Of a DNA stretch of 64,000 bases, positions 1 through 64,000 are shown one piece after another (the stretch's first letter is position 1; each line of letters opens with the position of its first letter). The stretch spans positions 14,850 through 78,849 of the forward strand of contig JABMOK010000090.1 in the NCBI GenBank assembly GCA_013204155.1, read 5' to 3'. A model generated the notes under the pieces. That model was not told the DNA's origin. It was given only the letters and a program-made list of their open reading frames with translations, and made no database searches. This DNA is from Pseudohongiella sp. Lineage in GTDB: Bacteria > Pseudomonadota > Gammaproteobacteria > Pseudomonadales > Pseudohongiellaceae. The translations under genes and the position numbers were made by a program.

Positions 1-1137
1 CAAGCCTTGCAACAGTCAGTGCGGCAGTTTGCACAGAAAGAATTGCCAGAAATTGCCCGTCAGGTAGAAGAAACCGATGAACCGCCTGGCATTGAGTTAC
101 GCCGACGTTACGCCGAATTAGGTTATCTTGGGGTCAACCTTGACAGTCAATATGGCGGCGCCGGCATGTCTCATCTGGATGCGGTGTTAGTGCTGGAAGA
201 AATCGCCAAGATTTCGATCGCCGTAGCCTTCCCGATTTTCGAATCCTGCTTCGGTCCCAGCCTGGCCATTGCCCACTTTGGCAGTGAATCGATGCGAAAC
301 GCAATCTTGCCGAAGGTGTGTTCAGGCGAGATCGTGGTTGCAGTATCCATGTCAGAAGCGAATGCCGGCTCTGCCCTTACTGACTTAACTACCCAGGCAC
401 GCGTCGAAGCTGATCGGGTTGTTTTAAATGGCAGCAAACGCTGGTGTTCCGGCGCCGGCCACTCAGAGTCTTATATAGTCTACTGTCGCATGGATAAGAT
501 AAGCGGAGCCAAAGGCATTGGCGCCGTATTAGTGCCAATGGGAACTAATGGATTCAGTTTTGGCAAGCGAGACCATCATATGGGATTTCGAGGAGTTTAC
601 AGCGCCGACATGTATTTCGACAATGTCGAAGTACCGCTGGATAATATCCTGGTGCCCGCCGGCGGCTTTGGTAAATTGATGGACGCCTTCGACCTGGAAC
701 GCTGTGGCAACACGACAATGTCACTGGCAGTGGCACAATCGGCTTTCGATTTCGTCCTCGACTATTGTCAACAGCGTCAACAATTCGGCAAGCCTCTGAT
801 CGATTTTCAAGCAGTGCAAATACAAATCGCCGAAATGAAAATGAAGCTGGAAGCGGCTCGACTGCTACTCTATCGCGCAGTGGTGAACGCCGAGAAAGGC
901 CTACCCTCTATCGCAGAAAGTTCGGTAGCGAAGTGCTTTGCCAACGAAACTGTCCGCGAGGTAACCGGCAAGGCGATGCAATTGATGGGTGGCTACGGTT
1001 ACTCTAAGGAATTTCCGCTGGAACAGAAGCTTCGCGATGCATGGGGCTGGGGAATAGCGGGCGGTGCAATCGACATTCAAAAAGTGAATATCACTTCGGC
1101 GCTAGTCGGCAGGCGATTTAATCAGCGCGCCAGCTAG
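1..1137 (+). CDS. acyl-CoA dehydrogenase family protein, 5' end probably cut by the window edge
   Basis: The frame is open from base 1. The track start is only a TTG at 7, so the true start is probably upstream. The layout is typical of ACADs: N-terminal VRQFAQKELPEIA...YAELGYLG, middle GSKRWCSGAG, C-terminal QLMGGYGYSKEFPLEQKLRDA. Confidence 0.85.
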   Translation, partial: QALQQSVRQFAQKELPEIARQVEETDEPPGIELRRRYAELGYLGVNLDSQYGGAGMSHLDAVLVLEEIAKISIAVAFPIFESCFGPSLAIAHFGSESMRNAILPKVCSGEIVVAVSMSEANAGSALTDLTTQARVEADRVVLNGSKRWCSGAGHSESYIVYCRMDKISGAKGIGAVLVPMGTNGFSFGKRDHHMGFRGVYSADMYFDNVEVPLDNILVPAGGFGKLMDAFDLERCGNTTMSLAVAQSAFDFVLDYCQQRQQFGKPLIDFQAVQIQIAEMKMKLEAARLLLYRAVVNAEKGLPSIAESSVAKCFANETVREVTGKAMQLMGGYGYSKEFPLEQKLRDAWGWGIAGGAIDIQKVNITSALVGRRFNQRAS

Positions 1138-1151
1138 AATGCCAAGGCGCT

Positions 1152-1298
1152 CTAGCAGCTTGTTGAAAAGCTCTCAGGCGAGTGCAAGACAAGGCAAAAT
1201 TTGGCGAAAAAGCGGAGTTTACACGGCGTAAATGAGCATTTTGAGCCAAATTTTAACGCCGTATTGTGCCGGCTGTGAGTTTTTCAACAGCCTGCTAG
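1152..1298. repeat. 147-bp imperfect palindromic (long-hairpin) intergenic element between convergent genes
   Basis: The left end CTAGCAGCTTGTTGAAAAGCTC mirrors the right end GAGTTTTTCAACAGCCTGCTAG. Inner arms also pair: AAAATTTGGC with GCCAAATTTT, and ACGGCGTAA with TTAACGCCGT. The right-hand CTAG contains the stop codon of the minus-strand ORF ending at 1295. Confidence 0.7.
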
Positions 1299-1930
1299 TG
1301 CAGAACTGTACTGTCTGGCTTAACCTTATTTTCGGCAAATTCAGGATGCAACATATCGCCACGTTTGACCAATAACAGATCATGACGACTAAGGCTGTCA
1401 TATTCATCGGTGGAATGAACATCAATATCATCCAACAGCACGCAGACAACATCATCATCTTCAATATCAACGACAATACAGGGCTTAAAGCCAATGACTG
1501 TATTTAATGAGGCCAGTGCACCAATTTCACAACTGTGGACGGGGTAGTAAGCTTCAGCTTTATTAAGCAAGCCATAAGAAGTAAACGCGACACCATAACC
1601 AGCGGCGGCTACGATATGAATGATGTCGATAATATCGGGATCTGCCAGATCGATGCGGACCGTATCCGACATCGGCTGTTTTTTACTCAGCTGTTTCTGA
1701 TTAACAAGCTTGAGGAACAAGCTTATGTCCTCCTGATTCCACTCGAGGGTTTCTTCCTTTTCTGAGCGAGTGCTATCGGAAGACAGGCTTACCACAGATG
1801 TTTCGATGGTGAGGTCACTGATTTCTGTTTCCGGCGGGCAGGGAACTACCAGAGACACGGAGCAGTAGCCTTCACTACTTTCGGCGCCTAGGCGCCACAA
1901 AAATGGGATTTCGGCGGTTAGCTCAATCAT
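1295..1930 (-). CDS. hypothetical acidic cytoplasmic protein
   Basis: A 211-aa ORF with no competing ORF of similar length. I recognise no family. It is acidic, with Asp-rich stretches. Confidence 0.5.
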   Translation of the reverse strand: MIELTAEIPFLWRLGAESSEGYCSVSLVVPCPPETEISDLTIETSVVSLSSDSTRSEKEETLEWNQEDISLFLKLVNQKQLSKKQPMSDTVRIDLADPDIIDIIHIVAAAGYGVAFTSYGLLNKAEAYYPVHSCEIGALASLNTVIGFKPCIVVDIEDDDVVCVLLDDIDVHSTDEYDSLSRHDLLLVKRGDMLHPEFAENKVKPDSTVLH

Positions 1931-2112
1931 AGTAAACTGCTAAATAACATAGAATGGTGCCGCTAAAGATATCACATTCCGCGCATTGGCAGAATCTCAT
2001 TGTTCAAACAAGCTCAAACCAGGCGGATTTGGAAGAACACAGCCACTTACAGTGCTATGCTCAGGATGTCTCCAGCTAGCTTACTTAAGCCTTTGATCGA
2101 GTTGAAAATTTC

Positions 2113-2137
2113 GAAGACCGAATTATTTGGTCTTTTT
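2113..2137 (+). terminator. terminator-like hairpin with no annotated upstream gene
   Basis: The AAGACC stem (2114-2119) pairs with GGTCTT (2129-2134) and runs into a T tract. It lies inside a 540-bp ORF-free AT-rich spacer. Confidence 0.3.
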
Positions 2138-2470
2138 CCACAGAATCTGTGGATAAGTTAGTGCATAAATCCTGAAAATTCGCCGCGAAGCTCGAAATCA
2201 TGCCTCGAGCAGACAGATTGATCACTTTTTGACCAATGACGAATTTCCTTTTATTTCAATGAGTTAACTGTTTTAGAATGTTAGGTTAAAATTTAAACCC
2301 CATTATTATTAGGGTTTTTCGACACCGGGGTCATTTTTGTGCATAAATTATCGAGTTAAATGCTTTTCTCAAAATAATTCCTTTTGTTTATTACTGTTTT
2401 TATTGAAGTTTTTGAATCTATAGTACCGCTCGTTCTTAAAGATTTTCTGTAAGCTGCCGCTAAACAACCG

Positions 2471-2929
2471 ATGAAAAATGGCCTGTATAATTTTCTTCTC
2501 TCCCTAAGTCTGTTCTTATTGCTCGTTGCTTTGTTTCTGGGCTGGGGAGTTTTTCGAAAAGACCAACTGGACGATGCGAGTCAGCAATTAGCAATAACCA
2601 CCTTACAGATCATATTCTCTGCCGAAAACGCCCAATTTCTTGTTGATAATGCCCATCCGGATTACTTGCTTGAAATGTCAGAAGAGTCATTGAACAAGTA
2701 CATTGCCTCCACCCGGCGCATTCTCGGCCCGCTAAATGCCATAACCGCTATTCGAGGAGCATCTGGCGTATCGCTCAATCCTTTCGGCAGAGGCTCCACA
2801 AGCTCAAACTATGAAGTTGATCTGGCCTTCGCTGACGGTCAGGTTACAGCTCTGGTCAGTATGATTTACCAGCAAAGAAAGTGGCAATTTACGGATTTCG
2901 TATTGGAGTCAGAACTACTGGTTGATTAG
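2471..2929 (+). CDS. hypothetical membrane-anchored protein
   Basis: A 152-aa ORF with one N-terminal hydrophobic helix (FLLSLSLFLLLVALFLGWGVF) followed by a soluble domain. I recognise no family. Confidence 0.5.
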   Translation: MKNGLYNFLLSLSLFLLLVALFLGWGVFRKDQLDDASQQLAITTLQIIFSAENAQFLVDNAHPDYLLEMSEESLNKYIASTRRILGPLNAITAIRGASGVSLNPFGRGSTSSNYEVDLAFADGQVTALVSMIYQQRKWQFTDFVLESELLVD

Positions 2930-3079
2930 TTATTTCAGGCGGCTAGCCAGAGCCAGTTAAGCAGGCGCTTGTGGTCCGGCGGCACGACAGAAGAATAAGC
3001 GCGTGCCAGACATGGGTATTGCGCGATTTGGCATAATTTTCATGGATTGTTTTCGACGCGAAGAGTTTTCGCTTAGCGC

Positions 3080-5392
3080 TTATTCCGATACCACCCGCAG
3101 CAGCTGCAAATAGTCGCTGATTCCCTGAAATATTTTTTCTATCGCATCTTGCTTCATGGTCAGCATGCCGTCGTTAAGCGCTTGGTGGCGTATCGTGTCC
3201 AAATCCGCCCTTTTGTAGATCAATGCTTGCAGCTCATTAGTACCAATCAATAATTCATGAATACCGGTTCGCCCCTTATAGCCGGTACCACCACAAACTC
3301 CACAGCCAACAGGTCCATTTAGTTCAACGCTTTCCAGGTCATAACCCAACTCCATGAACTGATCACGACCATAAGTGTCAACTAAATGGTTTAGCTCTTT
3401 CTCATCCGGCTTGTAAGGCTGCTTACACTTGGAACAGAGGGTTCGCATCAATCGTTGCGCCAAGACTCCCAGTAATGCGTCCGAAAAATTAACCGGATCC
3501 AGACCTAAATCTAATAGTCGAGTGATGGTTTCGGGAGCAGAGTTCGTATGCAATGTGGAAAATACCAGGTGACCCGTCAATGATGCTTCGACACCAATAC
3601 TGGCTGTTTCATGATCTCGCATCTCACCAATCAATATTACATCCGGATCTGCGCGCAAAAACGCGCGCATCGCGGTAGCAAAGGTAAAATCAATTTTGGG
3701 TAACATCTGCACCTGTTGTAAACCCGGCTGAGTAATCTCCACCGGATCTTCGGCGGTCCAGATCTTACGCTCTGGCTTATTAATATGACCTAACACGGCA
3801 TGCAGAGTGGTCGTCTTACCAGAGCCCGTAGGGCCAACTACCAGAAACAGTCCGTGGGGGTTAGAAGAGAGCGCTACTATTTTTTCATAGTTCGGTTGGC
3901 TCAAATTGAGTTTGTTAAGCGGCATAGCACTCCCTGCCGCCAAGAGTCGGAGTACCGCGCTCTCTCCCTGCACAGTAGGCACTGTCGCGACACGAAGCTC
4001 TAGCTTTTGACCCCGAATCTTAAGTTTACATTTTCCATCTTGAGGCAATCGTTTCTCTGAAATATCCAATCTCGATATAACCTTGATCCGCGCGATAAGC
4101 GCCGCGCAATGCTCTTTCGGAATTTTCAATAACTCGCGACAAATGCCATCTACCCGGATTCGCACACCACCCGCTGCCTCGTCTTTTCCAGGCTCGATAT
4201 GGATATCTGAAGCACCGAGTCGATCTGCCTCAGTGATAATACGGTTAACTAATTGAATAATGCCGGAAGTGGCAGCGAGATGTTCGTCTTCCTCGTCTTC
4301 CTGGTCGACTCTAGAGATCTCAACTCCACTCTGATCACCGAGCGTAGAAAACACATCATCAAATCCCGCTTCCATAATGGCTTCTGCATCACCGGTCAGA
4401 TATTGCAAAATATGTTCAGGTAAACCGACTCGAAATGCATAGTTGCGCGCATTAACAACACCTTGAATTTCCATGATGCGCTGATAATCCGACGGGTCAT
4501 CGATTAGAATCACCGCTTCCTCTTTATCACCAGCAACAGGTAGCCAAAGATTTTTGCGCAAATAGCTCGCCCCAATATTTTCCAACAGGTCCACCGGCAA
4601 CTTGTGATCAGGGTCATATTTCATATAGGGAACACGATAATAATGTTCCAGAGATTTACCGATGGTGTCCGCCTCGACATTAAATTCTTCCATCAAGACG
4701 CGAGTAACAGAGCCGCCGTACAAAGACACGCTATTCTGCAGATCTACCAATTCGACGCCGCTAATCTTGCCCTTCTGCACCAGGTAATCATAGGGCCCCT
4801 GAGTGCTCTGCAAAGATGATCTGAATTGCTTGGCCAGCATCTGACTGACCATCATTGCGTGTTTTAAATCTTTCTTGGTGAATTCCCTGTCACCTTCAAA
4901 ATTAATTAGCTGCATAACACCCAGCAGGATTTCGTCCTTGATGGGTAAAATGATCATTGATTTTACTTTCCAGCCTTTGGCCTCACTAAAACGCTTGTCG
5001 AACAGCAATCGCGGATGAATATCGGTCAACTCAGCGCTATCAAGCACATTTTTAATAACCAATGCTCTTTGACTAAGCGCAACATAACCCGCGAGAGAGG
5101 TTGCACTGAAGGGGACCCTTATCTCTATGGAATCATCATTGTCGGGATCACCACCTTTAAAGCTGGCAAGAATTTCTTTTCCATTGTCCACAGATTGATA
5201 GATGGTGAATAATTTCACATCCAACAAATCGAGCAAGTCCTGCTCGACTTCTTTCATCGCGACTTTGAGCTTCTTACTGTATTTCAGGCGCTGATAAATC
5301 TTGGCCAAATTGGCGACAAATTCGTCCTTCTGCTCGACGACCGGCGCCGGAGGAATGTCGATTTCAATGTCTGTACTTGTAGTCTTAGTCAT
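3080..5392 (-). CDS. GAF-domain-fused GspE/PilB-family secretion ATPase
   Basis: A 770-aa ORF with an N-terminal GAF-like segment (GYVALSQRALVIKNV...LGVMQLINFEGDREFTKKD). The C-terminal ATPase has Walker A GPTGSGKTTT, Asp box LRADPDVILIGEMRD, His box TGHLVFSTLHTN and a tetracysteine cluster CSKC...CGVCGGTG. Confidence 0.9.
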   Translation of the reverse strand: MTKTTSTDIEIDIPPAPVVEQKDEFVANLAKIYQRLKYSKKLKVAMKEVEQDLLDLLDVKLFTIYQSVDNGKEILASFKGGDPDNDDSIEIRVPFSATSLAGYVALSQRALVIKNVLDSAELTDIHPRLLFDKRFSEAKGWKVKSMIILPIKDEILLGVMQLINFEGDREFTKKDLKHAMMVSQMLAKQFRSSLQSTQGPYDYLVQKGKISGVELVDLQNSVSLYGGSVTRVLMEEFNVEADTIGKSLEHYYRVPYMKYDPDHKLPVDLLENIGASYLRKNLWLPVAGDKEEAVILIDDPSDYQRIMEIQGVVNARNYAFRVGLPEHILQYLTGDAEAIMEAGFDDVFSTLGDQSGVEISRVDQEDEEDEHLAATSGIIQLVNRIITEADRLGASDIHIEPGKDEAAGGVRIRVDGICRELLKIPKEHCAALIARIKVISRLDISEKRLPQDGKCKLKIRGQKLELRVATVPTVQGESAVLRLLAAGSAMPLNKLNLSQPNYEKIVALSSNPHGLFLVVGPTGSGKTTTLHAVLGHINKPERKIWTAEDPVEITQPGLQQVQMLPKIDFTFATAMRAFLRADPDVILIGEMRDHETASIGVEASLTGHLVFSTLHTNSAPETITRLLDLGLDPVNFSDALLGVLAQRLMRTLCSKCKQPYKPDEKELNHLVDTYGRDQFMELGYDLESVELNGPVGCGVCGGTGYKGRTGIHELLIGTNELQALIYKRADLDTIRHQALNDGMLTMKQDAIEKIFQGISDYLQLLRVVSE

Positions 5393-5573
5393 AAATTTTC
5401 ATCGCTTTGCCGCTCTCTCAGACCCGATCTGTAATTGTATCGGCCATGACGATCAATTACTGCTATCGGTAATTACTTCTACGGGCGGCTTATCACCATG
5501 GTTTCCAGAGATCTGGCCGATAATCAAGCCTATCATGCCAATTTTCTCAGCCAAATTGCGGAACCACTTCAAA

Positions 5574-6413
5574 ATGCCAGCAATTTTAGCCAGTTTCAAC
5601 AGGTTTTTACTCCTATTGTTGATGCAATTCCTGCTAGTTCCGGCCGCTCTGGGCCAGTTTCCGCAACTTCCCCAGCCGCAATTGCAATGGCTGGGAGATC
5701 GGATTTTCCAAAATGAGTGTAATAAGCAATACCAATGTCTGACTAGCTGGAATGCGGGAGAAGATTTCCCTTCATTGGGTATAGGCCATTTTATATGGTA
5801 TCGCGAGGGCCAGACTGAAGTATTTGAAGAAACTTTTCCGACACTGCTTGAAACCCTTCAGAACGCGCAATACGCGTTGCCGCAATGGATCGAACAGCTG
5901 GATACAGCGGATTCACCCTGGCAGAACCGGGAGCAGTTTCTGGCGGATGTTAACAGCCCAAGAATGCGAGAATTGAGACAGTTCCTCGCCAATACCATGG
6001 AGCTGCAGTTAGCTTTCATTGTGCAACGACTGTACGCTAGTGTACCGGAACTCTTGCTTAGCGTGAGCGATGAACAACGAGAGCCTGTTGCTGCCAGCTT
6101 CTACCAAATTGCCAACAGCCACCCTCCCTACGGCTTGTACGCGGTTATTGATTATGTCCACTTCAAAGGTACCGGGATGGCAGTCCGCGAGCGCTATCAG
6201 GGTGAAGGATGGGGATTACTGCAGGTTCTGTTAGAAATGCAGCTTAAACACCAGGGTGAAGCTGCTACATTAGAAAATTTCGTCGATTCTGCTGCCCGGG
6301 TGCTGGAGCGACGGGTGGCTAATTCGCCTGGGGATCGACAAGAACAACGATGGATAGCGGGTTGGAAGAACAGACTATTGAGCTATTTACCCATCGATTC
6401 ACCGATCGATTGA
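5574..6413 (+). CDS. hypothetical exported protein
   Basis: The longest ORF starts at 5301 but would overlap the divergent ATPase start at 5392. The ATG at 5574 (alternative 5535) gives a signal-peptide-like N-terminus, MPAILASFNRFLLLLLMQFLLVPAALG. I recognise no family. Confidence 0.6.
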   Translation: MPAILASFNRFLLLLLMQFLLVPAALGQFPQLPQPQLQWLGDRIFQNECNKQYQCLTSWNAGEDFPSLGIGHFIWYREGQTEVFEETFPTLLETLQNAQYALPQWIEQLDTADSPWQNREQFLADVNSPRMRELRQFLANTMELQLAFIVQRLYASVPELLLSVSDEQREPVAASFYQIANSHPPYGLYAVIDYVHFKGTGMAVRERYQGEGWGLLQVLLEMQLKHQGEAATLENFVDSAARVLERRVANSPGDRQEQRWIAGWKNRLLSYLPIDSPID

Positions 6414-6541
6414 AAACAGGCTTATGCTGGCAAAAACCAGACTATTCTTGCCGCCGGGCCCAATACGCTTTACCCTTAAGCTTATTCAATGAGCATTATA
6501 TTCCACCCCTCAGCTGTGTAGTCATCAAGTGAATTTTTATC

Positions 6542-7624
6542 ATGTCTTTTGAGCGCCCCAATATTGCGAAGATGCACGGTTATTCCCCGGGAGAACAAAC
6601 AGGCTCGGGTGACACCATTAAACTAAATACCAATGAAAATCCGTATCCTGCCAGCCCGGAGGTTGCGGCTGCCTTGCGATCGATCGATGTCGATTCCTTA
6701 CGGCGCTATCCGGTACCCATGGCTGATGCCTTTAGAGAATCCGCTAGCCGGCTGCATAAGGTATCTCCCAACAATATTATTCCCACCAATGGCAGTGATG
6801 AATTATTGCGGTTGGCAATCAGCACCTTTGTCGAGCCAGGCGAAGTTATCGCCGTTACTCAACCCAGCTACTCCCTGTATCCGGTGTTAGCAGAAATACA
6901 AGGCTGCAAACTGTTTGAAATTCCATTGCAGGCAAACTGGTCTATGCCGGCGGATTTTTTCCCACAACTGGAAAAATCAGCGGCCAAAATGCTTATCCTG
7001 GTAAATCCTCAGGCGCCAACAGGGGGACTACTTTCAACTGAGTACATCGCGCAACTGGCCGCGGATTTTTCTGGTATTGTTTTGCTTGATGAAGCCTATG
7101 TAAACTTTGTCGACCCTGAACTTGGATACGATTCCGTCAGCTTGATTAATTGCTGTGAAAATCTGCTGATACTACGCACCTTAAGCAAGGGTTACTCGCT
7201 GGCTGGACTACGCTTCGGCTATGGCATCGGAGCCGAATCGTTAATCAACCCTATGATGTTCAAGACGCGAGATAGCTACAACACCGATCACATATCGCAA
7301 CAGCTGGCAAACGCCGCGCTGAATTCCACCGCGTATTCGAAACAAATTTGGCAACGAGTCCGAGCCGACAGAGAGACTTTGCGAACCCGCCTGAATGAAC
7401 TGGGACTCGCTACGCCAGTCAGCCAAACAAATTTTTTGCTGTGCCAGGTTCCCGACTCAATCGGCGCCAAAAATCTCTACCAATTACTTAAACAAAGAAA
7501 CATCCTGGTACGCTATTTCGATCAGGATCAGCTTCGAGACAAGCTGCGTATAACCGTGGGCAAGGAATCAGAGAACCTGGCATTAATTACAGCGATCAAG
7601 CAAATCCAGGAGACTTCCCCCTAG
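6542..7624 (+). CDS. hisC: histidinol-phosphate aminotransferase
   Basis: It has the NTNENPYP motif, a class I/II aminotransferase layout and the PLP-lysine motif LSKGYSLAGLRFGY. Length is 360 aa. Confidence 0.8.
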   Translation: MSFERPNIAKMHGYSPGEQTGSGDTIKLNTNENPYPASPEVAAALRSIDVDSLRRYPVPMADAFRESASRLHKVSPNNIIPTNGSDELLRLAISTFVEPGEVIAVTQPSYSLYPVLAEIQGCKLFEIPLQANWSMPADFFPQLEKSAAKMLILVNPQAPTGGLLSTEYIAQLAADFSGIVLLDEAYVNFVDPELGYDSVSLINCCENLLILRTLSKGYSLAGLRFGYGIGAESLINPMMFKTRDSYNTDHISQQLANAALNSTAYSKQIWQRVRADRETLRTRLNELGLATPVSQTNFLLCQVPDSIGAKNLYQLLKQRNILVRYFDQDQLRDKLRITVGKESENLALITAIKQIQETSP

Positions 7625-7768
7625 CAGGTTCCCTTGCCTGAGATGGTGACAGCCTGCGCATAGTCAAACCTTGGGGCGAGCTCTTTGCGCTGTAGATTGA
7701 CAAGCACTGGTGTCCGGTTTAGAACCTCATGAACATCAAGCTAATGCGAATGACTTGGCGAAAAGCAG

Positions 7769-8209
7769 ATGGTTGATTCGAAAAACACAGTAGCTTCCGA
7801 GCGAGTACATCCATGCCCTACGTGCAAGAAACCCTTGCGCCGAAAAGAAGGAAAAATGGGACCTTTTTGGGGGTGTAGCGGCTTCCCCGATTGCAGAACC
7901 ACGCTTAATGATCTGGCCGGAAAACCATCCACTGAAATTGATGAGCATTATCGTTGCCCGATTTGTACACGGCGACTGGTAAAAGCAGACAAAGACAAAG
8001 GAGACTACTGGTTTTGCAGTGGTTACTCGAAAGGTTGTAAGGTGACTCTAGCCGACCATGACGGCATTCCAGAGGCGGCCTATCGCTGTCAAAAATGCGG
8101 CCATCTATTAGTACAACGAAAAGGGAAAAATGGTGTGTTTTGGGGCTGTAGTGAATATCCACAATGTACAGCCAGTCATGCAGATAAAGATAACAGGCCG
8201 GCGTTTTGA
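7769..8209 (+). CDS. topoisomerase-type C4 zinc-ribbon DNA-binding protein
   Basis: Three repeats of the zf-C4-topoisomerase pattern: CPTCKKPL...FWGCSGFPDC, CPICTRRL...YWFCSGYSKGC and CQKCGHLL...FWGCSEYPQC. Confidence 0.8.
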   Translation: MVDSKNTVASERVHPCPTCKKPLRRKEGKMGPFWGCSGFPDCRTTLNDLAGKPSTEIDEHYRCPICTRRLVKADKDKGDYWFCSGYSKGCKVTLADHDGIPEAAYRCQKCGHLLVQRKGKNGVFWGCSEYPQCTASHADKDNRPAF

Positions 8210-8460
8210 TTTTTTCACTGCTAAAACTACCCAAGAAAACCACCGCGATAATATCCGGTATCGCTATTGCGCTTGGCTCTCTTTGGGGGGTATCAATTTG
8301 GCAGGATATTTCCAGAGAGGAAATACTAAATCTGTTGCTGGGAAGCGTATTAATGCTTGGCGGCATTATGCTATCAGCGCTACTACTCCTTATTCTGCTT
8401 ATCTTATTACGCAAGGTCTTTAGCAAAATTTCGGCATTCATTTCTCGCAAAAATTCGTAA
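8206..8460 (+). CDS. possible small two-helix membrane protein
   Basis: An 84-aa ORF with a TTG start that overlaps the upstream stop by 4 nt. It has two hydrophobic segments. There is no homology evidence. Confidence 0.3.
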   Translation: MIFSLLKLPKKTTAIISGIAIALGSLWGVSIWQDISREEILNLLLGSVLMLGGIMLSALLLLILLILLRKVFSKISAFISRKNS

Positions 8461-8462
8461 TC

Positions 8463-8939
8463 TTAAGTCAGCGGCAAATCACAGGACATGATTTTCGCAT
8501 CCTCTCTTCCTTCTTTGCCGGGGTAGTAATTTTTCCTCTCGCCTATCTGTACAAAACCCATGGATCGATACAGCGTAATCGCTGTTTGATTGGAATGTCT
8601 GACTTCCAGAAAACAAACTTTTGCTTCCAGCTTTTCAGCCCTGTCCAGCAACAGCTTGAATAATTTCTTGCCATATCCCTGCCTTTGAAAATCCGGCTGC
8701 ACGCAAAGTGTTAATAGATGGCATTCGCCGATGGCCACGGACATTACCCCATGGGCGACGATTTGTTGTTTGTTGGCCAAAACCCAACATTGATAACCCG
8801 CTCGCAGGCAATCGATAAATATTCGTTTGCTCCAGGGATGAGCATAGGCTGCCACTTCGTTTTGTACGACAAGATCTATATCGCTTGAACGCATGCTTCT
8901 GGCGAAAAAATTCGTTTCTGGGCTGGAGTTAATCAACAT
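8463..8939 (-). CDS. rimI: GNAT acetyltransferase, probably ribosomal-protein-alanine N-acetyltransferase
   Basis: GNAT fold with the acetyl-CoA loop FQRQGYGKKL, 158 aa. It sits directly downstream of a holD-like gene, as in the enterobacterial holD-rimI pair. Confidence 0.7.
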   Translation of the reverse strand: MLINSSPETNFFARSMRSSDIDLVVQNEVAAYAHPWSKRIFIDCLRAGYQCWVLANKQQIVAHGVMSVAIGECHLLTLCVQPDFQRQGYGKKLFKLLLDRAEKLEAKVCFLEVRHSNQTAITLYRSMGFVQIGERKNYYPGKEGREDAKIMSCDLPLT

Positions 8940-8964
8940 GGCTAAACTACTTGGATACCGCCTC

Positions 8965-9903
8965 TCAGTTTGATTCTGCGAGCCGCCTTCTTAGCGGCTG
9001 CAATTGCTGCCAGACTTCTCTCTTGAGTGCGGGATAGGCCAGCATCGAATGCAGGCTACTGGTCACTGTGATGAAATAATTTGAGTTTGTTGCCGCGAAA
9101 TCTCTACTCTCGGTTCCGTCTAACGGCCGCACCAGCAAGCTATCTACCTGAGCCGAGAACACCAGGAGATTAGCAAATCGATCTGTCTCATGGCGCATTT
9201 GCACAAATCCTGAAAGCGCTCTCTTTGCTTCTTCTGCTGGATCGTTTTTCATCGATAAGCCCGCCGCCAGCGGCCAGCTAAAACTTTCGGGCTGAAAATC
9301 AACGCCACCGGTATCCAGCTTTAAAGCCGCTAAAATCGCTTTCAGTAATACCAGATCTTCTGCATTGAGTCGCTCCGATTTCTGATGCGGCACCTCGTCG
9401 ATTACCGCGAGTTTCTCACTAATTCGAAAATAGCGAAGCTTGAACCTTAGTTCATTTTCTGCTTCGGCAACGATGCTTTCTTCACTTGTCGCCAGAGTTT
9501 TTGATTCTTCCCCATTCACCTGCTTCAGGCGGCTGCCAGCGAGGCTAATGGCCGCCGTCGATTCGGAACGTGGCGGTTTGAGCGAACGAGGGACCCTTGC
9601 TATTCCAGCGTTTTTGGCTGCGCTCTCGCTGGTCTCTTTAACGCCTTCTGCCGGCCTGCTTTCTACTCCCCTGCTTTCTATTCCTTTTTCTACCCGCGCC
9701 ACTAACCCCGCTGCATAACTGCGCTCTGGCTTAATCGATAACCCGGCGCTTGCTTGCCTTGCGCTGCCTGGATCAAGCTTTTGCAGAGTTTCAAGGGGAA
9801 ATTCATAAGCCGGGGAGGGTTTCGCGCCGAGCAAAATGGATTTCGGGAAGTAAGTCTGAATGCCCATCACCTTGAGATAGGCTTGACGTTGTACTTCGTT
9901 CAT
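8965..9903 (-). CDS. DNA polymerase III psi-subunit-like protein with a long low-complexity insert
   Basis: The N-terminal QRQAYLKVMGIQTYF and C-terminal AYPALKREVWQQLQPL resemble the ends of E. coli HolD as I recall them. About 150 central residues are rich in A/S/E/K/R. Synteny with rimI supports the call. Confidence 0.45.
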   Translation of the reverse strand: MNEVQRQAYLKVMGIQTYFPKSILLGAKPSPAYEFPLETLQKLDPGSARQASAGLSIKPERSYAAGLVARVEKGIESRGVESRPAEGVKETSESAAKNAGIARVPRSLKPPRSESTAAISLAGSRLKQVNGEESKTLATSEESIVAEAENELRFKLRYFRISEKLAVIDEVPHQKSERLNAEDLVLLKAILAALKLDTGGVDFQPESFSWPLAAGLSMKNDPAEEAKRALSGFVQMRHETDRFANLLVFSAQVDSLLVRPLDGTESRDFAATNSNYFITVTSSLHSMLAYPALKREVWQQLQPLRRRLAESN

Positions 9904-10109
9904 AGCGGAGGATTAATCAGAGAAACCAGCCTGTGAATATACGCGTTTGCGACTGCCACAACAATACAATCAAAGCTTCATCTCCCTGCCGGACAAGTAA
10001 ATTCCTCTGCGAATTGAAGTCGCGGTCTTTTCATGCTTGAATCCGCCTTCATTGCACTATAGGTCAGGTCATTGCTTAAAATAGATTGTTCCTTGAAATA
10101 GGCAGTTCC

Positions 10110-11093
10110 ATGAAAGCGATAGTTTGCAAATCTTATGGCCCACCCGAAAACTTGCTTCTGCAAGAGGTGGAGGATCCCATTGCCGGGGAGAATGAAGCCG
10201 TGGTTGAAGTTTATGCCGCCTCGCTAAATTTTCCGGACGGCTTGCAGATTCAGGGAAAATATCAATACCAACCTCCGCTGCCTTTTTCTCCCGGCTCGGA
10301 AGTCGGTGGCATCATTAAATCCGTTGGCCCTGGCCTCAAAGATTTTAAACCGGGGGACAGGGTCATGGCCACACCCGGCATTGGCGGTCTGGCTGAACAG
10401 GTGTTGGTAAAAGCCGATGGCCTGCGCAAGATTCCTGAGCGCATGGATTTCAAAACGGCTGCCGGCTTTGCAATGGTATATACCACAGCCTACTACGCCC
10501 TGAAGCAACGCGCTCAACTACAGGCGGGTGAAACTCTATTGGTGCTTGGTGCCAGCGGCGGTGTTGGCCTCGCGGCGGTTGAGCTAGGCAAATTAATGGG
10601 AGCAAGAGTCATTGCCGCTGCGAGCTCGGATGAGAAGCTTGAATTCGTCAATCGCCTGCATCCTGATGCCCTGCTAAATTATGCAGATTCAGATCTAAAA
10701 GAGAAGGTAAAAGCCTTGACTGGCGATAAGGGCGCCGACGTGATTTATGACCCTGTCGGTGGCGACTTATTTGATCAAAGCTGTCGCTGCATCAATTGGA
10801 ACGGCAGATTGTTAGTGATTGGATTTGCCAGTGGCCGCATCCCCGAATACAAGGCAAATTTAGCCCTGCTAAAGGGCGCTTCGATGGTAGGGGTATTCCT
10901 TGGCCGATTTCGTAAGGAGGAGCCCGCCGAATATGAAAAGAATTTTGCCGATTTACTCACACTGTACGAACAGGGAAAGCTGTCTCCAATTGTAACCGAG
11001 TCTTTTCCGATGACTGATTATGTCGACGCCTTTAAGGTATTCTCCCAACGCAGAGTGATGGGCAAAGTAACACTGGAAATCAAGGCCGAATAA
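10110..11093 (+). CDS. NADPH:quinone oxidoreductase family (MDR superfamily) protein
   Basis: The start is moved to the ATG at 10110 (MKAIVCKSYGPPENL). It has a GroES-like N-domain and the Rossmann motif LVLGASGGVGLAAVELGK. Confidence 0.85.
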   Translation: MKAIVCKSYGPPENLLLQEVEDPIAGENEAVVEVYAASLNFPDGLQIQGKYQYQPPLPFSPGSEVGGIIKSVGPGLKDFKPGDRVMATPGIGGLAEQVLVKADGLRKIPERMDFKTAAGFAMVYTTAYYALKQRAQLQAGETLLVLGASGGVGLAAVELGKLMGARVIAAASSDEKLEFVNRLHPDALLNYADSDLKEKVKALTGDKGADVIYDPVGGDLFDQSCRCINWNGRLLVIGFASGRIPEYKANLALLKGASMVGVFLGRFRKEEPAEYEKNFADLLTLYEQGKLSPIVTESFPMTDYVDAFKVFSQRRVMGKVTLEIKAE

Positions 11094-11115
11094 GGGTCTC
11101 CTCAGAACCAAATTT

Positions 11116-12852
11116 ATGTATACAGAAGAACAAATTCGTCAGGATCTGGCCAAGCTTAAATTAATTGCTGCCGAGCATAAGGCACCGGGCGCCGCGCTGG
11201 AAACGGAAACCATCACCATTGAGGGCGTGGAACAGGACGTATTTTCCCATATTCCGAGCAATCTTGGAGAACTCTATGCTCTGGGTCTGGAAGCCCCCGA
11301 CCGGACATTCCTTGTCTATCAGCAGGAACGCTATAGCTTCGCCGAAACACTGGATATGGCTCTGCGCATGGCGCGGGTGCTGAAAGAGCAATTCGATATC
11401 TGTTTGGGCGACAGGGTCGCGATATGTGCGCGAAATTCCCCGGAATGGTGTATCAGTTACATGGCCATCACCCTATTGGGTGCTATCGCCGTACCGATGA
11501 ACTCCTGGTGGAAAACGTCGGAATTGAAATATGGACTGAGCGACAGCGGCAGCAAACTTTGTTTCCTCGATCCCCCGCGACTAAAGCTGGTTTTACCTTT
11601 TCTTGACCCGCTTCAGGATCAGATTATTTTGATCAAACCTGAAGCCGAGGCAGAATTCCCTGAATTTTATCAACTGATCAAATCCGTTGCCCCATTGTCC
11701 ACAGCGGAATTGAACGCTATCCAGGTACTACCGGAAGCGAGCGCATCGATAATGTATACTTCAGGATCCACCGGTATGCCCAAGGGCGTACTCTCGACTC
11801 ACCGCAATATTATCAATGCCCTGTATAGCTGGAAATTTGTCAAGGAAATTGGCGACATCCTGCGGCCCGAACTGCTCGAAGAAAATCCAGAGTTTGATCC
11901 TGCTCTGCTGGCGAATGTTCCCCTGTTCCATGTTACCGGCAGTCATGCTCAGTTCCTGGCCTGCTTCGTCTACCTGCGCAAGTTTGTAATGATGTATAAG
12001 TGGGATGCAGAAAAAGCACTGCAGTTGGTGGAGACAGAACGCATATCGATATTCCATGGCGTGCCAACCATGACCTGGGAAATCATGCAGTCTGACAAGT
12101 TCGACTCCACCGATTTAAGTAGCTTACGTGGCGTCGCAAGCGGAGGCGCCTCTCGGCCGCCCGAGCATCTCAGCATGATGCTGCAAAAGTTTCCGGCTAA
12201 GGCTATTCCCGGCCTCGGCTATGGATTAACGGAAACCAACGCCATCGGCGCGATTATTTCTGGCGCGTTTTATGCCGCCAAACCCAATAGCACAGGCAGA
12301 CCCACCCCTCCACTAACCAGCATCAAGATTGTCGATGAAAATGACAAGACTCTGGAACAAGGGCAGGTTGGCGAAATCTGTATAAAAGGACCCACCATCA
12401 TGAAGGGCTATTGGAACAAGCCCGAAGCGACAGCGGAGGTTATTAAGGATGGCTGGTTTTACACCGGCGATATCGGCATGCTGGACGAGCTGGGTTTTCT
12501 CATTATTCTTGATCGCGCGAAGGACATTGTGATTCGCGGTGGAGAGAATATCGGCTGTGCTGAGGTTGAGTATGCGATTAGCGAACATTCGGCTGTCAAC
12601 GAAGTATACGTCTACGGCATCCCGGACCAGCGACTGGGAGAAATCCCCTGCGCCTCCATTATGCTGATAGCTGGCAGTCAATTAAATGCCCAAGAATTAC
12701 ATGCATTCCTGGCGGATCGCCTTGCTAACTTTAAGATTCCCGCGCTAACATTCTTCCAGTATGAACAACTGCCTCGAATAGCAAGTGGGAAGATCGCCAA
12801 GAAAGAACTGCGCCAGCAAACTATTGATTCGCTGGCTAGTGCCGTGTCCTGA
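11116..12852 (+). CDS. AMP-dependent acyl-CoA synthetase/ligase
   Basis: It has the AMP-binding signature MYTSGSTGMPKGV, a later YGLTET motif, GWFYTGDIG and a C-terminal SGKIAKKEL. Length is 578 aa. Confidence 0.9.
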   Translation: MYTEEQIRQDLAKLKLIAAEHKAPGAALETETITIEGVEQDVFSHIPSNLGELYALGLEAPDRTFLVYQQERYSFAETLDMALRMARVLKEQFDICLGDRVAICARNSPEWCISYMAITLLGAIAVPMNSWWKTSELKYGLSDSGSKLCFLDPPRLKLVLPFLDPLQDQIILIKPEAEAEFPEFYQLIKSVAPLSTAELNAIQVLPEASASIMYTSGSTGMPKGVLSTHRNIINALYSWKFVKEIGDILRPELLEENPEFDPALLANVPLFHVTGSHAQFLACFVYLRKFVMMYKWDAEKALQLVETERISIFHGVPTMTWEIMQSDKFDSTDLSSLRGVASGGASRPPEHLSMMLQKFPAKAIPGLGYGLTETNAIGAIISGAFYAAKPNSTGRPTPPLTSIKIVDENDKTLEQGQVGEICIKGPTIMKGYWNKPEATAEVIKDGWFYTGDIGMLDELGFLIILDRAKDIVIRGGENIGCAEVEYAISEHSAVNEVYVYGIPDQRLGEIPCASIMLIAGSQLNAQELHAFLADRLANFKIPALTFFQYEQLPRIASGKIAKKELRQQTIDSLASAVS

Positions 12853-13093
12853 ATAGACAGAGGCCCTGAATAGACAGAGGCCGCATACCGCCAACAGGCT
12901 GTTTCTGGCCATGCAATGCCTGCCTAATCCAGCGCTTTCCGGACTTAAAGTCACGATCTGTAACCGATCTCTTTAAATCATTGAAAAATTTTCTAAATTA
13001 TATTGAAGTATCGACGTCATACTAACGATAATCTAGATTATGGGCTTAGGTTCAGCATAAGCTCATTAATTACCCAACACAGCGAGAATTGCC

Positions 13094-13372
13094 ATGCAAG
13101 AACAAGAATGGGATGACTCCATCGAAGACGCCAAAGAATTTTTTGAGGCTGGAGCAATACTGCCCGATGAAGACTCCGAAGAAAAAACACCCAATCCGGT
13201 ATCGAAGTCTCATATTACCGAACTGCGCCGACGCATCGAAGATCGAATCGAAAGCAAACGCATAGCCCAGGAATTCGACTATGACGAACTCGGCGAGCTC
13301 GGTGATTTCGACGACTTCGACGATTTCAACGACTTCGATGATTACGACGAGCTCACCGATAGCCTACAGTAG
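13094..13372 (+). CDS. small highly acidic protein
   Basis: A 92-aa ORF with a central basic helix, ELRRRIEDRIESKRIAQEF, and the tail DELGELGDFDDFDDFNDFDDYDELTDSLQ. It may belong to the PA3496-like small acidic protein family, but that is from memory only. Confidence 0.5.
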   Translation: MQEQEWDDSIEDAKEFFEAGAILPDEDSEEKTPNPVSKSHITELRRRIEDRIESKRIAQEFDYDELGELGDFDDFDDFNDFDDYDELTDSLQ

Positions 13373-13545
13373 GCCTTACTGAGACTTGCCTCCTTCTCCA
13401 GGCGCAGATTGCCAGCTCACTCTGCCAAGCTTCAGGCGTGTCCTGTTAAGGCTCTGTGAGGCTCTGGAAAATCCACAAAAAACCGCTACCAAGTAATCTG
13501 CATAATTAGTATGATTGATGGCTTGTCAGTCTAGAAATATGAACA

Positions 13546-14304
13546 ATGACGTATTGTGTAGCAATATCGGTGGATGCCGGGATGGTGTTTTGCTCGGATT
13601 CACTCACCAACGCTGGCATTGATCAGGTGTCCACTTACAGCAAAATGTTCCACTTTGGAATTGAGGGCGAACGGCAGTTTGTTATTCTCACTGCGGGTAA
13701 TTTAGCCACCAGTCAAGCCACGATAGCCAGAGTTAAAATCGACATTAAGCAGAATGCCGAGGTTAATCTTCTCAATATTGGCAGCATAGAAGAAGCGGCT
13801 GACTATCTGGGAGACCTCAGCCGTGTGCAGCAGGAAAAACGCACAATCGAAGGCAAGAAATTTGAAGCCAGTTTTATTATTGGCGGACAAATTGGTAGTG
13901 CCAAGCACGAAATTATTTTGGTCTATCCGGAAGGGAATCACATTACCACTTCCATGGATACGCCTTATCTTCAGATCGGTGAGAGTAAGTATGGCAAACC
14001 GATACTCGACCGAATTCTAACACCCGCTCTGGATCTGGACACCTGCGCCTTATGCGCCCTCGTATCCATGGATTCAACCCTGAGAAGTAATCTTAGTGTA
14101 GGACCACCGATTGAAACCCTGGTTTATAAAACCGGGAGCCTTACTGTAACCAATTATCACAGATTTGACGGGGACAGTGAATTTTTACGCGACCTGAAAA
14201 AATCCTGGGATCAACTCCTGAAGAACGCCTTTGTGCAATTGCCTCCACTAAAATGGGCAACTAACTGGGATAAATCAGGCCGTGAACGAAGCGGAGCTTC
14301 TTAA
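13546..14304 (+). CDS. Anbu-type proteasome beta-subunit homologue (proteasome-type protease)
   Basis: The N-terminus MTYCVAISVDAGMVFCSDSLTNAG has Thr at position 2, so Thr would be the N-terminal nucleophile after Met removal. Length is 252 aa. It neighbours circularly permuted ATP-grasp and alpha-E genes. Confidence 0.8.
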   Translation: MTYCVAISVDAGMVFCSDSLTNAGIDQVSTYSKMFHFGIEGERQFVILTAGNLATSQATIARVKIDIKQNAEVNLLNIGSIEEAADYLGDLSRVQQEKRTIEGKKFEASFIIGGQIGSAKHEIILVYPEGNHITTSMDTPYLQIGESKYGKPILDRILTPALDLDTCALCALVSMDSTLRSNLSVGPPIETLVYKTGSLTVTNYHRFDGDSEFLRDLKKSWDQLLKNAFVQLPPLKWATNWDKSGRERSGAS

Positions 14305-15259
14305 GCGTCAGCTTCGATAATACAAAGGGGTAAGCATCCTCTAATCCCATACTCCTGTTTAGCGCATTCAAAATAACCGCCAGTTCAGACCACTTGGCGA
14401 GAGTTTCATCGAACTCATCGAAATGTGATGACCCCAGTTTCTGATCGTAGGCAGCGGCGGTATCCAGCGTATCTATCATGTGCAGATAATGCGCCCAAAC
14501 CTCTGCCCAGTCTTCCAGAGGATGGGACTGAGCATAGTGACTAATCATTGCCGGGTCATGGGGAATGGCATCTTTGCTGGCATAGTAGTTCTTTAAAGCC
14601 GCAGCATAGTCTGCCCTTTCATCGCCAAACAGCGCACGGAACCGGGTCAGCAATTCATCGCCGAAAACAAGCTTATCGAAGTAGTAGTGACCGCTCTCGT
14701 GTCGAAAATGCCCGAGCAGAGTGCGATACAATTCACCGGTATAGGCGCGAGTGATTTCCCGATTAACCTTATCCGCTTCCGCTGTATTCACCGTAATCAT
14801 GCCATTGTAATGGCCAGTGGCAACATGCTCCTCGAAAACTCCCGGATTAGTTCGCTGATCCTCGATAAAACTGAATGCCAAACCCTTTGGATCATTAGCC
14901 CTTCCCAACACGGGAAGCTTCAATACCAGCAACGAATATATTAGCCTTCGTTTTGCCTGCTCCAGATTTTTCCACCAACGCCTTCTTTTCGGCTCCAGCA
15001 GATTAGGTATTGTATGGTTCAAACTACAGGACAGGCAGTAAGAGTTTTGCGGTTCGGTCACAAACCAGTTGCACACGTCGAAGTCCGCCGCGTTCTTGCA
15101 AAGTTTTAATTCGACTGAAGCAGAGCAATGAGGGTTCTCATCAGAGAAGGGGTACAACTCGAAAGCCGATGGATCAAACCCCAGTTGGCGATCGCAATTC
15201 AAGCATCGAGTATTCTCGAAAAACAGGGGCTGACCACAACTGCAAGTGAATTTTTTCAT
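14261..15259 (-). CDS. zinc-ribbon plus HExxH putative zinc metallopeptidase
   Basis: N-terminal zinc ribbon CSCGQPLFFENTRCLNC, the HExxH motif in FRHESGHYYF, and a downstream EDWAEVWAHYLH. It follows the alpha-E gene after a 3-bp gap. Confidence 0.75.
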   Translation of the reverse strand: MKKFTCSCGQPLFFENTRCLNCDRQLGFDPSAFELYPFSDENPHCSASVELKLCKNAADFDVCNWFVTEPQNSYCLSCSLNHTIPNLLEPKRRRWWKNLEQAKRRLIYSLLVLKLPVLGRANDPKGLAFSFIEDQRTNPGVFEEHVATGHYNGMITVNTAEADKVNREITRAYTGELYRTLLGHFRHESGHYYFDKLVFGDELLTRFRALFGDERADYAAALKNYYASKDAIPHDPAMISHYAQSHPLEDWAEVWAHYLHMIDTLDTAAAYDQKLGSSHFDEFDETLAKWSELAVILNALNRSMGLEDAYPFVLSKLTLKKLRFVHGLIYPS

Positions 15260-15262
15260 TAA

Positions 15263-16210
15263 TTATTTGTTGGGAAGAAACCAGGTTTTTGCAATTTCCT
15301 GATGGATCATGGCGATCTCCAGCTGTAGACGGTCAATATACGGCAACAACCCCCGATCCAGTAATTGATCGATCTTCCCTTGTCGCACAATCCGCAGCGT
15401 CTTCTCAACTTGTTTGGAAACTTTCGTGTTATTCGGTAATTTCCCCAACACTTTAGTTAAGGTGACTAAAGCATGAGTGACGGCGCGGGGAAATTCCTCA
15501 TCCTGCAACAAAAATTTAACAACATCTTCGGCATTGACCCGGTGCTTAACATTTTGCCGATACATTTGATAAGCGCTCTGGGAACGCAATATATTCATCC
15601 ATAAGGTATTTTCATAGGGTTCGTTGACTTCAGGCAGCACGTCAGCACCGCTCAGCGCGGGTAATAGATTACCTGATCCTACATCGACAATACGGGTGGT
15701 CATGTCAGCGCGTTCCAGACTGCGGCCCAACCGAACGAAGCTATAGGCGGCTCCCCTGCTCATAGAGCCGGCCATGAGCCCGGAAATCTGCTGACAACTG
15801 GCGATTATCTTTTCCAGCAATTCATGCCGCGGTCCTCTGGCAACACCATTAGCCAAATTTTCTTTAGCAAAAAAATACAGATTGTTTATCTGTTCAAACG
15901 CTTCCATGGGCATAATTTCGCGCGTGGTGCGAGCATTCTCACGAGTAAGAGCCAGCATATCGAGTACCGAATAGCCGTTATTGTCGGATAGCAGAAAACG
16001 TATTACGTTGCGTTCCAGCGCCTGCTTGTACTTCGCGTCGAATGCCTCGTCGGTGCCGGTTATCTCCACTAGAGAATGCCAACCCAATTTCGTCCGCGGC
16101 GGAAGGTCCAATAACAGCGTTGAAAATACATTTAACAGGCGCGCCATATTCTCGGCCCGTTCAAGATATCGAGCTTGCCAATAAACACGTTCTGCGACAC
16201 GAGAAAGCAT
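15263..16210 (-). CDS. alpha-E domain protein
   Basis: The N-terminus MLSRVAERVYWQARYLERAENMARLLNV is the characteristic alpha-E (DUF403-type) start. Length is 315 aa, and it lies directly downstream of the ATP-grasp gene. Confidence 0.85.
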   Translation of the reverse strand: MLSRVAERVYWQARYLERAENMARLLNVFSTLLLDLPPRTKLGWHSLVEITGTDEAFDAKYKQALERNVIRFLLSDNNGYSVLDMLALTRENARTTREIMPMEAFEQINNLYFFAKENLANGVARGPRHELLEKIIASCQQISGLMAGSMSRGAAYSFVRLGRSLERADMTTRIVDVGSGNLLPALSGADVLPEVNEPYENTLWMNILRSQSAYQMYRQNVKHRVNAEDVVKFLLQDEEFPRAVTHALVTLTKVLGKLPNNTKVSKQVEKTLRIVRQGKIDQLLDRGLLPYIDRLQLEIAMIHQEIAKTWFLPNK

Positions 16211-16215
16211 AATGT

Positions 16216-17661
16216 CTAATTGTCCCCTACAATCCAGGTATCTTTACTACCGCCACCCTGAGATGAATTAACAATATAAGAGCCTTTAACCATCGCGACT
16301 CGCGTCAGCCCGCCTGCGGTTACATAGGATTTATCGGCCTGCAAGACAAACGGTCGCAAATCTACATGTCTGGGCTCCACCGTCCTGTCGCATAATACGG
16401 GAACCGTGGACAATGAAATCAACGGCTGTGCCATATAATTTCTCGGATCAGCTTTAATCCTGCGGGCAAATTCCGCCAACTCTTTCTTGCTCGCCTGGGG
16501 CCCAATTAACATGCCGTAGCCCCCAGATTCATTGGCAGGCTTCACCACCAACTTATCGAGATTCTGCAATACATACTGCCGCTGCAGTTTGTCGATACAA
16601 AGAAAACTGGGGACATTGGGAAGAATAGGATCTTCACCCAAATAGTATTTAATGAACTGTGGAACATAGGTGTAAATAATTTTATCGTCGGCTACGCCAG
16701 CGCCTGGCGCATTTGCCAAGGCGACATTACCTTTGACCCAGGCTTTGAATAAACCACTGACTCCTAGCACTGAATCTTTGTTGAAAACCGACGGATCCAG
16801 AAATAAGTCATCGATGCGTCTATAGATGACATCTACCTGCGACAAGCCATCAATCGTTTTCATAAATACTTTGTCTTTCTCAACTATCAAGTCACTGCCT
16901 TCCACTAACTCTGCGCCCATTCTCTGCGCCAGATAAGAGTGCTCAAAATAGGCTGAATTAAAAACGCCCGGAGTAAGTACTGCCACCTCAGGATAGTCCG
17001 AGGGACGTGGGGAGATGGCGGCGAGGGTATCGAATAATTGATCTGGGTATTCGGTTATCGGTCGAATATTATAGTCATCTTCGAATAGCTCCGGAAATAT
17101 ACGCTTGGTTACTCTGCGATTCTCCAACATATAGGAGACACCAGATGGCACTCTCAAATTGTCTTCTAAAACGCAAAATTCTCCGCTCCCATCTTTGATC
17201 AAATCGGTGCCACAAATATGAGCCCATACATCAAATCGCGGCTTAATGCCCATACATTCTTTACGGAAATTACTCGAGTTGAGAATTAATTCTTTAGGGA
17301 TAATCTTGTCTTTAAAGATTTTTTGCTCATTATAAATATCGTGAATGAAGCAGTTTAATGCGCGCAATCTTTGTTGCAAACCCAGGCTGGTAGAATTCCA
17401 TTCCTTTTCTGCGATAATTCTCGGAATAATATCGAATGGCCATTCTCTATCGATGTTACCGGCATCGCTGTATACCGTGAAAGAAATTCCCATGGTTTTG
17501 ATAGCAAGCTCTGCCGCCAGCTTCTTTTGCAATAATTCTTCATGGGTAAGCGACTTAAGATGACTGGCCAATCGACGGGAAGGTTGGCGCGCATAACCAG
17601 GAGTGCTGATCATTTCGTCATAAAAGTTTCCCGGATTGTAATTTTTCCAGTTAACGCGCAT
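16216..17661 (-). CDS. circularly permuted type-2 ATP-grasp protein
   Basis: A 481-aa ORF whose N-terminal region, GISFTVYSDAGNIDREWPFDIIPRIIAEKEW, is typical of the family. It has the conserved pairing with an alpha-E gene. Confidence 0.85.
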   Translation of the reverse strand: MRVNWKNYNPGNFYDEMISTPGYARQPSRRLASHLKSLTHEELLQKKLAAELAIKTMGISFTVYSDAGNIDREWPFDIIPRIIAEKEWNSTSLGLQQRLRALNCFIHDIYNEQKIFKDKIIPKELILNSSNFRKECMGIKPRFDVWAHICGTDLIKDGSGEFCVLEDNLRVPSGVSYMLENRRVTKRIFPELFEDDYNIRPITEYPDQLFDTLAAISPRPSDYPEVAVLTPGVFNSAYFEHSYLAQRMGAELVEGSDLIVEKDKVFMKTIDGLSQVDVIYRRIDDLFLDPSVFNKDSVLGVSGLFKAWVKGNVALANAPGAGVADDKIIYTYVPQFIKYYLGEDPILPNVPSFLCIDKLQRQYVLQNLDKLVVKPANESGGYGMLIGPQASKKELAEFARRIKADPRNYMAQPLISLSTVPVLCDRTVEPRHVDLRPFVLQADKSYVTAGGLTRVAMVKGSYIVNSSQGGGSKDTWIVGDN

Positions 17662-17869
17662 ATCGATGGCTCTGAATGGTAGTCCAAGACCTAAGTTAGT
17701 TCATTCCGATGTCGCCCGCAACACATCTGCACATTAGCCAGCATCTCTGTTTGAACGCATCACCCCTTTCCTCTCAATGCCCTGAATAGCAAACCAGGAT
17801 ACTGTTGTGGATTAGTCGTTTAATCTTATCGCTTACAAAAAAGGGGGGCCAAGACAACTCAGAGGAATT

Positions 17870-19645
17870 CTATAGTGGCCACACTACAAGCAATAACGGC
17901 ACAGCCACCGCCACAATAATTATCTCGAGAGGCAAGCCCATGCGCCAGTAATCACCAAATTGATACCCACCTGGCCCCATTATCAGGGCGTTATTCTGAT
18001 GACCTATCGGCGTGAGAAAAGCACATGAGGCGCCGACGGCCACTGCCATCAGGAAGGCATCGGGGTTCACCCCAAGAGTCACAGCAATATTATAGGCGAT
18101 GGGAGCCATCAGGATCGCAGTGGCTGCATTATTCAAGACATCCGATACAGTCATGGTGATAATCAGTAACAAGGCAAGGATTAGTGATGGAGGCAGGTCT
18201 CCCGCTACGGCGAGAATCCCATTTACTAACAGAGTGGTGGTTCCCGTAGTTTCCAGAGCACTGCCAAGAGGTATCATCGCACCAAGCAAAATAACTACCG
18301 GCCAATCTACACCATCATAAAATTCCCTCACCGGAACTATATTTTGCAGCACCATTGCCACCGTCGCCATTCCCAGGGCTAATTGGATGGATACAAATCC
18401 TGAGGCGGTTGCGGCGATTGCAATGACGAAAGTCAGCAGCGCCGGCAGCGCTTTCGACGAGCGGCCTAAGCCCAAATCGCGCGGCGCCAGAGGATAGCAA
18501 TCCAGTTTTATGATGGCGTCCTGTAATTCCTCGGCTTCGCCGTGCAGCAGCAATACATCGCCGACCTCGAATTTAAAATCACGCAAACGATTTCGATGTG
18601 GCGTTCCCGATCGAGAAGCGGCCAGCAAATTCACATCGTATTTTCTATTGAATCGAATCTGGGTTGGAGTTCTACCGAGTATCGGCGAACGAGGCGTTAC
18701 AACGACTTCTGCAATCTGCGAATCTTCCGAATGTAAAATTTCCTTCTGTGCGTTTTCCGCAGAAAGCAGCTGAAAATTGTGAGCACTGACGAAACTGTCT
18801 ATATCGTCATGAGATCCTTGCAGCATAAGCAGGTCATTTACTGCGATTTTATGTCGCCGATAAACAACTGGCATCTTCTCACGTTTATGCACCATGGAAA
18901 GCAAGTCCATTTTCTGCTCGGCTAATGCATCCTTTAGCTCTCCTACTGCCTTGCCAACAAAGCTGGTGTCTTTTGTAACTTTTAATTCAAACAGGTATTT
19001 TTCAATATCAAATAATTCCAAGCCGGTAGTTTGCTTGCGCACCTTAACCAGTTTCCAACCTATTAGCAGCATGAATAGAATACCGCACACAGCAATTCCC
19101 CCGCCTACCGGTGCGAAATCAAACATGGTGAATGCTTCGCCCGTCACTTCCTGTCGATAATTTGCGATGAGAATATTTGGCGGTGTACCGATGAGAGTCA
19201 CCAGACCACCGAGAATTGAACCAAAAGACAGAGGCATTAATACTGTCGCCGGAGCACGACCCGCCTTGGTAGTAGACTGGATAGCGATTGGCATCAATAA
19301 AGCCAACGCCCCCACATTATTCATAAACATAGAAAGAAATGCAGCGAGAAAAGTAAGCACAGCAATATGCAAATAAGGCTGAGAAGAAACCGGCTCGATA
19401 ACACTTGTAATAAATTCAACTGCTCCGGATTTCGTCAGACCGAAGCTAACAATAAGAACCAATACCACCGTAATAGTGGCCGGATTCCCGAACCCGGAAA
19501 ATAATTCCGTCTGCGGTACCAGACCAAAAAAACTGGCCGTAAATAGAGCTCCGAGCGCAACTATGTCATAGCGCCACTTGCCCCATACCAGCAATACCAA
19601 CAGAGAAAAGAGAATCAGCAGCAGAATTATTTGAGCGCCGGTCAT
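17870..19645 (-). CDS. SLC13/DASS-family permease with central TrkA-C domains
   Basis: A 591-aa polytopic membrane protein with two transmembrane bundles flanking a soluble region of about 180 aa (KVTKDTSFVGKAVGELK...GDVLLLHGEAEEL), the TrkA-C arrangement. Confidence 0.8.
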   Translation of the reverse strand: MTGAQIILLLILFSLLVLLVWGKWRYDIVALGALFTASFFGLVPQTELFSGFGNPATITVVLVLIVSFGLTKSGAVEFITSVIEPVSSQPYLHIAVLTFLAAFLSMFMNNVGALALLMPIAIQSTTKAGRAPATVLMPLSFGSILGGLVTLIGTPPNILIANYRQEVTGEAFTMFDFAPVGGGIAVCGILFMLLIGWKLVKVRKQTTGLELFDIEKYLFELKVTKDTSFVGKAVGELKDALAEQKMDLLSMVHKREKMPVVYRRHKIAVNDLLMLQGSHDDIDSFVSAHNFQLLSAENAQKEILHSEDSQIAEVVVTPRSPILGRTPTQIRFNRKYDVNLLAASRSGTPHRNRLRDFKFEVGDVLLLHGEAEELQDAIIKLDCYPLAPRDLGLGRSSKALPALLTFVIAIAATASGFVSIQLALGMATVAMVLQNIVPVREFYDGVDWPVVILLGAMIPLGSALETTGTTTLLVNGILAVAGDLPPSLILALLLIITMTVSDVLNNAATAILMAPIAYNIAVTLGVNPDAFLMAVAVGASCAFLTPIGHQNNALIMGPGGYQFGDYWRMGLPLEIIIVAVAVPLLLVVWPL

Positions 19646-19660
19646 ATAGAATAGCCACTA

Positions 19661-20347
19661 TCAGACAATATTGAACCCCAGTTCTCCGACACCTTCAATG
19701 GTAGCCGTTAGCCTGTCGCCGGCTTGAACAGCAGCAACCCCTGCTGGAGTCCCTGTGTAAATCAAATCACCGGATTTCAGTTCGAAGAATTTGGATAGCT
19801 CAGAAATGATTTCAGGCACCGTCCAAATCATCTCATTGATGTTTGCTTGCTGCCTAATCTCATTGTTTATCTTTAGCTGGATTTGAGCATCGACCGGATG
19901 ACCGCACTCACTACTTGGTCGAATAGACGATATTGGTGCCGACTGATCAAATCCCTTGGCAACATCCCAGGGCCTACCCTTGTTTTTTGCGATAGTTTGT
20001 AAGTCTCTACGCGTGAAATCGATTCCAACTGCGTAGCCATAAACACAATCCAGCGCTGATTCCAGCGCTATATCCTTGCCTCCGCTTTTTAGGGCCACAA
20101 CCAATTCGACTTCATGATGCAAATCATTTGTTGCCTGCGGATAACTCACATCTTCATTTTCCAGCACCAGTGCAGTGGCGGGTTTGCTAAAAAAAACAGG
20201 CGGCTCCTGCTTGGGGTCTCCTCCCATTTCCTTAACATGATCTGCATAATTTCTACCCACACAGTAAATGCGATGTACAGGAAAAAAATCTTCAGAGCCG
20301 GTTACGGACACGGCGGGCACTGGTTGTGGCGTTACCACGAATTCCAT
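19661..20347 (-). CDS. fumarylacetoacetate hydrolase family protein
   Basis: It has IYCVGRNYADHVKEMGG, FFSKP, HHEVELVVAL and GDLIYTGTPAGV, the typical FAH-family blocks. Confidence 0.85.
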   Translation of the reverse strand: MEFVVTPQPVPAVSVTGSEDFFPVHRIYCVGRNYADHVKEMGGDPKQEPPVFFSKPATALVLENEDVSYPQATNDLHHEVELVVALKSGGKDIALESALDCVYGYAVGIDFTRRDLQTIAKNKGRPWDVAKGFDQSAPISSIRPSSECGHPVDAQIQLKINNEIRQQANINEMIWTVPEIISELSKFFELKSGDLIYTGTPAGVAAVQAGDRLTATIEGVGELGFNIV

Positions 20348-20425
20348 GATTGAATCTCCATACTAACTTTGTTTTTAAACTATCTCCCAAACTACAATCT
20401 TACCAGCAAGACCTTTTTTGGATCA

Positions 20426-21274
20426 CTACTTTTTACATCCCAGTTCGACAGCTAAATCTTCATCCGCAGAATTTTGTAGCTCAGGAAAAAGAGTAAACCC
20501 CGTTTCCTGTTCTATTATCTGCAAATTGCTCAACTGATCACAATAGTTCGCGGGTTGGGCCAAATCCTGAGGGAATATAAATGCCGCCCGCTGCGTTCCC
20601 GCTGCGATGACCTTAAAAAAAGCCGCTGGTCTGTCAGACAAACTATCAGCAGATGTAGCAAGAGTTTGAATACGATACAGCGGGCCACTGAGCACAAACA
20701 CCTCCCCTACTCGCGCCGCCAGTTCATTTACAGCCTGATCGAGCCGCGACCAGCTGCCGACTCTAAGATCGTTGGGAAGCGATGCCAAATTACTGATGTA
20801 ATTCAGTTCCGACCAATAGGGAGTGCCGGCAAAACTACTCATTGGAGCCAGCCGCCCCTGATCTTCGGCATTAATGATGATCTCATTAATGCGATAACTG
20901 CTATCCTCCCGATCCGTTAAGTCCGGCTGAATAATTCGGGGGGAATTATCTATCAGTTGATCCAGATTAGATTTAGAGGAGAGAAGATTATCCTCGAGCC
21001 AAAAACGCGGAAGTAGCGAGGCGACTCCAACGGAGTCCTTGAGCACTCGGTAGGCAATCCAGTCGGCGAGACCGCTGTCGCCATTAATGGAAGCGGCAAA
21101 TAGATGCCGCACCACAATCTCATTAGCTCCCGTGCCCGCTGGCAAGCTCGATTCCGGACAGCCCGCCATACAATGCGCAATATGAACTGTCTGCGCATTG
21201 ACCGCGGGCATAAGCGAGAGGATAGCTAGAAGACTAGCCCATTGGATATAGAATTTGACTATGTACTTCATCAC
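20426..21274 (-). CDS. exported Serratia-NucA-type (DNA/RNA non-specific endonuclease family) homologue with an altered active-site motif
   Basis: It has a signal peptide. It is collinear with Serratia nuclease as I recall that sequence: CMAGCP, IVVRH, ADWIAYRVLKD, LAPMSSFAG, ELNYISN, VLSGPLY and the C-terminal ELGCKK. The DRGH motif reads DQGR here (20852-20863). Confidence 0.8.
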   Translation of the reverse strand: MMKYIVKFYIQWASLLAILSLMPAVNAQTVHIAHCMAGCPESSLPAGTGANEIVVRHLFAASINGDSGLADWIAYRVLKDSVGVASLLPRFWLEDNLLSSKSNLDQLIDNSPRIIQPDLTDREDSSYRINEIIINAEDQGRLAPMSSFAGTPYWSELNYISNLASLPNDLRVGSWSRLDQAVNELAARVGEVFVLSGPLYRIQTLATSADSLSDRPAAFFKVIAAGTQRAAFIFPQDLAQPANYCDQLSNLQIIEQETGFTLFPELQNSADEDLAVELGCKK

Positions 21275-22253
21275 ACTGCTTCATTAATTCATCACTGAGT
21301 TCTACATCGAGTGCTGCCAGAGATTCATCCAGTTGATCTGCTGTTCGCGCGCCGATGATTGTAGACGCCACAAAGTCAAAGTTCATACTCCAGGCTGTGG
21401 CTAGCGTAACAGGTGACATACCGGCTTCCTTCGCTATCTCCAGATATTTTGCCGTAGATGCCAAAGTCCCTTCATTTACAAAGCGACTCGACATTGCCCG
21501 CTGCCGTGGATTGTCAGCATTATTGTAATCTCCAAATCTGCTATTACTTGGGATTTCCGGCTGATTATATTTTCCGCTTAACACTCCTCCTCCAATTGGT
21601 GAGTACGGTAAAAGAGAGACGTGCTCCCTTCTACAAACATTCGCCAGCTCATCCATAAATCGACGATTAAGCAAAGAGAAGTTGTTTTGAATGGATTGAA
21701 ATTTTGCCAGGCCCTCATATTCAGCCACAGTATTTGCCTTCGTCAGGCCATAGGCATTTTCATTTGAGGTCCCCAGATAACGAACCTTGCCAGATTGCAC
21801 CAAACGATCCAGAGCCTCCATCGATTCATCGATCGGCACTACCGTGTCGGGCCAGTGCACCTGATACAAATCGATATACTCTGTCCCCAGCCTGCGCAAG
21901 GAGCCTTCCACTGCAGTTTCGATATGAAATCTGTCGACAGCGGTCAATCCGTGACGCACCGGGGGTACGAACCATCCGGAAGCGGCGCCAGCGACCTTGG
22001 TCGCAATAATCAATGAGTCACGCGGCTTGGTCTTAATCCATTCGCCAAATATTTGCTCTGTAACACCGACAGTCTCCGCATTAGGCGGCACAGGATAGAC
22101 TTCCGCCGTGTCGTAAAAATTAATGCCGCGCTCGTAGGCTTTTTCCAATATCTTGAATGACTCTTTCTTATCACTCCAGCTGCCGAAACTCATTGTACCC
22201 ATACAAATTGGGGTGACCCGCAAGCCGCTCTTGCCTATATAACGATATTCCAT
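21234..22253 (-). CDS. aldo/keto reductase (Tas-like)
   Basis: The start is moved to MEYRYIGKSGLRVTPICMGTM. It has AKR blocks INFYDTAEVY and IDLYQVHWPD and a C-terminus like that of Tas. Its 3' end overlaps the downstream nuclease start by 41 nt. Confidence 0.85.
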   Translation of the reverse strand: MEYRYIGKSGLRVTPICMGTMSFGSWSDKKESFKILEKAYERGINFYDTAEVYPVPPNAETVGVTEQIFGEWIKTKPRDSLIIATKVAGAASGWFVPPVRHGLTAVDRFHIETAVEGSLRRLGTEYIDLYQVHWPDTVVPIDESMEALDRLVQSGKVRYLGTSNENAYGLTKANTVAEYEGLAKFQSIQNNFSLLNRRFMDELANVCRREHVSLLPYSPIGGGVLSGKYNQPEIPSNSRFGDYNNADNPRQRAMSSRFVNEGTLASTAKYLEIAKEAGMSPVTLATAWSMNFDFVASTIIGARTADQLDESLAALDVELSDELMKQCDEVHSQILYPMG

Positions 22254-22324
22254 ACTTCTTCCTTCACTTCTTGTTAAAACGAAACTTGCTGTTGGCATTA
22301 AAGTTGGTATTTAACTTGTTACTG

Positions 22325-23419
22325 CTAAGCAAGTGGTTCGCAAATATCACCAAGATAGCCGCCGCCACCACAATAGCTGGCATCCTGAACCTGAATTCGA
22401 ATGCCATCCGGATCAGAAAAATACACTTCCGGCGTGCCTCCCTCAATGCCCCCTCTATTCGGCATGCGCATGCTTATCCAATGCACCAGAGGCGGTGTGT
22501 TACTGGCGCTCTCCCGGGCCGTGAAGCCGTAATCTTCCAGTTTTGTAATGATTGCATCGACATCAAAATCTTTGACACTAAGACATACGTGATCGATGCG
22601 GCCCGGCTGCGTCGGCGGCCCATCCTCGCTGCCACCCACATACATAAGAAATTGAATGCCATCACCGACACCGACTATTGGCGAGCCAGGACCCTGATAA
22701 GCCTGATAACTCTTACCCAAAATTCGAGTATAAAATTCATTGCCACGGGTGTTATTGGCGAGAAAATTAGTAAAATGACTTAGATCAATTGACTCAAACA
22801 GGCCTGCCGTCGGAGCGGGCTCGAGTCGTTCACACACATTGCCCAGTGGCCCGCTTCCGCCACAGTAATCCTCCGCCGATAATTGAAAGACCAGACCCTC
22901 GAGACCGGCAAAATATAAATCCTGGGTTCCAGCTACTGAACCACCGGCATCTTGACCGCGGTTGTCCACCCATGAGCGCATTGCCGAATCCAGTGCAGGC
23001 TGACCCGGTGCTGGCTTGGTACTGCGCGCAATACCAAAATCGTCCAATTGATCTCGAACGCTCTCTAACTCAAAATCTTCAACACTCAAACCGATATGAC
23101 TAATACCCGGCTGTTCGCCTGCACGGACCGGAGAAAGAGAAAAGAATCGTGGGCCGTCACCGATACGCAAACAGACCGTATCACCCTGTCGCGCCTGAAC
23201 CGCAGAGCCAAAGATGTCCTGATAGAACTTCAGCGAACGATCCATGTCCGAAACCCGCAGGCCGAAGCTATGTAATTTCCTAACCGCCACGGGATGGGTT
23301 GATTGCTGGGCGAATAAGCCAGGAGCAAATGCCAAGACAGGCAACGCTTTCAGTAGCTTGCGCCGGCTATGACTGATTGATTTAGTCGAAGCCACTAAAT
23401 CGTGATATTGGGATTTCAT
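22325..23419 (-). CDS. exported tandem VOC (glyoxalase/dioxygenase-fold) protein with a Tat-type signal
   Basis: The N-terminal twin-arginine-like motif is SRRKLLKALPVLAFAPGLFA. Repeated VOC modules follow (HSFGLRVSDMDRSLKFY, HIGLSVEDF, HVCLSVKDFD). Confidence 0.7.
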   Translation of the reverse strand: MKSQYHDLVASTKSISHSRRKLLKALPVLAFAPGLFAQQSTHPVAVRKLHSFGLRVSDMDRSLKFYQDIFGSAVQARQGDTVCLRIGDGPRFFSLSPVRAGEQPGISHIGLSVEDFELESVRDQLDDFGIARSTKPAPGQPALDSAMRSWVDNRGQDAGGSVAGTQDLYFAGLEGLVFQLSAEDYCGGSGPLGNVCERLEPAPTAGLFESIDLSHFTNFLANNTRGNEFYTRILGKSYQAYQGPGSPIVGVGDGIQFLMYVGGSEDGPPTQPGRIDHVCLSVKDFDVDAIITKLEDYGFTARESASNTPPLVHWISMRMPNRGGIEGGTPEVYFSDPDGIRIQVQDASYCGGGGYLGDICEPLA

Positions 23420-23491
23420 GGCGGCTGTCCTCGGGCCTGTTTAAGTCGGGACATCATAGCCAGAGTGCGGTACTAGCGTCTACCTTGAAGC

Positions 23492-23890
23492 CTACTTATT
23501 CTGCTCAATGCGCCCATTTTCAGCCTGCCATTGCTCCATGCCCCCCTGCAGATGGGCGACATTCTCGACACCCATGTTTTGCAATGTTTGCGCCGCCAGT
23601 GCTGAACGCCAACCCTTATTGCAATACAGAATAATTTCCTTTGCCTGATCGAATTCTGACCGATAATAGGGACTGTCGGGGTCAATCCAGAACTCGAGCA
23701 TGCCTCTGGGAATATGCAATGAGGCAGGAATCTTGCCTTCCCTCTTGACCTCTCGCACGTCCCTGAGATCGATCAGCAATAAACCCTCAGTTTGCGCCTG
23801 CAGCTTCAGTTCTACTTCTGCCGGGCTAAGGGATTTTACCTGACTCTCCGCCTCCGCGACTAACTGCCTGAAGCCCTTGCTCAATTCCAT
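23492..23890 (-). CDS. rhodanese-domain sulfurtransferase
   Basis: A 132-aa single rhodanese domain with the active-site loop YCNKGWRS. Confidence 0.8.
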   Translation of the reverse strand: MELSKGFRQLVAEAESQVKSLSPAEVELKLQAQTEGLLLIDLRDVREVKREGKIPASLHIPRGMLEFWIDPDSPYYRSEFDQAKEIILYCNKGWRSALAAQTLQNMGVENVAHLQGGMEQWQAENGRIEQNK

Positions 23891-24084
23891 GTTTTAATCC
23901 CTGCTGTTAGTCTTGCGCTACTGGTTTTGCGCGACTTCCTCGCCGGCGAAGGGTTCTTGCGCTCGGTGTCCGAAGAGGAAATTCATCACGCTGGGGCATC
24001 CTTCGTGACCGGCCTATTCATAGACAGGATCAGCGCTGTAATCCAGCCTGTGATCGATTGGCTCAGCCGCTCTGCCGGCCCTAA

Positions 24085-25155
24085 CTAACGGCGCGAAGAT
24101 TTAAGCAGAGCTCCACCGCCGGATACAACCGCGCCAAAAACATTGCCCGCTGAATCCACCGCAACCCCTTCCGGATTGGATCCTTCGGGATAGGCTAGCA
24201 CCGTGCCATCAATAAAATAGTCGACGATGCCATCCAGCAAACTGCCTACCCGGATACCCGCATGCCAACCAGGATTTCGAGTGTCATCAAACTCAGACTC
24301 CGAATCGGCAACGTAGATAGTGTCTTCGTCGGTAATATAAATACCGCTGGGTCGGCTAAAAGATTTGAATTCAGCAATATAATTACCGTCCAGATCGAAT
24401 ATTTGCAGTCGATTATTTCCTCGATCACCCACCACGAGTCTGTTGCGGGAATCGATGTCGAGCGCGTGAGGGGTTTTCATTTTACCCGCCGTTGAGCCCC
24501 AACCTCCCCAGTATTTGATCATATTGCCGTTACGATCGTATTTTACGATACGGGCAACCGTATCCGCCGTCGCATCCTCATTTTGACCACTGTGCCCATC
24601 ACCAACATAAATATTGCCGTCTGCATCGGTCACCACATCGCAGGGAGTTTCTAATAAGGCATCGGTGCCGTCGCCGGCTACGCCCGGTTGCCCAAGGGTC
24701 AGCAATACCTCCCCCTCAGGACTCAATTTATACACGGCATGCCCCATGCCACGGGTCGCAGGATTATCCGGGTCTGGGCCACGGGCATCGGTCACCCATA
24801 TATTGCCATCGCGATCAACATGCGGCCCGTGAGGGAAAAGCATCAGGCCGCCACCGATAGCGCTTACCACATTGCCATTTTGATCTATTTTTACTATTGG
24901 ATCGACGCTAGAACCAATACAGCTGTTACCGCCGCATCGATCGATAGCCCACAAATGATGACCATCGGGGTCCATATCGACACCGGCAGTAGAGCCCCAT
25001 TGCCGATCGCCTGGCAGCACAGCCCAGCCATCCTCTGTTGAAAATGGATTGGGGCGCTCATTAATGGGCTCTAATTGCGCAAATGCCACATTCACAGAGA
25101 GCATTGCCAGCAATAACCAGGCCGCTCGAGACGTATAGGTTTTGAAAATTATCAT
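24085..25155 (-). CDS. exported NHL-repeat six-bladed propeller, peptidyl-alpha-hydroxyglycine lyase (PAL)-like
   Basis: The start is moved to MIIFKTYTSRAAWLLLAMLSVNVAFA, a signal peptide. NHL repeats are present (GDRGNNRLQIFD and others). The blocks LFPHGPHVDRDGNIWVTDA, VGDGHSG, RIVKYD and TPHALDID are collinear with the PAL zinc/catalytic blocks as I recall them. Confidence 0.7.
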   Translation of the reverse strand: MIIFKTYTSRAAWLLLAMLSVNVAFAQLEPINERPNPFSTEDGWAVLPGDRQWGSTAGVDMDPDGHHLWAIDRCGGNSCIGSSVDPIVKIDQNGNVVSAIGGGLMLFPHGPHVDRDGNIWVTDARGPDPDNPATRGMGHAVYKLSPEGEVLLTLGQPGVAGDGTDALLETPCDVVTDADGNIYVGDGHSGQNEDATADTVARIVKYDRNGNMIKYWGGWGSTAGKMKTPHALDIDSRNRLVVGDRGNNRLQIFDLDGNYIAEFKSFSRPSGIYITDEDTIYVADSESEFDDTRNPGWHAGIRVGSLLDGIVDYFIDGTVLAYPEGSNPEGVAVDSAGNVFGAVVSGGGALLKSSRR

Positions 25156-25290
25156 GATCGATTCCTCTGCATAGACTTTGCCAGTGCTAATACCGCCACC
25201 GGCAATCATCGCCTTTGATGAATTGATTCAGGCTGTAGGGGATAGGATAGAATGGAAAGATTAGAACACAGAACTGACGAATGCAACGCG

Positions 25291-25382
25291 CCCACTTCTT
25301 TTATTGCAAAACCTACTCCTTTTATTGCAAAACCCACTTCTCTTATTGCAAAACCCACTTCTCTTATTGCAAAAGAAGTGGG
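25291..25382. repeat. four tandem 21-bp repeats capped by an inverted arm (terminator-derived array)
   Basis: Four copies of the CCCACTTCTCTTATTGCAAAA unit occupy 25291-25374 (copies 3-4 exact, copies 1-2 variant) and are followed by GAAGTGGG. On the minus strand the first unit reads CCCACTTCT-loop-AGAAGTGGG-TTTT, directly after the stop of the 25430-26428 gene. Confidence 0.9.
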
Positions 25383-25429
25383 CGCGAAAAGCAAGTCTGA
25401 GAAGGTGAAGCGCAGGAATTGCCGCTGTG

Positions 25430-26428
25430 CTATCGGGTCACCGTCACGTTGATGTTTTGATAAGTAAACATGGAGCCATCACTGGCTATACCCCGCAACA
25501 CATATTCACCGGGCTCATCAAAGGTCACCTCAGCAGTCCATCTACCATCTTCCGGCGGCATCGGGATTTCGAAAGGGGGCGACCAGGGGGAATTAGCGTA
25601 CATCCGTGTATCGGTATAGGTCTTGAACTGCGCTGGATTGAAGCTTGCCGATTCGGCTGGCCCGCGGTAGATAGTCCAGGAAAAGCGCAATCCGGGTCCA
25701 CTCATCGCAACGATTGAAGAAGGGGGCCGATAGATCTGGCCATTACTTGTCCTCGGTGCGGCTCTTCGAGCCGGGAGATTATCGGGATCGCTGGCTCTCA
25801 CCGCCAAACTCAGAGGCTGGCCTACTCGAACGCTACGAAAACTTTCACCTTCAACCCGCAATTCCGGGGAAATATTGGTGCGTAGAGAATCGCTCAGGCT
25901 GCCGAAATTACCCCCGACCTCGGTGGAAATAACCTGCGGATCGATACGATAATCGGGCTTCAGCGTTCCATAGGCACGGTTTACCTGACCCTGAGTTTTC
26001 AGGGTCCAGACCATTTCTTCATCGCCGAAATCTGCCGGCACATCAATGGTAAACAGAAACGGATTACGGCGAGGATAGAAATGCGTCGGCTGGCCCTGAT
26101 CGGCATCGGAAAAATCAAAACCATCTTTCGCCAGGTCGTCCAGCTCTCCAGCACCCACATTGGAAAAATAATTATCCGCACCAACAGAGATATCGAACTG
26201 TTGTTCCCAGTTGGTATTCATATAGCCAAAGAACAACTTATAAGTGCCATCATCATTGGGCCACCAACCTTCGTAGGCTGGCGAGGTAATCTGCTCGCGT
26301 AACTGCATGAGCATTGTTTCAGCGACAACCATCTGAGAGCTAAAAATCAGCGCCAGGGTGATTGACGAGGCTGTCTTGAAATTTATCATGCTACCGAGTA
26401 GCGAGAATCGTGTATTTCCAGCTTTCAT
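25430..26428 (-). CDS. hypothetical exported protein, partner of the heme/copper monooxygenase-like gene
   Basis: It has a signal peptide and probably a C-terminal Ig/PKD-like beta-sandwich (GRWTAEVTFDEPGEYVLRGIASDG). The ATG at 26428 lies 2 nt after the upstream stop; the alternative TTG at 26434 overlaps it. Confidence 0.6.
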   Translation of the reverse strand: MKAGNTRFSLLGSMINFKTASSITLALIFSSQMVVAETMLMQLREQITSPAYEGWWPNDDGTYKLFFGYMNTNWEQQFDISVGADNYFSNVGAGELDDLAKDGFDFSDADQGQPTHFYPRRNPFLFTIDVPADFGDEEMVWTLKTQGQVNRAYGTLKPDYRIDPQVISTEVGGNFGSLSDSLRTNISPELRVEGESFRSVRVGQPLSLAVRASDPDNLPARRAAPRTSNGQIYRPPSSIVAMSGPGLRFSWTIYRGPAESASFNPAQFKTYTDTRMYANSPWSPPFEIPMPPEDGRWTAEVTFDEPGEYVLRGIASDGSMFTYQNINVTVTR

Positions 26429-26430
26429 TT

Positions 26431-27897
26431 TCAATCATTCCCTTGAGCGAGTGTCTGATCTGTTGATACGGGCGCCCAGCACAGGGGACAACTCACATCG
26501 TAGTCATTTCTGTCTTTCATATTGGCTCGCCTGACGGCCATCTCCGCCTGAAACTGCTCTTCAGTAAGCTCCACCGAATAGCCCAGATCGATAAACATAT
26601 TAGAGACAGAACGACGACCACCGCCCGCCCAATTTCTTGAATCTGCAAGATTTGGATTGGCTTTGGTGGTATCAAGATAGCCTATGGTGTGCAATATGGT
26701 GCCCTTTGGTAGCAGAGGCGCGGCGTCGTCTTCATACACATATTGCTTCACCCAGTTGTGATCATATCCGACACAACTCAAGGTGAACTGGTTGTGTCCC
26801 CAGATCGCTTCCATACACATGCGCACGCCAGGAGCATGCAGATGGGGTTCGAAGGCAATTATTTTGGTGTGTTCCTGTAGTACCACGTAATTATGGAATT
26901 CCTGATTGGCTTTATTGGGAACCACATCGATGTCGATGCCGTTTCCCGTGCGTGGTCCACGCTTGCCATATTCAGGCTCATAGCCTACGGGAAAGAATTT
27001 AATGCCAAATTCTACGTAGCCGGTGGTGTCACGGCCATTGGAATGCATATGGGTTGCACCCAGGCTCAGCGCAGAATTTGCCGGCATCAAGCGTCCTGCC
27101 TTCTCGGGAAAAATATCCGCATTGCGACCCACTTCATGGATTGGCCAGCTGGTGATATTGTCCACGACTTCTCTGCCATCTTCGCTCAAGGTACCGCTGG
27201 TGTAGGTTAGATGGTGAACGATGTAGCGCCCGCCTACTGTGCCAGAGCTGGCATCGGCAGGTATATCGTTGATTTCTCGCACCTGAATCGCCTGCACATA
27301 GCGATCTTCGGTCAAGCCAGTCGGGACCAGACCAATATCGCCCCACCAGTCCGGACCCACGGCAGGTCGGGAAACGTCAGCAGAACGGAGGATTAAATCT
27401 GGCTCTCCAATGGTCCACTCAATGCCTTCGTCAAAACTAAGCAAAGGCGGCTCGTTATCTGGATTACCGCGTGGTGCGCCGTTGTCCGCCCAAGCCTGAA
27501 TCAGCGCCAGATCGATGTCATCCAGCGAATAGTCATCCTTAAAGCGGGTGATACCAATGTGTTTCTCGGCATAAAAAGGCGGCATGGCACCCATGCGATC
27601 TCTGATAGCCGTACGATACTTAATCACTGGCGCCCATGGGCGAACCTGATCGTAAGTCATCAGGGACATCGGCCCGCCGCCACCTGGTCGGTGACAGTTT
27701 TGGCAACTGCGTTGCAGAATCGGCGCGATATGATCGGCAAAGGTGACGCTGGCTGGATCTATATCGAAATCGGTGGCGTCATAGTAATGCGGCTGGTGAT
27801 TAGCAACACTGGCATCGTGAGACTGAGCAACAGCGATCAGCGGTGTAAGCAGCAGCGCGAGAGTCGAACAGATCGTGAGAAAAAATCTGGCTTGCAT
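26431..27897 (-). CDS. exported mono-heme c (CxxCH) domain fused to a PHM/DBH-like copper monooxygenase-type domain
   Basis: It has a signal peptide and FADHIAPILQRSCQNCH (heme motif at 27691-27705). Candidate copper ligands are HH at residues 228-229, HMH at 283-285, HLH at 352-354 and Met434, in the same order as the PHM CuH and CuM ligands. Confidence 0.65.
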   Translation of the reverse strand: MQARFFLTICSTLALLLTPLIAVAQSHDASVANHQPHYYDATDFDIDPASVTFADHIAPILQRSCQNCHRPGGGGPMSLMTYDQVRPWAPVIKYRTAIRDRMGAMPPFYAEKHIGITRFKDDYSLDDIDLALIQAWADNGAPRGNPDNEPPLLSFDEGIEWTIGEPDLILRSADVSRPAVGPDWWGDIGLVPTGLTEDRYVQAIQVREINDIPADASSGTVGGRYIVHHLTYTSGTLSEDGREVVDNITSWPIHEVGRNADIFPEKAGRLMPANSALSLGATHMHSNGRDTTGYVEFGIKFFPVGYEPEYGKRGPRTGNGIDIDVVPNKANQEFHNYVVLQEHTKIIAFEPHLHAPGVRMCMEAIWGHNQFTLSCVGYDHNWVKQYVYEDDAAPLLPKGTILHTIGYLDTTKANPNLADSRNWAGGGRRSVSNMFIDLGYSVELTEEQFQAEMAVRRANMKDRNDYDVSCPLCWAPVSTDQTLAQGND

Positions 27898-28073
27898 TGC
27901 AGTTTCCCCTTGGTTATTTGGTTAATATCGAAAGTTTGTCATCGGCCCAGTCTATCCGAATTCAGACCAGGAATGTATCTGGATAGTACCGAAAAAGCAC
28001 TAAAAAGCACAGAAAAGACTGCCCGTAACAAATAGTCACAATGTCGCCGCTGGCGGCCTTATCAGCCCCATTA

Positions 28074-28162
28074 ACACCACTATCAACACCAACTACCAGC
28101 ACCACTATCAGCACCACTATCAACACCAACTATCAGCACCAACTATCAACACCAACTACAGC
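28074..28162. repeat. about seven degenerate 12-13-bp tandem repeats
   Basis: The CACCA(A)CTATCAR unit repeats head to tail in the spacer between the PQQ dehydrogenase stop (28235) and the downstream monooxygenase-like start (27897). Confidence 0.85.
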
Positions 28163-28234
28163 GCTCAGAACGGCAGAAATTCTGTGGGATATCCTTCCAC
28201 AAGCTGAGGAAGAAGCGGCTTTACCCGAGAAGTT

Positions 28235-29884
28235 TTACTCCTCGGGTAAAGCAAAGGCGGTAAGGGTTGTCCCGGAAGGAATCAGCACGTATTGGCGGCC
28301 ATCTAATATGTGGGTCATCGGTGCGGCTCCCCAGATTCTGGAGCCGGTTTGGTAATGCCAGAGGTTTTCACCGGACTCGGCATCAAACGCCATCAAATTC
28401 CCTTCATGATCGCCGGCAAATACCAGTCCTGAAGCAGTTGTCATCACCCCACCAAAGCTGGGCGAAGGATAGGTAAATTCCCAGCGCAACTCGCCGGTAT
28501 GGACATCCAGCGCCCGAAGTGCACCTGAGCCCTGTTCATTGTCAATAAATACCACACCACCAAATGAGGCCTGACCGGGTGCCAGTTGTGGCTCTTCAGG
28601 CACAAAGGTCGCACAGGTTTCCCGTGCCGTCAGAAAGAACAAATCAAGTTCGGGATAGAAAGAAGGCGGCATAAAATTGGTGCCGCCCCAGGGATCCGGC
28701 AAACAGCCCTTGCTACCATCATTCAACACTATTGGCCGCCCGTCACTGCCGATCTCCCGCGCCCAGGTAGTGCCGGTAAAAGGTTTACCTAATAGCAACT
28801 CACCGGTGACCCTGTCCAGCACATAAAAGAAACCATTGCGATTCGCCTGCATAACAACCGCTCTTGGCTGACCCTGCCACTCGATTTCCGCCAGCACCGG
28901 TATCTGATTCGAGTCCCAATCGTGTAAATCATGTGGGGTAAATTGATAGTGCCAACGCAGTTGGCCAGTAGCGGCCTCTAGCGCCACGATCGAATTGGAA
29001 TAAAGATTGTCACCTGGGCGAGTAGCGCCGAAATAATCGGGATTGGGATTACCCACTCCCCAATAGATCAAATCCAGCTCTGGATCATAGCTGCCGTTCA
29101 TCCAGGAACCGCCACCCCCTCTGGCGAGAATATCGGCATCGTCAGGCCAGGTTTCGCTGCCTGGCTCGCCGGGCCCGGGTATTGTATTAAAGCGCCATAT
29201 TCGCTCGCCGGTTACGGGGTCAAAGGCATCGATAAATCCCCGTGTCGCATACTCGCCACCGGAAATACCCACGATAACCTTGCCATCAATAACCAGCGGC
29301 GCCATAGTCGCCGCGTAACCTACTCGATAATCTGCTAACACCACGTCCCAAAGAATTTCCCCGCTTCTGCGATCGAGTGACAGCAGGTGCGCATCCAGGG
29401 TTACCATGAAAAGGCTATTGCCCAGCATACCAAAGCCACGATTTACCGGGGAGCTGGCGCCATAGGTCAGATCGCTGGGCAGGTTGCGTCGATATTGCCA
29501 GAAGCTGCGACCGGTTTTGGCATCGATGGCCCAGGCATAATTGTTCGAGCCGGTGACATACAGAACACCTTCATCAACCAGAGGAGTAGTCTCAAACCCC
29601 CGACCTCGGGTGGTGGTACCTGTTTGAAATGTCCAGACAGGCCTGAGCTGCTGGACATTTTCTGGCGTAATTTGAGCCAGTGGACTGTGTCGCTTACTGC
29701 TGTAATCGCCCGAGTAAGTGAGCCAGCGTGATGAATCGGCAAAGCCCTGCAGAATATCTTCATAGCTTGGTCCGGAAGAGACAGACCCGGAATTGGCTTG
29801 ACCCACTACGGCCAGAGGCAGACTCATCAAAACCAGACCAGCGAGCATTCGATTAAGCGGTTTACTGAAGTTTATTGTCTGCAT
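28235..29884 (-). CDS. exported PQQ-dependent dehydrogenase, methanol/ethanol-family eight-bladed propeller
   Basis: It has a signal peptide and the blocks WLTYSGDYSSKRHSPL, GFETTPLV, ISGGEYATRGF and FTPHDLHDWDSNQ. The vicinal Cys-Cys before VNRG is absent (GASSPVNRG). Confidence 0.85.
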   Translation of the reverse strand: MQTINFSKPLNRMLAGLVLMSLPLAVVGQANSGSVSSGPSYEDILQGFADSSRWLTYSGDYSSKRHSPLAQITPENVQQLRPVWTFQTGTTTRGRGFETTPLVDEGVLYVTGSNNYAWAIDAKTGRSFWQYRRNLPSDLTYGASSPVNRGFGMLGNSLFMVTLDAHLLSLDRRSGEILWDVVLADYRVGYAATMAPLVIDGKVIVGISGGEYATRGFIDAFDPVTGERIWRFNTIPGPGEPGSETWPDDADILARGGGGSWMNGSYDPELDLIYWGVGNPNPDYFGATRPGDNLYSNSIVALEAATGQLRWHYQFTPHDLHDWDSNQIPVLAEIEWQGQPRAVVMQANRNGFFYVLDRVTGELLLGKPFTGTTWAREIGSDGRPIVLNDGSKGCLPDPWGGTNFMPPSFYPELDLFFLTARETCATFVPEEPQLAPGQASFGGVVFIDNEQGSGALRALDVHTGELRWEFTYPSPSFGGVMTTASGLVFAGDHEGNLMAFDAESGENLWHYQTGSRIWGAAPMTHILDGRQYVLIPSGTTLTAFALPEE

Positions 29885-29916
29885 AGTTTACGTATCTGCT
29901 TCGGTTGTTTTGTTTA

Positions 29917-30729
29917 TCAGCGCTGCTGATCTAGAAAGCCTAATATATCGTTTAGCTCGGAATCGCTCAGCTCGGCAATGGAGAAAGACGGCATCAGTGA
30001 GTTGGGTTCCCGATTCATCTGGCTAAGCTCAGATTTCATAAATCCGCGTAATTGCTGATTACTGTCCATTATCTGAATTGAAAAGGCATCTTCGCTTTTG
30101 ATTACCCCTTGCACCCGTCCCTGATTAACGCTTAAGAATGAAATCGGCTTATAGCCCCTGCCGATGGAAGCACTCGGTTCTCTTATGGAGCTGGCTATTG
30201 AATCCTGAGATCGACGCGCAGTAACCCCCGCAAGATTTGGTCCCAGCGCACTGCCTGCTCCCCCGACGCGATGACACCCGGCACAATTCGCATTAAACAG
30301 TCGTTGGCCGGTATCTGCATCGCCGGTAAATGGACGGGTTGCACCACCTGTCGCGATACTACGCAAGTAACTTACCAGCATCCAGATTTCTGTATCGGGA
30401 AAGCCGTGAGCAGGCATGATGCTGCCCGGAATTCCATTCTGGATAGTGGCGAAAACCGAGCCATCGGTATTGCCGTCCTGAGTCCAGATCAATGTCAGAT
30501 CGGGCGCCTCGATGCTGGCAATGCCTTTCGCATCCGCGCCGTGACAGGTGGCGCATTGGGCCCTGAATATCACGCCGCCAGCACCCGCGGCTCTGGGATC
30601 GCTGGCGAGCGGATTGTTTTGCTGGGCTTGTGCTACAGACAGGCCGCCGAGTAACAGCAGAGAGACGAGCGCGCAAACGCTGATTCTCATAACGCCGAAG
30701 TTAGTAACAAGATAATTTTTGGGTTTCAT
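29917..30729 (-). CDS. exported di-heme c-type cytochrome
   Basis: It has two CxxCH motifs (CATCHGADAKG and CAGCHRVGGAG). The second domain plus C-terminal extension resembles the heme-binding domain often attached to periplasmic dehydrogenases (GPNLAGV...SIREPSASI...SLMPSF). It lies 32 nt upstream of the PQQ dehydrogenase. Confidence 0.85.
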   Translation of the reverse strand: MKPKNYLVTNFGVMRISVCALVSLLLLGGLSVAQAQQNNPLASDPRAAGAGGVIFRAQCATCHGADAKGIASIEAPDLTLIWTQDGNTDGSVFATIQNGIPGSIMPAHGFPDTEIWMLVSYLRSIATGGATRPFTGDADTGQRLFNANCAGCHRVGGAGSALGPNLAGVTARRSQDSIASSIREPSASIGRGYKPISFLSVNQGRVQGVIKSEDAFSIQIMDSNQQLRGFMKSELSQMNREPNSLMPSFSIAELSDSELNDILGFLDQQR

Positions 30730-30967
30730 TATTGCGGCTTATTATTCTTATTGGGTATCACTCAAGTCTCGCCGCAGAATAACACCATCCCAAACTCCTA
30801 ACCACCCTTGCATTATTGACTCATGTTTAGCTGCTGGCCACCGTTAAACTTGCGGGAAAGGGCAGTAGATCGCATTTCATACTGAGACGCCGTCATTTAT
30901 TGACATTACCCGGCCGTTGGTTTATCTCTGTCGTTACGCATTTATAAAATCAATAGTGGAGAGCGTG

Positions 30968-31429
30968 ATGGACAATAACAACAGTAAGAAGGCGAAGTCG
31001 TCTGCCTGGCAGATACTCACTTCCGTAAGTGTGGCAATGGTACTTGGCTGGCTGGTACTGGGAACCCAATCCAATCCTTCATCAGCGCAGCAGAGCAATT
31101 TCATGGGAGGTTCTCCCAAGGTTGCAAACAGCGATGATGTTAGAACTCTGCGCTTGATCTTCCCTGCCGGTGTGCGCTCCAATTGGCACAGCCATTCCTG
31201 GGGACAGCTGTTAATGGTAGAGGAAGGCCGAGGCCTGACTCAGGATCGTGGCGGTCCACTGCTGGAGATGCATCCTGGCGAGCCATGGTGGACTCCGTCT
31301 GGCAGAGAACACTGGCACGGCGCCTTCCCTTCTGAAGATGTCTTGCAAATGACTATTTATGAAGGTGATGTGGAATGGCTGGAGGGGGTTTCAGACGCTG
31401 TCTATAACGCCACTCCGCGCCGACCCTGA
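30968..31429 (+). CDS. cupin-domain protein with an N-terminal membrane anchor or signal
   Basis: The start is moved to the ATG at 30968, behind GGAG. The cupin motifs are NWHSHSWGQLLMVEEG and HWHGA. Confidence 0.65.
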   Translation: MDNNNSKKAKSSAWQILTSVSVAMVLGWLVLGTQSNPSSAQQSNFMGGSPKVANSDDVRTLRLIFPAGVRSNWHSHSWGQLLMVEEGRGLTQDRGGPLLEMHPGEPWWTPSGREHWHGAFPSEDVLQMTIYEGDVEWLEGVSDAVYNATPRRP

Positions 31430-31476
31430 TCCAGCCCTGATCTTGTCAATCCACAAGAGCAAGACTTAAGCCTGAA

Positions 31477-31515
31477 TAAAAAAGGTGACCCGGTTTCCCG
31501 TGTCACCTTTTTTTA
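31477..31515 (+). terminator. rho-independent terminator after the cupin gene
   Basis: AAAAAAGGTGAC, then a loop, then GTCACCTTTTTTT. Confidence 0.75.
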
Positions 31516-31659
31516 TATCCGGCTCACCCCTCGCCACGAGCATCCGCTATTCAAGACCCATAACCTGCCTGCAAACAGGGCTTGGTGACCTTCCGCGCTG
31601 ATAGACCTATACTGATCGACCTGAATTGTATTGATTCTTGGCATCAGGGGGGGGTTGCA

Positions 31660-32874
31660 ATGAAATTCTACAAACGCGCAGCAAAAATAATTGGAATATT
31701 AGCTATTGGCTTAATGATCGCTGGATGCGGAGCGGAAGATCCCGCCATGCCAGAGCTAAGTTTCGAAGAATCACTACAGCAGCAACTGATTCAGGCCCGG
31801 CCTGGCGATGTCATTGAAATCCCGGCCGGCACCCATGAAATGACTCGCAGCCTTTCGCTCACTGTGCCTGGTGTCACGATTAGAGGCGCCGGCATGGATC
31901 GCTCCATTTTGTCATTCAAAAATCAAATTCAGGGCGCGGAGGGCTTGCTGGTAAGCGCGGATGATTTTGTAATTGAAGATCTGGCAATCGAAGACACTGT
32001 TGGCGATGCATTAAAAGTTAACGAAAGTGACAACGTTACTATTCGTCGAGTTCGCGCAGAATGGACAGGTGGCGCATTAACCACTAATGGCGCCTACGGC
32101 ATCTACCCCGTTCAATGCAATAAGGTATTAATTGACGATGTCCTGGTAATAGGCGCATCCGATGCCGGCATCTATGTCGGTCAATCCAGTCAGATTATCG
32201 TGCGAAATTCTCGTGTCGAATACAACGTTGCCGGCATAGAGATCGAAAACTCTACCTTCGCCGATGTGCATGACAATATTGCCACCAATAACACTGGCGG
32301 GATTCTTATTTTCGACTTGCCCAATCTGCCAGTGCAGGGAGGACGCAACACCCGGGTGTTCGATAATCAGATATTTGCCAATAATACTGCCAACTTTGCC
32401 CCCGAAGGCAATATCGTTGCAACAGTGCCAACGGGCACAGGACTGATGATTTTAGCCAATGACAATATTGAAGTATTCGGCAATGACTTCATTGATAACG
32501 ACAGCGTCAACGTTCTCATCGTCAGCTATTTGATTACCGCACTTCCTATCGATGATCCTGACTATGATCCCTTCCCGGAATCTATTTTCATCCATAACAA
32601 TCAATTTAGCGGCGGCGGAGAAACGCCCGATTCAGAACCACTGGCGCTGCTGCAGTCAGCTACGGCGCAATCCATTCCAGACGTTGTATGGGACGGAATC
32701 CTTGTTGACGGAAAACAGGCCAAGGATATATTGTGCCTGGCAGAGAATGGCGAAGTGACGTTTGTTAATCTGGATGCCAGCAATGGTTTCGCTGCACCCT
32801 CATTTGATACCGATGCTCACCGATGTTCACTTCCACGCCTGTCAGTAATTTCATTGAGTCCGGCGGCACAATGA
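31660..32874 (+). CDS. parallel beta-helix repeat lipoprotein
   Basis: The start is moved to MKFYKRAAKIIGILAIGLMIAGCG, which has a lipobox. Repetitive beta-helix turns are present (NVAGIEIENS, NNTGGILIFD, NDSVNVLIVS). Confidence 0.75.
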   Translation: MKFYKRAAKIIGILAIGLMIAGCGAEDPAMPELSFEESLQQQLIQARPGDVIEIPAGTHEMTRSLSLTVPGVTIRGAGMDRSILSFKNQIQGAEGLLVSADDFVIEDLAIEDTVGDALKVNESDNVTIRRVRAEWTGGALTTNGAYGIYPVQCNKVLIDDVLVIGASDAGIYVGQSSQIIVRNSRVEYNVAGIEIENSTFADVHDNIATNNTGGILIFDLPNLPVQGGRNTRVFDNQIFANNTANFAPEGNIVATVPTGTGLMILANDNIEVFGNDFIDNDSVNVLIVSYLITALPIDDPDYDPFPESIFIHNNQFSGGGETPDSEPLALLQSATAQSIPDVVWDGILVDGKQAKDILCLAENGEVTFVNLDASNGFAAPSFDTDAHRCSLPRLSVISLSPAAQ

Positions 32875-33968
32875 TACGCGCACAATTGCGCTTACTGTTT
32901 GTGAGCGTAGTGCTCTCCCTGGTTTTTGCCTGCACCGATTCAGGTCCGGTTTTTCATGCCCAAGACAGGCCGCTACGCCTGTCTGAGTGGAATCTCTATT
33001 CACTTAGCGCCGATGCCTTAATCCCTAGCGAATCCAGCCTGGTTTTCCGTCCTGCCAACCCGCTTTTTACCGACTATGCGCACAAGTTACGCAGCCTGTG
33101 GATTCCTGCGAATACACAGGCGCATTTAGCAGAGGGTGAAATTGACTACCCAGTTGGCACGGTGCTGAGCAAGACCTTTTATTATCCAAAGAATACGCAA
33201 GGTGCGATTGAAAAACGCGAAGACCCAGGCCTTGAGAAAATCGATCTCCAGTACAACCAGCTCATCGAGACCAGACTATTGGTACGCAAGGAAATGGGCT
33301 GGGATGCTTTCCCCTATGTCTGGAATGACGAACAAACTGAGGCCTTCTTGCGTGTCGCCGGTGCAAGCAAATCAATTCAGCTAACGAGCGAGCAAGGCAC
33401 TCTCGATTTTGTCTATTTCGTTCCCAATGAAAATCAGTGCGCGGGCTGTCATACCACATCTCATCCCGATGGAGACATGCATCCGCTAGGCGCGATAGCC
33501 AGTCAATTAAGTTCGAGCGTTTTCCCTCGAGAAGGATTAATGGAAATTCAGACCGAAATATTGCGGGCGCGAGGTTGGCTAGATGAAATACCTATTCGAA
33601 TGGAAAGTAAATCCTGGCGCGACGAAAGCTATTCTATCGAGGATCGCGCCCTGGCCTATCTCAACATACATTGCGGTCACTGTCATAACCCCAATGGCGC
33701 CGCCGATACTTCCGGCCTGATTCTCGATGGTTCTCACGCAATCAGAATCAACATGGGAGTATGCAAACCCCCGGTTGCCGCTGGCGGTGGATCTGGAGAC
33801 CTGCTATACGGTATCGTGCCAGGAGCGCCGGAGCAGTCGATTTTGCTGTACCGAATGCAATCGGCCAAGCCTGATGAAATGATGCCCGAACTCGGCAGGT
33901 CACTGGTACACGTGGAGGGGGTAGAGCTAATTGGGCGCTGGATATCCGAAATGCCAGGAAGCTGTTAG
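32871..33968 (+). CDS. di-heme c-type cytochrome lipoprotein (SO_2930/HNE_0200-like)
   Basis: The ATG at 32871 overlaps the upstream stop as ATGA. It has the lipobox LVFAC and the heme motifs CAGCH and CGHCHNPNG. Pairing with a beta-helix protein matches a conserved gene pair that I recall. Confidence 0.7.
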   Translation: MIRAQLRLLFVSVVLSLVFACTDSGPVFHAQDRPLRLSEWNLYSLSADALIPSESSLVFRPANPLFTDYAHKLRSLWIPANTQAHLAEGEIDYPVGTVLSKTFYYPKNTQGAIEKREDPGLEKIDLQYNQLIETRLLVRKEMGWDAFPYVWNDEQTEAFLRVAGASKSIQLTSEQGTLDFVYFVPNENQCAGCHTTSHPDGDMHPLGAIASQLSSSVFPREGLMEIQTEILRARGWLDEIPIRMESKSWRDESYSIEDRALAYLNIHCGHCHNPNGAADTSGLILDGSHAIRINMGVCKPPVAAGGGSGDLLYGIVPGAPEQSILLYRMQSAKPDEMMPELGRSLVHVEGVELIGRWISEMPGSC

Positions 33969-34076
33969 AATTTTTTTATTTCTCGTACTCACCGGGTAAG
34001 TAGTCACGTAGCAAGTAGCAAGTAGCAAGTAAACACATAATAAGTAGACTCTTGGAAAACAGCAGGAAGACTTCTC

Positions 34077-34781
34077 ATGTTCTATAAAACCCTTTTGAAA
34101 TATTTACCGGCAATCTGCGTACTGCCATTCGCCTTGCTGGCACCACTCTCCTTCGGCGCCGAATTTGGCACAGAAAAAGTTTCCTTCTCCGGCAGAATCG
34201 AAACTTCGGCGAGCGCAACAGCCTGCGGTGTTTGCTCTGTTACACATAGCGTGGTGGATACCAGTGGTACATTAAGCCTGCAAATTGGTAATTCCTTCGT
34301 CGACTTATCTCTAATCAGCGACGATGAGCAGACCCATCAATTCACCGGCTATTTCTATCAAACAACTGGCCAGTGCGGAATTAACCAGTGCACCCTGTTC
34401 GCAATCGAACAGATTGATACACAACAGACCAGGGCATCGTCCTATACTTCCTCCACTGAAAAAATCAGCATACAATCTGTGGTGATCGATGGTAATAGCG
34501 ATGCAGCATATTCGGTTACGCTTGCGGCGCCTTTTAATGTCGATAGCGCTACTCTACTTTCGCCCGAGAATTTAATTCCCCAGGGGGGCGACTGTTCGGC
34601 GCAAGGCGCAGTCTGTAGCAGCGGCACTGTGTGCCTGGCCTACTTCGGTATTGCCGGAGGGCAAGGTCCGGAATTCAAGAGCTGCGAGATTCCCTGTTCA
34701 CTCCCCGGCGCCTCCTGCCCTCTGGGCCAGTCCTGCACAACCATCGCCGATGGCCCCGGCCTGGTTTGCAGGGTAGACTGA
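34077..34781 (+). CDS. hypothetical exported protein with a Cys-rich C-terminal module
   Basis: It has a signal peptide. The last 65 aa or so carry 8 Cys in a knot-like spacing (CSAQGAVCSSGTVCLAY...CEIPCSLPGASCPLGQSCTT...VCRVD). Confidence 0.5.
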   Translation: MFYKTLLKYLPAICVLPFALLAPLSFGAEFGTEKVSFSGRIETSASATACGVCSVTHSVVDTSGTLSLQIGNSFVDLSLISDDEQTHQFTGYFYQTTGQCGINQCTLFAIEQIDTQQTRASSYTSSTEKISIQSVVIDGNSDAAYSVTLAAPFNVDSATLLSPENLIPQGGDCSAQGAVCSSGTVCLAYFGIAGGQGPEFKSCEIPCSLPGASCPLGQSCTTIADGPGLVCRVD

Positions 34782-34815
34782 GAATCCAAATCAGAATAAG
34801 AAAGCGAACCCTCTC

Positions 34816-35808
34816 TTGCATCGAAAACTGTTTATTGGCTTAAGCCTGCTGCTTTTATTAGGCTGCTCCGATCAGGGAGGAGTTCGACGAACCTATGTCC
34901 TCGCCACAGGAACCACCGGGGGAACCTATTACCCGGTGGGCGTTGCACTGTCTACACTGGTCACTGCCGAGAAAGAATCCGCCTTTGCCCTTACCGCTAT
35001 TAGCTCCGCCGGCTCGATGGAAAATATTAAACTGCTGCGTGACAATCAGGCACAGTTTGGAATGATCCTCGGTATCTTTGCTGCCTGGGCCTGGGACGGC
35101 GAGGGACCTATTCGCAATCCTCAGACTCATCTGCGTAGCATTAGTGGTATGTGGCCCAATGTAGAGCACTTTATTTTGAATTCCGAATTAGTGACAAATG
35201 GCACTGTTGCCGATCTCGATAATTTGAATGGCGAACGTTTCGTACTCGGTATGCGCAATTCTGGCGCCGAACAAACCGGCGCCTATATTCTGGAGAAGCT
35301 CGGTATCGACTACAAAAATAAATTTAACCTTGCCTATATGGGCTATGGCGCCACATCCGGCGCCATGCAGGACGGCAATATCGTCGGCATGAATATCCCG
35401 GCAGGACCCCCGGTTACAGCCATTACCCAAGCCTTTGCGCAATTAAGGGAACGCATTACCATCCTCAATTTTTCTGCCGATGAAATAGCCGCGATCAACC
35501 AACAATATCCACTGTGGGACTCCTACCAGCTCGCGCCGGAAACCTATCCCTATCAGAAAGAAGCCGTCACCACCGCATCCAGCTCCAATGTTTTGGTAGT
35601 ACGCGAAGATGTGTCGGAAGAAATTGTTTATCAGTTCACAAAATTGCTTTGGAACAATCTGGCAACACTACAGGAAATTCACAGTGCCACTCGCGAGATG
35701 ACCATAGAGAGCGCGTTAAAGGGAATTGCCGTACCCTTGCATCCAGGTGCCTTGCGTTATTACCGCGAACTAGGAATAGATATCCCGGAACACTTGCTAG
35801 GAAATTAA
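34816..35808 (+). CDS. TAXI-family TRAP transporter solute-binding lipoprotein
   Basis: It has a TTG start, the lipobox LLLGC, the TAXI signature TGGTYYPVGVALS and a C-terminal PLHPGALRYYRE. Confidence 0.8.
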   Translation: MHRKLFIGLSLLLLLGCSDQGGVRRTYVLATGTTGGTYYPVGVALSTLVTAEKESAFALTAISSAGSMENIKLLRDNQAQFGMILGIFAAWAWDGEGPIRNPQTHLRSISGMWPNVEHFILNSELVTNGTVADLDNLNGERFVLGMRNSGAEQTGAYILEKLGIDYKNKFNLAYMGYGATSGAMQDGNIVGMNIPAGPPVTAITQAFAQLRERITILNFSADEIAAINQQYPLWDSYQLAPETYPYQKEAVTTASSSNVLVVREDVSEEIVYQFTKLLWNNLATLQEIHSATREMTIESALKGIAVPLHPGALRYYRELGIDIPEHLLGN

Positions 35809-35852
35809 GCGACGTCGAGGCAACTGCAAAACCAGTATTTGGTAAAATACTA

Positions 35853-36602
35853 CTATTTAGTAAAAAATGTAGCCAGTACATCGTCCAGAAGTGGGCCCCA
35901 ATTATCCCAATCGTGACCCTCATCCACTTCACGGTAGGTTAAATCGTATTCCTGAAACTTCAATGTCTGCATAAACTGACGACCGGCCTGGGTATTATCA
36001 TTTTGAGTTCCAACACTGAGAAACATCTTCAGGGGTAATTTGTCCTGCAACCTATATTGATAAGTCAGATCATCTACCATTTCCGTATTCGCCGGAGACT
36101 GCATGGCAATGCCTGCAAAACTCTGGTGCGCCATAAGCCCAAAGCAGGCGCTGTTGCGCCCACCAAATGACAAACCCAGAATAACCCGCCCTTCTCTGTC
36201 CGGGTTTGTCGGATAGTCCGCATCAATTTTGTTGAGTAACTCATTGGTAAAGAAGTCGACATAGCTTTGATTACAAAAAAACTGCCGATTACGTCGGTTC
36301 TCTGCCAGATTATCCGGATTACGACTATCTACAAACACCACGATCAGCGGGTCGATAGACCCGCTGGTTATTTCGCTATCCAATAATTCGGGCAGCTTAC
36401 CCTGAGAGATGTACCACTGCCCATCGGTGATATACAGCACTGGCAGTTTTGCATTTCTCCTCACGCGATCAGGCACATAAACGCGATATTGCAAGTCATA
36501 ACCCAGGGCTTCGCTCTCGATGCGAATATTGTCAGACAAGTCGCCCTGCGCCTGGGAAATTCTTGCAAGCAATAGCAAGACAAGTAAGCTAAAGTTTTTC
36601 AT
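35853..36602 (-). CDS. exported esterase-family alpha/beta hydrolase
   Basis: It has a signal peptide, LPVLYITDGQWY, and the nucleophile elbow GLSFGG, as in enterochelin-esterase-like putative esterases. Confidence 0.7.
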   Translation of the reverse strand: MKNFSLLVLLLLARISQAQGDLSDNIRIESEALGYDLQYRVYVPDRVRRNAKLPVLYITDGQWYISQGKLPELLDSEITSGSIDPLIVVFVDSRNPDNLAENRRNRQFFCNQSYVDFFTNELLNKIDADYPTNPDREGRVILGLSFGGRNSACFGLMAHQSFAGIAMQSPANTEMVDDLTYQYRLQDKLPLKMFLSVGTQNDNTQAGRQFMQTLKFQEYDLTYREVDEGHDWDNWGPLLDDVLATFFTK

Positions 36603-36659
36603 GTTGAATTAATCCTGATCGAGTTCTGCAGTGGCTGTCGGCGTGACTATTGCCTGAAT

Positions 36660-37322
36660 TTATTCGCTCTCATCTTCATCGGCACTTCTATTTTCTGTCA
36701 ACCCCATCAACGAACTCCAGAGTCTACGCATGGCTATGAGCCCCAATAACAGCACGATATTCGCAAACAGAATCGCCGCCAAGGGAAGCCACTCCCGCTC
36801 GTCAGTAAATTCTATGAGAAGTCCGAATAAGACCAGGGTAAGCACAAGGGCGATGGTAGGGGCAAAATCTTTCAACCCGGCAGGCTTGACGGTGACGAAA
36901 AACTGCGCATTTTCATCGTTGCTTCTGGCACGCCGCAAGCTATTATGAGTAACCCAATTTGCGCTGACAAATATTGAACCCAATACATACAACCACATGA
37001 CTGAAAACTCACTGCCGACCAGAGAAATCAACATGAATTCCTGAATACCAATAATAAACGGAAGAATGGAGTCTCGCAGGAAAGGCTGCCAGACAAATCC
37101 CATTACCATGGTGGAATACATCACCCAGAGTTGCAGTATTCCCAGAAAACAAGCACTAATCATGCCCCAGCCAAGCAGGGATTGAATACCCCAACTCCAG
37201 AGAAAGTCACTCTCAACAATCTTCGACCACATTAACTCCAGCGCCAAAGCCTGAATAATACTAATTAAGGTAAGTAATACCGATGGAAAATGGGTTTGCG
37301 CTCTGGCTCTTGTTTTATACAT
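36660..37322 (-). CDS. hypothetical polytopic membrane protein
   Basis: A 220-aa ORF with about 6 hydrophobic helices and an acidic C-terminal tail. I recognise no family. Confidence 0.5.
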   Translation of the reverse strand: MYKTRARAQTHFPSVLLTLISIIQALALELMWSKIVESDFLWSWGIQSLLGWGMISACFLGILQLWVMYSTMVMGFVWQPFLRDSILPFIIGIQEFMLISLVGSEFSVMWLYVLGSIFVSANWVTHNSLRRARSNDENAQFFVTVKPAGLKDFAPTIALVLTLVLFGLLIEFTDEREWLPLAAILFANIVLLLGLIAMRRLWSSLMGLTENRSADEDESE

Positions 37323-37407
37323 AGCTGTACCGCTTTTGTGGATGATGATTAAGCGAAAAGGTGACGATAATGTTCGTCACTAAACCACTCTCTGTCTGGA
37401 AAAACCA

Positions 37408-38124
37408 CTATCTAATCTGGAATTCAAAATAAGTATCGGGAAAGGGCTCATTCTCCAGGGTGAAATGCCACCACTCTTGCTGCAGTGGTCTGAAACCTTG
37501 CCTAAGCATTACGCGGCGCAATAGCAATCGATTTGCCCGCTGCTGCCCATTCACCTGTGTGCTTGATGGCCATGACTTCAGATCAAAAAAGTCCCAGCGT
37601 GTTCCCATATCCAACTCTTGTCCAGAGTCTACTGCAATCAGTGTCAGGTCAAGCGTACTGCCACGAGAATGGCCCGAGCGCTCGGCAATATAGCCATCAC
37701 GAAACAAATTCTTCTTATCTACCGCGGGATAATAGCGTTGCTTCATTTTAGTATCCGCGAGATTTTCAGCCCAGCGAACGAAATGATCGACTGCCATTTG
37801 CGGACGATAACCGTCAAATACTCTTAAACCCAAGCCATAGTTATTCAACTCCCCTTGCACACGTTTAAGCGCATCGGCGGTTGCTTCGGTGACATACACC
37901 TTCGCCGCCGCATAACCATCGATTCGGGCACCTACGAAATTGTCCGTAGTGAAATAGCGAACTTCCAGACTAATGGTTGGAATCGCCTGCTGAATATCCA
38001 CAAATTTATCAGGGATATCTTCCGCCGCGACCAGGGATTTCCACAGCAGCAGCGCCAGAGCGATTCCCAGATGCGCCGACTCCCATAGTAACTTACTGAA
38101 TATCGCGTTATGTTTATTGGCCAT
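37408..38124 (-). CDS. D-alanyl-D-alanine dipeptidase (VanX/DdpX-type, M15D) with an N-terminal anchor
   Basis: The blocks YRPQMAVDHF, SGHSRGSTLDL and EWWHF match the VanX-family zinc and catalytic blocks. Confidence 0.85.
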   Translation of the reverse strand: MANKHNAIFSKLLWESAHLGIALALLLWKSLVAAEDIPDKFVDIQQAIPTISLEVRYFTTDNFVGARIDGYAAAKVYVTEATADALKRVQGELNNYGLGLRVFDGYRPQMAVDHFVRWAENLADTKMKQRYYPAVDKKNLFRDGYIAERSGHSRGSTLDLTLIAVDSGQELDMGTRWDFFDLKSWPSSTQVNGQQRANRLLLRRVMLRQGFRPLQQEWWHFTLENEPFPDTYFEFQIR

Positions 38125-38227
38125 TGCTCCCCTCGCGAGAGCAGTTTAATTCATTCAAAGCTGGAAAACATGGTGCGGCCATTCAATTCGGACTAGAATA
38201 TCGTTCTTTTTTCGGCACCGACCCCGG

Positions 38228-38317
38228 CACTAGCACTATCATTTAGCACTACCATTTTGAACTATCATTTAGCACTACCATTTAACACTATCATTTAGCA
38301 CTACCATTTAGCACTAC
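38228..38317. repeat. three 26-bp (six 13-bp) tandem repeats abutting a start codon
   Basis: CTATCATTTAGCACTACCATTT followed by 4 variable nt occurs three times at 38236-38313, with partial copies on both flanks. The array ends 13 nt before the ATG at 38330. Confidence 0.9.
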
Positions 38318-38329
38318 AGAGTAAAATAC

Positions 38330-39487
38330 ATGACGCGAAGAATTTTTCTCATCCTATCAAGCAGCTTCGCGCTGTTATCAGCCTTATTCGCCGCCTTTCA
38401 AGTTAGCGCACAGTCAGAACAATTCGGTTCTGCTCTGCATGACTTTGAAGTAACAACGATCGCCGAAGGACTGGAAATTCCCTGGTCAATGAACTGGCTG
38501 CCTAACGGCGATATGTTGGTAACCGAACGACCTGGCCGCCTGCGCATCATTCGCAATGGCAGCCTCTTGGCCGCTCCAGTGGAAGGCATTCCCGCAGTGC
38601 ACCACGAGGGACAAGGCGGCTTGTTTGAAGTGCTGCCTCATCCTGATTTCGCCTCCAATAAATTACTCTATTTGAGCTATGCCAAGCCACTGTCAAATAA
38701 TTCAGGCACCACGGTCATCCGCGGTACATTTGAGAATGATCGACTCAGCAATGTCGAAGAGATATTTCAAGCAGATACTCAGGGTCGCAACGGGCACTAC
38801 GGTGGTCGTCTGGCTTTTGACGATGCTGGCTATTTGTTCCTCACCGTCGGTGAGCGGCAGGCTCCACCTTCGGGTGATTTACAAGCACATCCGGCGCAGG
38901 ATCTATCTAATCATAATGGTGTGACCATTAGATTACATGATGACGGCCGTGTTCCATCCGACAATCCCTTCGTCGGCCAGCGCGGTGCGCGTCCTGAAAT
39001 CTGGAGTTACGGACATCGCAACCCCCAAGGCCTGGCATTCCATCCTGTCACTGGTGATTTATGGGAAGGTGAGCATGGTCCACAAGGCGGTGACGAACTC
39101 AATATTATCGAAGCTGGAAATAATTACGGCTGGCCGGTTATCGGCTACGGCGTAAACTACGGCCCTGGAATGCCGATCCACGCTTCTCAGCAAGGTCGCG
39201 ACATGGAACAGCCTGAGCATTTTTGGGTGCCTTCTATTGCCACTTCCGGCCTGATGATTTACAACGGCGATCTTTTCCCCAAGTGGAAGGGCGATATATT
39301 TGTCGGTGGTTTAGCCGGCCAACTAATGGCTAGAGTCGATCTTGGTAATGACGGCAAACAAGTCATTCTTCGTGAAACTTTATTGGCCGGCATCGGCAGA
39401 ATTAGAGATATTCGCGAAGGACCCGATGGTGCAATTTATGTAGCCACGGAAAATCGCGGAATCTTGCGCTTGACCCCTAGCGATTAA
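38330..39487 (+). CDS. exported PQQ-dependent sugar dehydrogenase (soluble aldose/sorbosone dehydrogenase family)
   Basis: It has a signal peptide and the blocks PWSMNWLPNGDMLVTERPGRLR, GHRNPQGLAFHP, GPQGGDELN and NYGWP. Confidence 0.85.
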   Translation: MTRRIFLILSSSFALLSALFAAFQVSAQSEQFGSALHDFEVTTIAEGLEIPWSMNWLPNGDMLVTERPGRLRIIRNGSLLAAPVEGIPAVHHEGQGGLFEVLPHPDFASNKLLYLSYAKPLSNNSGTTVIRGTFENDRLSNVEEIFQADTQGRNGHYGGRLAFDDAGYLFLTVGERQAPPSGDLQAHPAQDLSNHNGVTIRLHDDGRVPSDNPFVGQRGARPEIWSYGHRNPQGLAFHPVTGDLWEGEHGPQGGDELNIIEAGNNYGWPVIGYGVNYGPGMPIHASQQGRDMEQPEHFWVPSIATSGLMIYNGDLFPKWKGDIFVGGLAGQLMARVDLGNDGKQVILRETLLAGIGRIRDIREGPDGAIYVATENRGILRLTPSD

Positions 39488-39505
39488 ACCAGGAAGTGAC
39501 TGGTT

Positions 39506-39531
39506 AAAAAGCCCACTTCGGTGGGCTTTTT
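39506..39531 (+). terminator. rho-independent terminator
   Basis: AAAAAGCCCAC-TTCG-GTGGGCTTTTT lies 19 nt after the stop. Confidence 0.85.
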
Positions 39532-39595
39532 AATTTGTGTGTCGACAAAAACAGTGAATGCCCAAAGACAGATTGTCGAAAGAAAGGATAGCAAG

Positions 39596-40243
39596 ATGAA
39601 TGAACTGTTCATAGAAACTGCGACCGTTGCCCTGGCAACTTTTTTCGCCACCATCGGACCCCTGGATGTTGCCGCCGTATTTGCCGGACTGACAGCTACC
39701 GACTCACCAAGACGGCGGCGCTCCGTGGCCATTCGCGGCACCTTGATAGCGGGCTGTATTCTATTGCTGTTTGCTCTGGTGGGCGAATCTATGCTGACGG
39801 TTCTTGGCATCTCCCTCGCGGCGTTGCGAACCGGCGGCGGAATTCTGCTTCTGTTAATTGGCATTGATATGGTTTTTGCCCGCACCTCAGGCAGCACCAC
39901 CACCACCGAAGAAGAAGAGCAGGAAGCCATGGGCAAGAGGGATATTTCGGTTTTTCCGATCGCCACGCCGCTCATTGCTGGCCCGGGGGCCATGGGCGCA
40001 ACCATTCTACTAATGGCCAATACCGAAGGCGAGTTAGTCCTACAGGCAATTGTATTCGCTTCGTTAATAGCCATCCTGATTTTAACTTTTGGCATAATGT
40101 TACTCGCCACCAAGATCCAACAATTATTTGGCGTCACTGGCATGCATGTTGTTAGCCGGGTATTTGGCGTATTGCTATCTGCATTGGCTGTGCAATTTAT
40201 ATTTGATGGCATTGCACAAAGTGGATTGTTATCTGCCGCATAA
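39596..40243 (+). CDS. MarC-family (UPF0056) integral membrane protein
   Basis: The start is moved to MNELFIETATVALATFFATIGPLDVA. It has six hydrophobic segments and FPIATPLIAGPGA. Confidence 0.8.
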   Translation: MNELFIETATVALATFFATIGPLDVAAVFAGLTATDSPRRRRSVAIRGTLIAGCILLLFALVGESMLTVLGISLAALRTGGGILLLLIGIDMVFARTSGSTTTTEEEEQEAMGKRDISVFPIATPLIAGPGAMGATILLMANTEGELVLQAIVFASLIAILILTFGIMLLATKIQQLFGVTGMHVVSRVFGVLLSALAVQFIFDGIAQSGLLSAA

Positions 40244-40516
40244 AATTATTTCTCCATTGGCCGATAGCTGGAGAACCGCAGCAACTAAAACTATTGCTAT
40301 TTAGTGGCAGCTGTTAATAACAAATTTTCAGACGGATTAAAAAACCAATCATTGAATAGACAGTAAACTATTCGATGCTTCCGCCGCCTCGCTTCGCACT
40401 GGACAAGCTTCAGGAATAGGTCATCCATAAACACAGGCAATTACTTTGATCGACTGTTTTTAGCCGTAGCTATCAGTAATTGACGATAATTGATTCACTC
40501 TTTGCAGGATACAAGC

Positions 40517-40948
40517 ATGGAAGTAAAATTTGCCGACTCAGTAGACGACGTTAAAAGAATTAGCGCTGTTTTATTACAACTTAGGCCGCAGTACACAGAA
40601 CAGAGCCTGATCGAACAGATTCTGCAGCAGCAACAAAACGGCTATCGAATTGCCTTTGCACAGGACAACGACACCGTGTTATGTGTCGCCGGCTTTGTCA
40701 TGAGCGAGAAGCTTGCCTGGCAAAAACATATCTACATTGATGATCTGGTCACCAATGCAGATCATCGATCTACCGGGGCGGGGAAATTCCTTATTGATTG
40801 GTTCAAGAACTTCGCAAGGGAAAACGGTTGCCAGCAATTACATCTCGATTCTGGCGTACAAAGATTCGCCGCGCACAAATTTTACCTGCGCGAAGGCTTC
40901 AGCATAAATAGTCATCATTTCGCCATTTCCAACTTGCATGCTGATTAG
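40517..40948 (+). CDS. GNAT-family N-acetyltransferase
   Basis: It has the acetyl-CoA loop HRSTGAGKFLIDW and the C-terminal FYLREGF. The start is uncertain; the alternative is 40490. Confidence 0.7.
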   Translation: MEVKFADSVDDVKRISAVLLQLRPQYTEQSLIEQILQQQQNGYRIAFAQDNDTVLCVAGFVMSEKLAWQKHIYIDDLVTNADHRSTGAGKFLIDWFKNFARENGCQQLHLDSGVQRFAAHKFYLREGFSINSHHFAISNLHAD

Positions 40949-41088
40949 AAAAGTAATCCGTTCAGCCCGGGGAGCTGTGCGGGCTATTAAGCTTGCCGTC
41001 TTCTCGACGAAGACAAAAACCAAATCCCTTTTCCTGGTTTAAATGGCTATAATCCCGATTTACATATTTCCAATGGTTCAGGACTTTC

Positions 41089-42474
41089 ATGGCGTCAGAT
41101 AGTAATAAAGTAGGTTTCGTCTCTTTGGGCTGTCCCAAGGCCTTGGTGGATTCAGAGCGAATTCTCACGCAATTGCGTAGAGACGGCTATGATATCGTCC
41201 CCAATTACAGTGATGCCGACATTGTTGTAGTAAACACCTGCGGTTTCATTGACAGTGCCAAACAGGAATCTCTGGATGCCATCGGGGAAGCAATTAGCGA
41301 GAACGGCAGGGTTATTGTCACCGGATGCCTCGGCGCGCAAGCGGAAGTCATTACCAATGTTCACCCCAAAGTTTTAGGCGTTACTGGCCCCGCGGCCTAC
41401 GAGCAGGTCGTCAATCAGGTTCATCATTTTCTTCCACAAAGCAGCAATCATGACCCCTTTACCGATCTGGTGCCGCCCCAGGGGATAAAACTTACCCCGC
41501 GTCATTATGCCTATTTGAAAATTTCAGAAGGCTGCAACCATCGCTGCAGTTTCTGCATCATTCCCTCCATGCGCGGCGATTTAGTCAGTCGCCCCGTGGG
41601 AGATGTTTTGGATGAGGCGCAACGCCTCGCCGATGCCGGTGTCAAAGAACTGTTAGTAATTTCGCAAGACACCAGTGCCTATGGTGTAGATATCAAATAC
41701 AAGACCGGTTTCTGGCAAGGCCGCCCGGTTAAGGCGAGCATGCAGGGGCTGTGCGAAGCCTTGGCAGAACTGGGCATCTGGGTGCGCCTGCACTATGTCT
41801 ATCCGTATCCCCATGTAGACAAAATCATCCCCCTGATGGCCGAAGGTAAAATACTGCCCTACCTGGATATACCTTTTCAGCATGCCAGCCTGCCAATTTT
41901 AAAGGCCATGAAAAGACCGGCCGCCACCGAAAAAACCCTGGATAGAATTCAACAATGGCGTCAGGCTTGCCCGGATCTAACGCTGCGCAGCACATTCATT
42001 GTAGGTTTTCCGGGAGAAACTGACGCCGACTTCGAGGAGCTTCTACAGTTTCTGCAAATAGCACAACTGGATCGCGTCGGCTGTTTCCAGTATTCCCCTG
42101 TCGATGGCGCGCAAGCCAATGCCCTGGCCAATCAAATTCCTGAACAAGTAAAACAACAGCGCTGGGAACAATTCATGGCGACCCAGCAAACCATCAGCGC
42201 CAAGCGGCTACAGCTGAAGATCGGGCGGGAGATCGAGGTGCTTGTCGATGAGATTGACGAAAAAGGGTTGATCGGTCGGTCGTTTGCCGACGCACCAGAG
42301 ATCGATGGTACTGTATTTATAGAACATGAGTTTATAGACCCTAAGTTGATAGACCCTAAGTTAATAGAACAGAAGCCTGTTAAACATCAGTCGCAGCCAT
42401 CTCCCGGAGATATCGTGCGAGTACAGATTACCGCGGCCGATGAGTATGATTTGTATGGAAAGCTGGTTTTATAA
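41089..42474 (+). CDS. rimO: ribosomal protein S12 methylthiotransferase
   Basis: It has the N-terminal [16 protein letters not shown], the radical-SAM cluster motif [11 protein letters not shown], and a TRAM C-terminus, ADAPEIDG...[18 protein letters not shown]. Confidence 0.9.
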
Positions 42475-42609
42475 ACCGCTGGAAAGCCAGTAATCATCGA
42501 CCCTACAAGCTTATATTGATTTCAAGCAACAGATATTTCTCCGAATGTCGTATGAAGGATAAACAACACCCGTGTAACAGTTGTAACGACACGACATTCA
42601 AGGAAAAAT

Positions 42610-43767
42610 TTGATGCATTCTGTTCGCAAGCTGATTTTAGTTTTACTACTGCCTTTTTCATCGCTCTCGATGGCGGACACGCGGGACAATGCTTTGGCAT
42701 TGTTCTTCTTTGCGGAAAGCGCTTATCCCGAGTTGCTAACTCCTGCTGCGCCGGAAATACAGGAAATTCAGGGAGCCTACGTACGCTATTACAGCGACAC
42801 CGAAATCTATCTCGGTGTGCAAGGGGATAATATCCTTGCCGTCGGCGGCTCGCTCGGAGCCAATGTGACCTCCTACGGAAAACTGGCAGATTTGATCTCT
42901 GTGTTAGATTCCGACATTAGCGATGTGCTGCTCAGCAATCGTCGCGCCGAGTGCAGCTACTACGCAGAAAATAGAATCTCATCGGTACTGGATATCAAGC
43001 GCAATATTTTATTCGCCGGCAGTCTGCAATTTACCGTTGAAGGTGAGGAATGCATTATAAACAGTAACAGCATTCCCAATCATGACTTCAACGATAGCTC
43101 CGCCTCCTTCGCCACCAATGTCAGCGCAGTTAACGCCGAGTATCGCATTCCAACCACGCCCGCTTTTGCCCCATCAACGACTGCCATTTCATTAACGACA
43201 GACAATGCGGTGTTACTCAACGGGGTTAAAGTTGATTTACTCGCCGCCGGCTGTTTCGGCGTCGGCGATGGCAAAATTGGCTGCAACAATATTAACCAGC
43301 CGTGGCGTTATGATCCCATGAGCCCACTCGCCCAGTTTGGCACCGATCAGCACAATGCGCATACCCAGCCGGATGGCAGCTATCACTATCATGGCAATCC
43401 GCAGGCACTGTTTGATCAAGACCCGAGCAGCGAATCCCCGGTTATTGGCTTTGCCGCCGATGGCTTCCCCCTCTTCGGCAGTTTCATTGACGATGGCGGA
43501 CAGATACGTGCGGCGACCAGCAGTTTCCAGCTCAAAGCCGGCAGCCGACCAACCGGCAGCGGCAATCCTGCTGGCAACTATGACGGCGAATTCCGCGACG
43601 ACTATGAATACGTGGCGGGATCAGGTGACCTGGATGAATGCAACGGCATGATGCGCAATGGGGTGTATGGCTATTATGTTATTAACCAACATCCCTGGAT
43701 ATTGGCTTGTTACAAGGGCACACCCAATGCGTCCTTCAACAAGAGTGGTGGTGGCGGACCGCCTTAG
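42610..43767 (+). CDS. exported YHYH-motif protein
   Basis: It has a signal peptide, the signature DGSYHYHGNPQ, and a later GYYVINQHPW. Confidence 0.7.
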   Translation: MMHSVRKLILVLLLPFSSLSMADTRDNALALFFFAESAYPELLTPAAPEIQEIQGAYVRYYSDTEIYLGVQGDNILAVGGSLGANVTSYGKLADLISVLDSDISDVLLSNRRAECSYYAENRISSVLDIKRNILFAGSLQFTVEGEECIINSNSIPNHDFNDSSASFATNVSAVNAEYRIPTTPAFAPSTTAISLTTDNAVLLNGVKVDLLAAGCFGVGDGKIGCNNINQPWRYDPMSPLAQFGTDQHNAHTQPDGSYHYHGNPQALFDQDPSSESPVIGFAADGFPLFGSFIDDGGQIRAATSSFQLKAGSRPTGSGNPAGNYDGEFRDDYEYVAGSGDLDECNGMMRNGVYGYYVINQHPWILACYKGTPNASFNKSGGGGPP

Positions 43768-43785
43768 CAGGGTCAGCATACACCG

Positions 43786-43822
43786 AAGGCGGAAGCGATA
43801 ATGGAGCTTTCGCCTTTTTTTT
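43786..43822 (+). terminator. rho-independent terminator
   Basis: GGCGGAAGC, then a loop, then GCTTTCGCC (one mismatch), followed by eight T. Confidence 0.7.
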
Positions 43823-43985
43823 GCGCTTGATGTTTACCCGTCTTATTACCGCGCGGACAAACCATCGACGAAAAGGATAACAAGGCCTGCTCAGCCTTAG
43901 CGGGAGCAAAGTTTGACAGTGCTATAGCGAGATTGCCTAAAAAAAAGTAATCTACGTGCCCGATCACATAACAATCTCTGTCTCT

Positions 43986-44621
43986 ATGAAAGCCGCAATG
44001 CTCAAGCTCAGTAGTGGTTTCTTCTCGGCGCTGATCTTCACCTTCTCCTGCTTTGCGCAAGAGAACGCGGAGCAGACCCTGGATAAGCAGCCTCTTATAG
44101 AGAACGTCCGCTTAAAGGCCCCGCGACAACCGAGAATACTCGCACCGACTCTTGCGCCTGAAGAAATCGATCAGGCCGTGTTAAACCGCCTTATGCAGGA
44201 AATAATCAGGAGCCCGGAAGTGACCAAGATTCGGCTCGGCGTCGATGACGATCAGCTGCAGGATATTTTCGTCGCCGCCTCAAACGCCCGCGGTTTTATC
44301 AATGGCAGTGAGATGCAAAATGTACGGGCGATGTGCGATAGCTGGGAACAATCCTCACTGATCGGCGACGCTCGAATCCATGCCGCGCTGGATGCCTATA
44401 AAGCCAGAGAACAACTCACTCGCAATTTTATTGCGAAATATTATCGGGTCGTGCTATCCGATATAGAAACAAATTTAAGTGAACAAGCTAAAGCTTCTTT
44501 CCAAAACTACATGAATGACAGACGAAGAAGAATGGCGAATGCCGGCGTAGTATCCCGAGGCGCAATTGTGCAAAACCTTTACAATGGTGCGGAAACAATT
44601 AACTTTTACTGCCACCGCTAA
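43986..44621 (+). CDS. hypothetical exported protein
   Basis: The start is moved to MKAAMLKLSSGFFSALIFTFSCFAQ, a signal peptide. The protein is predicted helical. I recognise no family. Confidence 0.5.
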   Translation: MKAAMLKLSSGFFSALIFTFSCFAQENAEQTLDKQPLIENVRLKAPRQPRILAPTLAPEEIDQAVLNRLMQEIIRSPEVTKIRLGVDDDQLQDIFVAASNARGFINGSEMQNVRAMCDSWEQSSLIGDARIHAALDAYKAREQLTRNFIAKYYRVVLSDIETNLSEQAKASFQNYMNDRRRRMANAGVVSRGAIVQNLYNGAETINFYCHR

Positions 44622-44657
44622 ATCCAATTACTCGAACCAATCATCTGGAGAAAATCC

Positions 44658-45527
44658 GTGCGCTATAAATGCTTTGCCGTAACAATCGAAAACCAGATCG
44701 CCCATGTTGAACTCAATCGTCCCGAGAAACGCAACAGCATGATTGCCGAATTCTGGGAAGAGCTACCGAAAATTATTCGCCAGATAGATACCAATTCGAC
44801 AGCGAGAGTCATCGTCCTCTCCTCCACCGGCCCCCACTTCAGCTCTGGCATAGACATTTCCATGTTTGGCAGCCGCGTTGAAAACAGCGACGATGCCGCT
44901 GCCCAGGAAAAATCGAATCGACAGCGGGGCGCCAAATTTTATGACACCGTCAAGTACATGCAACAAGCCTTTACTTGTTTGGAAGAATGCAGAATCCCCG
45001 TGCTGGCGGCAATTCAGGGCGGAGCCATTGGTGGCGGCGTCGATTTAATAAGCGCCTGTGATATGCGCTACATGAGCGCCGATGGTTTTTTTACCATCTA
45101 TGAAATTAATATTGGCATGACGGCCGATGTGGGAACATTTCCAAGAATTACCAAATTGTTACCGGAAGGCATTGTTAAGGAATTAGCCTACACCGGCAGA
45201 CGCATGTCAGCCGATGAGGCAAAATCATTAGGGTTTGTAAATGGAGTCTTTCCCGATCAGAAAACCTTGTTAGCCGAGGTAATGAAAATAGCAGAACAAA
45301 TTGCTAGCAAGGCGCCTTTGGCTATCTACGGCAGCAAGTGCATAATTAACTATTCCAGAGATCACAGCACTGCCGACAGCCTCGATTACATCGGTATCTG
45401 GAATGCCAGCATGCTACAAACAGCGGAGATCAATGAAGCGATCTCCGCTGCCGCTGAAAAACGTGAAGCCGATTTCGCTGACTTGCCAGTCAAACGGCTG
45501 CATATGGGAATCGGACTAACTGACTAA
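44658..45527 (+). CDS. enoyl-CoA hydratase/isomerase (crotonase) family protein, dienoyl-CoA-isomerase-like
   Basis: It has a GTG start and the crotonase blocks LNRPEKRNSM, FSSGIDI and PVLAAIQGGAIGGGVDL. Confidence 0.85.
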   Translation: MRYKCFAVTIENQIAHVELNRPEKRNSMIAEFWEELPKIIRQIDTNSTARVIVLSSTGPHFSSGIDISMFGSRVENSDDAAAQEKSNRQRGAKFYDTVKYMQQAFTCLEECRIPVLAAIQGGAIGGGVDLISACDMRYMSADGFFTIYEINIGMTADVGTFPRITKLLPEGIVKELAYTGRRMSADEAKSLGFVNGVFPDQKTLLAEVMKIAEQIASKAPLAIYGSKCIINYSRDHSTADSLDYIGIWNASMLQTAEINEAISAAAEKREADFADLPVKRLHMGIGLTD

Positions 45528-45560
45528 TTGCAAGCTTTACACTAACAAAGGACTCAACCA

Positions 45561-47156
45561 ATGAAGTTCAATTATTTCCAACTACTCACAGGCTGTTTAT
45601 TCTCCCTGTTTTCCCTGACTACGGCGGCGCAAAGTATTGCCCAGAGTACCTTCGATGCCGCCGAAGCCTGCCAGCAAATAGGCAAGCTGGCGATGGCTGA
45701 CACCAGAGTTTCCCTCACAGAAATCGTCGAGCAGAATTCATTTACCGCACCCGGCTCCGATAACGCGATAGACACTCCGGCCTTCTGCCGCATCGTTGCG
45801 GTGACCTCACCAGCGGTTAATTTCGAGGTATGGCTGCCGCTCTCGGGCTGGAATGGCAAGTATCAGAGTGTGGGCAATGGCGGCATGGCCGGCACCATTA
45901 GTTACGCCGCGATGGCGAGCGCCCTGCGCCGAGGCTATGCAACGGCAAGCATAGATACCGGTCATGTCGCCGGGCCCATTCCATTCGATGCCTCTTGGGC
46001 CTCTGGCCGTCCCGATCTGATTGAGGATTTTGGTCACCGTGCGCTACATCTCACTACGGTGAACGCGAAACAGGTCACCGAGGCTTTCTATCGGGCTCCA
46101 CCAAATTATTCCTACTATGTGGGTTGCTCCAAAGGCGGACAGCAGGGACTGATGGAAGCACAGCGTTATCCGGATGATTTCGACGGCATCATCGCCGGTG
46201 ATCCGGCCAATGATTGGACCCGTTTCTACGCCGGCTCCCATCTGTGGTATTCACAGGCGATGTTGAATGACGAAGCCAGCCATATACCGCCGGCAAAATT
46301 ACCCGCGCTTGGTGATGCCGTAAACGCCGCCTGTGATGCGCTCGATGGTATCGAGGACGGCATCTTGCAAAATCCACTGGCTTGCAACTTCAAACCCGCG
46401 ACGCTGACCTGTCCCCTCGGCACCGATGACAATAGCTGCCTTACACCGAAACAGGTTACCGCGGTGGAGAAAATCTGGTCGGGTGTCAGCAACTCAAAAG
46501 GCGAATTAATCTATCCCGGACTGGTTCCTGGCGGCGAGGGCTATGCTGGCACCTGGTCTACCTGGGTGAGCGGCCGAGATCCGTTTACCTCTCTGCATTG
46601 GCGTGGCGGAGAAGGCTTCTTTCGTTGGTTCGTGTTCGATGATGCGGATTGGGATTTCCGTAACTTCGATTTCGATAAGGATCTGCAATATGCATTGGAA
46701 AAAGTAGGACCTGCAGTAGATTCAGACGACCCGGATTTACGTCCGTTTAGAAATAAGGGTGCCAAGCTGATCGTGTATCACGGCTGGAGCGACCCCGATA
46801 TTTCACCGGTGGCTTCGATTAATTACTACGAGAGTGTAATCGATATAATCGCCGACGATACCAGGGCCATCAATTATCAGAGTGCTCTGAGGGATACGCA
46901 GGATTTTTACCGCTTGTTTATGGTACCCGGCATGGCCCATTGCTCCGGCGGCCCGGGCCCCGATCGCTTCGATGCCCTCAGCGCACTGGAAAACTGGGTG
47001 GAGCAAGACATCGCTCCGGAAACAATCATCGCTTCGAAGGTAATCGACGGCGAGGTGGTTAGAACCCGACCCCTGTGCGCCTATCCCGAAGTGGCAGCCT
47101 ACGACGGCAGCGGCAGCACCGACGAGGCGACAAACTTTAGTTGTGTTGTTCCCTAG
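45561..47156 (+). CDS. exported tannase/feruloyl-esterase-family hydrolase
   Basis: It has a signal peptide, the nucleophile block YYVGCSKGGQQG, then RYPDDFDGIIAGDPAN and the late GMAHCSGGPGP. Confidence 0.8.
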   Translation: MKFNYFQLLTGCLFSLFSLTTAAQSIAQSTFDAAEACQQIGKLAMADTRVSLTEIVEQNSFTAPGSDNAIDTPAFCRIVAVTSPAVNFEVWLPLSGWNGKYQSVGNGGMAGTISYAAMASALRRGYATASIDTGHVAGPIPFDASWASGRPDLIEDFGHRALHLTTVNAKQVTEAFYRAPPNYSYYVGCSKGGQQGLMEAQRYPDDFDGIIAGDPANDWTRFYAGSHLWYSQAMLNDEASHIPPAKLPALGDAVNAACDALDGIEDGILQNPLACNFKPATLTCPLGTDDNSCLTPKQVTAVEKIWSGVSNSKGELIYPGLVPGGEGYAGTWSTWVSGRDPFTSLHWRGGEGFFRWFVFDDADWDFRNFDFDKDLQYALEKVGPAVDSDDPDLRPFRNKGAKLIVYHGWSDPDISPVASINYYESVIDIIADDTRAINYQSALRDTQDFYRLFMVPGMAHCSGGPGPDRFDALSALENWVEQDIAPETIIASKVIDGEVVRTRPLCAYPEVAAYDGSGSTDEATNFSCVVP

Positions 47157-47177
47157 GCAATTTCAGTAGCCATAGTC

Positions 47178-47215
47178 AGCGTCTTTCAATCTTCTTATGG
47201 TAGTTTGAAAGACGC
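47178..47215 (+). terminator. 12-bp perfect stem hairpin downstream of the esterase gene
   Basis: AGCGTCTTTCAA, a 14-nt loop, then TTGAAAGACGCT. The trailing T tract is weak. Confidence 0.45.
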
Positions 47216-47332
47216 TTTCCAGTGGCTAGCCGAAACCCTGAACGATCTTGATTGCAACTTCCCGATATCACAGACTTGCTTGCACCCTGATGGTGATTAA
47301 TCTAAGTTAGCTCTCCTCGACAAGGAGATTGT

Positions 47333-48892
47333 ATGAGCTGGCAAGACGAAGTAGATGAACTGAGGCGCCGCGAAGAACTGGCGAAACAGATGGGCGGCAC
47401 CGAGCGCATCCAACGTCAGCACGACAACGGTCGCCTTACGGTGCGTGAACGCATCGATGCCCTCGCCGACGAAAATTCCTTTCACGAAATTGGCGCCCTG
47501 GCAGGCAAAGCCAGCTACTCCGATGACGGCAAGCTGGAAAATTTCACTCCTTCGAATTTCGTGCTGGGCACAGCCAGAATCAATAATAGAGCGGTTGTTA
47601 TTGGCGGTGACGACTTCACCGTGCGTGGCGGCGCGGCGGATGCAAAGGTCGGCGACAAGTCTGGCTATGGCGAGCAATACGCGCTGGAGATGCGGCTGCC
47701 GCTGGTAAGACTGATCGACGGCAGCGGCGGTGGCGGCAGCGTTAAGACATTAGAGATGGTGGGGCATTCCTACGTCCCTGCCCTGCACGGATTCGAAACC
47801 ACGATGAAACTAATGGGCCATGTTCCCGTAGTCTGCGCCTGCATGGGCTCGGTGGCCGGCCTCGGCGCCGTACGCACTACTATCTCTCATTTCTCCCTGA
47901 TGATAAAGAACACCAGCCAGCTTTTTGTCGCCGGCCCGCCGGTAGTGGAGAGAGGCTTCGGCAAGCCGGTAGAAAAGAATGAATTAGGCGGCTCGCATAT
48001 TCATGCCCATGGCAGCGGCGCAGTTGATAATGAAGTGGAAACGGAACAGGAAGCGTTCGACACTATCGCTCGATTCCTGTCGTATCTACCGCAGAATGTC
48101 TGGCAGGCTCCGGCAAGAATTGATTCGACTGATCCAGTAGGCAGACGTGATGAATCCCTACTCTCTGTTATCCCCCGCGACAGGCGCCAGATGTATCAGA
48201 TAAGAGATGTCATCCACTCGGTAGTCGATGCGGAATCTTTTTTCGAAATAAATCCTGGCTATGGTGAGTCACTGGTCGTTGGTCTGGCGCGTCTGGATGG
48301 TTATTCCGTCGGCCTCATGGCCAACGATACTCACTACCATGGTGGCGCGGTTAATGCCACGGCCTCCGAGAAGATGATGCGCTTCGTCGATCTGTGCGAC
48401 ACATTCCATATCCCCCTGCTGAATCTGGTGGACAACCCCGGTTTTCTGATTGGCACCAAGGCCGAAGAAGAAGGCACGGTGCGTCTCGGCAGCCGCGCCC
48501 TGATGGCCTGCTACCAGGCATCGATTCCCTGGGTGTCGGTGATTATCCGCCGCTGCTATGGCGTAGCCGGTGCCGGCCACGGCAATGCCGACCGGCTCAA
48601 TCTGCGCTATGCCTGGCCCTCGGCCGACTGGGGCTCGCTACCCATCGAAGGCGGTGTTCAGGCCGCCTACCGTAGAGACATCGAGGCGGCCGAAGACCCC
48701 GCCGCCCGCCGTCGCGAGTTGGAAGACATGCTGGAACAATATCGATCGCCTTTCCGCACTGCGGAAGCCTTCGGCATCGAGGAAATTATTGATCCACGGG
48801 ATACGCGGCCGCTGATGTGTGAATGGATACGCCGAGCCTATGAGATCATTCCGACACAGCTAGGACCGAAAGCCAGAACGCCACGCCCGTGA
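47333..48892 (+). CDS. acyl-CoA carboxylase carboxyltransferase (beta) subunit family protein
   Basis: A 519-aa ORF with two crotonase-like CT halves and the blocks VIGGDDFTVRGGA and GLMANDTHYHGGA. No biotin carboxylase or BCCP gene is adjacent. Confidence 0.85.
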   Translation: MSWQDEVDELRRREELAKQMGGTERIQRQHDNGRLTVRERIDALADENSFHEIGALAGKASYSDDGKLENFTPSNFVLGTARINNRAVVIGGDDFTVRGGAADAKVGDKSGYGEQYALEMRLPLVRLIDGSGGGGSVKTLEMVGHSYVPALHGFETTMKLMGHVPVVCACMGSVAGLGAVRTTISHFSLMIKNTSQLFVAGPPVVERGFGKPVEKNELGGSHIHAHGSGAVDNEVETEQEAFDTIARFLSYLPQNVWQAPARIDSTDPVGRRDESLLSVIPRDRRQMYQIRDVIHSVVDAESFFEINPGYGESLVVGLARLDGYSVGLMANDTHYHGGAVNATASEKMMRFVDLCDTFHIPLLNLVDNPGFLIGTKAEEEGTVRLGSRALMACYQASIPWVSVIIRRCYGVAGAGHGNADRLNLRYAWPSADWGSLPIEGGVQAAYRRDIEAAEDPAARRRELEDMLEQYRSPFRTAEAFGIEEIIDPRDTRPLMCEWIRRAYEIIPTQLGPKARTPRP

Positions 48893-49108
48893 CATATCGT
48901 TGCAGGGAGAGCTGTTCGGCGATTCTGGCGCTATGTTTAAACACCACCAATAATGGAAAAATGGACAGAGTTAAAGGCAAGATCTAAAAAATCATGATCA
49001 AAAGGATCAGAGTACTTTGGCCTTCAATCTTTTTACTGATACCAGGCTGCTCCGATTCCTGTGATTAGCTCAGCTTCAACTCATGCTGCCAGGATACAGG
49101 CTCACGCA

Positions 49109-49711
49109 ATGCCAAAAAAACCCAAGCCTAACAAATTACGCTGCTTCGTCGGCCTCAAATACTCCTTGCTCGAACAGTTACAGCCACTGATCGACGACCT
49201 CAAGGCCTGTGCCAATGATGAAAACAACAAACTGAGAATTACGCCGCCACAGAACCTGCATATCACGCTAAAGTTTCTCGGCTCGGCGAACGAAGATCAG
49301 CTTCCATCGATTAAACTCCTGCTTGGGGAACTCGCGTCAAAATATCATTCTTTCGAACTGCAATGCCGGGGAATCGGTATATTCAAGAACTCGATCTGGG
49401 TTGGCATAGAACCCGAAGACTACCTGACGTCAATCGCCTCCGAATTAAATGACTCGTTTGCATCATTGGGATTCAACGCGGAACAGAAACCCTACATCCC
49501 CCATGTCACCTTGGCCAGATTTGGCCAACAGGCAAAAATTGGACTATCCGCAATGCAGGAGAAATACGTGGGCAAGCAGTGGGGGAACATCAAGGTCGAA
49601 AAATTTTACCTGTACAAGTCCGACACCATTCCAGAGGGCGCCAGATACACTATATTAAAAGGCTTTAAATTCGATTCGGGGGCAATAGCCTCCAAGCCAG
49701 AGACCCCGTAA
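49109..49711 (+). CDS. thpR: RNA 2',3'-cyclic phosphodiesterase (2H phosphoesterase, LigT/ThpR)
   Basis: It has the two HxT motifs, HITLKFLG and HVTLARF. The start is moved to MPKKPKPNKLRCFVGL. Confidence 0.8.
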   Translation: MPKKPKPNKLRCFVGLKYSLLEQLQPLIDDLKACANDENNKLRITPPQNLHITLKFLGSANEDQLPSIKLLLGELASKYHSFELQCRGIGIFKNSIWVGIEPEDYLTSIASELNDSFASLGFNAEQKPYIPHVTLARFGQQAKIGLSAMQEKYVGKQWGNIKVEKFYLYKSDTIPEGARYTILKGFKFDSGAIASKPETP

Positions 49712-49779
49712 CAAACTCTGTCGCATAAATTTTTGACCAGCATTAACAACCATATTACAGGCCAGTTCTGGCTCGTTGT

Positions 49780-50997
49780 TTATTCCACCGGTTCGATGCG
49801 CAGCAAGGCGCCGTCTGCTTCGTCGGTTAACACATACAGATAGCCATCTGGCCCCTGTTGCACGTCGCGCACCCGATGATTCAATTCACGCAACAAACCT
49901 TCACGCCGAATTTCTTCGCCGCGACTATTAAAGACTATGCGTTCCAGATGACCCGTGCCAGGCAGCCTGCCTTCCATCATTGAGCCGACAAATAAATTGC
50001 CCTGCCATGCGGGAAAGTGTTCGCCGCTATAAAAAGTTAACCCCGCCGGCGCAATCGAAGGCCACCACAGTACGGTTGGATTTTCGTACTCGGCAAGCCA
50101 CGGGGTCTGCGATACCCAATCGCCGCGATACTGGCGACTATAGGAGGCAAGCGGCCAGCCATAGTTCTTCCCAGGCAGAATAATATTGGCTTCGTCACCG
50201 CCCTGGGGTCCGTTCTCGCTAGCCCATAGCGCGCCGGTTTCTGGATGCAAAGCCAGCCCCAGTTGATTTCGATGTCCCACTGAATAAACCTCGGGTAAAT
50301 ATTCACCACTGGCAACAAAGGGATTGTCATCCGGCGCCGTGCCATCGGCGTTCAAGCGCAGCAACTTGCCATAATGCACAGCCGGGTCCTGGGCATATTC
50401 ACCGGTGGCGGCAAACACATAGGAGCCACCGACACTCATCATTAATTTATTGTCGGGGGTGAATAGCAAGGCAGCCGCGGCAATTGCACTATCCACGCCT
50501 TTGGCGACGAATATTTCCTCAACCTCCGTTAGCTTGTCCTCTACCAGCCTGGCCCGCGCCAGCGCCACGGCCTGACTCGGTTCACCCTCATGCATGATCG
50601 CCTTGGTATAGGTCAGGTAAACCACTTGATCATCATCTGGATGCAGTGCGACAGCCATCAGGCCGGCGCGGAAAACCTCCGAGTAAACCTCAGGCACACC
50701 GGGAATGTCTTTCTCTACTAATTTTCCATCCCGCACCAGTCGCAGTTTTCCGCTGTAACGCTCGGTAATCAAGATGTCGCCATTGTCTCGAAACGCCATA
50801 CCCCAGGGATTTGCCAGGCCTGTCGCAATGGGCACCAGCTTGATCTGCTCCACTTCGAAGGTATTCAGTATCAGCGGTTCAGTAATAGAAGGCGGGGCCG
50901 GATTTGTGTTCTGTGCTTGCGCCGTTACGCCACTCATAAACAGGATGATCAGGGACGAGAAAAAACGTAATGGGCGTGATATTAGATGTAATGACAT
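49780..50997 (-). CDS. exported PQQ-dependent sugar dehydrogenase, second paralogue
   Basis: It has a signal peptide and the blocks PWGMAFRDNGDILITERYSGKLR, GHRNQLGLALHP, GPQGGDEAN and NYGWP. Confidence 0.85.
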   Translation of the reverse strand: MSLHLISRPLRFFSSLIILFMSGVTAQAQNTNPAPPSITEPLILNTFEVEQIKLVPIATGLANPWGMAFRDNGDILITERYSGKLRLVRDGKLVEKDIPGVPEVYSEVFRAGLMAVALHPDDDQVVYLTYTKAIMHEGEPSQAVALARARLVEDKLTEVEEIFVAKGVDSAIAAAALLFTPDNKLMMSVGGSYVFAATGEYAQDPAVHYGKLLRLNADGTAPDDNPFVASGEYLPEVYSVGHRNQLGLALHPETGALWASENGPQGGDEANIILPGKNYGWPLASYSRQYRGDWVSQTPWLAEYENPTVLWWPSIAPAGLTFYSGEHFPAWQGNLFVGSMMEGRLPGTGHLERIVFNSRGEEIRREGLLRELNHRVRDVQQGPDGYLYVLTDEADGALLRIEPVE

Positions 50998-51151
50998 AAG
51001 TGACTCTCACTATTATTTACTATTTCTGCAGGCATGCTGGAGAATAAACCCGCTGCCATCTGCCGTCCAGTGGCCGGCGAGAATTCGGCACGGATTTGTC
51101 AGCGTCATCGATTTCTGCGATAAATAGACTTTTTTACGCAAGGTAGAGCTA

Positions 51152-52120
51152 ATGAAAGCGGTAAGAGTCAAAGAATACGGCGGCCCCGAGGTGATGTCCT
51201 ATGAAGAGGTAGAGGTCCCAAGCCTGGGCGCCAAGGATGTATTGGTAAAAATCGAGGCAGCGGGCATCAACTATATCGATACCTATCAGCGTTCCGGCTT
51301 GTATCAGATTCCTTTACCCGCCACGCTGGGTCTTGAGGGGGCAGGCACGGTGGAAGAAGTCGGGCCTGAAGTTACCCTGTTCGCGAAGGGTGATCGCGTA
51401 GCCTATACCAGTGTCCCGGGCGCCTATGCCGAGTATGCGGCCGTGCCGGAAGAGAAACTGGTCAATCTCCCCGATGGCGTCTCCTTTAATCAAGGCGCTG
51501 CCGCGATGTTGCAAGCTTGTACGGCGCACTATCTTTCCCAGTCCACCTACCCCATCAAGAACGGCGATAGCTGCCTGATCCATGCCGCCGCCGGTGGCGT
51601 TGGCCTGCTACTGATTCAAATGGCAAAAATGGCCGGTGCTTTTGTTATCGGTACTTGTTCGACCGAAGAAAAAGCTGAGCTCGCCAGAGCGGCAGGTGCC
51701 GATGAGGTGATACTCTACTCAGAGAAGGATTTCTTACCGGAAGTGAAACGAATTACCGACGGTCGCGGCGTAAATGTGGTCTATGATTCAGTCGGCAAGG
51801 ATACTTTCGACAGAAGCATCGATTGTCTTCAGCCCTTGGGCTATATGGTACTTTACGGTAATGCCAGCGGACCGGTGACCGAATTCAATCCAGCCACATT
51901 AGGACCCAAGGGTTCCCTGTTCCTGACCCGACCCACTCTATTTGCCTACACCGCCGACAGGAAAAACCTGGTGTGGCGTACCAGTGATGTCTTTAACTGG
52001 ATCAATGAAGGAAAACTAAAGTTGCGGATTGAACATTTTTTCCCCTTAGCCGAAGCGCAGGAAGCACACCGGGCTCTGGAAGGACGCAAGACAACCGGCA
52101 AGGTAATTTTAACACCGTAA
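51152..52120 (+). CDS. qor: NADPH:quinone oxidoreductase
   Basis: It has MKAVRVKEYGGPEVM, AAGINYIDTYQRSGLY and AAAGGVGLLLIQMAK. Length is 322 aa. Confidence 0.8.
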   Translation: MKAVRVKEYGGPEVMSYEEVEVPSLGAKDVLVKIEAAGINYIDTYQRSGLYQIPLPATLGLEGAGTVEEVGPEVTLFAKGDRVAYTSVPGAYAEYAAVPEEKLVNLPDGVSFNQGAAAMLQACTAHYLSQSTYPIKNGDSCLIHAAAGGVGLLLIQMAKMAGAFVIGTCSTEEKAELARAAGADEVILYSEKDFLPEVKRITDGRGVNVVYDSVGKDTFDRSIDCLQPLGYMVLYGNASGPVTEFNPATLGPKGSLFLTRPTLFAYTADRKNLVWRTSDVFNWINEGKLKLRIEHFFPLAEAQEAHRALEGRKTTGKVILTP

Positions 52121-52223
52121 AAAGTTCGAGAATTTATTAGCGGCCAGATCAACTACCCTTTTATTGCAGAAGGGTTACTCAACAATTATTAGGTGAATTT
52201 TACGTAAAACAAGGAATTGCAAA

Positions 52224-53108
52224 ATGCTAAAACTTAAATCCCTGCTTGCTGCACTGGTGCTGACGCTGTGCTCAGGCCTGCTTGTGGCACAATCTATCGA
52301 CCTCGGTCGCGGCGCGTTACCGCTGACTGTGCCAGACACTTATGACAGCGACATCCCCAGCCCCTTGATCGTGCTACTGCACGGCTATTCATCGAGCGGC
52401 ACCGGACAGGATTCCTATATGGGATTCAGCAAGATCGCCGATCGCTATGGATTTCTGCTGGTGTCTCCCGATGGTGACAAAGAAGCGGGTGGTGACGAGA
52501 ATCGCTTCTGGAACGCCTCTACAGCCTGCTGTAATTTTTTCAGCAGCGAGGTTGATGATTCCGCTTACATCCTCGACATCATCAATACGGTAAAGTCCGA
52601 ATATAATGTCGACGCAAACCGGGTGTACCTGATCGGTCATTCCAATGGCGGCTTCATGTCTTATCGCGCCGCCTACGATCATTCTGAGACGATTGCTGCA
52701 ATCGTCAGTCTGGCGGGCGCCAACCACATTGAGCAGCGCGCGGCGCCGGAAAATCCCGTGTATATTCTGCAGATTCATGGCACTGCCGATGGCACCATCG
52801 CCTATGAGGGCGATGCTATTCAGGGCAACCCATACCCAAGCGCAATTCAGAGCGTGACGCGTTGGGCCGAATACAATGGCTGTGCTAACAAGGGGGCCAA
52901 GCGCGAACTGCGCGACCTGGAGGGCAATATCGCCGGTCACGAATCCTCCGTGTTGCTATTCACCCAAGGTTGCAAGACTGGCGGCTCGGCAGAATTATGG
53001 ACTATAGCCGGCGGCTCTCATGTGCCGAATCTCTCGGAGACCTTCAGCCAACAGGTGGTTGAGTGGTTATATGCACATCCTAAATCAACGGCCAGTTTCG
53101 CCGATTAG
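52224..53108 (+). CDS. exported PHB-depolymerase-family esterase (alpha/beta hydrolase)
   Basis: It has a signal peptide, PLIVLLHGYSSSG, and the nucleophile elbow LIGHSNGGFMSY. Confidence 0.7.
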   Translation: MLKLKSLLAALVLTLCSGLLVAQSIDLGRGALPLTVPDTYDSDIPSPLIVLLHGYSSSGTGQDSYMGFSKIADRYGFLLVSPDGDKEAGGDENRFWNASTACCNFFSSEVDDSAYILDIINTVKSEYNVDANRVYLIGHSNGGFMSYRAAYDHSETIAAIVSLAGANHIEQRAAPENPVYILQIHGTADGTIAYEGDAIQGNPYPSAIQSVTRWAEYNGCANKGAKRELRDLEGNIAGHESSVLLFTQGCKTGGSAELWTIAGGSHVPNLSETFSQQVVEWLYAHPKSTASFAD

Positions 53109-53215
53109 TGGCAAGGGATGGGTCGGTAAAAATAGCTTCTGCTATTATTAGCCTGCGGCGAATGCCGACCCGCCTTCCAATGCGCAGTGTTGACGCAGGA
53201 GAAAACAACAGCGGC

Positions 53216-53267
53216 ATTAAACAACTACATTAAACAACTACAATAAATAACTACAATAAATAACTAC
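53216..53267. repeat. four 13-bp tandem repeats overlapping the pepF stop codon
   Basis: ATTAAACAACTAC occurs twice, then AATAAATAACTAC twice. The last copy contains the pepF stop (53264-53266). The array lies between convergent genes. Confidence 0.9.
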
Positions 53268-55117
53268 AACAACTCCTCTATCCTATCCATTAGATTATTC
53301 ATTCTCCGCAGCACAGGTGCATAGGCCTCGGGCTGGGTCATATCCAGCCCCGCTTCTTTAAGTAATATTTCATGGGGGTAGTCTGAACCGCCTGCACTTA
53401 ACACCCGGATAAAGGCATCACGCACGGCTACATCGCCAGCGAGAAATTGTTCGGCGAACCAGGCCGCACCAGTAATCGAAGTCGCGTACTGGAAAACATA
53501 AAAATCATAATAAAAATGCGGAATGAAAGCCCATTCAACGGTGTACGCGTCATCAATGGTTAATACGCCCTGATCGTGGCCATGATAGCGCTTCAGCAAC
53601 TCGCCATACATCTCGGTGAACCTCGGCCCGGTAAGCGGCTCACCTCTTTCTGCGGCCTGATGAATCGCCAATTCAAACTCGGCAAACATGGTTTGTCGAA
53701 AAAACGTGCCGCGGATACTCTCCAGCGCGCCACCTAAATAAAACAATTTTTCTTCGTCGCTGCGGGCATTTTCTATCATGTATTCTTCCAGCAGAATCTC
53801 ATTAATAGTGGATGCAATCTCCGCAATGAAGGTCGAATATTCTGCATTTTCCCAGGTATTATTCGACTGCGCCAATAGCGTATGTACCGCATGCCCCCAT
53901 TCGTGTGCAAAGGTAGAGGCTGAATTGTAGTCATCGTTATGGTTGAGTAGCACATAGGGATGTACATCGTAAACCGACCCGTTCATATAGGCGCCAGAGC
54001 GTTTCCCCGGTTGCGGATGACTGTGCATCCAATCTTGAGAGAGTCCCTGCTGCAGCAGAGAGAGGTAGGTTTCACCGAATGGCGCTAAGGCGGCGAAGGT
54101 AATTTCTTTTGAACGCTCCAGGTCGAACACGCCGGTATTAACCTGCACCAACGGTGGATAGATATCGTAGTAACGCAAATCATCCACACCTAACATGGTG
54201 CCACGCAATTTCAGATAGCGATGAAACACCGGCAGCGCTGCATTAACTTGCGTAACCAGTTGCGTATAAATTTCCGGCGGCAGACCGTCGTCGAACAAAT
54301 TATTCGCTAACACGCCATCATGATTGCGCACCCGCGCGGAAAACAGATTGGACTGTACTTCGGCGGCCAGGGTCGCACCCATACCATCGGCATACTGCTC
54401 CCAGGTAGCCCAGAAAGTATCGAAAACCAGCTTCCTGTCGTCACGATTCGCCGTACCACGCCAGCGGCCATAACCCGCCTGACTCAATGTCGCCTCTGTG
54501 CCTTCACTCAGTGTTACCGTCGGCCAGGGGATATCTGCATTGGCGAAATTTTCATAAATTTGTTCTGCTGATGAGAGCACCATACTGGCCTGGGCCAGAA
54601 TAGCCTCGGTTTTCGCATCCAGGGTGTGGGGCGCCTGCCGCAAAATGTCCTGCAACATGAATTCGAAATCTGCCAGACGCGGTTCCTGTGCCAGAAATTG
54701 ATTTATTTTTGTCTCGCCAACTTCGAGCACCTCCGGCCTAATCCAGGATGTTGCTTCTTCCATATCGGAAAGCAATTGCCGGGCCCTGCCGAAGCGGGCT
54801 TGCGCCTGCGCTTGACGCTGGTCGGCGTCTCGCTCCAGAGAGGTATACACATAGGCTCTAGCAACCTCCTTATTAGTAGCTGAATATTCAGCCATAGCCG
54901 CCAGCATAGATGCGGCGCTATTGCCCAGACTCCCTTGGTAATTCGGCAGCGCCGCTATGCGTGCAGAAATTTCAGTCATGGCCAGATCCCAGTCATCTAC
55001 CGAAGCATAGATCTCAGTGAGATCCCACTCGTATCGAACCGTATCATCAGACTGTGCAAACAGGCTTGCTGAACTGAGCAAGAAGCCGATTACCAAGAGG
55101 GTATTGAAGGAACGCAT
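53264..55117 (-). CDS. pepF: exported M3-family oligoendopeptidase F
   Basis: A 617-aa ORF with a signal peptide, the zinc motif FAHEWGHAVH and a downstream EIAS. Confidence 0.85.
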   Translation of the reverse strand: MRSFNTLLVIGFLLSSASLFAQSDDTVRYEWDLTEIYASVDDWDLAMTEISARIAALPNYQGSLGNSAASMLAAMAEYSATNKEVARAYVYTSLERDADQRQAQAQARFGRARQLLSDMEEATSWIRPEVLEVGETKINQFLAQEPRLADFEFMLQDILRQAPHTLDAKTEAILAQASMVLSSAEQIYENFANADIPWPTVTLSEGTEATLSQAGYGRWRGTANRDDRKLVFDTFWATWEQYADGMGATLAAEVQSNLFSARVRNHDGVLANNLFDDGLPPEIYTQLVTQVNAALPVFHRYLKLRGTMLGVDDLRYYDIYPPLVQVNTGVFDLERSKEITFAALAPFGETYLSLLQQGLSQDWMHSHPQPGKRSGAYMNGSVYDVHPYVLLNHNDDYNSASTFAHEWGHAVHTLLAQSNNTWENAEYSTFIAEIASTINEILLEEYMIENARSDEEKLFYLGGALESIRGTFFRQTMFAEFELAIHQAAERGEPLTGPRFTEMYGELLKRYHGHDQGVLTIDDAYTVEWAFIPHFYYDFYVFQYATSITGAAWFAEQFLAGDVAVRDAFIRVLSAGGSDYPHEILLKEAGLDMTQPEAYAPVLRRMNNLMDRIEELL

Positions 55118-55241
55118 GATATTGAATACTCCGAATATTTAAGTAGAAAACCTGGGCACGGGGTTTAGAATAAGTGGTTTAGCCTAAATAGTTCAAATAA
55201 TTTGAATGGCTAGTTTTGACAGTTAGTTTAGGTTGTTATTT

Positions 55242-55317
55242 AATTCAATCAGTTACAATAAATTCAATCAGTTACAATAAATTCAATCAGTTACAATAAA
55301 TTCAATCAGTTACAATA
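55242..55317. repeat. four perfect 19-bp tandem repeats in a divergent promoter region
   Basis: Four exact copies of AATTCAATCAGTTACAATA lie between the pepF start (55117, minus) and the 55383 plus-strand gene. Confidence 0.95.
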
Positions 55318-55382
55318 GCAGACGCTTACAATAAAGCGAGTAAGCGAAACGAGATATTAGCGCAATAGCAGGGGTAAGACAC

Positions 55383-55985
55383 ATGCCTATTTTAATAAGC
55401 CGGACCATTGCTATTTACTTGACACTGAGTCTTACCAGCTTGGCCTGCTTCGCGGCCGAGAATAAAACTGCTGTAGCCGAAGCTATTTCAACTCAAGCCA
55501 AGACTTCCAATCGCGAAATTGAACAGATCAATGTAACGGGGCAGCGTACCCTGATGACCATGCGTCACGAGATCATTCGTGAAGAAGATAATCTGTATCG
55601 ACTCTTCAACGACCTGAACGAAGGCGACAAATTCGATATATTCTGCAAAACCGAAAGATCAACCTATTCCTATATCGCTCAGAGATCATGCGAGCCAGTA
55701 TTCTTAAGCCAACTGAAGCAACAAAACGCAAGAGTTATGATTTCAGAAACGCGCCAGGCATTCTCAGAGGATGGAATAAACTTTGCGCTGTTGCAAAATG
55801 GATTGGATATGGCCGAATCAGCAGGCGAATTGCGCGAACAGGCAACGGGGGATTTTGACGCCATGAACGAGGAAATTCTGCGCATCGCGGTGGAAAATCC
55901 CGACTATCTTGCCTCGCTACAAAAGGTCGCTGAATTAAAAACAGCGTATCAGGCCGCCCAAACCAAGCGCTTTGGCAAAGATTAA
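55383..55985 (+). CDS. hypothetical exported protein
   Basis: It has a signal peptide (LTLSLTSLACFA). The 200-aa protein is predicted helical. I recognise no family. Confidence 0.5.
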   Translation: MPILISRTIAIYLTLSLTSLACFAAENKTAVAEAISTQAKTSNREIEQINVTGQRTLMTMRHEIIREEDNLYRLFNDLNEGDKFDIFCKTERSTYSYIAQRSCEPVFLSQLKQQNARVMISETRQAFSEDGINFALLQNGLDMAESAGELREQATGDFDAMNEEILRIAVENPDYLASLQKVAELKTAYQAAQTKRFGKD

Positions 55986-56178
55986 AAAAGTGATCTTGCT
56001 GGCGGGGATTTACGCCGACAATGAATCCCTGCTTGTGCAGCCGCTAACCACTTCGTCTGTTGCCAACGGCTTTTCGGCAAGGTTTGAATCACTGCAAGCT
56101 GAATCGACAAGGGCTTGCAAAAAAAATACGGCGGCGCCATCAAATTTAACCGCTAACCGCCGCGACAACGGCACACGT

Positions 56179-56715
56179 TTAATCTGCCGAGAGAGATTTC
56201 AAATAGACCAGCATAGTCTCCGCGTCACTGCATTCAAAGGGATCGCTTTCGCAATTATCAGACTTACCCGGCTCGGCAAAGAGTTTGCTGATTACCCCGT
56301 CCTCCACCAGCATGGAGTAACGCCAGGAACGATAGCCAAAACCCAGGTTTTCCTTTTTCACCAACATCCCCATCCCTCTGCTGAAGTCTCCATTCCCATC
56401 TGGCAGCATTTGCACCTTGCTTATCTGCAATAATTTGCCCCACTGAAACATCGAGAAAGCATCGTTAACACTCAGACAATAAACCTCATCGATACCCAAT
56501 TCCTTCAACTCATCGTAATGCGCTTCATAACCCGGCATATGGGTGCTACTGCAGGTGGGAGTGAAGGCACCGGGAAGGGCAAACACGACTACCCTTCGAT
56601 TGTTGAAAATTTCATCGCTGGCAAGGTCCTTCCACGCAAAGGGATTGTCGCCCTCTCCCGACTCGTCTCTGACACGGGTTTTAAATACGCTATCTGGAAC
56701 CACTGAATTCATCAT
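56179..56715 (-). CDS. Prx5-type (atypical 2-Cys) peroxiredoxin
   Basis: It has FALPGAFTPTCS with the peroxidatic Cys, and 178 aa with a Prx5/PrxD-like layout. Confidence 0.85.
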   Translation of the reverse strand: MMNSVVPDSVFKTRVRDESGEGDNPFAWKDLASDEIFNNRRVVVFALPGAFTPTCSSTHMPGYEAHYDELKELGIDEVYCLSVNDAFSMFQWGKLLQISKVQMLPDGNGDFSRGMGMLVKKENLGFGYRSWRYSMLVEDGVISKLFAEPGKSDNCESDPFECSDAETMLVYLKSLSAD

Positions 56716-56940
56716 CTCTCACCTCACCGAATACTTGATACGAAGCTGCTTACCAACCCCATTGGGAACAATATAGCGCCAATCTTATTATCGGTAAAAT
56801 GACTTATTACGATTTGGTTGATCGGTATTTACGATTATTAACCAGATAGTTTTTTTGCCGACGAATGGTCGGAAAAACTTAGACATTTGCCGCATTTGCT
56901 ATTAGTCTCTGCATAACTACAAATTAACAAGGGAACCCCC

Positions 56941-58326
56941 ATGAAATCCCGTACTCAACCTCTTTCTATGCGTCTGCCCACGCTGCTTCTCGGCCTGTCC
57001 GCCGCGATCGGCCTGAGCTCTGCTCAAGCACAGGGTGCAGCGCCTACTTTTTACGCCGATGCCCTGCCAGTTTTTCAGAAAAATTGTGTGGCCTGTCATC
57101 AGCCAGATGGACCCGATGTGGGTGGCATATCCGCCCCAATGCCGTTAAATGATTATGCGCAAGCGAAGATATGGGCGCCTCTCATCAAGAACGCCCTGAT
57201 CACCGGCTATATGCCACCCTGGGGTGCCCACGAACGGCATCGCGGCGAATTCAAAGATGAACGCTATATCGATGACGACGAACTTAATTTACTGGTGGCC
57301 TGGGTAGACGGCGGTGCTTTGGAAGGCAATCCTGCTGACGCGGCCTCCCACACTCTGGCGGCAAGCGATGGTACTACGGAACTACCGAATTCCGGTTGGT
57401 GGATAGGCGACCCCGATCTGGTGGTGCAGTTTGACCGCCCAGTTCACGTCGAAGACGACGTCATGGACTGGCAGCCCACGATACAGATGCCGGTACCTCC
57501 CGGCGCACACGATGAGCCAAAATGGGTTGCAAGCGCAGAACTGGATCCCGGTGGTCCCTGGGTTCACCATATCGTTTCCAGTCATATGGGTGTGGGTGTT
57601 CCCGGTCGCGGTCCCTTCTCCTATCCTGAAGGTTGGGGCGTGTTATTGCCGGAAGACCCCTTTATTACCGTCAATATGCACTATCACAAGAATCCCGGCG
57701 AAGGTACGGCGGTAAATGATCTAACCCGTGCCGGTTTCGTATTTTATAAGGACGGCGCCGTGATCGATCACGTTGTTGAAACCAATTTATTACCGAACAG
57801 TGGCTGGACAATTCCGCCAGGTGATCCGAATTACAAGGTCACCAATACCCATGACATCGACGAAGATATCTTTTTGTTATCGATGGGTCCCCACATGCAC
57901 TATCGCGGCAAGGCCATGCGCTATGAAGTGGAATACCCCGACGGCGAAAGAGAGGTATTGCTGTGGGTTCCCAAATACGATTTTAACTGGCAATTCCTCT
58001 ACGAATACAAGGAACCAAAATTTATCCCCGCCGGTTCAACTCTGCACATGAGCTGGTGGTTCGATAATTCCAAGGAGAACCGCTGGAATCCTGATCCCAT
58101 GGCAGCCGTTGAGTATGGGCCTACTACCACGGATGAAATGGCCAATGCGCGGATCTACTTTGCCCCCACCAAGAAGCGCGGCATCGTCGTCGGCGGAGAG
58201 ATTCCCGGGGATGTATTAGCGGCGGCAAGAGATGACGACGAGAGACGTCGTAGCCGTGCAAATCTTCTGGATCAGAGCAAAGACGATTTGAACTGGCTAA
58301 CTGAAGATGGCGTAAACGGTCGCTAA
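56941..58326 (+). CDS. exported mono-heme c (CxxCH) domain fused to a PHM/DBH-like copper monooxygenase-type domain, second paralogue
   Basis: It has a signal peptide and FYADALPVFQKNCVACH (heme motif at 57085-57099). Candidate copper ligands are HH at residues 209-210, HYH at 247-249, HMH at 318-320 and TTDEM with Met400. It shares YDFNW/YDHNW and other blocks with the 26431-27897 protein. Confidence 0.65.
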   Translation: MKSRTQPLSMRLPTLLLGLSAAIGLSSAQAQGAAPTFYADALPVFQKNCVACHQPDGPDVGGISAPMPLNDYAQAKIWAPLIKNALITGYMPPWGAHERHRGEFKDERYIDDDELNLLVAWVDGGALEGNPADAASHTLAASDGTTELPNSGWWIGDPDLVVQFDRPVHVEDDVMDWQPTIQMPVPPGAHDEPKWVASAELDPGGPWVHHIVSSHMGVGVPGRGPFSYPEGWGVLLPEDPFITVNMHYHKNPGEGTAVNDLTRAGFVFYKDGAVIDHVVETNLLPNSGWTIPPGDPNYKVTNTHDIDEDIFLLSMGPHMHYRGKAMRYEVEYPDGEREVLLWVPKYDFNWQFLYEYKEPKFIPAGSTLHMSWWFDNSKENRWNPDPMAAVEYGPTTTDEMANARIYFAPTKKRGIVVGGEIPGDVLAAARDDDERRRSRANLLDQSKDDLNWLTEDGVNGR

Positions 58327-58371
58327 GCCGGAGAAGTTTAAGCTAACACAGCCCAATAAGAGGATAGGAAT

Positions 58372-59367
58372 ATGGTCACTGCCCGAACCAACACGCAGTT
58401 GGCTTTATTCCTGTCCTCTATGAGCTTCCTCAGTCTGCTCCTTATACCAAGCGCCATCGCCCAATCCTCCGACACCTGGATCAACGGCCGTACCGCCGAC
58501 GGTCAACCCGATCTGCAAGGTCTCTGGACCAACGACACCATCACCCCCATAGAACGTCCTGCTTCAATGGCGGGCAAACAATTTCTTTCCGATGATGAAA
58601 TTGCCGCCATGGAAGCCAGCATCGCCGAGCGGCGCGCCTTTGCCGACGACAATATTGACGTCGATGTGGGCGGAAACATTGGCGGCTATAACCAGATCTG
58701 GCTGGATTCAGGCGACACCGTACTCTCTACCGGTCAGACCTCCATGATCGTCGACCCACCCTCTGGACGTGCACCGATACGCCCCGAGGCCGAGGCCATA
58801 AGAGACTATGGTTTCGCCCATGTCGAAGATCACTGGGTAAATCATTCAGTATGGGATCGCTGCATCACCCGTGGTGTACCCGGCTCTATGCTGCCCGCCG
58901 GCTACAACAACGCCTACCGAATTATCCAAACTCCCGATACCGTAACAATCGTGCATGAAATGATTCACGATGTCCGCGTCATTCCACTGCAAAAGAGCGC
59001 CCATCTGGACTCGAGAATAAAACTGTGGATGGGCGATTCAATTGCCCATTGGGAAGATGAAACCTTAGTGGTTGAAACCACCAATTACAATAACCGCGGA
59101 ATGATTGCCAGTAGCGCCGCAGGGGGTAGATTAAAAGGGGTGCCTGTTTCTGAAGATTTACACGTGGTAGAAAGGTTCACTCGCGTGAGTGAAGATACAA
59201 TCATGTGGGAGGCAAGAATTACCGATCCGGTGAATTTCACCCAGCCTTTTACCATTGCTATGCCGCTGACACGCGATGATGAATATGTAATGTATGAATA
59301 TGCCTGTCACGAAGGCAATCATGCCATATCAAATATCTTGAATGCCGGCCGAGTCGCAGAGCGCTAA
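58372..59367 (+). CDS. hypothetical exported protein
   Basis: It has a signal peptide and PDLQGLWTN near the mature N-terminus. Length is 331 aa. It is co-directional with the monooxygenase-like gene, 45 nt downstream. Confidence 0.6.
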   Translation: MVTARTNTQLALFLSSMSFLSLLLIPSAIAQSSDTWINGRTADGQPDLQGLWTNDTITPIERPASMAGKQFLSDDEIAAMEASIAERRAFADDNIDVDVGGNIGGYNQIWLDSGDTVLSTGQTSMIVDPPSGRAPIRPEAEAIRDYGFAHVEDHWVNHSVWDRCITRGVPGSMLPAGYNNAYRIIQTPDTVTIVHEMIHDVRVIPLQKSAHLDSRIKLWMGDSIAHWEDETLVVETTNYNNRGMIASSAAGGRLKGVPVSEDLHVVERFTRVSEDTIMWEARITDPVNFTQPFTIAMPLTRDDEYVMYEYACHEGNHAISNILNAGRVAER

Positions 59368-59475
59368 TTGCCGCGCAAGCCCCTGTATTGCGTTTTAAAA
59401 CTTTTCTGAATAGCCTTTTTTCTGGCCACGCCTGATAGCCGATCAATCTCAATCAACCATCAAACACAGTCCAGA

Positions 59476-61497
59476 TCAGCTAACCGCGATCGGCTCCCAG
59501 GTCTTGTGCCTGGCCTTTACCTCTTCCACCGAATGCTTACAAACGCCAGACTTGGCGATCAACTTGATTTCGCAAACATCGCAGCGCACACATTCTTTGA
59601 AGTCAATTTCCGCCATGCGGATCGCGCCTGTCGGACAGCCGCGCTCGCAAACTTTGCACACCTGACACTGTTGCACCCGCGTTATGCGCCAGGGAGAAAT
59701 CAGTGCCATCACACCCAAAGCCGCGCCCAGGGGACAGGCATAACGACAATAGAAACGGCTAATCATGGAGGACCCTAGCAGAATGCCTAGCAGAATAACC
59801 CACAACAGCACAGACTGACTGAAGTAAAAAAGTGTACCGAAAGGTTCAAAATACTGGAAGATGCTCAACTCACTGTAAGTCAGGGAGGTAATAATCAGCA
59901 TCGCCAATATTCCATACTTGATGTAAATCGCTTTATCGTGAATCGCCTGGGGCAGTTCTCTTTGCCATTTACGCGGCAGAATCCGGGTCATAAAATCCTG
60001 CAAGGCACCAAACGGACACAGCGAAGAACAGAACACTCTACCCCAAAACAGAGTGGTCACGATTGTAAACACTATAATCAATAGCAGCGGCAAATCACTA
60101 AGAAACATCGATGGACCAAGTTTGATGCCGTTAGTGATATGCGAGATGGAAAGGAATGTGCCGTTATAGAATCCCAGATAACCAAGCGTGTAGGCGAGCG
60201 CAACCCAACGAATGGCAGAACTCTTGCGTAAGAACGCCGTCATTACCAAGGCAAACAAAACCAAAAGCGCCGCAACTTCCGACCACTGTGCGTTATTGAT
60301 CAGACTTTCGAAAACACCCTCTTCCTCGAAGTCAGAAAAATCATTGCGACTCCCACCCTCTGGCAAAAATTCTGCCGGCACCGGTCGGCCCTGAGCCAGG
60401 GCAAGCGCCAGCGGCGGAACCTGATATTCAACTTGAGCAATGTCTTCCAGGTTCGTGGCTTCCACACCGGTGTCATACAAAACAGTAAATGGCTGCGCCA
60501 GGTCGATCGCCTCATCCAGCACCATCGCTCCGGCAAAACGAACCTTGCCCTCGATCTTGCCTGCATCAGCACTGCCCACATACACAAAACGGCGGCGTTC
60601 AATTGAATACACTTCCTCACCTTGCATCACCGCCAGGCGCTCCTGCCTGAATGGAGAGGAGGCATTGCCGTCAATACCGATCAGCACCATATTGCCGTTC
60701 GCCACTCGATTACTGGCTTCACGATCGGCGCGAGAATAGTCGGCCGTACCCACCATCAAATCACCAAGTCCTTCCGTCCCCATAAAGGCAATGGTGAGAT
60801 TCAGCTCACTGCCATCTTCGAGGACTATAGGAAAATCCTTAACCAGGCCCGATTCCTTCATCTCATCCCAGGACTGGGCTTCCAATAGCTGCAAAGCGGT
60901 AGCGCCACTGCTGTCACTGGCCGCAAAATCGGAATCAGACAGATAGGCCCGAGCAACACGTCGAGCAGCATTGCGAATTCCTCTGGAAGTCGCCCAGCTG
61001 GTAAGTGTGGCGCGCGATACACCATCCACATCGCGACCAACCCTAAAGCCGTCGCTAACCGACATCCCCTTGAACTGAAAAGGAAAGCGCTCAGTGGCGA
61101 GAAAATCACCGCGAATGCTCATATAGGATTCGCGATAATACAAAACCTTTATCCCGGTCAGTATTCCCTCAAGGTCCATGCCGACTAACACTTGAATCGG
61201 CGCACTATAGCCAATTTCTTCGGGTGGATAATCCGGGGTTTCAAACAGATAACCAATCAGCGGTGCCTCGCCCCCCGCGGGTGCCTCACCAAAGGCTTTA
61301 TAGACAGGAGGCTCACCGGATTTTTCCGCGAAGCTTTGTGCCGCCGGCATGACTCCCTTCAGCAACTGCAGATCCTCATCGGTTAAACCTGCTTGCCCAT
61401 AGGCAATCGGTGCTACCAAGGCGAGTACAGTAAATGTGGATAACAGGAAGTGGGAAAGCGGCGGAAACAGGTTCTTAACTGAACTACGGAAGGACAT
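59476..61497 (-). CDS. NosR/NirI-family membrane FMN- and Fe-S-binding protein
   Basis: The periplasmic FMN-bind-like domain carries DGVSRATLTS. The transmembrane helices carry CPFGALQD and CPLGAALG motifs. The C-terminal ferredoxin motifs are CQVCKVCERGCP and CVRCDVCE. Confidence 0.8.
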   Translation of the reverse strand: MSFRSSVKNLFPPLSHFLLSTFTVLALVAPIAYGQAGLTDEDLQLLKGVMPAAQSFAEKSGEPPVYKAFGEAPAGGEAPLIGYLFETPDYPPEEIGYSAPIQVLVGMDLEGILTGIKVLYYRESYMSIRGDFLATERFPFQFKGMSVSDGFRVGRDVDGVSRATLTSWATSRGIRNAARRVARAYLSDSDFAASDSSGATALQLLEAQSWDEMKESGLVKDFPIVLEDGSELNLTIAFMGTEGLGDLMVGTADYSRADREASNRVANGNMVLIGIDGNASSPFRQERLAVMQGEEVYSIERRRFVYVGSADAGKIEGKVRFAGAMVLDEAIDLAQPFTVLYDTGVEATNLEDIAQVEYQVPPLALALAQGRPVPAEFLPEGGSRNDFSDFEEEGVFESLINNAQWSEVAALLVLFALVMTAFLRKSSAIRWVALAYTLGYLGFYNGTFLSISHITNGIKLGPSMFLSDLPLLLIIVFTIVTTLFWGRVFCSSLCPFGALQDFMTRILPRKWQRELPQAIHDKAIYIKYGILAMLIITSLTYSELSIFQYFEPFGTLFYFSQSVLLWVILLGILLGSSMISRFYCRYACPLGAALGVMALISPWRITRVQQCQVCKVCERGCPTGAIRMAEIDFKECVRCDVCEIKLIAKSGVCKHSVEEVKARHKTWEPIAVS

Positions 61498-61794
61498 TAT
61501 TATTATTTTCCTTATTCTAATTCTTGCAGCCGGTACTGTGGATGATCCAGGAAATTGCCCGGTATTTAATCAAATAAACAGCAGCAGGTACATCACGACG
61601 AGGATCAATAGTCCAATAGTTACAAATAGTTACAGGATTTTCAGAAGGCACTGTCGATTCCGGGATTTAGCTTGCCCTAGACAGCGCGAGAAAGCAGACA
61701 ATTTCCGCATAGCGACGGATTTCTTCATAAATAACAAGCAGATAAAAATACGCTAGCCGAGGGCGTGTCTGCAGGTATAATCTTCATTTGCTAA

Positions 61795-62283
61795 ATGAAA
61801 GGCGACTATCCCATGCACAGAGTGATCACTACAAGCTCAAAATTCCTCTTCCTACTCTATTTAGGCCTTACACAATTCACTCTTACCCAGGCTGCGGATG
61901 AAACGATGTCAAAAAATGAAACGATTATAAGAGAATTTGTTGCCGCCTGGTCCAATCTTGATGCGGATGAATTGGCTACCTACTTTACCGACGATGGCGT
62001 CTATTACAATATGCCCACCCAGCCGATTTCAGGCCGCGACAATGTAAAAGCATTCATTGGCAATTTCATAGGTCCCTGGGAAAGTACCGACTGGGAAATT
62101 CTTAATATTATTGCTGAAGGCGATATTGTAATGGTAGAACGCATGGATCACACCGTAGCCGCGGGGAAACAGATCGAACTCCCCTGTTTCGGTATTTTTG
62201 AAATGAAAAATGGCAAGATAAAGGTATGGCGTGATTACTTTAACCTGGCCACTTATACCAATGCTCTTACCGGCTCGAATTAG
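61795..62283 (+). CDS. exported SnoaL/limonene-1,2-epoxide-hydrolase-like (NTF2-fold) protein
   Basis: It has a signal peptide, and the blocks IREFVAAWSNLDADELATYFTDDGVYYNMP and KIKVWRDYFN are typical of the LEH/SnoaL fold. The start may be the ATG at 61813. Confidence 0.65.
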   Translation: MKGDYPMHRVITTSSKFLFLLYLGLTQFTLTQAADETMSKNETIIREFVAAWSNLDADELATYFTDDGVYYNMPTQPISGRDNVKAFIGNFIGPWESTDWEILNIIAEGDIVMVERMDHTVAAGKQIELPCFGIFEMKNGKIKVWRDYFNLATYTNALTGSN

Positions 62284-62317
62284 CCGTAGGCAAAGGAAGG
62301 AAAACCAAGCTCAAAAA

Positions 62318-62356
62318 GGGGCACTCTTTTATCTGAAGGAGCGCCCCTTTTTTTTA
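62318..62356 (+). terminator. rho-independent terminator
   Basis: GGGGCACTC, then a loop, then GAGCGCCCC (one mismatch), followed by nine T. Confidence 0.7.
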
Positions 62357-62543
62357 GGCTGATTCAAGCAAAAAAAGGGGCCGGAAAGAGAGGGGCCACG
62401 GCTGGAACACAGTCATATTCTGGCTTTACTTGATTATCATCAATCATTGATTTATCTCCCATTGACCTCCCCTCCGGCGTGGAACTAAGATGGGCACAGA
62501 TATAAACGGGATTTTGAACAAGTCATCGCAGAGGAATTCGATC

Positions 62544-62834
62544 ATGAGCAAGAGAAAACTGTACGAAGACCAGGTAAGAGAAAAACTGCAGCAATTGGAG
62601 GGCGAAATTGACAGGCTCAAACAACAGGTCAAAAACGCAGAAGCGGAATTGCTACCTGAGCGACACAGTAAAATTGAAAGCCTGCACTCGCTAAAAGAAG
62701 AGACGAAAGAAAAATTTCAGGAATTGCTTGCGGCCAGCGATGATGCCTGGGAGGAACTGCAAGAAGGTGTGGAGCACTATTGGAAAGCGCTGGGCAATGA
62801 GCTGAAAGCCTATGATGGTGACCCGGAACATTAG
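62544..62834 (+). CDS. small coiled-coil protein
   Basis: The start is moved to MSKRKLYEDQVREKLQQLEGEIDRLKQQ. The sequence is heptad-rich and is followed by a strong terminator. Confidence 0.5.
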   Translation: MSKRKLYEDQVREKLQQLEGEIDRLKQQVKNAEAELLPERHSKIESLHSLKEETKEKFQELLAASDDAWEELQEGVEHYWKALGNELKAYDGDPEH

Positions 62835-62857
62835 AGGCTCGCCAACAACAGTAGCCA

Positions 62858-62890
62858 GAGAAGGGGAGCCACGGGCTCCCCTTCTCTTTT
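62858..62890 (+). terminator. rho-independent terminator
   Basis: GAGAAGGGGAGCC-ACG-GGCTCCCCTTCTC, a 13-bp perfect stem, followed by TTTT. Confidence 0.85.
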
Positions 62891-63005
62891 GTGACTAAAC
62901 GGGTAGCCAAAACGGCATCCTGATCTGCTCGAGTAGTATTAACTCCTGCGGGCGCAGCCCGTAATCTGCTATCATGCGCGCCCCGCCATTCAGGACCAAG
63001 CAATC

Positions 63006-64000
63006 GTGACCAATTCTGCATTCTCAACATTAGCCATCAAACCCGAACTGTTATCCAGCATTCAGTCCTTAGACTATGAGGTGATGACGCCAATTCAGGC
63101 CCAGAGCCTGCCTGTTCTTCTGGCCGGGCAGGATTTGATCGCTCAGGCAAAAACCGGCAGCGGAAAAACCGCCGCTTTTGCCATCGGCCTGCTTAACAAG
63201 CTTGAGGTATTAAACTATCAGACTCAGGCATTGGTGCTATGCCCCACTCGCGAACTGGCAGATCAGGTGAGTAATGAAATTCGCCGCTTGGCCAGAACCA
63301 TCCCCAACACCAAAATACTGACACTATGTGGCGGCAAACCAATGGGCCCGCAACTGGCCTCTCTGCAACGCGACCCGCATATCGTGGTTGGCACGCCGGG
63401 CCGAATACTGAAACATTTAGGCAAGGGCACGCTAAAACTCGATAGCCTGAAAACACTGGTACTGGACGAAGCCGATCGAATGCTTGATATGGGTTTCCAT
63501 GAGGACATCATGCAAATTATTGACAGCATGCCACGGCAAAGACAGACCCTGTTGTTTTCGGCGACCTATCCCGCTGGGATCAAGAAAATTAGCGATGCCG
63601 TGCAGACCGATCCGGTTGATATTCGTGTCGAAGCGTCCCATCACAGCACGCAGATCAAACAGGTCTTCTATGAAATAGAAAAAGGCGAACGAACCAACAC
63701 GCTGATCGCGTTATTAGAACATTACGCCCCCGAATCCACTCTGGTATTTTGCAACACCAAGCAACAATGCCAGGAACTCGCCGCCGAGTTGCGCCAGCAG
63801 GACTTCCACGCGCTTGCCTTGCATGGCGATTTGGAGCAGTTTGACCGCGATCAGGTGCTCGTGCAGTTTTCCAATAACAGCAGCTCGATATTAATCGCCA
63901 CCGATGTAGCGGCACGCGGACTGGATATCAAAGAACTGGCGGCGGTGATTAATTTCGAATTGACCCGCGATCCGGAAGTGCATATTCATCGAATCGGACG
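63006..64000 (+). CDS. dbpA: ATP-dependent DEAD-box RNA helicase DbpA, 3' end cut by the window edge
   Basis: This gene is not in the supplied ORF track because it has no stop inside the window. The frame opens after the TAA at 62940. The GTG at 63006 gives VTNSAFSTLAIKPELL...MTPIQAQSLP. It has motif I AKTGSGKTAAF, LVLDEADRML, SATYP and HIHRIGR at the edge, and its N-terminus is collinear with E. coli DbpA as I recall it. Confidence 0.85.
   Translation, partial: MTNSAFSTLAIKPELLSSIQSLDYEVMTPIQAQSLPVLLAGQDLIAQAKTGSGKTAAFAIGLLNKLEVLNYQTQALVLCPTRELADQVSNEIRRLARTIPNTKILTLCGGKPMGPQLASLQRDPHIVVGTPGRILKHLGKGTLKLDSLKTLVLDEADRMLDMGFHEDIMQIIDSMPRQRQTLLFSATYPAGIKKISDAVQTDPVDIRVEASHHSTQIKQVFYEIEKGERTNTLIALLEHYAPESTLVFCNTKQQCQELAAELRQQDFHALALHGDLEQFDRDQVLVQFSNNSSSILIATDVAARGLDIKELAAVINFELTRDPEVHIHRIG

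Follow-up and report, generated by a model that had tools for sequence, protein, structure and literature searches.

A gammaproteobacterial Anbu locus with a zinc-ribbon Peptidase_Mx gene in the position of the transglutaminase-like gene

Introduction

In the classic Anbu operon, known for example from the P. aeruginosa PA1733 region and from Yersinia bercovieri, genes for a COG2308 ATP-grasp protein, a COG2307 Alpha-E protein and a COG1305 transglutaminase-like (TGase) protein are accompanied by the gene for Anbu. Anbu assembles from multiple subunits into a large split-ring that contains many active sites, from which processive protein degradation was inferred by the authors, and Pa-Anbu is modified by proteasome inhibitors (PMC5666114). 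Anbu proteins did not act on the usual substrates of proteasomes; Anbu systems are not known to have a substrate, an adduct or an activity, and no complexes among the operon proteins have been detected (PMC6376114, PMC5666114). [quoted passage not shown] A tag/peptide-ligation step was proposed by Iyer et al. 2009, as relayed in PMC5666114, PMC6376114 and PMC3495828, and the TGL domain is predicted to reverse tags ligated by ATP-grasp (PMC3495828).

A second related arrangement is the large DUF2126 system of Burkholderiales and Marinobacter loci. It is comprised of a TGase-N domain joined with a circularly permuted glutamine-synthetase-like amidoligase, a fused ATP-grasp-Alpha-E protein and a stand-alone TGase.

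Here we describe a locus in which the third gene after ATP-grasp and Alpha-E, the position taken by TGase in the classic operon, encodes a Peptidase_Mx protein (Mx). The locus probably represents, in complete form, a conserved sub-type of circularly permuted ATP-grasp/Alpha-E amidoligase-peptidase systems that is found mostly in gammaproteobacteria. No publication on the Mx-type Anbu variant was found in a literature comparison that covered sources other than Iyer et al. 2009.

Results and discussion

Organization of the locus

The 64-kb stretch of DNA analysed as a whole, hereafter the window, originates from a Pseudohongiella-like marine gammaproteobacterial MAG. ATP-grasp, Alpha-E and Mx follow one another in a tightly packed three-gene operon on the minus strand, and Anbu is located on the plus strand. 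The features are as follows:

13507..13518, plus strand: TAGTATGATTGA motif, candidate -10 region of an Anbu-specific promoter (aligned sequences upstream of Anbu)
13546..14304, plus strand: Anbu, proteasome-beta-like Ntn hydrolase, 252 aa; separate transcription unit that converges on Mx (phmmer matches to Anbu in PDB)
14261..14304: tail-to-tail Anbu/Mx coding overlap, 44 nt (ORF coordinates)
14261..15259, minus strand: operon gene 3, double zinc-ribbon and Peptidase_Mx, predicted zincin, 332 aa (PF10005 and PF15887)
15263..16210, minus strand: operon gene 2, Alpha-E, helical partner of ATP-grasp, 315 aa (Pfam PF04168)
16216..17661, minus strand: operon gene 1, circularly permuted ATP-grasp, predicted ATP-dependent amide ligase, 481 aa (Pfam PF14403, PF04174)
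17662..17869, minus strand: 208-bp intergenic region, presumed promoter region of the three-gene operon (position 5' of ATP-grasp)

Gaps in the operon are 5 bp (16211-16215, ATP-grasp/Alpha-E) and 3 bp (15260-15262, Alpha-E/Mx) long. These gaps, the ORF positions and the opposite strand of Anbu are exactly as given in an earlier note on this DNA, whose family assignments also proved right in Pfam searches or, for Anbu, by homology to solved Anbu structures. The same note had reported a missing transglutaminase-like gene; in agreement, a jackhmmer profile built on TGase and DUF2126 proteins of confirmed identity disclosed no TGase (COG1305) or DUF2126 gene in six-frame ORFs of the window. A fused ATP-grasp-Alpha-E was likewise not found within it, and PADLOC models of anti-phage defence systems matched none of the four proteins. 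Twenty-one independent metagenome or MAG contigs carry the same locus.

Protein components

ATP-grasp matches PF14403 (E 7.8e-163) and PF04174 (E 1.5e-136) with full-length coverage of the profile, and Alpha-E matches PF04168 (E 4.2e-80) along profile positions 1-294 of 294, which assigns the pair to the CP_ATPgrasp_2/Alpha-E amidoligase systems. N-terminal motifs of Alpha-E are ...AERVYWQARYLERAEN... ER.

In Mx, the Pfam domains PF10005 Zn_ribbon_DZR_6 (E 8e-19, 68.5 bits vs a cut-off of 23.4) and PF15887 Peptidase_Mx (E 8e-87, 291 bits vs a cut-off of 27) were identified. The combination of the two corresponds to the former DUF2248, of COG4307 type. Zinc-ribbon cysteines are Cys6/8/19/22 and Cys54/63/75/78, and the HESGH motif occupies residues 187-191 within FRHESGHYYF. 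In an alignment of 61 homologues, six of the eight cysteines are invariant, as are H187, E188, H191, H246, E249, D250, E253, H257 and H260. Peptidase activity of Mx is a prediction. The AF2 model has a mean pLDDT of 84.8, and its best Foldseek match in PDB is the anthrax lethal factor, although weak and non-significant (E 0.06, TM ~0.27). Neither a sequence relative of Mx in PDB nor a characterised Peptidase_Mx member in the searched literature was found.

Anbu has no Pfam or NCBIfam match. Its similarity to PDB entries 5loy, 5nyw, 5lox, 5nyj and 5nyf (phmmer, E 2.6e-67 to 3.3e-51) covers query residues 2-237 and chain residues 1-241, including the region of the C-terminal H5 extension. The protein begins with MTYCVA, so that Thr follows directly after the initiator Met with no propeptide. 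T1, D17 and K32 align with their counterparts in Pa-Anbu, and no full-length sequence in the comparison deviates at these positions; as judged by these residues, the window Anbu is catalytically intact. The Ntn fold and Thr nucleophile, on which the earlier note had made its proposal depend, are thus indicated by full-length homology to solved Anbu and by Thr1, Asp17 and Lys32. The S1 pocket aligned as T20, Y30, T48, L52 and S55 is hydrophobic and resembles that of Anbu-1 (T20/F30/T48/L52/S55), the pocket of Anbu-2 being basic (I20-A29-R46-R50-T53; PMC5666114).

Survey of related loci

The frequency and orientation of the variant, a survey suggested in the earlier note, were assessed in 80 Mx loci of distinct species and compared with 12 Anbu loci on PLSDB replicons; since the former are those most similar to the query and the latter come from a plasmid/chromid collection, the frequencies are not population estimates. 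Anbu is present in 26 of the 80 Mx loci, in all 26 on the strand opposite to Mx. Its linkage with the operon, which the earlier note had considered might be limited to this genome, therefore recurs in other species. Two architectures are repeatedly observed (AG, ATP-grasp; aE, Alpha-E): AG>aE>Mx><Anbu in 13 clean loci, accompanied by partial ones, and Mx><Anbu AG>aE> in eight. The Mx><Anbu pair remains constant while the AG-aE pair switches side. It is kept down to ~43% Mx identity, and the arrangement extends through Pseudomonadales, Cellvibrionales, Alteromonadales, Chromatiales-like and other lineages.

Mx stands alone in 28 of the 80 loci. Mx or the ATP-grasp/Alpha-E pair of Mx type has, in many other genomes, DUF2126 proteins with an N-terminal TGase domain and separate TGase genes as neighbours, and such pairs are found without Anbu as well. 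Mx thus substitutes for TGase neither obligatorily nor exclusively. The earlier note spoke of a swapped protease; given the many genomes in which Mx adjoins TGase-domain proteins, Mx is not strictly an alternative to TGase domains. Among loci with both Anbu and Mx, TGase or DUF2126 was found in L083 only. The classic co-directional AG>aE>TGase>Anbu order characterizes 9 of the 12 PLSDB loci, and Mx is absent from all 12.

Anbu/Mx overlap and transcription signals

In other genomes, the 3' ends of adjacent Mx><Anbu genes overlap by 4-110 nt in 18 of 23 pairs, and the overlap is again exactly 44 nt in loci L007-L011, L013 and L016. The C-terminus of Mx is conserved to the final residue, and so, within the Pseudohongiella-like group, is the ...W(A/S)xNWD... 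tail of Anbu. The 44-nt overlap, a detail absent from the earlier note, leaves no room between the genes for a terminator, and the 3' ends of the Anbu and operon mRNAs should accordingly be complementary to each other.

Because Anbu is encoded on the opposite strand, its co-transcription with the operon is excluded. About 28 nt upstream of its start, the TAGTATGATTGA motif is common to the window, L007, L008, L009, L011 and L012, while the remainder of the spacer is not conserved. The motif may represent the -10 element of an Anbu-specific promoter, as suggested by this conservation; a scan with the sigma-70 consensus did not pick it up. The 208-bp region upstream of ATP-grasp is not conserved among relatives and has no match to the sigma-54 -24/-12 pattern. 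Comparison of the two upstream regions, of Anbu and of the operon, revealed neither a sigma-54 promoter nor any significant shared motif.

Proposed function

We infer that the module combines ATP-dependent amide ligation with hydrolysis by two unrelated peptidases. ATP-grasp with Alpha-E would consume ATP to join an amide to a carboxylate group of its substrate, a peptide or a protein, which corresponds to the ligation step put forward by Iyer et al. 2009. Mx could hydrolyse or trim the ligated amide, as has been suggested for the transglutaminase-like cysteine peptidase of the classic operon, and its zinc-ribbons may recognise the substrate. Anbu, presumably transcribed from its own promoter, would serve as second peptidase, an oligomeric threonine enzyme, in degrading or processing the product. 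That either a TGase-like cysteine hydrolase or a zincin, which are unrelated in fold, can fill the slot argues that it belongs to a hydrolase and not to a cross-linker.

The gene content is equally compatible with a module that makes and recycles a small peptide or amino-acid conjugate instead of protein tags, for example a gamma-glutamyl-type or a storage/osmolyte compound tied to nitrogen economy. ATP-grasp and Alpha-E would then synthesise this conjugate, and Mx and Anbu would be the degrading amidases. We consider this alternative possible, if rather unlikely. It is in line with the characterisation of ATP-grasp as glutathione-synthetase-like (PMC6376114, PMC3235984), with the classic operon being the most strongly induced one when Pseudomonas putida is limited for nitrogen (note added in proof of PMC3235984; PMC5666114), and with the lack of Anbu activity towards the usual peptide substrates of proteasomes (PMC6376114). 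A gene for a DASS/CitMHS transporter located immediately upstream in the window points in the same direction, but this neighbour is conserved only in close relatives. Also against it, biosynthetic genes for unusual amino acids do not accompany the module in the surveyed loci, and the large Anbu split-ring was taken to indicate processive protein degradation (PMC5666114).

In a further reading, the peptidase adjacent to Anbu, Mx here and TGase-like in the classic operon, might be the missing partner of Anbu, with the mx/anbu overlap as an antisense device. We regard this as doubtful. If true, the adjacent peptidase would prepare or deliver substrates to the otherwise inactive Anbu ring, or activate the ring, and the conserved tail-to-tail overlap would be a built-in means of balancing both proteases. 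The Mx-type module would then be the simplest system for finding the substrate of Anbu, being minimal, with four genes and neither TGase nor DUF2126, and occurring in Alteromonas and Marinimicrobium, which can be cultured.

Age of the sub-type

All trees were constructed by NJ only. Mx-linked Anbu is split from TGase-linked Anbu in 100/100 NJ bootstraps, and the window Anbu belongs to the Mx/DUF2126-linked clade. Mx-linked and classic clades are separate and deep, with a mean identity between groups of 42%; alignment shows R31S, L191P and D194E as group-specific Anbu residues of the former. The ATP-grasp tree has three clades that match the gene context (Mx-linked, classic TGase/Anbu-operon, and fused DUF2126-system), and the window sequence falls in the first, apart from the other two. 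The same type-A and type-B groups appear in the Mx tree, and the Anbu, ATP-grasp and Mx clades of the Mx type are mutually congruent. Separate clades of Mx-linked Anbu and ATP-grasp indicate an old co-inherited sub-type and not a recent swap, and all four genes have been inherited together in the two recurrent architectures. This conserved variant of the Anbu cluster provides a new comparative handle on the Anbu system.

The "swapped protease" of the earlier note is accordingly correct in that Mx fills the operon position of TGase, but not in the sense of a local replacement. A recent event in this lineage, with loss of TGase from a classic AG-aE-TGase-Anbu operon, acquisition of Mx and inversion of Anbu, would explain why Mx sits in exactly the third-gene slot. 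It is nevertheless very unlikely, being largely refuted by the trees, where Anbu and ATP-grasp of Mx loci are not nested in classic clades; the spread of the arrangement over several lineages in two architectures, and the Mx-type ATP-grasp/Alpha-E pairs that lack Anbu and adjoin DUF2126, also speak against it. That Anbu is a mere syntenic neighbour, functionally unrelated to the AG-aE-Mx operon, could be suggested by its separate transcription unit on the opposite strand, by the lack of a detected shared motif in the two upstream regions and by the many loci with Mx, AG and aE but no Anbu, yet it is extremely unlikely in view of a Mx><Anbu pair that persists at low Mx identity and when AG-aE changes side, of the congruent component phylogenies, and of the classic operon, which independently links Anbu to AG/aE (PLSDB loci; PMC3235984).

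Comparison with known systems

Mx shares the HExxH motif with anthrax lethal factor/MtfA-like zincins, and a relationship with them was predicted for DUF2248 by FFAS (PMC3650047). It differs in its N-terminal double zinc-ribbon and in being cytosolic.

The Pup-proteasome system of actinobacteria couples PafA/Dop, a glutamine-synthetase-like ligase/deamidase, with the 20S proteasome. The proposed logic of an ATP-dependent amide ligase, an amidase and a proteasome-family peptidase is the same. In contrast, the ligase has the ATP-grasp fold and not the GS-like one, Anbu is a single-gene split-ring assembly, and the Anbu module encodes neither an AAA+ unfoldase nor an identified tag protein.

Mx is found adjacent to the DUF2126 system, as is the Mx-type ATP-grasp/Alpha-E pair in several genomes (L039, L046, L051, L053, L062, L079, L080 and others). 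Two loci, L083 and L094 of an Acidithiobacillus caldus megaplasmid, have Anbu of the Mx-type clade beside DUF2126. The window is distinguished by having no DUF2126, fused ATP-grasp-Alpha-E or TGase within 64 kb.

As in the classic Anbu operon, genes of the same ATP-grasp and Alpha-E families are adjacent in that order with little space between them, Anbu carries Thr1/Asp17/Lys32 and has a hydrophobic S1 pocket like that of Anbu-1, and a peptidase-type gene adjoins Anbu. The locus differs in the third gene, a predicted zinc-ribbon zincin instead of a transglutaminase-like cysteine peptidase, and in the separate clades of its ATP-grasp and of its Anbu, the latter with the R31S, L191P and D194E changes. 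Finally, whereas the classic Anbu is the co-directional last gene, that of the window is convergent and overlaps Mx by 44 nt.

Organization of the four-gene module

The module comprises Anbu on one strand and three closely packed genes on the other, with intergenic gaps of 5 and 3 bp among the latter:

13546-14304, plus strand, Anbu, 252 aa, starting MTYCVA
14261-15259, minus strand, zinc-ribbon/HExxH protein (Mx), 332 aa, containing ...GHFRHESGHYYF...
15263-16210, minus strand, Alpha-E, 315 aa
16216-17661, minus strand, circularly permuted ATP-grasp, 481 aa

Coordinates, packing, and the opposite strand of Anbu agree with the ORFs described in the earlier note. The proposed families of the minus-strand products are borne out by Pfam HMMs, all far over curated cut-offs: ATP-grasp (PF14403, E 8e-163; PF04174, E 1.5e-136), Alpha-E (PF04168, E 4e-80), and Mx (PF10005, E 8e-19; PF15887, E 8e-87). 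The 252-aa protein has no match in Pfam or NCBIfam. Its identity as Anbu stands on homology to all solved Anbu sequences in the PDB, which match it over approximately the full length (E 2.6e-67 to 3.3e-51; the best is the designed consensus Anbu-1, 5loy, E 2.6e-67), and its Thr1, Asp17, and Lys32 align with those of Pa-Anbu. The S1 pocket (T20, Y30, T48, L52, S55) is of the hydrophobic Anbu-1 type defined in PMC5666114. The sequence features that define Anbu, circularly permuted ATP-grasp, Alpha-E, and Peptidase_Mx were all found in the module. None of the four proteins matches a PADLOC model, and the reading as a defence system was rejected.

The window and its six closest relatives have Leu (DSLTN) at Anbu residue 19 (window 13600-13602, counted without Met), which adjoins the S1-pocket residue Thr20. 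All classic Anbu and most Mx-linked Anbu compared carry Arg19 there (DSRTN motif).

To search for transglutaminase-like (TGase) and DUF2126 genes, proteins of another locus confirmed by Pfam were turned into jackhmmer profiles and run against six-frame ORFs. Neither was found in any six-frame ORF of the 64-kb window, confirming the lack of a transglutaminase-like gene proposed earlier.

An identical four-gene locus is present on 21 metagenome or MAG contigs, and annotation of the separate genes in public genomes is routine. In five of the six metagenome contigs shown (loci L002-L006), the Anbu start (window 13546-13581) has been placed at Met13, giving 240 aa, and the 252-aa MTYCVA call was made in only one. 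A call from Met13 deletes the catalytic Thr1; that the longer one is right is shown by homology with solved Anbu and by the MT start, which relatives keep without exception. Gene callers often drop the catalytic Thr of this Anbu type, which is an annotation problem.

The predicted metallopeptidase Mx

Residues H187, E188, H191, H246, E249, D250, E253, H257, and H260 of Mx are kept in 61 homologues. Of its eight ribbon cysteines, those at 19, 22, 54, 63, 75, and 78 never vary in the same set, and Cys6 and Cys8 are nearly invariant. AlphaFold2 models the protein with confidence (mean pLDDT 84.8, pTM 0.85). No solved relative with a significant match was revealed in the PDB by Foldseek (model) or phmmer (sequence). 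The best Foldseek match, anthrax lethal factor, is non-significant (E 0.06, TM ~0.27) and in line with PMC3650047, where FFAS likewise pointed to anthrax lethal factor for DUF2248, the former name of Mx. Nothing resembling a signal peptide was detected in the N-terminal sequence. Experimental studies of any Peptidase_Mx member are apparently absent from the searchable literature.

Predicted activity

Structures have been solved for Anbu, a widespread relative of the proteasome, and the functional clue to it lies in its operon partners and nothing else. Family proposals of Iyer et al. 2009, in the form summarised in PMC5666114, PMC6376114, and PMC3495828, envisage ligation and then peptidase action. 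Following this scheme, ATP-grasp and Alpha-E would spend ATP to form an amide bond on a carboxylate of a peptide or protein, the peptidase occupying the Mx slot would trim or reverse the amide modification, and Anbu would process or degrade the resulting product. The main rival reading, in which a small peptide or conjugate is made and recycled in connection with nitrogen economy, is less likely but plausible.

Mx loci across species

The Mx family comprises at least 8000 clusters at 90% identity, and a scan of one genome per species revealed a relative in at least 599 species. The 80 Mx loci most similar to the window Mx (42-66% identity) were fetched with 10-kb flanks, and six relevant families were mapped onto them. 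They derive from Gamma-, Beta-, and Alphaproteobacteria, Bacteroidota, Planctomycetota, Verrucomicrobiota, Acidobacteriota, and others.

Table. Gene context of the 80 sampled Mx loci
Anbu present; 26/80; always on the strand opposite to Mx
Mx with ATP-grasp and Alpha-E, without Anbu; 11/80; 5 of the 11 also with DUF2126
Mx beside or within the large DUF2126 / fused ATP-grasp-Alpha-E / TGase system; ~19/80; overlaps other rows, includes Anbu locus L083
Mx with a TGase-family gene, without DUF2126; 4 further loci; L021, L055, L059, L077
Mx with none of ATP-grasp, Alpha-E, TGase, DUF2126, or Anbu within 9 kb; 28/80

The linkage claimed for Anbu and the minus-strand genes is accordingly not limited to this genome. 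Since it recurs in 26 of the 80 Mx loci, from many species and always on opposite strands, a chance neighbourhood of Anbu and the Mx operon is poorly supported. The window order, AG>aE>Mx><Anbu (AG, ATP-grasp; aE, Alpha-E), is shared by 13 complete loci and three on truncated contigs, and eight loci have Mx><Anbu AG>aE>; the Anbu gene of L022 and L083 stands 2-3.4 kb apart. Because the ATP-grasp/Alpha-E pair can stand on either side, the convergent Mx><Anbu pair is the constant element.

Carriers of both Anbu and Mx among the 26 loci are nearly all Gammaproteobacteria, including Pseudohongiella-like MAGs, Marinimicrobium locisalis, Alteromonas, Paraglaciecola, Sedimenticola, and Ectothiorhodospiraceae, with one MAG labelled Nitrospirota. 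The module therein offers a minimal four-gene experimental system in culturable marine bacteria. In the Nitrospirota-labelled MAG (L020, 3934-4810) Anbu is broken into two ORFs, pointing to a frameshift, a pseudogene, or an error in assembly; as this is the sole non-gammaproteobacterial label, mis-binning is possible.

Two Marinobacter loci (L051, L053; 10001-20400) carry six co-directional genes, Mx > ATP-grasp > Alpha-E > TGase-DUF2126 > fused ATP-grasp-Alpha-E > TGase, without Anbu, indicating that Mx can stand first in the large DUF2126 system. The 28 loci with solitary Mx (L024, L029, L030, L035, L045, L050, L054, L056, and L060 among them) include many from Bacteroidota, Planctomycetota, Verrucomicrobiota, and Burkholderiales. 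Members of the Mx family may therefore function apart from amidoligase systems, or their partner genes may lie at other sites.

Divergence of Anbu and ATP-grasp

In distance trees of samples chosen by gene context, Anbu sequences linked to Mx or DUF2126 (L083, L094) split from TGase-linked and PDB sequences, the separation of Mx-type from classic Anbu being recovered in 100/100 bootstraps (NJ). Mean identity is 53% inside the Mx type, 50% inside the classic type, and 42% between them. Diagnostic changes are R31 in classic versus S31 in Mx-type Anbu, directly preceding the catalytic Lys32, as well as L191 versus P191 and D194 versus E194 (Pa-Anbu numbering), so that residues tracking partner type are now listed (R31S, L191P, D194E). 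The ATP-grasp tree shows the same partition in three clades: fused/DUF2126-system, classic Anbu-operon, and Mx-linked. Type-A and type-B groups were recovered in the Mx tree. Roughly one fifth of 69 full-length Anbu-family representatives at 50% identity fall with the Mx/DUF2126-linked clade, a rough share as the representatives were ranked by similarity to the window Anbu.

To gene content, catalytic motifs, and conserved linkage, the trees add co-evolution. The separate Anbu and ATP-grasp clades argue for an old sub-type whose components have apparently been inherited together. A recent local swap of TGase for Mx, poorly supported on account of these same clades, had been implied by the earlier description of a swapped protease and reoriented Anbu; the arrangement is indeed a variant, and apparently not one that arose by recent replacement in this genome.

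Convergent overlap and upstream sequences

The 3' ends of the convergent Anbu and Mx genes overlap by 44 nt, a point missing from the earlier note. Exactly the same overlap exists in seven other loci (L007-L011, L013, L016), and of 23 Mx><Anbu pairs that directly adjoin, 18 share 4-110 nt and the other five are spaced by 0-66 nt. Mx is conserved down to its final residue (...KLRFVHGLIYPS), and the overlapping Anbu tail has a ...WAxNWD... motif within the Pseudohongiella-like group. Predicted sigma-70 promoters and terminators did not exceed shuffled expectation in number, and none lies between Anbu and Mx. Without space for a terminator there, each transcript must read antisense through the other gene, which may be relevant to regulation; invariant opposite orientation and frequent 3' overlap make this a concrete, testable feature.

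An element, TAGTATGATTGA, about 28 nt 5' of the Anbu start is conserved in the window and five relatives, consistent with a candidate promoter of Anbu's own. Because the classic operon is nitrogen-regulated in Pseudomonas (PMC3235984; PMC5666114), sigma-54 -24/-12 sites were also sought: 39 matches were obtained versus 39.8 expected, none upstream of ATP-grasp or Anbu. One shared 9-mer, AATCCACAA, is present in the same orientation 5' of the ATP-grasp operon (17785-17793) and of Anbu (13470-13478). As a shared regulatory motif it was rejected as not significant (3 shared 8-mers versus ~1 expected, up to six in shuffles). It shows no clear conservation among relatives, and the sequence 5' of ATP-grasp shows none.

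Directly 5' of Anbu on the same strand (13094-13372, plus) lies a gene for a very acidic 92-aa protein of the NCBIfam PA3496 family (E 1e-6), with a DFDDFDDFNDFDDYDE tail and the terminus ...DSLQ; its C-terminal Gln resembles Pup. A role as Pup-like tag was rejected: the gene adjoins Anbu only in the closest relatives (L007-L012), probably reflecting local synteny. The gene directly 5' of ATP-grasp (17870-19645, minus), on the same strand, encodes an anion transporter of the CitMHS/DASS type with a TrkA_C domain; a G/C-rich stretch and a T-run follow it. Conservation of the transporter at this position is limited to the close relatives L007-L011 (69-82% identity) and, far less strongly, L013.

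Comparison with classic Anbu operons

A tblastn search of PLSDB replicons with consensus Anbu gave 27 full-length matches, of which 12 from different genera were taken. The classic co-directional operon AG>aE>TGase>Anbu was found in nine (Ralstonia, Aeromonas, Acinetobacter, Klebsiella, Caballeronia, Limimaricola, Paracoccus, Methylobacterium, Burkholderia) and a solitary Anbu gene in two. In the remaining one, from the Acidithiobacillus caldus megaplasmid, two copies of Anbu adjoin TGase, DUF2126, ATP-grasp, and Alpha-E. Mx is absent from all 12. On this megaplasmid (L094, 3257-14717), where the locus with its two copies adjoins ntrBC genes and IS elements, and in the Mx locus L083 (11006-15191), Anbu of the Mx-type clade stands beside DUF2126, a protein made up of TGase-N and a glutamine-synthetase-like amidoligase; the two loci may form a bridge from the minimal Mx-Anbu module to the large DUF2126 system.

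The Anbu papers PMC3235984, PMC5666114, PMC6376114, and PMC8665760 describe no metallopeptidase partner and no inverted Anbu. Valas & Bourne reported a TGase in every genome with Anbu. A full-text search of the literature yielded nothing tying Anbu to Peptidase_Mx/DUF2248; an earlier mention in Iyer et al. 2009 is possible. For the TGL domain, a hydrolytic role was predicted by Aravind and colleagues (PMC3495828). The slot beside Anbu can hold either a zincin or a TGase-like cysteine protein, which supports a hydrolytic, not a cross-linking, slot, and a second, anciently separate module type that retains ATP-grasp, Alpha-E, and Anbu but has a zincin narrows the role, pointing to amide hydrolysis over cross-linking. 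What is gained from the Mx variant is a sharper comparative constraint.

The TGase gene and a co-directional Anbu are defining features of the classic operon, whereas the window module is without a TGase gene and has Anbu on the opposite strand. It is a sub-type distinct from the classic operon, and is predicted to work like it.

Follow-up and report, generated by a model that had tools for sequence, protein, structure and literature searches.

The analysed window, a stretch of 64,000 nucleotides of contig JABMOK010000090.1 from Pseudohongiella sp., carries a group of neighbouring genes on the minus strand. The gene at 26431..27897, recognised from its open reading frame and its motifs, encodes a 488-aa exported protein that is publicly annotated as "MAG: cytochrome c [Pseudohongiella sp.]" (NQV69737.1). 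The gene is followed, 2 nt past its stop codon, by that of a 332-aa exported partner subunit (25430..26428), and then by a gene for an exported six-bladed NHL propeller (Pfam NHL), PAL-like in sequence (24085..25155, or to 25209 if read from an upstream ATG). The propeller gene is thus the second gene after the 488-aa gene and not the third, as the earlier note had it. On the upstream side lie a PQQ-dependent alcohol dehydrogenase of the methanol/ethanol family, similar to PedH (28235..29884; Pfam PQQ, 2e-94; TIGR03075, 510 bits with a cut-off of 480), and, 32 nt upstream of it, an exported diheme c-type cytochrome (29917..30729; Pfam Cytochrom_C and Cytochrome_CBB3; TIGR02603). A small exported cupin (30917..31429; Pfam Cupin_2) is transcribed divergently from the plus strand and recurs beside the module: 17 of the 86 loci have a cupin cluster, in most cases immediately upstream and on the opposite strand. 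Sec-type signal sequences are readable on the 488-aa, 332-aa, NHL, cytochrome and PQQ proteins.

The signal peptide of the 488-aa protein is followed by a c-type cytochrome domain (approximately residues 50-150) and by a PHM/DBH-like two-domain copper core (approximately residues 160-460). The segment FADHIAPILQRSCQNCH (residues 53-69) ends with the sole CxxCH motif of the protein, at residues 65-69. This heme-c attachment site (Cys65, Cys68 and His69; 27691..27705, minus strand) is invariant in the family alignment A2 and is retained in 37-40 of the 43 representatives. The likely axial ligand is Met105, which lies inside an invariant MPP motif. The Pfam Cytochrome_CBB3 match of the protein (E 7e-5) falls under the curated cut-off.

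The copper ligands of rat PHM can be located in the second part of the protein (all positions on the minus strand), since an hhalign comparison of the family profile with rat PHM brings them into register. His228 and His229 (27211..27216) correspond to the CuH ligands His107 and His108 (IVHHLTY against TVHHMLL) and are found in 41-42 of the 43 representatives. His283, within the HMH motif at residues 283-285 (27043..27051), corresponds to the third CuH ligand, His172, and is present in 40 of 43; His285 of the same motif is variable (31 of 43). His352 and His354 of the HLH motif (26836..26844) take the places of the CuM ligands His242 and His244 (EPHLHAPG against RVHTHHLG; 39 and 38 of 43). Met434 (26596..26598) matches the CuM ligand Met314 in hhalign, at low mact, and in alignment A2; it is retained in 30 of 43 representatives, with gaps in six, and its motif reads SNM in the window protein, DEM in distant members and SDEM in PHM. 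The distances from 283 to 352 and from 354 to 434 are 69 and 80 residues, compared with 70 and 70 in the rat PHM sequence from the PDB. Re-reading of the open reading frame bore out every motif position given in the earlier note, namely the single CxxCH, HH, HMH, HLH and Met434, together with the gaps of 69 and 80 residues.

The hhalign score against rat PHM was 23.5, compared with 14.7 ± 2.4 and a maximum of 21.9 for 40 shuffles; the hhalign probability was low, at 2.6-7%. The Pfam Cu2_monoox models gave no match to the 488-aa window protein, and the family HMM did not reach PHM in a search of PDB sequences. When 30 family members were considered, sub-threshold matches were obtained among distant relatives, with Cu2_monoox_C in seven (best 1.7e-5) and with Cu2_monooxygen in four. 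The AF2 model of the protein (pLDDT 73.9, pTM 0.73) is moderate in quality, with low confidence just ahead of HH and ahead of Met434. All of its best 30 Foldseek matches in the PDB were DBH or PHM, with E-values from 1e-7 to 1e-4 and a probability of 1.00; DBH (4zel, E 1.1e-7) was the best match, and about 29 PHM entries complete the top 30. The TM-scores normalised to the target (0.42-0.53) are modest and the rmsd is 7-9 Å, which is consistent with a different inter-domain angle.

Across the 43 full-length representatives, which share 30-55% identity, the six ligand-equivalent residues other than Met434 are retained in 38-42 sequences. The CxxCH motif and Met105 are retained there as well. 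The histidines His254, His343 and His380 are not conserved in the same set, and the selective retention of the ligand motifs therefore exceeds what chance would give. Both predicted copper sites are also kept, under strong purifying selection, in orthologs at 66-91% identity that form hundreds of clusters in several phyla. The fold comparison, the ligand register, the conservation and the transitive links to the Pfam Cu2_monoox families support the proposal of the earlier note that a heme-c domain is fused to a PHM/DBH-fold core, with predicted His3 (228, 229 and 283) and His2Met (352, 354 and 434) copper sites. The public label "cytochrome c" would also suit a non-catalytic cytochrome in which the beta-sandwich part merely binds or shuttles copper or docks a partner. 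This is highly improbable, because both sites, which are of the catalytic class, are held by purifying selection across phyla and because a chaperone could do without the complete set of two domains and six ligands.

The predicted two-copper protein shares with PHM (rat PAM core; PDB 1phm, 1opm and 1sdw) the two beta-sandwich domains, as judged from the model with a Foldseek probability of 1.0, the order of the six copper ligands (HH...H for CuH and HxH...M for CuM) at similar spacing, and an extracytoplasmic, secreted location. It differs from PHM in its sequence, which is only about 11-12% identical and has no match to the Pfam PHM models, in the loss of the disulfide pattern, and in being a bacterial protein with an obligate, sometimes fused, 332-aa partner. 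Its N-terminal c-type heme domain is presumed to supply the electrons that PHM takes from free ascorbate. The PHM residues that bind the glycine carboxylate are not conserved in the family either: R240 is replaced by Glu or Gln, N316 by Ile or Phe, and Y318 by Leu or Trp. These replacements make a peptidyl-glycine substrate unlikely, and the substrate of the 488-aa enzyme is probably not a glycine-extended peptide. DBH (human, PDB 4zel; the group of MOXD and tyramine beta-monooxygenase) is the best structural match and resembles the window system in having further beta-sandwich modules attached to the copper core. As its additional module DBH has a DOMON domain, and the window system has the 332-aa subunit, which some relatives carry as an N- or C-terminal fusion. 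A DOMON domain was not detected, the AF2 model available for the 332-aa subunit being poor. In contrast to DBH, the window protein carries a heme domain that is a class I-like cytochrome c, and searches of Pfam and of PDB sequences revealed no counterpart of the DBH dimerisation domain.

The 332-aa protein belongs to no Pfam family. It is predicted to consist of two beta-sandwich (Ig/PKD-like) domains, with low AF2 confidence and with Foldseek matches to generic Ig tandems alone, and its family has conserved motifs. A homolog is encoded directly downstream of the monooxygenase in about 80 of the 86 loci. Tandem monooxygenase/332-aa pairs occur at L016, L017 and L042, and natural fusions of the two proteins, in either order, are found in P0144, P0149, P0156 and P0153. 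The 332-aa protein is the constant partner of the monooxygenase and not the bystander as which the earlier note treated it.

The NHL protein contains, in this order, the blocks LFPHG, VGDGHSG, RIVKYD, TPHALDI and GDRGNNRLQIF. BLASTP aligned it with rat PAL (PDB 3fvz), likewise a six-bladed NHL propeller, at 31% identity over 196 aa and three blades (E 4e-20). Together with a MAFFT alignment, this confirmed the collinearity of the blocks with PAL and the exchanges of Tyr654 for His and of His786 for Glu that had been noticed before. The equivalents of PAL His585, His690 and Arg706 are invariant in the bacterial family, and so are the His and Glu at the two exchanged positions; the active-site positions of PAL are filled by a conserved His/His/Glu set plus a His and an Arg. 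Unlike PAL, the propeller has Gly in place of the calcium-site residue Asp787 and lacks the Arg533 segment; its gene is separate from that of the monooxygenase and loosely linked to it. Among solved structures, PAL alone gave a long collinear match in a profile search of the PDB.

These similarities, together with the PHM fold and PHM ligands of the monooxygenase, could point to a bacterial amidation-type pair, in which the PHM-like enzyme would hydroxylate the alpha-carbon of a glycine-extended peptide or N-acylglycine and the PAL-like propeller would cleave the carbinolamide. The NHL gene is also found near the monooxygenase more often than would be expected for a rare gene: family members lie within 10 kb in the window and at L007, L010, L011, L057 and L090, and weaker relatives, 7 kb away, at L003, L020 and L037. 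Strong orthologs are confined to related gammaproteobacterial loci, however, so that the synteny may be inherited and not selected. Most loci have no NHL gene within 10 kb of the monooxygenase, including those of the close orthologs L001, L002, L005, L008 and L012; at L001 an unrelated 345-aa gene occupies its position. Of three reverse look-ups from NHL homologs, one found a monooxygenase nearby, and there was none near the homologs of L087 and L088; no NHL-monooxygenase fusion was seen in the family, in which 332-aa fusions are common. Co-occurrence, the lack of which the earlier note named as a ground for refutation, is weak. The PHM and PAL pairing retains the collinearity of the propeller with PAL, but the replacement of PAL Tyr654, His786 and Asp787 and of the three PHM carboxylate residues and the loose, mostly lineage-specific linkage speak against it, and we regard an amidation-type pair as quite unlikely.

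Another reading, possible but doubtful, makes the propeller a common metal-dependent hydrolase of the periplasm that has nothing to do with the copper enzyme; it could, for instance, be a lactonase for products of the many PQQ sugar and alcohol dehydrogenases of the region. The gene has its own upstream spacer of 274 bp, which separates it from the 332-aa gene and holds a 21-bp tandem repeat in four copies, and it is found elsewhere without the monooxygenase. The window encodes two GSDH-type dehydrogenases in addition to the 8-bladed one, some homologs are annotated at source as "sugar lactone lactonase YvrE", and weak Pfam SGL (SMP-30/gluconolactonase) and strictosidine-synthase-like matches were found. 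The SGL match is sub-threshold, however, and covers about 25 residues, whereas PAL gives the best multi-blade similarity. SMP30 and DFPase-type lactonases have Glu/Asn/Asp metal sites, which the His/His/Glu/His/Arg set does not appear to resemble. We count the NHL gene among the accessory genes of the Pseudohongiella-type locus, outside the core.

The upstream PQQ dehydrogenase and diheme cytochrome c, to which the earlier note gave no weight, are linked to the module across three phyla. The best solved relative of the dehydrogenase is quinoprotein ethanol dehydrogenase (6zcv/6zcw), and the D-x-D motif is kept in the alignment. The arrangement resembles the lanthanide-dependent PQQ alcohol dehydrogenase PedH with its c-type cytochrome PedF in that the TIGR03075 cut-off is passed, the D-x-D motif is aligned and the cytochrome gene lies directly upstream; it differs from the PedH/PedF system in that the cytochrome is diheme and the next genes encode the copper monooxygenase. 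The dehydrogenase accompanies close monooxygenase orthologs in about 14 of 21 informative loci, and the diheme cytochrome c, a candidate electron relay, co-occurs with it across loci. Both are found nearby in the window and at L001-L009, L011-L013, L021, L025, L057 and L090, in Gammaproteobacteria, Gemmatimonadota and Acidobacteriota. PQQ dehydrogenases of the 8-blade type were counted in 29 loci and GSDH-type enzymes in nine. The linkage is missing from about one third of the close orthologs and from most distant paralogs, and it is thus no general requirement.

A second, divergent paralog of 461 aa, with every heme and copper motif present, is encoded in the window at 56941..58326 on the plus strand. 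It is 28% identical to the 488-aa protein over 398 aa (BLASTP, E 3e-28), and its Pfam Cu2_monoox_C match (E 0.0011) is under the cut-off. The gene adjoins one for a Prx5-type peroxiredoxin. In the family member P0215, two copies of the module are fused with AhpC/TSA and thioredoxin-like domains, and close orthologs of the 488-aa protein have a C-terminal CPLC motif. The fusion and the peroxiredoxin neighbour hint at peroxide or thiol chemistry over C-H hydroxylation. Together with the CPLC motif and the fused cytochrome c, a feature typical of periplasmic copper reductases and oxidases, they would fit a copper core that serves as an oxidase, peroxidase-like enzyme or reductase acting on O2, peroxide or another small oxidant, or oxidising thiols or metals, in a protective or respiratory role. 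Such a function is unlikely, as His3 and His2Met sites in combination are the hallmark of the hydroxylating PHM/DBH/TBM class and are, to our knowledge, not known from copper reductases; the PQQ alcohol and sugar dehydrogenases that are strongly linked to the module also agree better with the oxidation of an organic substrate.

We propose, on the basis of sequence and model comparisons and with somewhat better than even confidence, that the 488-aa protein belongs with the two-copper monooxygenases of the PHM/DBH class, as a periplasmic relative that does not depend on ascorbate, and that it forms one functional unit of two subunits together with the 332-aa beta-sandwich protein. The fused heme would draw single electrons from periplasmic cytochromes and pass them to the His3 (CuH-like) copper, and the His2Met (CuM-like) copper would activate O2 and hydroxylate a C-H bond of the substrate. 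Binding of the substrate and scaffolding are possible roles of the 332-aa protein. Both in the Pseudohongiella lineage and where close orthologs occur in Gemmatimonadota and Acidobacteriota, the PedH-like dehydrogenase and the diheme cytochrome c encoded next to the module are its probable working partners. The dehydrogenase might oxidise the hydroxylated product, or its electrons might go back through the cytochromes to the monooxygenase. Such an electron return would resemble the coupling proposed for methanol dehydrogenase and particulate methane monooxygenase.

No published description of a heme-c-fused PHM-like family was found in the literature. The heme-c/copper monooxygenases form a very large, uncharacterised bacterial family, and a gene labelled just "cytochrome c" encodes a predicted periplasmic combination of heme c with a two-copper core of the type known from the animal enzymes that amidate peptides and hydroxylate dopamine.

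The 488-aa protein is encoded on the minus strand at 26431-27897 and is identical to NQV69737.1, which is annotated as 'MAG: cytochrome c [Pseudohongiella sp.]'. Its gene lies in a run of minus-strand genes, where those for a diheme cytochrome c (29917-30729) and a PQQ dehydrogenase (28235-29884) precede it. Downstream of the 488-aa gene follow the gene for the 332-aa protein (25430-26428), whose ATG is located 2 nt past the stop codon of the preceding gene, and the gene for the exported NHL propeller (24085-25155). Further genes of the run encode a rhodanese, a VOC/glyoxalase protein that has two domains and a twin-arginine signal, and an aldo-keto reductase. Reading of the sequence located every motif listed in the earlier note at the residue number assigned to it. 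The NHL gene, which had been placed third downstream of the 488-aa gene, is actually the second. It is preceded by a 274-bp spacer, which separates it from the 332-aa gene and contains the 21-bp unit TTTTGCAATAARAGRAGTRGG (minus strand) in four tandem copies in perfect register (25291-25374). This repeat is unique in the window, with a chance expectation of 0, and has no match in any of the 90 fetched related loci. A promoter and terminator scan of the region 22000-31600 gave counts equal to those of shuffled sequence.

Assignment of the 488-aa protein to the PHM/DBH class was not obvious from sequence searches. The Pfam scan returned no Cu2_monoox match, its sole match being a sub-threshold one to Cytochrome_CBB3 (23.5 bits, cut-off 27), and the NCBIfam scan returned none. 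PHM was reached neither by a phmmer search of the PDB, which gave spurious galectin matches only, nor by the family HMM, whose PDB matches were confined to heme-motif proteins. Since these methods gave no direct link to PHM, fold comparison and profile-profile alignment were required. An AlphaFold2 model based on an input of 30 homologs (pLDDT 73.9, pTM 0.73) was compared with all PDB chains by Foldseek. The best 30 matches are exclusively human dopamine beta-hydroxylase and rat PHM, with probability 1.00 and E values of 1e-7 to 1e-4. The alignments span about 310-340 columns against a target length of about 305 residues, which corresponds to about the whole PHM core. The model thus supports the two-domain beta-sandwich fold of the PHM/DBH class.

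The rat PHM core sequence taken from the PDB was aligned with the family profile by hhalign. For the CuH site, His228 and His229 fall on PHM His107 and His108, and His283 falls on His172. For the CuM site, His352 and His354 fall on His242 and His244, and Met434 on Met314. The score of 23.5 is weak, yet none of 40 shuffled controls scored as high (mean 14.7, sd 2.4, maximum 21.9). The CuH-equivalent residues are retained in 40-42 of 43 representatives, and His352, His354 and Met434 in 39, 38 and 30 of the 43, respectively; distant members carry a DEM motif at the CuM methionine position. In alignments reaching down to 30% identity, the conserved set consists of the heme motif, Met105 and the six ligand residues, and His254, His343, His380 and even His285 are variable. 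Register and conservation together uphold the expected order of ligands, HH and His followed by HxH and Met, as in PHM. The outcome of the Pfam check was mixed: the 488-aa protein itself has no Cu2_monoox match, but distant family members do reach the models below threshold, 7 of 30 for Cu2_monoox_C (PF03712, best E 1.7e-5) and 4 of 30 for Cu2_monooxygen (PF01082, best E 0.0071). Fold model, ligand register, conservation and Pfam reach concur, and on these predictions we conclude that the 488-aa protein has a PHM/DBH-class fold with both copper-ligand sets, placed after a c-type heme domain. A non-catalytic cytochrome, as the database name might imply, is highly improbable.

A signal peptide is readable at the start of the 488-aa protein. 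The CxxCH motif at residues 65-69 and Met105, which belongs to an MPP motif, are invariant in the alignment, and Met105 probably serves as the distal axial heme ligand. The presence of the fused heme suggests an electron donor other than ascorbate. The C-terminal tail carries a CPLC motif (GCPLCWAP, residues 470-473), which is invariant in close orthologs and absent from most distant members; the tail could be copper-handling or redox-active.

The 332-aa protein had been regarded as a protein encoded between the two genes of interest. To survey its distribution, six-frame ORFs of 86 genome loci were searched with the window proteins. A homolog is found directly downstream of the monooxygenase gene in about 80 of the 86 loci, and some genomes (L016, L017, L042) contain two or three tandem monooxygenase/partner pairs. 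Among longer relatives, fusions of the two proteins occur in both orders, with the monooxygenase first in P0144 and P0149 and the partner first in P0156 and P0153. Fusion in both orders argues strongly that the 332-aa protein, far from being a bystander, is an obligate partner and forms a physical subunit with the monooxygenase. De novo clustering of neighbouring ORFs merged the two families through overlapping six-frame ORFs and was used for ranking only. No family was assigned to the 332-aa protein in the Pfam scan. Its AlphaFold2 model is poor (pLDDT 61) and consists of two Ig/PKD-like sandwiches, for which Foldseek retrieved generic tandem Ig domains and nothing else. Most of its conserved residues are polar or aromatic, and no metal site is obvious among them.

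The copper sites of the 488-aa protein are like those of PHM, but the substrate-holding residues differ. In PHM, R240, N316 and Y318 hold the C-terminal carboxylate and the backbone of the glycine-extended peptide. The equivalent positions, which adjoin ligand motifs of secure register, are occupied by Glu350, which distant members replace by Gln, and by Ile436 and Leu438. These replacements argue against a peptidyl-glycine as the substrate. The 488-aa protein is not a PHM ortholog.

The NHL protein, likened in the earlier note to PAL, matches Pfam NHL with an E value of 3e-19 and shares 31% identity with rat PAL over 196 aa (BLASTP, E 4e-20). When the NHL family profile was searched against the PDB, PAL was the sole solved structure with one long collinear match, a 186-residue stretch covering residues 86-271 (E 1e-31). 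TRIM-type NHL domains score higher in this search, but they match one blade repeatedly. Both searches agree with a six-bladed propeller collinear with PAL. In an alignment of 17 NHL sequences, the residues matching PAL His585, His690 and Arg706 do not vary, although Asp-Arg at the last of these sites is a frequent feature of NHL repeats in general. In the same sequences Tyr654 is always His, His786 is always Glu, Asp787 is Gly or Phe and the Arg533 segment is missing. The two substitutions noticed before, of the catalytic tyrosine and of the third zinc histidine, are thus real and invariant in the bacterial family. With these defining residues replaced, the NHL protein is not a true PAL; the collinear match and the altered yet conserved active-site set indicate that it is PAL-related. 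Taken by itself, the NHL gene has a modest chance of encoding an unrelated hydrolase or lactonase.

The linkage between the PHM-like and PAL-like genes is loose. Strong NHL orthologs lie within 10 kb of the monooxygenase in related gammaproteobacterial loci only. The gene is adjacent in the window and in L007 and is 4-9 kb away in L010, L011, L057 and L090; in L090 a TAXI-TRAP transporter is located between the two genes. Weaker relatives are situated about 7 kb from the monooxygenase in L003, L020 and L037. In most of the loci surveyed no NHL relative is present near the monooxygenase. Reverse look-ups from NHL homologs found a monooxygenase nearby in one of three cases, namely L090, and no NHL-monooxygenase fusion was seen among the fused relatives inspected. 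A pair of genes encoding 524-aa and 336-aa proteins near the NHL homolog of L088 was considered as a second module and rejected, as the proteins are unrelated and pilin-like. The hydroxylase/lyase pair originally proposed, in which the PHM-like enzyme and the PAL-like NHL protein act together, draws on the PAL relationship and on the gammaproteobacterial linkage; against the replaced PHM and PAL residues and the many loci without an NHL gene, we consider it very doubtful.

The family of the 488-aa protein is large. In one search, 6,495 proteins matched at E <= 0.001; the best 120, which are named 'cytochrome c' or 'hypothetical', are 66-91% identical to the 488-aa protein. When representatives clustered at 50% identity were searched exhaustively, 9,255 clusters matched at E <= 0.001, 3,974 at 1e-10 and 316 at 1e-30. 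A scan of one genome per species detected more than 567 loci. The best 80 of these are all in metagenome-assembled genomes, and they belong to Gammaproteobacteria (Pseudohongiellaceae), Longimicrobiales, Gemmatimonadales, Vicinamibacterales, Bryobacteraceae and Acidimicrobiia. Members are frequent among uncultured Gemmatimonadota, Vicinamibacterales and Bryobacteraceae and among marine Pseudohongiellaceae.

A second, divergent paralog of 461 aa is encoded in the window at 56941-58326 (+). It is 28% identical to the 488-aa protein, contains all heme and copper motifs and matches Pfam Cu2_monoox_C with an E value of 0.0011 (18.9 bits, cut-off 23). The downstream gene (58372-59367, +) encodes an exported protein of 331 aa, which has no Pfam family and does not resemble the 332-aa partner. 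The paralog is flanked by a putative Prx5-type peroxiredoxin (56179-56715, -), called on its sequence motif alone, and by a NosR/NirI-like FMN_bind and Fer4_5 membrane protein (59476-61497, -). Homologs of the 331-aa protein recur in L001 (18013-19050, 345 aa, 192 bits) and in L088 (20075-21007, 270 bits). The L001 gene occupies the NHL slot just upstream of the rhodanese, VOC and aldo-keto reductase genes and is unrelated to NHL; the L088 homolog sits 9 kb from an NHL homolog. The 331-aa family may represent an alternative accessory protein of such loci. Some relatives from the search of representatives consist of several modules. P0215 (1251 aa) consists of an AhpC/TSA domain, a cytochrome c/copper core, a thioredoxin-like domain and a second cytochrome c/copper core, and P0261 (1064 aa) contains two such cores and EF-hand motifs. 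The AhpC/TSA and thioredoxin-like fusions of P0215 and the putative peroxiredoxin beside the second paralog would fit an oxidase or a peroxide- or thiol-linked role of the copper core, which we regard as unlikely.

A diheme cytochrome c and a PQQ dehydrogenase are present nearby in about 14 of the 21 informative loci of close orthologs (>700 bits), including loci from Gemmatimonadota (L003, L013) and Acidobacteriota (L002, L005, L021, L025). Of the whole set of 86 loci, 29 contain 8-bladed PQQ dehydrogenases, 9 contain PQQ dehydrogenases of the GSDH type, 17 a small divergent cupin and 11 a member of the NHL family. The PQQ dehydrogenase of the window (28235-29884) scores 510 bits on TIGR03075 (cut-off 480) and 528 bits, under the cut-off of 650, on TIGR04528, the 'acido-empty-quinoprotein group A'. 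Its best solved relatives are the quinoprotein ethanol dehydrogenases 6zcv and 6zcw. The segment 'HDWDSNQ' aligns with 'WDFDGVN' of 6zcv, so that both share a D-x-D motif, which we take to mark lanthanide-dependent XoxF/PedH enzymes.

Periplasmic oxidoreductases are unusually abundant in the window. At 31582-33968 (+), the gene for a parallel beta-helix protein with weak similarity to NosD (TIGR03805, 417 bits) precedes that for a diheme cytochrome c of the SO2930 family (TIGR03806, 324 bits), and this pair is conserved beside the module in the gammaproteobacterial loci L007, L008, L011, L012 and L057. Two GSDH-type (six-bladed, soluble) PQQ dehydrogenases are encoded at 38330-39487 (+) and 49780-50997 (-), a YHYH protein at 42610-43767 and a tannase/feruloyl esterase at 45561-47156. 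At 14261-17661 (-), a triad encoding a circularly permuted ATP-grasp protein, an Alpha-E domain protein and a putative zinc peptidase (Peptidase_Mx) is conserved and syntenic with L090.

PHM, DBH and tyramine beta-monooxygenase have, to our knowledge, been studied as eukaryotic, ascorbate-driven enzymes. In the favoured, moderately likely reading, the fused heme of the 488-aa protein would take the place of ascorbate as one-electron donor to the His3 copper, and the His2Met copper would bind O2 and hydroxylate a C-H bond. Substrate binding would be aided by the 332-aa subunit. In this locus the PQQ dehydrogenase may oxidise the hydroxylated product, return electrons via the diheme cytochrome, or both. 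A bolder and less likely reading makes the 488-aa protein the first bacterial member of this class, working without ascorbate, with the heme feeding CuH, a dedicated beta-sandwich subunit presenting the substrate and, in many soil and marine bacteria, a closed periplasmic redox loop through the PQQ dehydrogenase and diheme cytochrome. In this loop, the lanthanide-type dehydrogenase would oxidise the new alcohol and pass two electrons back to the monooxygenase, so that the overall reaction, R-H + O2 -> R=O + H2O, would draw on no reductant from the cytoplasm. The loop would parallel, in soluble form, the debated electron return from methanol dehydrogenase to pMMO.

The literature consulted, whose coverage is incomplete, contained no account of a bacterial PHM/DBH homolog with a fused heme c, nor of the gene module. 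In term searches, neither a 2025 review of PHM/DBH chemistry nor a 2019 review of PAM evolution was found to mention prokaryotic homologs. The domain may already be flagged by automated annotation based on structure. The enzyme class itself is known; the new elements are its occurrence in bacteria, the heme donor fused to it, an obligate second subunit and the linkage to PQQ dehydrogenases.

A bacterial version would extend the enzyme class to prokaryotes. The electron path between the two distant copper sites of PHM, DBH and tyramine beta-monooxygenase is still debated. The covalent heme would be a built-in, spectroscopically visible electron donor, which would open inter-copper electron transfer to direct study, and the protein could probably be produced in bacterial hosts. 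Its recurrent linkage to PQQ dehydrogenases, probably of the lanthanide type, points to a testable pathway. The large family is annotated only as 'cytochrome c' or 'hypothetical protein', so that a considerable capacity for O2-dependent oxidation may have gone unrecognised in the periplasms of soil and ocean bacteria.
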